This document shows positions 1 to 20,000 of a stretch of 20,000 nucleotides of DNA, piece after piece. Source of the stretch: an uncultured virus (IMG/VR IMGVR_UViG_3300042473_000519). Lineage: Duplodnaviria > Heunggongvirae > Uroviricota > Caudoviricetes. The stretch lies in IMG/VR virus record IMGVR_UViG_3300042473_000519. One strand, written 5' to 3'. The number at the start of each line of letters is the position of its first letter. The stretch's first letter is position 1. Both the position numbers and the translations under genes were made by a program. The notes under the pieces were generated by a model that saw only the letters and a program-made list of their open reading frames with translations, was not told the DNA's origin and did no database searches.

Positions 1-2
1 AA

Positions 3-146
3 TCTAATTTACTACAAGTTGACAATCCTGAGTATGTGGCAAGACGTGCAGCCGCACTTAAAAAACCCGGAGCAGTTGTGGGACAAACCACTATGGAATC
101 AAACAACGAATTAGCATCATGGCTAAAGATTGCAGGAATTAAATAA
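3..146 (+). CDS. 3' end of a hypothetical (probably virion/head-associated) protein, truncated by the window edge
   Basis: Open frame 3: SNLLQVDNPEYVARRAAALKKPGAVVGQTTMESNNELASWLKIAGIK, stop TAA 144-146; the next ATG follows at 148. Confidence 0.7.
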   Translation, partial: SNLLQVDNPEYVARRAAALKKPGAVVGQTTMESNNELASWLKIAGIK

Positions 147-147
147 T

Positions 148-1086
148 ATGAAAAAAATTACAGAAGCAGAATTATCTAAGCGTGTCAATTCACTAAGGGA
201 AAAATTAATTTTAGAAGCAGGCGAAGTTCGGCCGGTTGGTAGTCATGACGAAACTATTACTCGAGATCCAGGTGTTGATCCTAACATAGCACTTAATAAA
301 ATGACGCCAGCATTGCAAGATGTTACAAGATTAGCCACACACAACGGTCAAGTAGTTGCCGTGAATCCAGCCGGGTTAGTTCGCGGAGTTTATGATGGAA
401 AAGGTGGCTGGAAAGCTGGCCAAGCCATGCCAGCTGAATTGCAAAATATAACAGTGCCAGCAGCACCAGCCGCAGTGACATCACCAGTTACACCTCCTGC
501 ACCAATAGCCAGCACAGATCTGCCACCTGTAGCACCAGAGGCTAATCCAACAGATCAAAGATTAGCTAACAAAACTCAAACAACACCTGCGGCAGCACCT
601 GCGGCAGATGCTAGCCCTGCATTTTCACCAGCAGCATCAGACGCAGCCTTCAATCAAGCACTGGCTCGCATGAACGAGCCGCAGGCAGATTCAGCTGCAA
701 AAGTTTCAACACCTGCCGCAGTACCAGTAGATCCACGTGACGGGCCAACCGGTCAAGCGTTAGCTAGAATGGGAATCAGCAAGCAAAACAGACTTGATCA
801 AGCATTTGTAGATAGAATGTTAGGTGCTGGAAAATATAAAGCAGGAAGTGCAGAATCCAATTTGGCTTTGTTAAAAACTAAACCAACGGATGACAAATAT
901 CAACGGTTTGATAAAGCACCAGTAGTGCCGCCAGTACGAAGAGATGCTGGAGGTAAGTATTACACTACAGGCAATCCACCAAGGGAATTAACTGCTGACG
1001 AAATGAAGAGATATGGTTTAAAAGAATCGGTTACATATGCAGACGATCAAACTTTGGCAAGAATAGTTTCATTGGGTCGTAGATAA
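148..1086 (+). CDS. Hypothetical Pro/Ala-rich protein, probably virion internal/head-associated
   Basis: ATG at 148 (preferred to TTG at 130) after AGGA 134-137; low-complexity PA/TP linkers; N-terminal I/L-x-E motifs and C-terminal LKES..LARIVSLG tail. Confidence 0.65.
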   Translation: MKKITEAELSKRVNSLREKLILEAGEVRPVGSHDETITRDPGVDPNIALNKMTPALQDVTRLATHNGQVVAVNPAGLVRGVYDGKGGWKAGQAMPAELQNITVPAAPAAVTSPVTPPAPIASTDLPPVAPEANPTDQRLANKTQTTPAAAPAADASPAFSPAASDAAFNQALARMNEPQADSAAKVSTPAAVPVDPRDGPTGQALARMGISKQNRLDQAFVDRMLGAGKYKAGSAESNLALLKTKPTDDKYQRFDKAPVVPPVRRDAGGKYYTTGNPPRELTADEMKRYGLKESVTYADDQTLARIVSLGRR

Positions 1087-1122
1087 TTGGTGAAATTAAA
1101 CCACATTTAAGCAAGATTTCTC

Positions 1123-1151
1123 TTGCAAAGATAAATAAAAACGTATACAAT
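1123..1151 (+). promoter_or_regulatory. Sigma70-type promoter with a nested T4-like late promoter element, upstream of the SSB gene
   Basis: TTGCAA(1123-1128)-N17-TACAAT(1146-1151); ATAAATA at 1131-1137 lies in the spacer. Confidence 0.6.
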
Positions 1152-1249
1152 AACATGTATGCGTTTTTTGCTTTAGTAGGTTCTAAAGCAATACAGGCAC
1201 ATAAAAATAGCAGAAATGCAAAACATAGGCTTACAACAGGAGAAATACT

Positions 1250-2236
1250 ATGGCTACATTAGCAGAAATCAGAGCAAAACTTAAGGCAGCAGAATCGAAA
1301 GGTTCAGACGGTAACAGAACAGGTGGAGACAATTCCATTTATCCATTCTGGAATCTCAAAGAAGGCGACGAAGCATCACTCCGCTTCCTACCAGATGGTA
1401 ACGCCAATAACACTTTTTTCTGGGTTGAACGTGCAATGATCAAATTGCCATTCGCTGGAATCAAAGGTGAATCAGAAAGCAAACAAATCACAGTACAAGT
1501 TCCATGCGTAGAAATGTATGGCGAAGGCAATACATGCCCGATCTTGTCAGAAGTCCGTGCGTGGTTCAAAGACCCAGCATTGGAAGACATGGGCCGTAAG
1601 TACTGGAAAAAGCGTAGTTATATTTTCCAAGGATTCGTTGTTGAAGACGGCCTTGCTGAAAAAGAAACTCCAGCAAATCCAATCCGTAGATTTATTATTG
1701 GTCCTCAGATCTTTACATCAATCCGTGCGGCATTGGTTGATCCAGAGTTGGAAGACTTGCCAACAGATTACGTACACGGTATTGACTATCGTATGAAGAA
1801 AGGTAGTAAAGGCGGTTACGCTGACTACTCTACTAGTACTTGGTCACGTCGTGAGCGTCCATTGAACGATACAGAACAAGCGGCAATTAAACAACATGGT
1901 TTGTTTAACTTGAGCGACTTCTTGCCTAAAAAGCCAACTGATGTTGAGCTCAAGGTTATGAAGGAAATGTTTGAAGCATCAGTTGATGGCGAGCCGTATG
2001 ATATGGAACGTTGGGGTCAATACTTCAAGCCAGCTGGCATGAGCCAGAACACTGGTGATCCACAAAAGACATCTACTCCTAGAGCGGCTCCTGCACCAGC
2101 AGTAAGCCATGACGAAGATGACACACCTGCTCCAGTAGCAAAAGCTACTCCTGCACCAGCACCAGCGGCTGATGCAAGTGGCGGTGACAATCGTGCCCAA
2201 GACATCTTGGCAATGATTCGTAATCGTCAGAAGTAA
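1250..2236 (+). CDS. gp32: Single-stranded DNA-binding protein, T4 gp32-like
   Basis: LRFLP, CP(I) and YWKKRSY motifs, KGGYADYSTS(T)W; low-complexity C-terminal linker; AGGAG RBS; directly upstream of UvsX. Confidence 0.85.
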   Translation: MATLAEIRAKLKAAESKGSDGNRTGGDNSIYPFWNLKEGDEASLRFLPDGNANNTFFWVERAMIKLPFAGIKGESESKQITVQVPCVEMYGEGNTCPILSEVRAWFKDPALEDMGRKYWKKRSYIFQGFVVEDGLAEKETPANPIRRFIIGPQIFTSIRAALVDPELEDLPTDYVHGIDYRMKKGSKGGYADYSTSTWSRRERPLNDTEQAAIKQHGLFNLSDFLPKKPTDVELKVMKEMFEASVDGEPYDMERWGQYFKPAGMSQNTGDPQKTSTPRAAPAPAVSHDEDDTPAPVAKATPAPAPAADASGGDNRAQDILAMIRNRQK

Positions 2237-2244
2237 AACGTTCG

Positions 2245-2279
2245 ACTCGGGCCACTGTGACTTAGTCATACGCCCGGGT
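2245..2279 (+). terminator. Intergenic stem-loop (weak terminator or mRNA stabiliser) between SSB and UvsX
   Basis: ACTCGGGC/GCCCGGGT outer stem, TGTGAC-TTA-GTCATA inner stem; only a weak U-tract follows. Confidence 0.45.
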
Positions 2280-2302
2280 TATCTTATTAGGAGAAATAAC
2301 TT

Positions 2303-3355
2303 ATGGCTACAAAAGCCTTCGATTTATCGAAATTTAGAAAAACCTTGACTAAGTCAATTGACGGTCTGGGTGTAGGATTTAACGATCCTACAGACTGGGT
2401 AGGCACTGGCAATTATGCCTTGAATTCCCTTATTAGTGGCGACTTTCACAAGGGTATTCCTTTGGGCAAGGTTACTGTGTTTGCCGGTGAATCTGGTGCA
2501 GGTAAGAGCTACATTTGTTCTGCAAACATTGTTAAAAATGCACAGGAACAAGGTATCTATGTTATCTTGATTGATAGCGAAAATGCACTTGACGAAAAAT
2601 GGCTACATGCACTTGGTGTAGATACAAGTGAAGATAAATTGCTTAAACTCAACATGGCTATGATTGATGATGTTGCTAAAACCATCAGTGAGTTCATGAA
2701 AGAGTACAAAGCAATGGAGACTCGTCCTAAAGTCTTATTTGTCATAGACTCATTGGGTATGTTGCTTACCCCTACTGACATTAACCAGTTCGAAGCTGGT
2801 GATATGAAGGGAGACATGGGCCGTAAACCTAAAGCACTTACCAGTTTAGTTCGTAATTGTGTTAATATGTTTGGCAGTTATAATGTGGGTATGGTATGTA
2901 CCAATCACACATACGCAAGCCAAGACATGTTTGATCCAGATGACAAAATTAGTGGTGGACAAGGATTTGTTTATGCTTCTAGTATTGTTGTTGCTATGAA
3001 AAAACTCAAACTTAAGACTGATGAAAATGGTGTTAAGACAAGCGAAGTACATGGCATTCGTGCTGCCTGCAAGATTATGAAAACACGTTATGCAAAACCT
3101 TTCGAGTCATTGCAAATTGAAATCCCATATTCAACAGGCATGAGTCCTTACAGTGGTCTTGTAGATCTTTTTGAAAAACAAGGACTGCTGACACAACAAG
3201 GCAACAGACTAAAGTATGTTGACCCGACCTCCGGAGAAGAACACTTATTCTACCGAAAAGAATGGAAAGATGATAAATTAGATATGATAATGAATAATTA
3301 TCATCTTAAATCTACACCTACTATTCCTGAGGAGAAAACAGAAGATGTTGAATGA
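2303..3355 (+). CDS. uvsX: RecA-family recombinase, UvsX-like
   Basis: Walker A GESGAGKS, IDSENA, Walker B FVIDSLG, NHTY and SGGQG motifs; AGGAG RBS. Confidence 0.92.
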   Translation: MATKAFDLSKFRKTLTKSIDGLGVGFNDPTDWVGTGNYALNSLISGDFHKGIPLGKVTVFAGESGAGKSYICSANIVKNAQEQGIYVILIDSENALDEKWLHALGVDTSEDKLLKLNMAMIDDVAKTISEFMKEYKAMETRPKVLFVIDSLGMLLTPTDINQFEAGDMKGDMGRKPKALTSLVRNCVNMFGSYNVGMVCTNHTYASQDMFDPDDKISGGQGFVYASSIVVAMKKLKLKTDENGVKTSEVHGIRAACKIMKTRYAKPFESLQIEIPYSTGMSPYSGLVDLFEKQGLLTQQGNRLKYVDPTSGEEHLFYRKEWKDDKLDMIMNNYHLKSTPTIPEEKTEDVE

Positions 3356-3581
3356 AACACAAATTGGTGATATCTGGTTAAACTTTGTCGAGTATCTCGA
3401 TAAGAAACAATTAGAAACAGTAGCAGAACGCTATATTGATCTACTTGCAGATTTTGGAGTACCTGACAAAGCATTGCAAGCAGCTACGGGTGTTGATGAA
3501 ACACTTGATCAAGCTATTGCATATTATCTCAATGACGATGGCTTCGGAGACGAAGACGATACACCAGAATTGGACTTTTAA
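3345..3581 (+). CDS. Small acidic hypothetical protein
   Basis: 78-aa ORF overlapping uvsX and uvsY, with GGAG upstream; acidic C-terminus. Confidence 0.7.
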   Translation: MLNETQIGDIWLNFVEYLDKKQLETVAERYIDLLADFGVPDKALQAATGVDETLDQAIAYYLNDDGFGDEDDTPELDF

Positions 3582-4036
3582 TGGGTTGGTATACTAAGAT
3601 AGCCAAGGATATTTCTAATATTCCGGATGCTGTGGATCATTTTGAATCTGAATTACAAGAAGCCAAGAGAGAAGTAAAAATCTTTGGCAACTTGGAAAAG
3701 TCAGCGGCTGATCTTCCGGGTGTAGTTGAACAACGCTTTGGACAATTACAAGAAATTGAGGCTATCTTGGAATACCTGAACATTGAATTGCGAAGATTAA
3801 AGAGTAGTCATTTTAGAAAATACCTTGAAACATATCAACGTGCTCTTAGCAGTCGTGATTGTGAAAAGTTTGTGGAAGGTGAAGCAGATGTTGTTGACTT
3901 TGAAAAGATTATCAACGAGTTTGCTTTACTTCGCAACAAGTGGTTGGGTATTACCAAAGGTCTTGACCAGAAACAATGGCAAATCACTAATATTGTAAAA
4001 TTGCGTATTGCAGGTATGGAAGACGCAAGTATATAA
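3581..4036 (+). CDS. uvsY: Recombination mediator, UvsY-like
   Basis: 151-aa helical protein with KYLE.Y.R.L...D.EK(F/Y)V.GE.DV pattern; lies between UvsX and UvsW. Confidence 0.7.
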   Translation: MGWYTKIAKDISNIPDAVDHFESELQEAKREVKIFGNLEKSAADLPGVVEQRFGQLQEIEAILEYLNIELRRLKSSHFRKYLETYQRALSSRDCEKFVEGEADVVDFEKIINEFALLRNKWLGITKGLDQKQWQITNIVKLRIAGMEDASI

Positions 4037-4059
4037 TCAATTCCACCAAAAGGTGACCT

Positions 4060-4091
4060 ATAGGCCTTAAATATTTACGGCCTATTTTTTT
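4060..4091 (+). terminator. Intrinsic terminator after uvsY
   Basis: ATAGGCC(4060-4066)/GGCCTAT(4079-4085) stem, inner palindrome TAAATATTTA, T-run to 4091. Confidence 0.7.
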
Positions 4092-4102
4092 GTCTAAAAG
4101 GT

Positions 4103-4130
4103 TTGACATTAGACAAAACTATGCTATACT
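4103..4130 (+). promoter_or_regulatory. Sigma70 promoter with extended -10
   Basis: TTGACA(4103-4108)-N16-TATACT(4125-4130) with TG at 4122-4123; ATG 6 nt downstream. Confidence 0.75.
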
Positions 4131-4136
4131 ACACAT

Positions 4137-5321
4137 ATGATAACAGTTGATCACTTATTGCTTAAAATTGTAAATTTTACTGGTCCCACTATTGAAGAAA
4201 TAATGCCCAGTAGAGACTCGCGAGTTTTACGAAGTTTAGCAACAGCAGTGGGTACTCATTATTTTATTACTGAAAGCCAATCAAAATTGTTATTGAAGAT
4301 TTTGAAGGAACATAGTGAAAAAATAGCCCTAAATTGCCAAGACCTAGTTCACGCATTAGAGTTACCAACTTGGTCTAAAAACTTTAGAAAAGTTGAACAA
4401 GTGAAAAAATTCTTTATCGGTAAAAACTCGTCAGACGATTTAACACTTTTTGTAGAATTCACGTTTTCTGCCAATTTTCGCAAAATTATACAAAATAATA
4501 CAAAACACATCGAGAACTTGATTATAGTTGCACCTGGTAAAAGTTACCAAGCTGACTTAACAGAAAAGAATGTGGTAGTGTTATGCGAATTACTATTGCC
4601 ATTAGAATTCGAAGTCGATGAGTTGATAAAAAAGTACTACGAAACCATAAAATCCTGGGAAAAATCAACATTTCAAGACCAGTACTTGATCAGCAATATG
4701 CCCGGTAATGCCTTTCAAAAGACCATTACTGAAGACCTTGGACTCAGTACAACCATTGACAAAAACATCATTAATGACAGAAGTGTCAGGTACCAGTATT
4801 TCACAGAAAAACCGGAAAAAACCGGAAATTCCCTGGTTGAGCATATTGCCAATAGACCACAGTCTCGCTTGTGGATTGACAGTACAATACACACTGTGGA
4901 CAATGTGATAACGTCCTTAATTGCACTTAAACGATTTCCACTACTGGTTGTGTTCCCCAATTGGCTACCACAAAAACTCCAAGAAAATATGGTGATTTTG
5001 AGCGATTGTTTGGAGAAAAATAATATTGCAGATAGTGTTGGAATTTATTTTAGAATGGATAATGATACGCAAGGAAAATTATTCAATCAACTTATCGCTG
5101 AGAAAAAATATAATAGTCAGCTGGATAACACTACACAAGTAGTTGGTATACAAACTGGAAAATTACCCAAATTTTTGATAAAAAATGACTGGACTCCTAT
5201 GAGTGTAATTTCGTTCGATGCTAATCTCAGATATAACAAAGCATCGCTATATACCAATTGTTGCGACCTTGTTATTACATATTCCGAAGCACCTACTATT
5301 ATTGAGCAAAGATTAAAATGA
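4137..5321 (+). CDS. Hypothetical protein, translationally coupled to UvsW
   Basis: 394-aa ORF with its own promoter; ATGA overlap with the helicase gene; no motif recognised. Confidence 0.75.
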   Translation: MITVDHLLLKIVNFTGPTIEEIMPSRDSRVLRSLATAVGTHYFITESQSKLLLKILKEHSEKIALNCQDLVHALELPTWSKNFRKVEQVKKFFIGKNSSDDLTLFVEFTFSANFRKIIQNNTKHIENLIIVAPGKSYQADLTEKNVVVLCELLLPLEFEVDELIKKYYETIKSWEKSTFQDQYLISNMPGNAFQKTITEDLGLSTTIDKNIINDRSVRYQYFTEKPEKTGNSLVEHIANRPQSRLWIDSTIHTVDNVITSLIALKRFPLLVVFPNWLPQKLQENMVILSDCLEKNNIADSVGIYFRMDNDTQGKLFNQLIAEKKYNSQLDNTTQVVGIQTGKLPKFLIKNDWTPMSVISFDANLRYNKASLYTNCCDLVITYSEAPTIIEQRLK

Positions 5322-6784
5322 CAATACGATTAGTAATTAAAGACGAAGTTAACATTAAGTTAGAGAATTTGCCACTGGATGCTCGCAAGAAATTAGCCAA
5401 CGCATTTAAGTATGAAAATCCATATGCAAGATATCATCCTGCATACAAACTTGGACGTTGGGACGGAATGGTCAGTTTGTTTGGGCTTGGCGGCAACGGT
5501 TATCTTAGTCAGCTTGAAACTATCTTAGACGTATTAAACAAACTGGGAATTAGTGTTGAAGAAGTAGACGACTTACGTACCACTAGCAAGATATCTTTTG
5601 AACCTGTGACAGAATCTTATTGGGCAGACCAAGGCAAAGTATGGCCAAAGGGTCACCAGCAAGCAGGTCAGCCTATTATGTTGCGTGACTATCAAGTTGA
5701 TGCAATTAACACATTTTTAACCAATACTCAAGCACTACAAGAGATTGCAACAGGTGCTGGAAAGACCATTACAACAGCAACATTAAGTCAGCTTGCAGAA
5801 AAATATGGTCGTACAATTACTATTGTTCCTAATAAATCTCTAGTGGAACAAACAGAAGAAGACTTTATTGCAGTGGGATTAGATGTTGGTGTTTATTACG
5901 GAGATCGCAAAGATTTAGGTAAGACACACACCATTTGCACTTGGCAAAGCCTTAACATTCTCGATAAGAAAAGTAAAAATCACGAGCATGACATTGTTAC
6001 ACTTGCTGAATTTCTCGACGGAGTTAAGACTGTTATTGTTGACGAAGTACACATGGCCAAAGCGGAAGTGTTGAAGAATTTACTCACACAAAACTTGTGT
6101 AATGCTCCCATTCGTTGGGGATTGACAGGAACTGTGCCCAAGGAAAAATTTGAATACGAACAAATTTTTGCAAGTCTTGGTCCAGTAGTTGGCGGCATCA
6201 AAGCACACGAGCTACAAGATATAGGTGTGCTTAGTGCATGTCACGTAAACATAGTTCAAATGGTAGACTTGCCGGTTTTTACATCATATCCAGACGAATT
6301 AAAATATCTTGTCACAGACGATGACAGGATGATTTATGTTAGTAAACTAATTAAAAAAATATCACAATCAGGCAACACACTAGTATTAGTTAATAGAATT
6401 GACTCAGGCAAATTTATCATCAACGAAATTGAAGACGCAGTTTTTGTCTCGGGTGAGGTAAAAACTAAGGATCGCAAAGAAGAATATGACGAAATTAAAA
6501 CAAGCACTAACAAGATTATTGTGGCGACTTACGGTGTGGCCGCTGTGGGTATTAATATCCCTAGGATTTTTAATTTGGTTCTTTTGGAATCCGGAAAGAG
6601 CTTTACCCGAGTTATACAGAGCATTGGGCGAGGCATTAGAAAAGCAGAAGACAAGGACTTTGTCCAAATCTGGGACATAACCAGCACCTGCAAATATGCC
6701 AAGCGGCATCTTACTGAACGTAAGAAATTTTACAAGGACGCTAAGTATCCTTTCACATTAGAAAAGATAGACTGGCAAAAATAA
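5318..6784 (+). CDS. uvsW: SF2 DNA helicase, UvsW-like
   Basis: LRDYQ Q-motif, ATGAGKT, DEVH, GLTGT, QSIGRGIR. Confidence 0.9.
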   Translation: MTIRLVIKDEVNIKLENLPLDARKKLANAFKYENPYARYHPAYKLGRWDGMVSLFGLGGNGYLSQLETILDVLNKLGISVEEVDDLRTTSKISFEPVTESYWADQGKVWPKGHQQAGQPIMLRDYQVDAINTFLTNTQALQEIATGAGKTITTATLSQLAEKYGRTITIVPNKSLVEQTEEDFIAVGLDVGVYYGDRKDLGKTHTICTWQSLNILDKKSKNHEHDIVTLAEFLDGVKTVIVDEVHMAKAEVLKNLLTQNLCNAPIRWGLTGTVPKEKFEYEQIFASLGPVVGGIKAHELQDIGVLSACHVNIVQMVDLPVFTSYPDELKYLVTDDDRMIYVSKLIKKISQSGNTLVLVNRIDSGKFIINEIEDAVFVSGEVKTKDRKEEYDEIKTSTNKIIVATYGVAAVGINIPRIFNLVLLESGKSFTRVIQSIGRGIRKAEDKDFVQIWDITSTCKYAKRHLTERKKFYKDAKYPFTLEKIDWQK

Positions 6785-6790
6785 GGAACT

Positions 6791-7297
6791 ATGCAAATAT
6801 TAACATTAGAAAATAAAATGTTCTCATTGAACAACTTACCAGAAGAAGTGGATGAAAATACACGGTTTGCTGTGTTGGACAACAGCGATCCAACTGAGCC
6901 CGATTTTTTCTTTATGCCATTAATCTTTCTGGAAAGTTTTAACGCACCTGCAATGGTACTTAGAATTGGCAACGATGAAGTAACAATGCCATTGGATTGG
7001 AGTATTGCAGTGGGCGATAGTAGCAGTGCCAGTGACATTGAAATTTTACCGTTAACAAGTCTTAATGATAGAGGATTCGAAGCATTAGTTTTTAACCCAT
7101 TAAGTAGCTTTAGAGTAGAGTTTAAAAAGATAGAGATTGTAAATTTTTATAATGATGTTAAATGGTATTTTCCAAAGATGAAAAATAATCAACTATTAGC
7201 AACTCCTACACGCGGCGGCGACAAACCAGATTGTGTTTATTTTGTTAAAGAAATTTCACGTCAGTGCGAAATCATTCAGTTGGATAAAATATTATGA
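6791..7297 (+). CDS. Hypothetical beta-rich protein
   Basis: 168-aa ORF with AAGGA RBS, in an operon with uvsW. Confidence 0.75.
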   Translation: MQILTLENKMFSLNNLPEEVDENTRFAVLDNSDPTEPDFFFMPLIFLESFNAPAMVLRIGNDEVTMPLDWSIAVGDSSSASDIEILPLTSLNDRGFEALVFNPLSSFRVEFKKIEIVNFYNDVKWYFPKMKNNQLLATPTRGGDKPDCVYFVKEISRQCEIIQLDKIL

Positions 7298-7881
7298 CAT
7301 TAAAAGTAGCGTATTTTCAACCTATCATAGTTGCGGCTGCACCTGTTCCACCAGCGGATTTTGTTAAGATTTATAATCTCGTGGAAGCAGTTCACTCGCA
7401 AATTACAGCACAAGAAGTACAGTTATATCCCAATGAAACCGACGTGGATTACGGCTGGCTTGTATCGCTAATTGAAGAAATGTGTAAAGGTTATATGGAT
7501 CTAGTATCCACACAATCTGTTACAAAGGATCTAGATTACTGCAACCCTAAAGTAGTAAATATTAGAACTGTTAAACAGCTCAGTGGTGACTATATGGAAA
7601 TGCACACTCATCCTGCAGGAAATTTAAGTGGTCATATTTACACCAGTGTTCCAGAGTATGGAGAAGGTAAAAAGCCAGCAGACGGAAATTTATTATTAAG
7701 GCTTCCGCAAACTAGAGATTTAACTAGATTTATTATGCAGGATACTTGGAAATTTCAACCAGAGCCTGGCACATTTGTATTGTTTCCAAGTCATATTCCG
7801 CACAGTGTTAATCCATGGCATGGACAAGGAAGTCGGACATTGCTAGCATTTGATGTAATATTAGTGGCCAAGGAGATGTAA
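7294..7881 (+). CDS. 2OG-Fe(II) oxygenase-like protein (TIGR02466-like)
   Basis: HxH (MHTH), LSG.(I)Y, then LFPSHIPHSV and R..LAFD, typical of the double-stranded beta-helix fold. Confidence 0.75.
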   Translation: MTLKVAYFQPIIVAAAPVPPADFVKIYNLVEAVHSQITAQEVQLYPNETDVDYGWLVSLIEEMCKGYMDLVSTQSVTKDLDYCNPKVVNIRTVKQLSGDYMEMHTHPAGNLSGHIYTSVPEYGEGKKPADGNLLLRLPQTRDLTRFIMQDTWKFQPEPGTFVLFPSHIPHSVNPWHGQGSRTLLAFDVILVAKEM

Positions 7882-8156
7882 TGGGAGATCTTAAACCTGG
7901 TGCAAAATATATCTACGAGCGTAACGGCGAGGAAATATATGCGAGAGAGTTTGGAGATAACGAGCGTAAGTTAATTGGTTATCAGTACGAAAATGGAACA
8001 GATCCTCGAACAGCAGATGGGCGGCCCCTGCATGAGCACATGAAAGAAGATCAATTGTGGGGACAAATTCGGAGAGAAGCAAAGACCAATGTGACTTTAC
8101 AAAAGGCCCTGGATCGTGCTATAATGATATACAAACTTAGTAAAGATAAAGTATGA
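7881..8156 (+). CDS. Hypothetical protein
   Basis: 91-aa ORF, AAGGAG RBS, coupled to both neighbours. Confidence 0.7.
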   Translation: MGDLKPGAKYIYERNGEEIYAREFGDNERKLIGYQYENGTDPRTADGRPLHEHMKEDQLWGQIRREAKTNVTLQKALDRAIMIYKLSKDKV

Positions 8157-8632
8157 GTGAAAAAGTAGAGCTTAAAGAAAAACTGGCTGCAATAGATCAG
8201 AATGTTAAAGAACTGTGGGATGCCATGGATGCTGAACAACAAAAAGCTCTCAAAGGAGAATACTTTATTCTCAATCGCTATGTTAGTAATGTTCAAAGTT
8301 CTAAACGAGAAGTACAGGAACATTTTGTATTGACTGTCAACGAATACTTTAACAAGAACTGGAACTTGTTGCAAAAGCATCCTAAACTAATGTGGCAATT
8401 ACTGTGTATGTGTAGCTACAATGGAGAAACAGTTTTCTTTCATCAATGGTTAGGTAATAAAAAGAAAACAGGCACAGGCGGCAAGAAGTTGAAGTTTCTT
8501 GCAGAGATTTATCCTAATAAAAAAATGGATGAGTTGGAACTACTGGCAGATCTTGCCACAGATAAAGACATGAAAGAGCTGGCCAGAAAACACGGCTTTG
8601 ATGAAGCAACTATTGCTAAAAAACTTAAATGA
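8153..8632 (+). CDS. Probable clamp-loader small subunit (T4 gp62-like)
   Basis: Y.(F)ILNRY.S, VNE..N, then F.QWL...KK pattern resembling gp62-family proteins; replication context. Confidence 0.45.
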   Translation: MSEKVELKEKLAAIDQNVKELWDAMDAEQQKALKGEYFILNRYVSNVQSSKREVQEHFVLTVNEYFNKNWNLLQKHPKLMWQLLCMCSYNGETVFFHQWLGNKKKTGTGGKKLKFLAEIYPNKKMDELELLADLATDKDMKELARKHGFDEATIAKKLK

Positions 8633-9321
8633 TGCTACTGGAAAATATATCTTATACTTGTCAGTATTGCAAGAACAAATTCAGTAAAGAAAAAACTTTG
8701 GCTGTGCATATCTGCGAGCAAAAACGCAGAGCACTTGCTAAGACTGAAAAACATGTGGTAATGGGATATGATACTTATAACAGATTTTACAGAAAAACGC
8801 AAAACAGTAAGCAGGATAAAACTTATGAGGATTTTGCTAAAAGTCCTTATTATAACGCTTTCGTTAAGTTTGGCAGCTTTGTTAGTAATGTTAATCCTTT
8901 ATACCCGGACAGATTCATTGACTACGTGGTGGTTAGCGGCGTTAAACTGGATCAATGGTGTAGAGATGAACTTTACGAAAAATATGTACTTGATCTTATC
9001 CGGGTCGAAACAGTAGAAACTGCACTACAACGTAGCATTACACACATGATGAAATGGGGTGATGATAATAATGCACAATGGAATCATTACTTTCTATATG
9101 TTAGTTTAAGTCGTGCTTGTTATGATATTAAAGATGGAAAAGTGAGTCCGTGGCTAATTTTAAATAGCAATAGCGGTAAAGAGATGTTGCGTAAATTAAA
9201 TGATGAACAATTGTCAGCAATTGGATCAACTATTGATCTCCAATTCTGGATGAGTAAATTTAAAAAACTTCCAGCAGATGTTGCGTTGGTTAAAGAAGTA
9301 GTTAGAGAGAGTAATATATAA
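8629..9321 (+). CDS. Hypothetical protein with N-terminal C2H2/C2HC-type zinc finger
   Basis: YTCQYCKNKFSKEKTLAVHIC fits C-x2-C-x3-F-x5-L-x2-H. Confidence 0.7.
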   Translation: MMLLENISYTCQYCKNKFSKEKTLAVHICEQKRRALAKTEKHVVMGYDTYNRFYRKTQNSKQDKTYEDFAKSPYYNAFVKFGSFVSNVNPLYPDRFIDYVVVSGVKLDQWCRDELYEKYVLDLIRVETVETALQRSITHMMKWGDDNNAQWNHYFLYVSLSRACYDIKDGKVSPWLILNSNSGKEMLRKLNDEQLSAIGSTIDLQFWMSKFKKLPADVALVKEVVRESNI

Positions 9322-9896
9322 TGGATGTTGATATTGACTTTGCTGATAGATCAATTGCTTTGAAAAAATTCAAGCACGTGGTTGCGGCTATTGACGACAA
9401 GGGTATTTTTAAAAAACACAATACTGGAGTATATTGCACTAGTATTCCGTACAATCCTATCACAGGAATAAGTACTATAGATTATAAAACAGCAGAAGAT
9501 AGAGGTTATTTTAAAATAGATTTTTTAAATGTTAGTGTGTATGATGGTGTTAAAAGCAAAGAGCATTTGACTCAATTATTGGAGACTGAACCACTATGGG
9601 ATTTACTCTTGGAAGACGACTTCGTGAACAATTTGTTCCACGTGAATGGGCATGGACCTATTCTTCGACAAATGAAACCTGGATCTATAGAACAGTTAGC
9701 GGCAGTGTTGGCAATGATACGTCCGGCAAAACGTTACCTGATTGGGAAAGATTGGACGACAGTGATGACGGAGATTTGGACCAAACCAGAGAATGATGAG
9801 TATTTTTTCAAACACAGTCATTCTATAGCATACGCACACGTGATTGTTGTGCAAATGAATCTAATTTGTGAAAATTTAACGAACCTTTCGAACTAA
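9321..9896 (+). CDS. dnaE: Miniature DNA polymerase III alpha (family C)-like protein, palm and partial fingers only
   Basis: DVDIDF (cf. PDIDIDF), KHNTGVY (cf. KHAAG), GYFKIDFL (cf. GLVKFDFL), AMIRP (cf. ALYRP), YFFKHSHSIAY (cf. YGFNKSHAAAY), in native order. Confidence 0.75.
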   Translation: MDVDIDFADRSIALKKFKHVVAAIDDKGIFKKHNTGVYCTSIPYNPITGISTIDYKTAEDRGYFKIDFLNVSVYDGVKSKEHLTQLLETEPLWDLLLEDDFVNNLFHVNGHGPILRQMKPGSIEQLAAVLAMIRPAKRYLIGKDWTTVMTEIWTKPENDEYFFKHSHSIAYAHVIVVQMNLICENLTNLSN

Positions 9897-10250
9897 CTGT
9901 ACACTCTTGCGTTTCACACGTTTGAGAGTCAAGTTCATGAGATTTACACACGGGCCCAACAATAATCGTGTATCTTTGCTGTTGAATGTTTTGATAGCAT
10001 AGTGGAATGGGTGTATCATTTCTCTGCAGAATATGTTGATGGGAAATTGTCTATTTGATTCCCACCACCATGTTTCGCCTATTTCTAAGAACAATGTTTT
10101 CTCTTCAGCAGTCTTAATGGCATTAAGGTCATAAAAACTTGTGACGAATTGATCCTGGTTTATAATAATGCCCACGTATTCTTCCTCACCGTAGTTTAAC
10201 ACGGATATAAAGGGTAATTTCTGTTCGATATCGTCTCTTAGTTTTGCCAT
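9876..10250 (-). CDS. Hypothetical protein, sole minus-strand gene in the replication block
   Basis: 124-aa ORF that fills the gap between plus-strand genes; WWWESNR motif; basic C-terminus. Confidence 0.75.
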   Translation of the reverse strand: MAKLRDDIEQKLPFISVLNYGEEEYVGIIINQDQFVTSFYDLNAIKTAEEKTLFLEIGETWWWESNRQFPINIFCREMIHPFHYAIKTFNSKDTRLLLGPCVNLMNLTLKRVKRKSVQLVRKVR

Positions 10251-10255
10251 AAATA
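10249..10255 (+). promoter_or_regulatory. T4-like late promoter element
   Basis: ATAAATA 20 nt upstream of ATG 10276. Confidence 0.5.
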
Positions 10256-10275
10256 GTATATAAAGGTCCTGTCAG

Positions 10276-11103
10276 ATGCAAAAAATTTCAAGTTATTTAT
10301 ATCCTAATAGAGTTGAACTATTAGCCAATTTGGCAGGATTTACTGTGGAGTATACAAACGTGTATCAGAGAAATGTAAAAATATATAATGGCATCGATAA
10401 CACCATTGAGTTCGATATAAAGAACGCAGATCAAAAACGCATCGATTTGGCCACGCTGACTCAGATAGAATTAAACATAATGGATGCTCAAGGAAATGCT
10501 TTAGAAAATAGTCCATACACTGTTACTCCAACTGCATTGAAAGGTATTGCCGCTGTTACTATTCCTCAAGAAGATTTAACTGAATTATCCAGCCAATATT
10601 TAAAATACAGTGTTACTGCCCTTAAAGATGGCAACGATGTTATGTTGTATGCTGACAGTAGATTCGGAGCAGTGGGCAAATTTGAATTAGTTGGAGATGC
10701 AATGCCAACATTTAGGAATGAGAAAGTTTACGATAGATTCAGCGGTGAAATTGATTTGATGGGTAATGTAAAAAATCATACCAGTGCTATTCCTTGTAAA
10801 TTTTACGAAGCTATACCAACAACTGAAATGTCATTTGATATAACTTATACCGATTATACCGGTGAGATGTATATTGAAGCAACCAAGGATTCTACCATTA
10901 GTGTAGAATCATTTAATCGTAATGGTGTAAAATTAGTTACATTTACACCTCCAGTAGGTACTGGAACATTTACTCAATCGTTTACATTGCCAGTTGGTGA
11001 TTACAATTATTTTAGAGTAGTCTGGACATATTTAGATCCAACATTACTTGGACTATATGGTGCTAGTCCAACCGGAACTGTTGACAAAGTAGTGGTAAAT
11101 TAA
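10276..11103 (+). CDS. Probable virion structural protein (BppU N-terminal/Ig-like beta-sandwich)
   Basis: IYNGIDNTIEFDIKNADQKRIDL...G.A.VTI....L..L....YSV pattern; Thr/Gly-rich beta character; late-promoter element upstream. Confidence 0.5.
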   Translation: MQKISSYLYPNRVELLANLAGFTVEYTNVYQRNVKIYNGIDNTIEFDIKNADQKRIDLATLTQIELNIMDAQGNALENSPYTVTPTALKGIAAVTIPQEDLTELSSQYLKYSVTALKDGNDVMLYADSRFGAVGKFELVGDAMPTFRNEKVYDRFSGEIDLMGNVKNHTSAIPCKFYEAIPTTEMSFDITYTDYTGEMYIEATKDSTISVESFNRNGVKLVTFTPPVGTGTFTQSFTLPVGDYNYFRVVWTYLDPTLLGLYGASPTGTVDKVVVN

Positions 11104-11110
11104 GTATAAT
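11081..11110 (+). promoter_or_regulatory. Consensus sigma70 promoter for primase
   Basis: TTGACA(11081-11086)-N18-TATAAT(11105-11110); ATG 5 nt downstream. Confidence 0.75.
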
Positions 11111-11115
11111 TAGGC

Positions 11116-12096
11116 ATGGGCCTAATAGCAGACACACTACTACAATACTTACCTGGTAAAAGAAAACAAACTCCAAGCGGATGGATAAGTTTTAATGCCC
11201 CTTGCTGTGACGATAAAAGACAGCGTGGCGGCTTTATTATTAACGGTGGCGATGCAGTAAGCTATCATTGTTTTAATTGCCAGTTCAAATGCAGTTGGCA
11301 ACCCGGCAGAACTATTAGTCAAAAGATGAACAAGTTCATGCAATTGCTCAACATGGGCGATGATACTATTAGCCAATTAAAGCTAGAAGCACTGCGTCTT
11401 AATGACAATTCCAATACAATTATACAAAGCATAGTACCCAAGTTTGAACCTAGAGCAATGCCTTTGGATAGCGAACTTATATCAAGTTTAGACCATATCC
11501 CGGAAAAGCTCATTCCTGTGCTTGAATATCTTTCAAGTAGAAGTTTATATCTCGAAGATTATCCATTTTATTGGACACCTAAAATAGGGTTTAGCAATAG
11601 AGTAATCATACCGTTCCTCAAAGACAATGTCATTGTGGGTTACACAGCTCGGGCCATAGGCGACACTAAACCCAAGTACATCAGTGAGCAACAACCGGGA
11701 TATGTGTTTAATTTAGATAGGCAAGCAAATAATCGAGACTTCGTAATTGTATGTGAAGGCCCGTTTGACGCGATAAGTATTGATGGATGTGCATTGTTAG
11801 GTGCTGAGATTAAAGACAGCCAAAACTGGCTACTCAAGCAATTGGGTAGGGAAATTGTTCTTGTTCCCGATAGAGATCACGAAGGACCTAAGACAATAGA
11901 GCAAGCATTAGAGTATGGCTGGTCAGTAAGTATGCCCAACTGGCCCGAAGGCATTAAAGATGTAAACGATGCAGTAGTTAAGTTAGGTAGACTAGCAACA
12001 TTATACCTAATAACATCCGCTAAAGAATCCAACAGCCTTAAGATACAACTTAAGGCAAAGAAATGGTTTAAGGAAGAACATGAAACGAATAATTGA
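11116..12096 (+). CDS. DNA primase (DnaG/T4 gp61-like)
   Basis: Zn-binding PCC...HCFNC; TOPRIM motifs VCEGPFDA, PDRD..G, KDVND. Confidence 0.88.
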   Translation: MGLIADTLLQYLPGKRKQTPSGWISFNAPCCDDKRQRGGFIINGGDAVSYHCFNCQFKCSWQPGRTISQKMNKFMQLLNMGDDTISQLKLEALRLNDNSNTIIQSIVPKFEPRAMPLDSELISSLDHIPEKLIPVLEYLSSRSLYLEDYPFYWTPKIGFSNRVIIPFLKDNVIVGYTARAIGDTKPKYISEQQPGYVFNLDRQANNRDFVIVCEGPFDAISIDGCALLGAEIKDSQNWLLKQLGREIVLVPDRDHEGPKTIEQALEYGWSVSMPNWPEGIKDVNDAVVKLGRLATLYLITSAKESNSLKIQLKAKKWFKEEHETNN

Positions 12097-12193
12097 TTTT
12101 TTATTACGACCTTGGTACAAGTATCAAGAACGCAAACGTTTTAAAGAACGGCTCGAAGAATTACGCAAACGTGATCCATTTATCTACAAATGA
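12080..12193 (+). CDS. 37-aa small protein coupled to the carbamoyltransferase (not in the ORF track)
   Basis: MKRIIDFLLRPWYKYQERKRFKERLEELRKRDPFIYK; AAGGA RBS; ATGA overlap with the 12190 start. Confidence 0.7.
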   Translation: MKRIIDFLLRPWYKYQERKRFKERLEELRKRDPFIYK

Positions 12194-13146
12194 TTCACTG
12201 GGGGATTAATGCACTTAATCACGGCAGTAGCCTTGCAGTGTTTAAGGACGAGAGACTAATAAGTTTGGATGTTTCACACGAAGATGAAATACCTAGCGAG
12301 ATTAAACTTAAGGCATTAAATTATGGTGGTGCACCGGATCGCATATATTGGTATGAACGTCCGTGGGTAAAGAAGGCAAGACAAATTTATGCTGGACAAT
12401 ATCGTACTGCCATGGATATAAGCAACTTACCAAATAACTATACACAAAGAACAGGATTACATTATGCACCAATTACGTACACTCCACACCATGCTAGTCA
12501 CGCGGCGGCAGGTTATTATACCAGCCCTTTTAATCACTGTGCTGTTGTCGTGCTTGATGCTATCGGTGAGTTTGAATGTGCTACAATTTGGAATTGCAGT
12601 CACGGCGAAATGAAGAAAGTGTGGAGTAGAAGTTACCCACATAGTTTAGGATTGTTCTACAGTGCCTTTACTCAGTTTATTGGGTTAACTCCAATAAAAG
12701 ACGAACACTTATTACAGAAAATGGCAGAACAAGGTAATCCTTACTTGTTTAGAAGAACAGTAGGTAACTACTTTGGAACAGGAGTAGTTGACTTAGAATA
12801 CAACTTTCATAGAGGAGTTGGGCATTGGGATGACAATAAATTAGAGACGTTACAGCTACAATGCGACCTTGCTGCCGCAGTACAAGAGCGTTTTGAAATA
12901 GAAGTAGGCAAGATAATGCGTCTGGCTAAGACATTAACTAATGCAGACTGTTTAGTCTATATGGGCGGTTGTGCTATGAACAGTCAGGCCAATCGTAACG
13001 AAGTAGAACCACAGTTTAAGTACATATGGAGTTTACCTAACCCTGGCGATCCTAGTAGTAGCATGGGCGCCGTGTTATATCATACAAAAAATCGAGTGCA
13101 GGATTATCCGTGGGATCCAGTCAAACACATTGATATTAAAGTTTAA
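12190..13146 (+). CDS. NodU/CmcH/TobZ-family carbamoyltransferase, N-terminal Kae1-like domain only
   Basis: HHASHAAAGYYTSPF, DAIGE, SLGLFYS, GGCAMN..AN, PNPGD...MGA; no C-terminal YrdC-like domain. Confidence 0.85.
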   Translation: MIHWGINALNHGSSLAVFKDERLISLDVSHEDEIPSEIKLKALNYGGAPDRIYWYERPWVKKARQIYAGQYRTAMDISNLPNNYTQRTGLHYAPITYTPHHASHAAAGYYTSPFNHCAVVVLDAIGEFECATIWNCSHGEMKKVWSRSYPHSLGLFYSAFTQFIGLTPIKDEHLLQKMAEQGNPYLFRRTVGNYFGTGVVDLEYNFHRGVGHWDDNKLETLQLQCDLAAAVQERFEIEVGKIMRLAKTLTNADCLVYMGGCAMNSQANRNEVEPQFKYIWSLPNPGDPSSSMGAVLYHTKNRVQDYPWDPVKHIDIKV

Positions 13147-13158
13147 AGAGCGTATAAT
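13130..13158 (+). promoter_or_regulatory. Sigma70 promoter for the replicative helicase
   Basis: TTGATA(13130-13135)-N17-TATAAT(13153-13158); ATG 5 nt downstream. Confidence 0.7.
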
Positions 13159-13163
13159 ACATT

Positions 13164-14627
13164 ATGACAGATGATAAAAAAGCAAGACAAAACGTGGACT
13201 ATGGATATGACATCCAGAAAGTCTACTTGGAAATGATGCTGGCAGATGCAGGCACATTTGTACGCTGCCAAAGTATTTTTGACAGCAGTTTATTCGACCG
13301 TAAGCTACGTGAGCCAGCGGAGTTTCTTACTGCATATGTAAGTGAGAACAATGTGTTACCCACGCCTGACATTCTAAATGCGGCAACAGGCAGTAATCTC
13401 AAGGCAGCAACAGAACTACGTGAAGAACACTTTGAATGGTTGCTCAACGACTTTGAAACGTTTACCCGCCACAAAGGACTGGAACGTGCTATTCTAGAAT
13501 CGGCAGATTTGCTGGAAAAAGGTGAGTACGGTCCAGTGGAAGAAAAAATCAAACAAGCGGTACAGATTGGATTACAAAGAGACATGGGTACTGATTATTT
13601 CAAAGACCCAAGAGCACGATTGATGAGGATCAAGGACAAGAATGGACAAATTTCAACAGGTTGGAAAGCTGTCGACGATAAGTTATTTGGGGGTTTTAAT
13701 CGCGGGGAACTTAATATCTGGGCTGGTGGTAGTGGCGCTGGTAAAAGTCTTTTCCTAGCTAACTTAGGTGTTAACTATGCAACATCTGGACTTAACGTAC
13801 TGTATCTCACATTAGAATTGAGTGAAGAACTTGTATCCATGCGTGTGGATGCAATGATAACCGGAATCCCTACAAGAGAGATTTTCAAGAACATCGATGA
13901 CGTTGAGATCAAAGTCAAAATGATTGGCAAGAAATCTGGACAGTTCCAAGTCAAGTACATGCCAAGTGGTAAGACAGCCAATGATATTCGTGCTTATATG
14001 AAAGAGTATGAAATCAAAATGGGCCGTAAGATTGATGTATTGCTAGTTGACTACATGGACTTGCTAATGCCCTTGAGCAAGAAGATCAGTGCAGAAAACT
14101 TGTTTGTCAAGGACAAGTATGTTAGTGAAGAACTACGTAATCTAGCAGTGGAAAAGCAATGTGTATTCGTTACTGCGGCGCAGTTGAATCGTGGAGCAGT
14201 GGAAGAAATTGAGTTTGACCACAGCCACATATCGGGCGGGCTCTCCAAGATTCAAACAGCAGATAACGTGTTTGGTATTTTTACAAGTCGTGCTATGCGT
14301 GAACGTGGCAAGTATCAAATTCAGCTGATGAAGACACGCTCCAGCAGTGGTGTCGGTCAAAAGATTGATCTGGACTTTAATATTGATACACTGCGTATCA
14401 CAGACTGTGAGCAAGAAGATACATATGGTTCTGGACAAGCCAGTGCAGGATCCAGTTTGTTAAGCAGTATCAAAGCCCGTCAAACTGTAACAGATGAAAC
14501 CAAACCTGCATGGGAACGTGCCACACCTGCGGAAGGTTTTGACCTGGGCAAGCCTAGAATCAAAGCACAGGTCGAAAGTAGCAAGCTAAGAGATTTACTG
14601 AACAACTTACCACAGGATGATGTGTAA
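13164..14627 (+). CDS. Replicative DNA helicase, DnaB/T4 gp41-like (SF4)
   Basis: ISTGW..VD, Walker A GGSGAGKS, YLTLEL, Walker B LLVDYMDL, AAQLNR, MKTRS. Confidence 0.9.
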   Translation: MTDDKKARQNVDYGYDIQKVYLEMMLADAGTFVRCQSIFDSSLFDRKLREPAEFLTAYVSENNVLPTPDILNAATGSNLKAATELREEHFEWLLNDFETFTRHKGLERAILESADLLEKGEYGPVEEKIKQAVQIGLQRDMGTDYFKDPRARLMRIKDKNGQISTGWKAVDDKLFGGFNRGELNIWAGGSGAGKSLFLANLGVNYATSGLNVLYLTLELSEELVSMRVDAMITGIPTREIFKNIDDVEIKVKMIGKKSGQFQVKYMPSGKTANDIRAYMKEYEIKMGRKIDVLLVDYMDLLMPLSKKISAENLFVKDKYVSEELRNLAVEKQCVFVTAAQLNRGAVEEIEFDHSHISGGLSKIQTADNVFGIFTSRAMRERGKYQIQLMKTRSSSGVGQKIDLDFNIDTLRITDCEQEDTYGSGQASAGSSLLSSIKARQTVTDETKPAWERATPAEGFDLGKPRIKAQVESSKLRDLLNNLPQDDV

Positions 14628-14674
14628 TCATCCTGTAACACAACTTTAAGACAAAAGACATAAGTACACATATA

Positions 14675-15136
14675 ATGACCATGGAATTCATACGCATAAC
14701 TGATCCGAAAGATCCTAGAGCAAGTTGCATCAAGGACGATCCGGTACGACCCCACATTCCACTTGAACAGCGTATAAATGAAGCAGCTGAAATCTTGATA
14801 CTGAAAGCAGGCGAGGAAATACTTGCGGCCACATGCATGCAATGGCTCAGCACTATTCCCAAGAGCGAAGAAGATTTGGTCACCATGGACAAGGACAAAC
14901 GTGTGGCAGTGTTCTATACCATTTGGAGTTACGCACCAGGTGCAGGCGCCCGCTTGATCAAGGAAGCCGCAGAATGGATTCTAAAGGACTACAAGGATGT
15001 GGACGATATTGTTACACTTAGTCCCCAGACTGAGATGGCACGCCGATTCCACACCAAGAACGGTGCCACTGTGCATCAAACCAACGATACCACAGTTAAC
15101 TATCAATACTACCGTCGCAAGAAGCCCACTGAGTAA
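14675..15136 (+). CDS. Hypothetical protein, possible GNAT-like acetyltransferase fold
   Basis: FYTIWSYAPGAGARLI resembles GNAT motif A; ARRFH.KNG resembles motif B; ATAAGTA at 14660-14666 upstream. Confidence 0.5.
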   Translation: MTMEFIRITDPKDPRASCIKDDPVRPHIPLEQRINEAAEILILKAGEEILAATCMQWLSTIPKSEEDLVTMDKDKRVAVFYTIWSYAPGAGARLIKEAAEWILKDYKDVDDIVTLSPQTEMARRFHTKNGATVHQTNDTTVNYQYYRRKKPTE

Positions 15137-15142
15137 ATTCGC

Positions 15143-15149
15143 ATAAATA
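15143..15149 (+). promoter_or_regulatory. T4-like late promoter element
   Basis: ATAAATA 4 nt upstream of ATG 15154; no SD. Confidence 0.55.
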
Positions 15150-15153
15150 TTGC

Positions 15154-15888
15154 ATGCGAGTACATGAAATAATCAGCGAAGGAATTGGATCCAAGATATT
15201 GGGTCTATTTGGCAAACAAGCGCCAAAAGAACTGCCCCGTATAGATCCCGTAATGGGCAAGCCCAGTGGTGCAACCCCCACTCCCACACGGCCGGATCTT
15301 GGTCAAACATCCAAACCCACTGGTGCAACTCCCACGCCCACTCGTGATCCTGATCAAACTCCTAGACCCACTCCCATATACACCACACCCAAATCCACAG
15401 CCGGACTGGATACCTTTCCTGCACTGGCCGCCAAAACAGCTCAAGCAGAAAGGGTTGGATTGCAGTTGCACAATCTTCCGGGCACACAGGATAAAATAGT
15501 GCAGATAGGTACTAGACCCATAGTGGTGGTGGACATAGATGGTTTTGCTGCTCCGTTTTATGTGAGCACAGGCAGTGGTGGCAAAACCGGAGTGCCTGTG
15601 GGCAAATGGTATCCGTTCTTTGGCATTGGTGCCAAAGGCTGGTTCAACAAAGGTTGGACAGAAGAAATGATCAATACGTATTATGGCAATGCCAAACTGG
15701 CACGTGTGGCCCATGTGCTGGACAGCTCCATAGGCGATGTGAGAAATTTGGCAGGAGAAATGATGTCGGGTCAACCAGCCCTGAGCGTTATCAATGCGGG
15801 CAAACAGCCTTGGCCTTCACACATAATGAAACCTGATGAACAGCGTGCCTATGAACGATACATTACTGCTTTGGTAGACAGCATCTAG
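15154..15888 (+). CDS. Probable capsid-internal protein with Pro/Thr linker and unknown C-terminal domain
   Basis: N-terminal MRVHEIISE; PT-rich repeats; globular C-terminal part with PFYVSTG..GK...GKWYPFFG. Confidence 0.65.
   Translation: MRVHEIISEGIGSKILGLFGKQAPKELPRIDPVMGKPSGATPTPTRPDLGQTSKPTGATPTPTRDPDQTPRPTPIYTTPKSTAGLDTFPALAAKTAQAERVGLQLHNLPGTQDKIVQIGTRPIVVVDIDGFAAPFYVSTGSGGKTGVPVGKWYPFFGIGAKGWFNKGWTEEMINTYYGNAKLARVAHVLDSSIGDVRNLAGEMMSGQPALSVINAGKQPWPSHIMKPDEQRAYERYITALVDSI
15259..15345 (+). repeat. Intragenic degenerate direct repeat (33-nt unit, 54-nt period)
   Basis: KPSGATPTPTR (15259-15291) and KPTGATPTPTR (15313-15345). Confidence 0.8.
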
Positions 15889-16012
15889 GCACCCGCTGGT
15901 TCTTGCTACGAAGTAGCAGCGAAGCGCAAAATCGGAAAGCAGATTTTAGGTCAGTTAACAGCCCACATTATCACTCTCACCAAATCCTTTAAATACAGTA
16001 CTGGAGAATTCT

Positions 16013-16336
16013 ATGGCAACCATATCCGCAAGCATACCCCTAGCAGCCAATATGAAAATATTGGTGGACTCAGCTTCACAAGCTGAAATCGACGACGCAC
16101 TGGCTGCAAAATATGCCACGGTAATTACCACTATTAGCACAAGGGCAACACAGGGCTACAGCACAAAGGTATTCAACTACAGTAGTTACAGTGGTTTTGA
16201 TGGTGGTGCGTTGGAAGGCGGAGTAGCAGCCAATGAAACTGAGTTTACTGCACTAATGGTGCGTTATGGATATGTGGTAACCAAAAGCGATGCCAATAAC
16301 GACAGTTTTACCACAGTAACAGTAAGCTGGGCCTAA
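16013..16336 (+). CDS. Hypothetical protein, probably late/structural
   Basis: 107 aa, Ala/Thr/Ser-rich; GGAG RBS 16003-16006; TAAATA 15990-15995. Confidence 0.7.
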   Translation: MATISASIPLAANMKILVDSASQAEIDDALAAKYATVITTISTRATQGYSTKVFNYSSYSGFDGGALEGGVAANETEFTALMVRYGYVVTKSDANNDSFTTVTVSWA

Positions 16337-16345
16337 AGTATAATA

Positions 16346-17002
16346 CTAGGCCAAATGCTGTTGTAGGGCGTTGATCTGTTGTTGTCCGCCCTTGGATAAT
16401 TTAAACCCTGCCTTCTTAGCACGATCAATACGCTGTTGATAATTTGGATGCGTACTATTGGGCATGCTGGATACAAAGTTAGTCCAATCATACTCTTCCT
16501 TACTGTGCATGAACTTGAACAATTCAGCAGTGTTGTAACCTAGTAATTTGGCCAGCTTAATACCAAAGTCATCAGCATCAAACTCATCCTTACGTGAAAC
16601 TGCAGGTGTTGCTGGTGCACCTATGTGTGCCAGTGCAATATGGCCAAGTTCATGTCCTATGGCCACTGCCAGTGTGGCATCTGGTGCGTCCCAAAACACT
16701 GTAATGTCTATGATAATAGTACGATCCTGTGCATTGGCTTGTACGTACTGATCAGTGCTTCTTACTGTGATAGTAGTGCCTGCTAGCTTTTTCGCCCATG
16801 GTGCTCCAGCTGCTTGAACGAGTCTGGCTAACATGCTGTTACAACGTGCTTGCAATTGATTTAATCGTGGTGCCCAAGTATTGACCAGTGCATCAGGATC
16901 CTTTTGCAAAGTGGCAATATCTTGAAACTTCTTAGCGGGAGTTGTGGGTGTGGCAGTGGTTGTGGGCTCCGCAGTGGGTTCAAGTATTTCAATAATTTTC
17001 AT
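16346..17002 (-). CDS. M48-like zinc metallopeptidase (soluble)
   Basis: LA.AIGHELGH (HEXXH), R.DEFDAD, STHP...RI; no obvious transmembrane segment. Confidence 0.85.
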   Translation of the reverse strand: MKIIEILEPTAEPTTTATPTTPAKKFQDIATLQKDPDALVNTWAPRLNQLQARCNSMLARLVQAAGAPWAKKLAGTTITVRSTDQYVQANAQDRTIIIDITVFWDAPDATLAVAIGHELGHIALAHIGAPATPAVSRKDEFDADDFGIKLAKLLGYNTAELFKFMHSKEEYDWTNFVSSMPNSTHPNYQQRIDRAKKAGFKLSKGGQQQINALQQHLA

Positions 17003-17008
17003 ACAGTG

Positions 17009-17016
17009 TATTTATA
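17009..17016 (-). promoter_or_regulatory. Perfect T4-type late promoter TATAAATA
   Basis: Minus strand reads TATAAATA-CACTGT-ATG. Confidence 0.7.
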
Positions 17017-17308
17017 GCGAGAATGGTGTTGTAAGGTTCAAAAAAAATATACGCAGAAAAAATTTGAGCAGTACTTACGCACTATACGGGGTTAGTTTGA
17101 AGTCCCCGAATGGGTCCTTTGCTCCGCAAATTTCTTGTGCGTAAAAAAATATAGAGAAGTACTTTTGCTTTTGGTGGGGTGATTTGGCACCTATGGTGAG
17201 TTGATTTTGCATGCGCTGTTGTAAAAATACAACAGTAAATCATTTGTATAGTCCCCCACCCCTCTCGAAATCTTTTTTATTTTGCATGCCCCGACCGATA
17301 TTTTAATC

Positions 17309-17358
17309 AAAAAGAATCCCTGACATACCGGGAGCGAATCGGATTTATTGTCAGGGAT
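17309..17358 (-). terminator. Intrinsic terminator-like hairpin closing the minus-strand early array
   Basis: Perfect 10-bp stem ATCCCTGACA(17316-17325)/TGTCAGGGAT(17349-17358), followed on the minus strand by TCTTTTT. Confidence 0.65.
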
Positions 17359-17412
17359 CACACTGCCCGGACATCCTTCCGGGCTAGGAGTCTCGTTGCC
17401 GGGAGCGAATCG
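17328..17412. repeat. Exact 14-bp direct repeat CCGGGAGCGAATCG, each copy at a hairpin apex
   Basis: Copies at 17328-17341 and 17399-17412. Confidence 0.9.
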
Positions 17413-17477
17413 TTGGCGAGACCTTGTGTACAGCACAGCTCTTAGTGGCTGCTTACTGTACTGCATACACGTACAGC

Positions 17478-18362
17478 TTAACGGCTGTTACGCATACACG
17501 TTACCTCTGCTACTGCCTTCCACTTGTCTGGGAAGCCATGCTTCAAGTCAGCTACCTTAAGGACTGTACGCAAGCTCAGCTCACGCAGGCGATGCACGTT
17601 GGCCTTAACAAAGTCCACTACCTCCATTGCTTGGTAGGGTTCGAACTCATACTTGTCCAGCATACCGCACTCGTTAACCACCTGCTCAATGCGTAGGATC
17701 TTCTCACGCTCTGTGTCGATAGTAAGGTCCAAGTAGTGGCAGCGTGACTCCAATGCTTCCAAGTGATCGCGGAGCTTCTTTGACTTAACGTGATCGAACT
17801 TGATGTTGGTAATAAAGATAGCACCGCCCTTGAACTCAAAGCTGTCTGGCACGCCTTCACGACGCAATAGGTGTGAGTCAGTGTTCCAATGGATCATACG
17901 CTTGCTGGATGTATCCAATGCTGCCTTAAGAATGTTCAAGCTCAAGTCATCCAACAGCACACTGTCACAGTCATCAAACACTAGAATGTTCTTGGCATCC
18001 TTGTAGTGATACAGCTTAGAGTACAAGCCCAGGGCACTCATAGCACCTTTGACTACTTCATACTTCTTCAGCTTCTCGTCCTGTGCCACATTGGCAAACA
18101 CATCGTGCTTTGACAACACAGTCTCAACACCGTGGCTCTTGCCCACACCCGGAGGGCCTGTGACAATCATAGCACGTACCTTGCCGCTCTTAACTGCACG
18201 AGTCATGTCGTCCAGGATCTCAAAACGATCTCTCAAACGAGTCAGTATCTCTTCATCCGTTTCTTTAGACAGATCCTTCTTCACAGCTTCGACTTCAAGA
18301 GTCTTGCTGGTAACTTCTGATTGTAGTGCCATAAGCATCTTTGATGTAACGACTTTAGCCAT
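17478..18362 (-). CDS. AAA+ family ATPase (early gene)
   Basis: Walker A GPPGVGKS, Walker B VFDDCD, sensor FITN, Arg finger ALESR; start reassigned to MAKVV (18362) after AAAGGA and downstream of the promoter. Confidence 0.85.
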   Translation of the reverse strand: MAKVVTSKMLMALQSEVTSKTLEVEAVKKDLSKETDEEILTRLRDRFEILDDMTRAVKSGKVRAMIVTGPPGVGKSHGVETVLSKHDVFANVAQDEKLKKYEVVKGAMSALGLYSKLYHYKDAKNILVFDDCDSVLLDDLSLNILKAALDTSSKRMIHWNTDSHLLRREGVPDSFEFKGGAIFITNIKFDHVKSKKLRDHLEALESRCHYLDLTIDTEREKILRIEQVVNECGMLDKYEFEPYQAMEVVDFVKANVHRLRELSLRTVLKVADLKHGFPDKWKAVAEVTCMRNSR

Positions 18363-18396
18363 TTGTGTTCCTTTATTTACGCTGTTTAAAGATTTA

Positions 18397-18425
18397 ATTA
18401 TAACAGAACCTTGCGGCTCTGTCAT
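18397..18425 (-). promoter_or_regulatory. Sigma70 early promoter
   Basis: ATGACA(18425-18420)-N17-TATAAT(18402-18397), extended -10 TG. Confidence 0.75.
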
Positions 18426-18434
18426 GTATTTTGG

Positions 18435-18788
18435 TTAGTCCATTCTGCTTCCGCTGTAGACCTTGTCCAGACCCAACTTGTCTTTGAGCACTTGGGCGTA
18501 GGCATCTGCTCCCGCTTCCAAAATGCTGATTGATTGAGTAGGGAAGCCGCTGGGGTTCCACAAGCTCAATGCACCCGTGTAGTCTTTGCGGAAGCCTGCG
18601 GCCTGTAGCCACTTGCCCACTTTGCTGTTTGAACGAACGCCAAACACGTTGACCCACGCAAAGCCGCATGCATCTCTGTCGCCGTGTTTGGCGTGGAATG
18701 CTTTGGCCGCTGTACGGGCTTGGATGCCTGCTTCGTTGCAAGCGTTTTGAACTGCTTCTTGTGTGATAACTGTTGCTTGTGCTAACAT
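18435..18788 (-). CDS. Hypothetical early protein (CGFAWV motif)
   Basis: 117 aa, AGGAG RBS, own promoter. Confidence 0.8.
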   Translation of the reverse strand: MLAQATVITQEAVQNACNEAGIQARTAAKAFHAKHGDRDACGFAWVNVFGVRSNSKVGKWLQAAGFRKDYTGALSLWNPSGFPTQSISILEAGADAYAQVLKDKLGLDKVYSGSRMD

Positions 18789-18819
18789 AGGTTCGCTCCT
18801 GTGTGTTGTTTAAGTAGTA

Positions 18820-18848
18820 ATTATAACAGCTTTAGACCCAGCTGTCAA
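18820..18848 (-). promoter_or_regulatory. Consensus sigma70 early promoter
   Basis: TTGACA(18848-18843)-N17-TATAAT(18825-18820), extended -10 TG. Confidence 0.85.
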
Positions 18849-19215
18849 CCATCATAACGGGCTTCTTAAGCACTCGTTTTACAAAGTCCTCGGGCTCGTC
18901 GTCTGCACGTACCAGCACAAAGCCCATGCTCTCTACCAAGTCCACCTCGCATACCTGGAGATCCACTGCGGCGGCCTCAAAGGCAATGTTCATCTTGGTC
19001 AGTGCATACTTAACGCCTGCTTGGAAGGCCTCGTACTCGCCATCACCTGTGTCTTCAAAGTCAAACTCTGTTTCCATAATGTGGGCGTACTCTTGTCCAT
19101 CTGCAATGATGAACTTGTTTATCTTCTTCCAGTTGCTCTGCTTCTCGCTGTCAAAGTGGTCACAGCACTCGTTAATGTCAAAACTGGCAAAACGGTCATA
19201 GTTAATAGTAGTCAT
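18832..19215 (-). CDS. Acidic hypothetical early protein
   Basis: Start reassigned to MTTINYD (19215) after AAGGGAG; 127 aa. Confidence 0.78.
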   Translation of the reverse strand: MTTINYDRFASFDINECCDHFDSEKQSNWKKINKFIIADGQEYAHIMETEFDFEDTGDGEYEAFQAGVKYALTKMNIAFEAAAVDLQVCEVDLVESMGFVLVRADDEPEDFVKRVLKKPVMMVDSWV

Positions 19216-19246
19216 TTGGGTCGCTCCCTTGTGTGTGTAAGTGTTT

Positions 19247-19275
19247 ATTATACAACTACTTTGGCAAGTTGTCAA
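19247..19275 (-). promoter_or_regulatory. Consensus sigma70 early promoter
   Basis: TTGACA(19275-19270)-N17-TATAAT(19252-19247). Confidence 0.85.
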
Positions 19276-19279
19276 CCTA

Positions 19280-19388
19280 ACTACATATTGGGCAGAGTCT
19301 CCGAACTCTCTTAGGATCCCTTGGTTACAACCCTTTTTGCATTTCTGCTGGGTTCTTACATACGAGGATCACCTTGTTGCTGTTTATG
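19280..19388 (-). ncRNA. Putative structured small RNA / minigene-bearing transcript
   Basis: Own consensus promoter, no ORF longer than 5 codons; stems GATCCT/GGGATC, AACCC/GGGTT, GCA-GAAA-TGC, AGAGT/ACTCT. Confidence 0.55.
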
Positions 19389-19393
19389 TGTTT

Positions 19394-19422
19394 ATTATAC
19401 TATCAAACTGTGGCCTTGTCAA
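19394..19422 (-). promoter_or_regulatory. Consensus sigma70 early promoter
   Basis: TTGACA(19422-19417)-N17-TATAAT(19399-19394). Confidence 0.85.
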
Positions 19423-19774
19423 CTGCAAAATAGCGGTAGGGCAAGTCCAAAGTCCAAGCAAGGAACTCGTCATCGCCGCTGGTGCCTTCAGCTTCGTGGA
19501 CCCAACGAAGTGCCATCTCGTAGCTCTTAGCACCCGACATCATCAGGCTCTGCATCCGCATTTCGAACGCGATGGAAGCCGCGTCCTCAGCCTGTTCACG
19601 GAGTTGGCTTTCACGGCGGATCACTTCTGCCAACTGTTCGAACTCAGCTTCGAACTGGGCTTCAGTCCAACCGCTAGTGTCCACATGCCGTGGGCGGAAG
19701 TTATAGGCATCCTTGTACATGTCCCAGTGGATGCTTTGAAGTTCTTCCATGCGGGTCAGTGTGTATTCTTGCAT
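19403..19774 (-). CDS. Hypothetical early protein (WDMYKDAYNFRPR motif)
   Basis: Start MQEYTL (19774) after GGAG; alternative leaderless ATG at 19801; both downstream of the promoter. Confidence 0.75.
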   Translation of the reverse strand: MQEYTLTRMEELQSIHWDMYKDAYNFRPRHVDTSGWTEAQFEAEFEQLAEVIRRESQLREQAEDAASIAFEMRMQSLMMSGAKSYEMALRWVHEAEGTSGDDEFLAWTLDLPYRYFAVDKATV

Positions 19775-19807
19775 TGTGTGCTCCAGTGTGTTGCTGTCCA
19801 TGTGTGT

Positions 19808-19836
19808 ATTATAGCAGGATTGGCTAGTCCTGTCAA
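19808..19836 (-). promoter_or_regulatory. Consensus sigma70 early promoter
   Basis: TTGACA(19836-19831)-N17-TATAAT(19813-19808), extended -10 TG. Confidence 0.85.
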
Positions 19837-20000
19837 GCCAATTTGTACTTCTTTTTCGCATCCACTTCGGCCTGTTGCTTGGCTGCCGACTGCTCCATTG
19901 CCACCAAAAACTCTGCGAACTGCGCCTTAGTCAGGTGCTGTGCTGCCATGCCCGCAACCATTGACCCCAAGTAGCCGTTAGCGAAAGCAGAAGTGTCGTA
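19833..20000 (-). CDS. 3' end of a hypothetical early protein, truncated by the window edge
   Basis: Open frame YDTSAFANGYLGSMVAGMAAQHLTKAQFAEFLVAMEQSAAKQQAEVDAKKKYKLA; its TGA is part of the next TTGACA. Confidence 0.7.
   Translation of the reverse strand, partial: YDTSAFANGYLGSMVAGMAAQHLTKAQFAEFLVAMEQSAAKQQAEVDAKKKYKLA

What the first reader, a model, noticed from the sequence alone, without database searches (positions are those of the whole stretch)
17309..17476. Hairpin array ending the early operon displays duplicated loops antisense to early-gene ribosome-binding sites
Seen: downstream of the AAA ATPase, the minus strand forms consecutive hairpins. Two have unrelated stems (17316-17358 and 17390-17422) but an identical 14-nt apex, CGAUUCGCUCCCGG. 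Its core UUCGCUCCC pairs over 8 nt with the SD regions of two upstream minus-strand early genes: AGGAGCGAAC before 18788 (18792-18799) and AAGGGAGCGA before 19215 (19221-19228). It pairs over 5 nt with GGAGC before 19774. The SSB and UvsX genes use AGGAGA instead. The last hairpin is followed by UCUUUUU, supporting minus-strand transcription. Established: C-rich anti-SD loops are how sRNAs such as S. aureus RNAIII seed on target RBSs. Inference: a phage 3'-UTR-derived sRNA that shuts off a GGAGCGA-tagged class of early mRNAs. If the plus strand is transcribed instead (G-U pairs in the second stem allow this), it would be a decoy for a GGAGCGA-binding repressor.
Basis: partly seen in the sequence, partly recalled or inferred. 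Interest (0 to 1): 0.75.

Follow-up and report, generated by a model that had tools for sequence, protein, structure and literature searches.

The report
Phage mRNA tail mirrors early ribosome sites
An uncultured giant phage ends its early operon with RNA hairpins whose loops are the exact mirror of a private tag in the ribosome-binding sites of its early genes, and tag and loop have changed together in a sister lineage, so the tail most likely pairs with those messages to switch early protein synthesis off.

Summary
The 14-nt apex CGAUUCGCUCCCGG occurs twice on the minus strand (17328-17341, 17399-17412) and nowhere else in the 108-kb record. It sits in two hairpins in the 3'UTR of an NrdC.10-like AAA ATPase gene; the second hairpin is an intrinsic terminator. 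All 80 related viral contigs examined keep the core GAUUCGCUCC downstream of the ATPase while the stems covary. Its complement GGAGCGA(A) is the Shine-Dalgarno region of 8 early genes in this record and of 0 of 43 other GGAG sites, and of about half of the early sites in relatives. Decisively, a sister lineage uses the early tag GAGGGC(A) and carries (U)GCCCUC in the loops of the same 3'UTR; the two pairs are mutually exclusive. Best reading: a 3'UTR-borne anti-RBS RNA that pairs with tagged early messages, in cis or in trans, and blocks initiation. Transcript, processing and repression are untested. No Rfam family matched, and my literature searches found no description. It is a new variant of known anti-SD RNA control (icaR 3'UTR, RNAIII/RsaE, P1 c4). 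Function is analogous to T4 RegB.

The parts
17309..17315 (-). U-tract UCUUUUU of the intrinsic terminator that ends the early operon
   Evidence: Sequence. In relatives a T-run of 5 or more lies within 30 nt after the last motif in 55 of 66 unique arrangements.
17316..17358 (-). Hairpin B, the terminator hairpin. It has a 10-bp outer stem, an AUAAAU bulge, an inner CCG/CGG stem and the apical 9-nt loop AUUCGCUCC (17339-17331).
   Evidence: Fold. The outer stem shows compensatory changes in 15 relatives. The inner stem covaries.
17365..17384 (-). Middle hairpin (GCCCGGA/UCCGGGC) between the two motif hairpins. It is variable in relatives.
   Evidence: Fold. Motif spacing ranges from 43 to 102 nt in relatives.
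17389..17423 (-). Hairpin A. It has a 7-bp outer stem, conserved CCAA/GCAA internal loop, an inner CG/CG stem and the apical loop AUUCGCUCC (17410-17402).
   Evidence: Fold. Of the six outer-stem pairs, five carry compensatory changes in 3-7 of 15 sequences; one never changes on both sides.
17430..17477 (-). Two 5' hairpins of the 3'UTR that begin directly after the ATPase stop codon. The second has the conserved AGCAGCC...AAGAGCUGU arms.
   Evidence: Fold. Sequence conservation is visible. Function unknown; it could be a processing or stabilising element (inference).
17478..18362 (-). AAA ATPase gene (NrdC.10-like), taken to start at MAKVVTSK. Here its own RBS is AAAGGAACACAA and is untagged.
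18792..18799 (-). Tagged RBS GGAGCGAA of the early gene 18435-18788. It forms 8 bp with loop positions 2-9.
   Evidence: Duplex -13.1 kcal/mol, net -11.0 after target opening.
19221..19228 (-). Tagged RBS GGGAGCGA of the early gene 18832-19215.
   Evidence: Duplex -12.1 kcal/mol, net -8.4.
19780..19784 (-). GGAGC of the second early RBS class (GGAGCAC). It pairs with the loop over only 5 bp.
18397..19836 (-). Array of five consensus sigma-70 promoters (TTGACA-N17-TATAAT): 19836-19808, 19422-19394, 19275-19247, 18848-18820 and 18425-18397. No intervening terminator was found, so all transcripts should end at hairpin B.
   Evidence: In the whole record, 24 of 34 near-consensus promoters lie on this strand in the 12 kb upstream of the element.

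Best explanation
The 3'UTR shared by the co-terminal early transcripts of this jumbo phage is an anti-RBS regulatory RNA. It displays the same 9-nt loop, AUUCGCUCC, on two hairpins, the second of which is the operon's intrinsic terminator. Loop positions 2-9 are the Watson-Crick complement of GGAGCGAA. That sequence is a Shine-Dalgarno core (GGAG) plus a private 4-nt tag (CGAA) that does not match the usual 16S tail. The tag heads a class of early genes, each sitting in a sigma-70 promoter / CA-rich leader / RBS cassette. Shown: the two motifs, their class specificity, the hairpin display with covarying stems, and co-evolution of loop and tag. Inferred: once the 3'UTR has been transcribed, its loops pair with tagged RBSs and occlude the SD so that 30S subunits cannot bind. 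Pairing could occur on the same polycistronic RNA, or in trans if the structured tail outlives the message body. This would give early proteins a burst followed by self-imposed shut-off. That is the job done in T4 by the RegB nuclease acting on an extended early SD motif.
For: Motif and structure. There are two exact copies and no others in 108 kb. The loops are unpaired, and opening them costs 0.0-0.25 kcal/mol. Conservation: all 80 relatives carry the motif within 2 mismatches on the ATPase strand, at 68-100% ATPase identity. The 66 unique arrangements comprise 60 with two copies, 5 with one and 1 with three. Across 101 unique units, G12 and A13 and the nine positions T15-C22 are invariant, and T14 is at least 90% conserved. 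The inner stem is paired in 91% of cells, with 34 double-change cells against 3.7 in shuffles, 0 of 500 shuffles reaching this. In the outer stems, 13 of 21 predicted pairs show compensatory changes. Targets: of 13 GGAGCGA sites in the record, 8 are RBSs with an ATG 5-8 nt downstream. All 8 lie on the element's strand in the 13 kb upstream, and 2 others are the loops themselves. The split is 8 of 29 early sites against 0 of 43 others, p 3.6e-4. In relatives, 205 of 362 unique upstream RBS contexts carry GGAGCGA, against 0 of 26 on the opposite strand, and the RBS consensus stops exactly where loop complementarity stops. Predicted duplexes are -12.1 to -13.3 kcal/mol, or net -8.4 to -11.2. In near-complete 345-383 kb relatives, GGAGCGAA clusters just upstream of the loops. 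Covariation: in the sister lineage (33 unique UTRs, 186 RBS contexts), GAGGGC is found in 96 RBSs and GGAGCGA in 0. GCCCTC is in 33 of 33 UTRs and TCGCTCC in 0. Lineage 1 is the mirror image: 172 and 1 of 391 RBS contexts, 65 and 0 of 66 UTRs. Without any SD pre-filter, the most widespread 3'UTR 7-mer is the reverse complement of a top RBS 7-mer in both lineages. By my own comparison of the two motif pairs, four of the eight duplex positions differ between lineages and all four are compensated. This record's ATPase RBS has lost the tag while the loops are intact, which argues that other tagged genes are targets. Precedents: the icaR 3'UTR UCCCCUG pairs with its own SD and blocks initiation (PMC3868564, abstract). 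UCCC loops of RsaE and RNAIII bind SDs (PMC2790875, passages).
Against: No transcript ends, processing or abundance could be read. Metatranscriptome contigs of relatives cover the early genes, but they carry no strand or end information and may be DNA carry-over. Fold energy does not favour the sense strand: it is more stable in only 27 of 65 cases. Only about half of the early RBSs carry the full tag. A second class, GGAGCAC/GGAGCAA, pairs over only 5 nt. Loop variants GAAUCGCUCC, seen in 7 loci, are not matched by GGAGCGAU RBSs. Forming 8 bp inside a 9-nt loop is sterically demanding, and the energies used ignore this. The two lineages represent essentially one evolutionary switch, so phylogenetic replication is limited. 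Tagged RBSs nearly always lie 45-52 nt after a -35 box (189 of 242 by a strict pattern). Position alone therefore cannot separate an RNA tag from a DNA operator. Repression rather than protection or activation is inferred only from the fact that the SD is covered.
Confidence: 0.66

Rival explanations
1. The pairing is real but is not a shut-off. The loops would bind tagged RBSs to protect early messages, for example from an SD-directed RegB-like or host endonuclease. Alternatively they would order or stabilise the polycistronic RNA, or act only in cis as a brake on the ATPase gene itself (icaR-like) with the other tagged genes as bystanders.
For: All evidence for pairing applies equally. The ATPase's own RBS is tagged in 37 of 56 lineage-1 and 22 of 29 lineage-2 unique contexts. 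In T4, an extended early SD motif (GG*AGRAYARAA) is a nuclease target (PMC3014915, passages). In 12 of 66 lineage-1 arrangements, and in many of the lineage-2 UTRs I inspected, the first motif abuts the ATPase stop codon. This suggests coupling to that gene's translation.
Against: In this window the ATPase RBS is untagged (AAAGGAACACAA) yet both loops are intact. Tagged RBSs greatly outnumber ATPase genes: 172-205 tagged contexts against 66 UTRs. No RegB family match was found in the 108-kb fragment, but the record is only about 30% complete. Covering an SD is, in tested cases such as icaR and RsaE, inhibitory.
Confidence: 0.2
2. The 8-bp motif is a double-stranded DNA site for a phage or host DNA-binding protein, for example a repressor sitting just downstream of each early promoter. 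The two copies near the terminator would be the same site in inverted orientation. Covariation between lineages would then reflect a change in protein specificity.
For: The tag lies at a nearly fixed distance of 45-52 nt from the -35 box of a promoter in 189 of 242 unique tagged sites. A DNA site would also covary in both places. Fold energies do not favour one strand.
Against: In both lineages the motif contains the SD core (GGAG or GAGG) at 5-8 nt from the ATG. Every copy seen in the ATPase 3'UTRs has the inverted orientation: TCGCTCC or GCCCTC, and none forward, in 66 and 33 UTRs. These copies sit at the apex of hairpins whose inner and outer stems keep pairing through compensatory changes, including hairpin A, which is not a terminator. 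A duplex-DNA reader needs none of these features.
Confidence: 0.07
3. The loops are recognition sites for an RNA-binding protein or for the transcription machinery (nut/put-like antitermination, or processing). Their complementarity to the RBS tag would be coincidental. A variant is that the plus strand is transcribed as a GGA-loop decoy for a CsrA-like or GGAGCGA-binding protein.
For: An invariant loop on a variable stem is also the signature of a protein-binding hairpin. The plus strand would display GGAGCGAAU loops that contain GGA.
Against: A single-stranded-RNA reader cannot explain why the loop changes to the complement of a new RBS tag in the sister lineage. There is no promoter or T-run for plus-strand transcription here. 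No Rfam family reached threshold; the best overlap is Ocean-VII at 12.5 bits against a gathering score of 53.5, E 5.
Confidence: 0.05

Closest known systems
icaR mRNA 5'UTR-3'UTR interaction, Staphylococcus aureus (Ruiz de los Mozos et al. 2013, PMC3868564; abstract read)
   Same: A C-rich anti-SD motif in a long 3'UTR pairs with the Shine-Dalgarno region carried on the same mRNA and interferes with the initiation complex.
   Different: icaR has one motif and one target on a monocistronic bacterial mRNA, and the duplex is an RNase III substrate. Here there are two to four identical loops, one of them the terminator loop. The targets are a whole class of RBSs marked by a private tag, in a phage, and in this window the adjacent gene's own RBS is not a target.
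UCCC-loop sRNAs of Firmicutes: RNAIII and RsaE (Geissmann et al. 2009, PMC2790875; passages read)
   Same: Unpaired C-rich motifs, repeated within one RNA and displayed in hairpin loops, bind the SDs of several mRNAs and prevent formation of the initiation complex. The 3' end is a terminator hairpin.
   Different: Those are independent host genes, and their specificity comes from extra flanking pairing that differs for each target. Here specificity is written into a uniform 4-nt extension of the SD shared by the regulon, and the RNA is the tail of the target operon itself.
c4 antisense RNA of phages P1/P7 (as summarised in PMC12197685, passages read)
   Same: A phage RNA whose loop-displayed sequences are complementary to the RBS region of a gene in the same operon and block its translation.
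   Different: c4 controls one target (ant) in a temperate immunity circuit. From recall, it lies upstream of its target and is cut out of the transcript. No sequence or Rfam relationship was found.
T4 RegB endoribonuclease and its extended early SD motif GG*AGRAYARAA (PMC3014915, passages read)
   Same: Functional analogue. [quoted passage not shown] The phage is T4-related in its ATPase and replication genes.
   Different: RegB is a protein nuclease assisted by S1. Here the reader of the mark is proposed to be an RNA loop. No RegB homologue was found in the fragment.
PeSL promoter-terminator cassettes of T4-like phages (PMC4122927, passages read)
   Same: Repeated stem-loop / sigma-70 promoter / SD / start-codon cassettes head small early genes, as in the 24-promoter array found here.
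   Different: PeSLs were described as recombination and shuffling modules. That paper contains no occurrence of 'complementary' or 'antisense', so no loop-to-SD pairing was proposed there.
3'UTR-derived ncRNAs of virulent phages, e.g. PAK_P3 ncRNA1/2 (PMC10914365, passages read)
   Same: Abundant small RNAs that lack their own start site and are processed from the 3'UTR of an upstream phage gene.
   Different: The passages read name no target or seed for them. No sequence relation was tested.

Membership tests
Intrinsic (Rho-independent) terminator | A G+C-rich hairpin immediately followed by a U-run on the transcribed strand, at the end of a transcription unit | tested here: met
   Hairpin B has a 10-bp stem followed by UCUUUUU. 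A T-run of 5 or more lies within 30 nt in 55 of 66 relatives. No consensus promoter follows on this strand for about 25 kb in the record. The simple scanner missed the hairpin because its loop exceeds 8 nt.
Base-pairing anti-SD regulatory RNA (icaR 3'UTR / RNAIII-RsaE type) | An unpaired C-rich motif complementary to the SD region of its targets | tested here: met
   The loop AUUCGCUCC is unpaired. It forms 8 bp with GGAGCGAA at 8 early RBSs.
Base-pairing anti-SD regulatory RNA (icaR 3'UTR / RNAIII-RsaE type) | The pairing is conserved or covaries between relatives | tested here: met
   Reciprocal, mutually exclusive tag/loop pairs occur in two lineages.
Base-pairing anti-SD regulatory RNA (icaR 3'UTR / RNAIII-RsaE type) | The RNA is expressed, and for an sRNA it accumulates as a discrete species | tested here: inconclusive
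   Metatranscriptome contigs of relatives reach the ATPase 3' end and hairpin A: X1 record 1 ends at 17425, and an X4 joint lies at 17417/17477. Contigs carry no strand, end or level information.
Base-pairing anti-SD regulatory RNA (icaR 3'UTR / RNAIII-RsaE type) | Pairing changes translation or stability of the target | not testable with these tools
   This needs toeprinting or reporter assays.
Any curated Rfam family (including P1/P7 c4, RsaE, RNAIII) | A covariance-model match at or above the gathering score | tested here: not met
   cmscan of 16300-20000 at E up to 10 gave 4 chance-level hits. None approaches its gathering score, and none covers the motif hairpins as a unit.
CsrA/RsmA-titrating decoy RNA | Multiple GGA-containing loops on the transcribed strand | tested here: not met
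   GGA loops exist only on the plus strand, which lacks a promoter or terminator here. The loop changes to the complement of the RBS tag in the sister lineage.
tRNA / tmRNA | A cloverleaf detected by ARAGORN | tested here: not met
   0 genes in the window.

The most novel reading that the evidence does not exclude
A large clade of uncultured T4-related jumbo phages runs its early programme with an RNA-only, addressable timer. Early genes carry a lineage-specific address appended to the Shine-Dalgarno core (CGAA in one lineage, a GAGGGCA form in another). The tail of the early transcripts carries multiple copies of the anti-address in hairpin loops. Every early message is thus translated only until its own 3' end, and the accumulating stable tails, silence the tagged class. 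The address can be re-coded by co-evolution, which yields naturally orthogonal translation-control pairs. Similar unverified notes from other phages in this scan hint that terminator-loop anti-RBS control may be a general, overlooked layer of phage temporal regulation.
Probability: 0.45. Interest if true: 0.88.

Novelty: new variant of a known kind. Interest (0 to 1): 0.8.

Why it matters
Temporal control in large lytic phages is understood mainly through proteins: sigma factors, ADP-ribosylation, and RegA and RegB. Here the comparative data point to an RNA that reads a sequence tag built into the ribosome-binding sites of an entire gene class. It is conserved in over a hundred environmental jumbo-phage contigs and has been re-coded in a sister lineage. 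If confirmed, it would give three things. First, a new mechanism for early-gene shut-off. Second, a rule for predicting early regulons in uncultured phages from sequence alone. Third, a pair of naturally orthogonal SD-tag/anti-tag modules that can be tested directly in reporters. It also shows that the non-16S-complementary bases after an SD can carry regulatory information.

Tried and rejected
1. DNA search of 16900-18500 against cultured phage genomes found no match. The nearest cultured homologue of the ATPase is PA5oct at 44% identity. There the gene is followed 44 nt later by the next CDS and has no comparable 3'UTR.

2. Rfam and ARAGORN found nothing relevant.

3. RNAduplex of the whole 179-nt tail against 55-nt leaders gave unrealistic long-range duplexes and was discarded. 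I used loop-only duplexes plus opening energies instead.

4. Sense versus antisense MFE as a strand test was uninformative: the sense strand was more stable in 27 of 65 cases.

5. Public RNA runs: 16 metatranscriptome runs held small shares of the words. Laying four of them showed contigs of relatives over the ATPase and early genes and nothing at 17294-17365 at 85% likeness or better. Contigs cannot show strand, ends or level, so this neither supports nor refutes expression.

6. A scan of viral contigs for the exact 14-mer returned mostly single hits. By my own estimate these are indistinguishable from chance in a collection of that size, so I did not use them.

7. I looked for single-base loop/RBS compensation within lineage 1 (GAAUCGCUCC against GGAGCGAU) and found none.

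8. A third lineage with 61-62% ATPase identity has no tag class and no complementary loop in the fetched 4-7 kb.

9. L276 has one UUGCUCC next to GGAGCAA-type RBSs. This is anecdotal: 4 sites against 0.9 expected.

10. The RegB family PF10715 is absent from the fragment, but the record is about 30% complete.

11. The 91-codon ORF at 17191-17466(-) that overlaps the element was rejected as a gene. Motif spacing in relatives varies from 43 to 102 nt in steps that are not multiples of 3, and the stems change by compensatory pairs.

12. Literature: searches for the motif strings returned nothing on this element. Neither did searches on phage / anti-Shine-Dalgarno / sRNA / early genes, on phage-encoded small RNA / Shine-Dalgarno / early genes, or on jumbo phage / early genes / UTR. 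These cover only the held open-access library.

Full report
**What is there.** The window is the reverse strand of bases 15170-35169 of a 108,205-bp IMG/VR virus record. CheckV rates the record about 30% complete, and near-complete relatives are 345-383 kb, so this is a jumbo phage. On the window's minus strand lies a run of small genes. Each is preceded by a perfect or near-perfect sigma-70 promoter, TTGACA-N17-TATAAT, at 19836, 19422, 19275, 18848 and 18425. In the whole record, 24 of 34 near-consensus promoters sit on this strand within the 12 kb upstream of the finding. The last gene of the run is an AAA ATPase (17478-18362). It matches phrog_1250 at E 2.9e-82 and is homologous to T4 nrdC.10 and to a PA5oct gene at 44% identity. 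The opposite strand of the window carries replication and recombination genes: RecA/UvsX-like, helicases and a primase.

**The observation.** The 170 nt after the ATPase stop fold into five hairpins. Hairpin A (17423-17389) and the terminal hairpin B (17358-16) have unrelated stems. Both present CGAUUCGCUCCCGG at the apex, and hairpin B is followed by UCUUUUU. The 14-mer occurs exactly twice in the window against 0.01 expected and nowhere else in the record. Its 9-nt loop AUUCGCUCC is unpaired in the ensemble.

**Conservation and structure.** A search with the ATPase returned 80 viral contigs at 68-100% protein identity. All 80 carry the motif, within 2 mismatches, downstream of the ATPase on the same strand.
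- Among 66 unique arrangements, 60 have two copies, 5 have one and 1 has three.
- Copy spacing varies from 43 to 102 nt.
- A T-run follows the last copy within 30 nt in 55 of 66 arrangements and within 80 nt in 63 of 66.
- In 101 unique 33-nt units, G12, A13 and T15-C22 are invariant and T14 is at least 90% conserved.
- The three closing pairs covary (C-G, U-A, G-C), with 34 double-change cells against 3.7 in shuffles and 0 of 500 shuffles reaching this.
- In 15 sequences of like architecture, 13 of 21 predicted pairs show compensatory changes, including five of the six outer-stem pairs of hairpin A, which is not a terminator.
- More distant relatives keep the loop with an A-U closing pair (L260) or in a GCUAG/CUAGC stem (L241).

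This is a selected single-stranded structure that displays an invariant loop. No Rfam family and no tRNA matches it.

**The targets.** GGAGCGA occurs 13 times in the record on both strands.
- Eight are ribosome-binding sites with an ATG 5-8 nt downstream. All eight are on the element's strand in the 13 kb upstream.
- Two are the loops read backwards.
- Three are elsewhere.

Among GGAG sites correctly spaced before an ATG-ORF of at least 45 codons, 8 of 29 in the early region and 0 of 43 elsewhere read GGAGCGA (p 3.6e-4). GGAGC is found in 20 of 29 against 3 of 43 (p 3e-8). Late and replication genes use AGGAGA/AGGAA.

In relatives, 205 of 362 unique upstream RBS contexts read GGAGCGA and 150 read GGAGCGAA, against 0 of 26 on the opposite strand. 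Base preference after GGAG is C 0.86, G 0.68, A 0.67, A 0.61, and then vanishes exactly where complementarity to loop positions 2-9 ends.

Predicted loop:RBS duplexes are -12.1 to -13.3 kcal/mol, or -8.4 to -11.2 after opening the leader. Opening the loops costs at most 0.25 kcal/mol. In three near-complete genomes, GGAGCGAA (9-17 copies against 0-2 for the reversed control) clusters immediately upstream of the loops. The few extra reverse-strand copies of the 11-mer are RBSs reading GGGAGCGAAUC before an ATG.

**Covariation.** One relative that lacked the motif (L255) had GCCCUC in the loops of its ATPase 3'UTR and GAGGGCAA at its early RBSs. Searching with its ATPase gave a second lineage of 38 loci. 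The two lineages are reciprocal:

| | Unique UTRs | RBS contexts | GGAGCGA RBSs | GAGGGC RBSs | UTRs with TCGCTCC | UTRs with GCCCTC |
|---|---|---|---|---|---|---|
| Lineage 1 | 66 | 391 | 172 | 1 | 65 | 0 |
| Lineage 2 | 33 | 186 | 0 | 96 | 0 | 33 (two or more copies in 30) |

In lineage 2, 54 of 75 GCCCUC sites have at least 4 of 6 nt unpaired in the MFE fold.

An unbiased 7-mer count used no SD filter and took the first ATG of each ORF of at least 60 codons. It gives the same answer. The most widespread 3'UTR 7-mer is TCGCTCC (65 of 66) in lineage 1 and TGCCCTC (28 of 33) in lineage 2. These are the reverse complements of GGAGCGA (164 of 399, second-ranked) and GAGGGCA (62 of 178, top).

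Writing the duplexes side by side, GGAGCGAA/UUCGCUCC against GAGGGCAA/xUGCCCUC, four of eight positions differ and all four are compensated. This comparison is my own reading. A third, more distant lineage has neither tag nor loops in the fetched DNA.

**Mechanism.** What is shown: two independently conserved motifs, one in hairpin loops at the end of the early transcripts and one in the SD of a class of early genes, are complementary and have co-evolved. The simplest explanation is RNA-RNA pairing.

No terminator was found between the promoters. The early transcripts should therefore form a nested, co-terminal set, each carrying the loops at its 3' end. I infer that RBSs are free while the RNA is being made and translated. 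Once the tail exists it can pair with tagged SDs, in cis or in trans if the structured tail outlasts the message, and so block 30S binding. This is a self-timed shut-off, functionally like T4 RegB acting on GG*AGRAYARAA early SDs (PMC3014915). Mechanistically it resembles the icaR 3'UTR (PMC3868564) and the UCCC loops of RsaE and RNAIII (PMC2790875).

The ATPase's own RBS is tagged in 37 of 56 lineage-1 and 22 of 29 lineage-2 unique contexts, but not in this window (AAAGGAACACAA), where the loops are nevertheless intact. A purely self-directed brake on the ATPase therefore cannot be the whole story here.

**Against, and rivals.**
- No transcript data with strand or ends could be obtained.
- Fold energy does not choose a strand.
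- Only about half of the early RBSs are fully tagged, and a GGAGCAC/GGAGCAA class pairs over only 5 nt.
- A loop variant is uncompensated.
- Forming 8 bp in a 9-nt loop is strained.
- The covariation amounts to one switch between two clades.
- Tagged RBSs almost always sit 45-52 nt after a -35 box, so a duplex-DNA operator is not excluded by position.

Against the DNA operator: the motif contains the SD core, always has inverted orientation in the UTR, and sits in covarying hairpins. A protein-binding loop or a plus-strand decoy does not explain the switch to the complement of a new tag.

**Novelty.** The searches found no description in the held open-access library. The PeSL papers describe the promoter-SD cassettes but no antisense loops. 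Earlier unverified notes of this scan describe the same ATPase-hairpin family as a cis brake, and similar terminator-loop/RBS mirrors in other phages. I tested the cis claim and treat the rest as leads only.

**Verdict.** This is a real, strongly conserved element and a new variant of anti-SD RNA control. Pairing is well supported. Repression and the mode of action are inferred.

Noticed in passing
window 18397-19836 (-), and G000 bases 4746-16745 (+): There is a dense array of 24 near-consensus sigma-70 promoters, all with a 17-nt spacer, roughly one per 500 bp. Four of them are identical copies of TTGACAGGACTAGCCAATCCTGCTATAAT. This is a PeSL-like array of repeated promoter-leader-RBS cassettes.
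   Followed up: partly
window 19780-19784 and G000 sites listed: There is a second early RBS class, GGAGCAC/GGAGCAA (9 of 29 early sites), which pairs with the loop over only 5 nt. It may mark early genes that escape or are only weakly subject to the proposed control.
   Followed up: partly
relatives L024, L034, L040, L042, L043, L045, L049, L052, L055, L060, L063, L074, and lineage-2 UTRs seen: The first anti-RBS motif overlaps or abuts the ATPase stop codon (cUGAuucgcucc; UAGCCCUC / UAAGCCCUC). A terminating ribosome would therefore mask it, which may couple the element to ATPase translation.
   Followed up: partly
window 17273-17292 and 17204-17214 (-): GCATGCAAAAT is repeated downstream of the terminator. 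The first copy lies within GGGGCATGCAAAATAAAAAA, and similar GGGGCAT(A/G)(C/T)AAAATAAAAA strings follow the terminator in several relatives. It could be a promoter or another signal for the next gene.
   Followed up: no
window 16346-17002 (-): The gene after the terminator encodes a 218-aa protein with an HELGH motif and a Peptidase_M48 match (E 6.8e-13). TATAAATA lies 6 nt before its ATG. From memory, that string resembles a T4 late promoter, but it is not enriched in the record, where only 8 copies occur.
   Followed up: partly
G001:283763, G002:278913/278953, G003:95665 (loci L081-L083): A gene about 280 kb into complete relatives has an RBS reading GGGAGCGAAUC before its ATG. This is an 11-nt perfect complement of the loop plus its closing pair and would be the strongest predicted target. 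The gene was not identified.
   Followed up: partly
L276:2646-2652: In a divergent relative whose early RBSs read GGAGCAA, UUGCUCC follows a stop codon just upstream of the ATPase promoter. RNAfold pairs it with the ATPase RBS. This may be a third tag/anti-tag pair, but it is a single case.
   Followed up: partly
G000 whole record: The early region (bases 1-17700) has 46.5% G+C against 40.6% for the rest. Its leaders are CA-rich.
   Followed up: no
window 12190-13146 (+): A protein with a carbamoyltransferase N-terminal domain (E 5.8e-24) is encoded between the primase and the DnaB-like helicase genes.
   Followed up: no
hairpin B internal bulge, window about 17342-17348 (-): The bulge UAAAU/UAAGY 5' of the inner stem, and the CCAAC...GGCAA internal loop of hairpin A, are conserved beyond what pairing needs. 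They may be a protein or chaperone contact.
   Followed up: no
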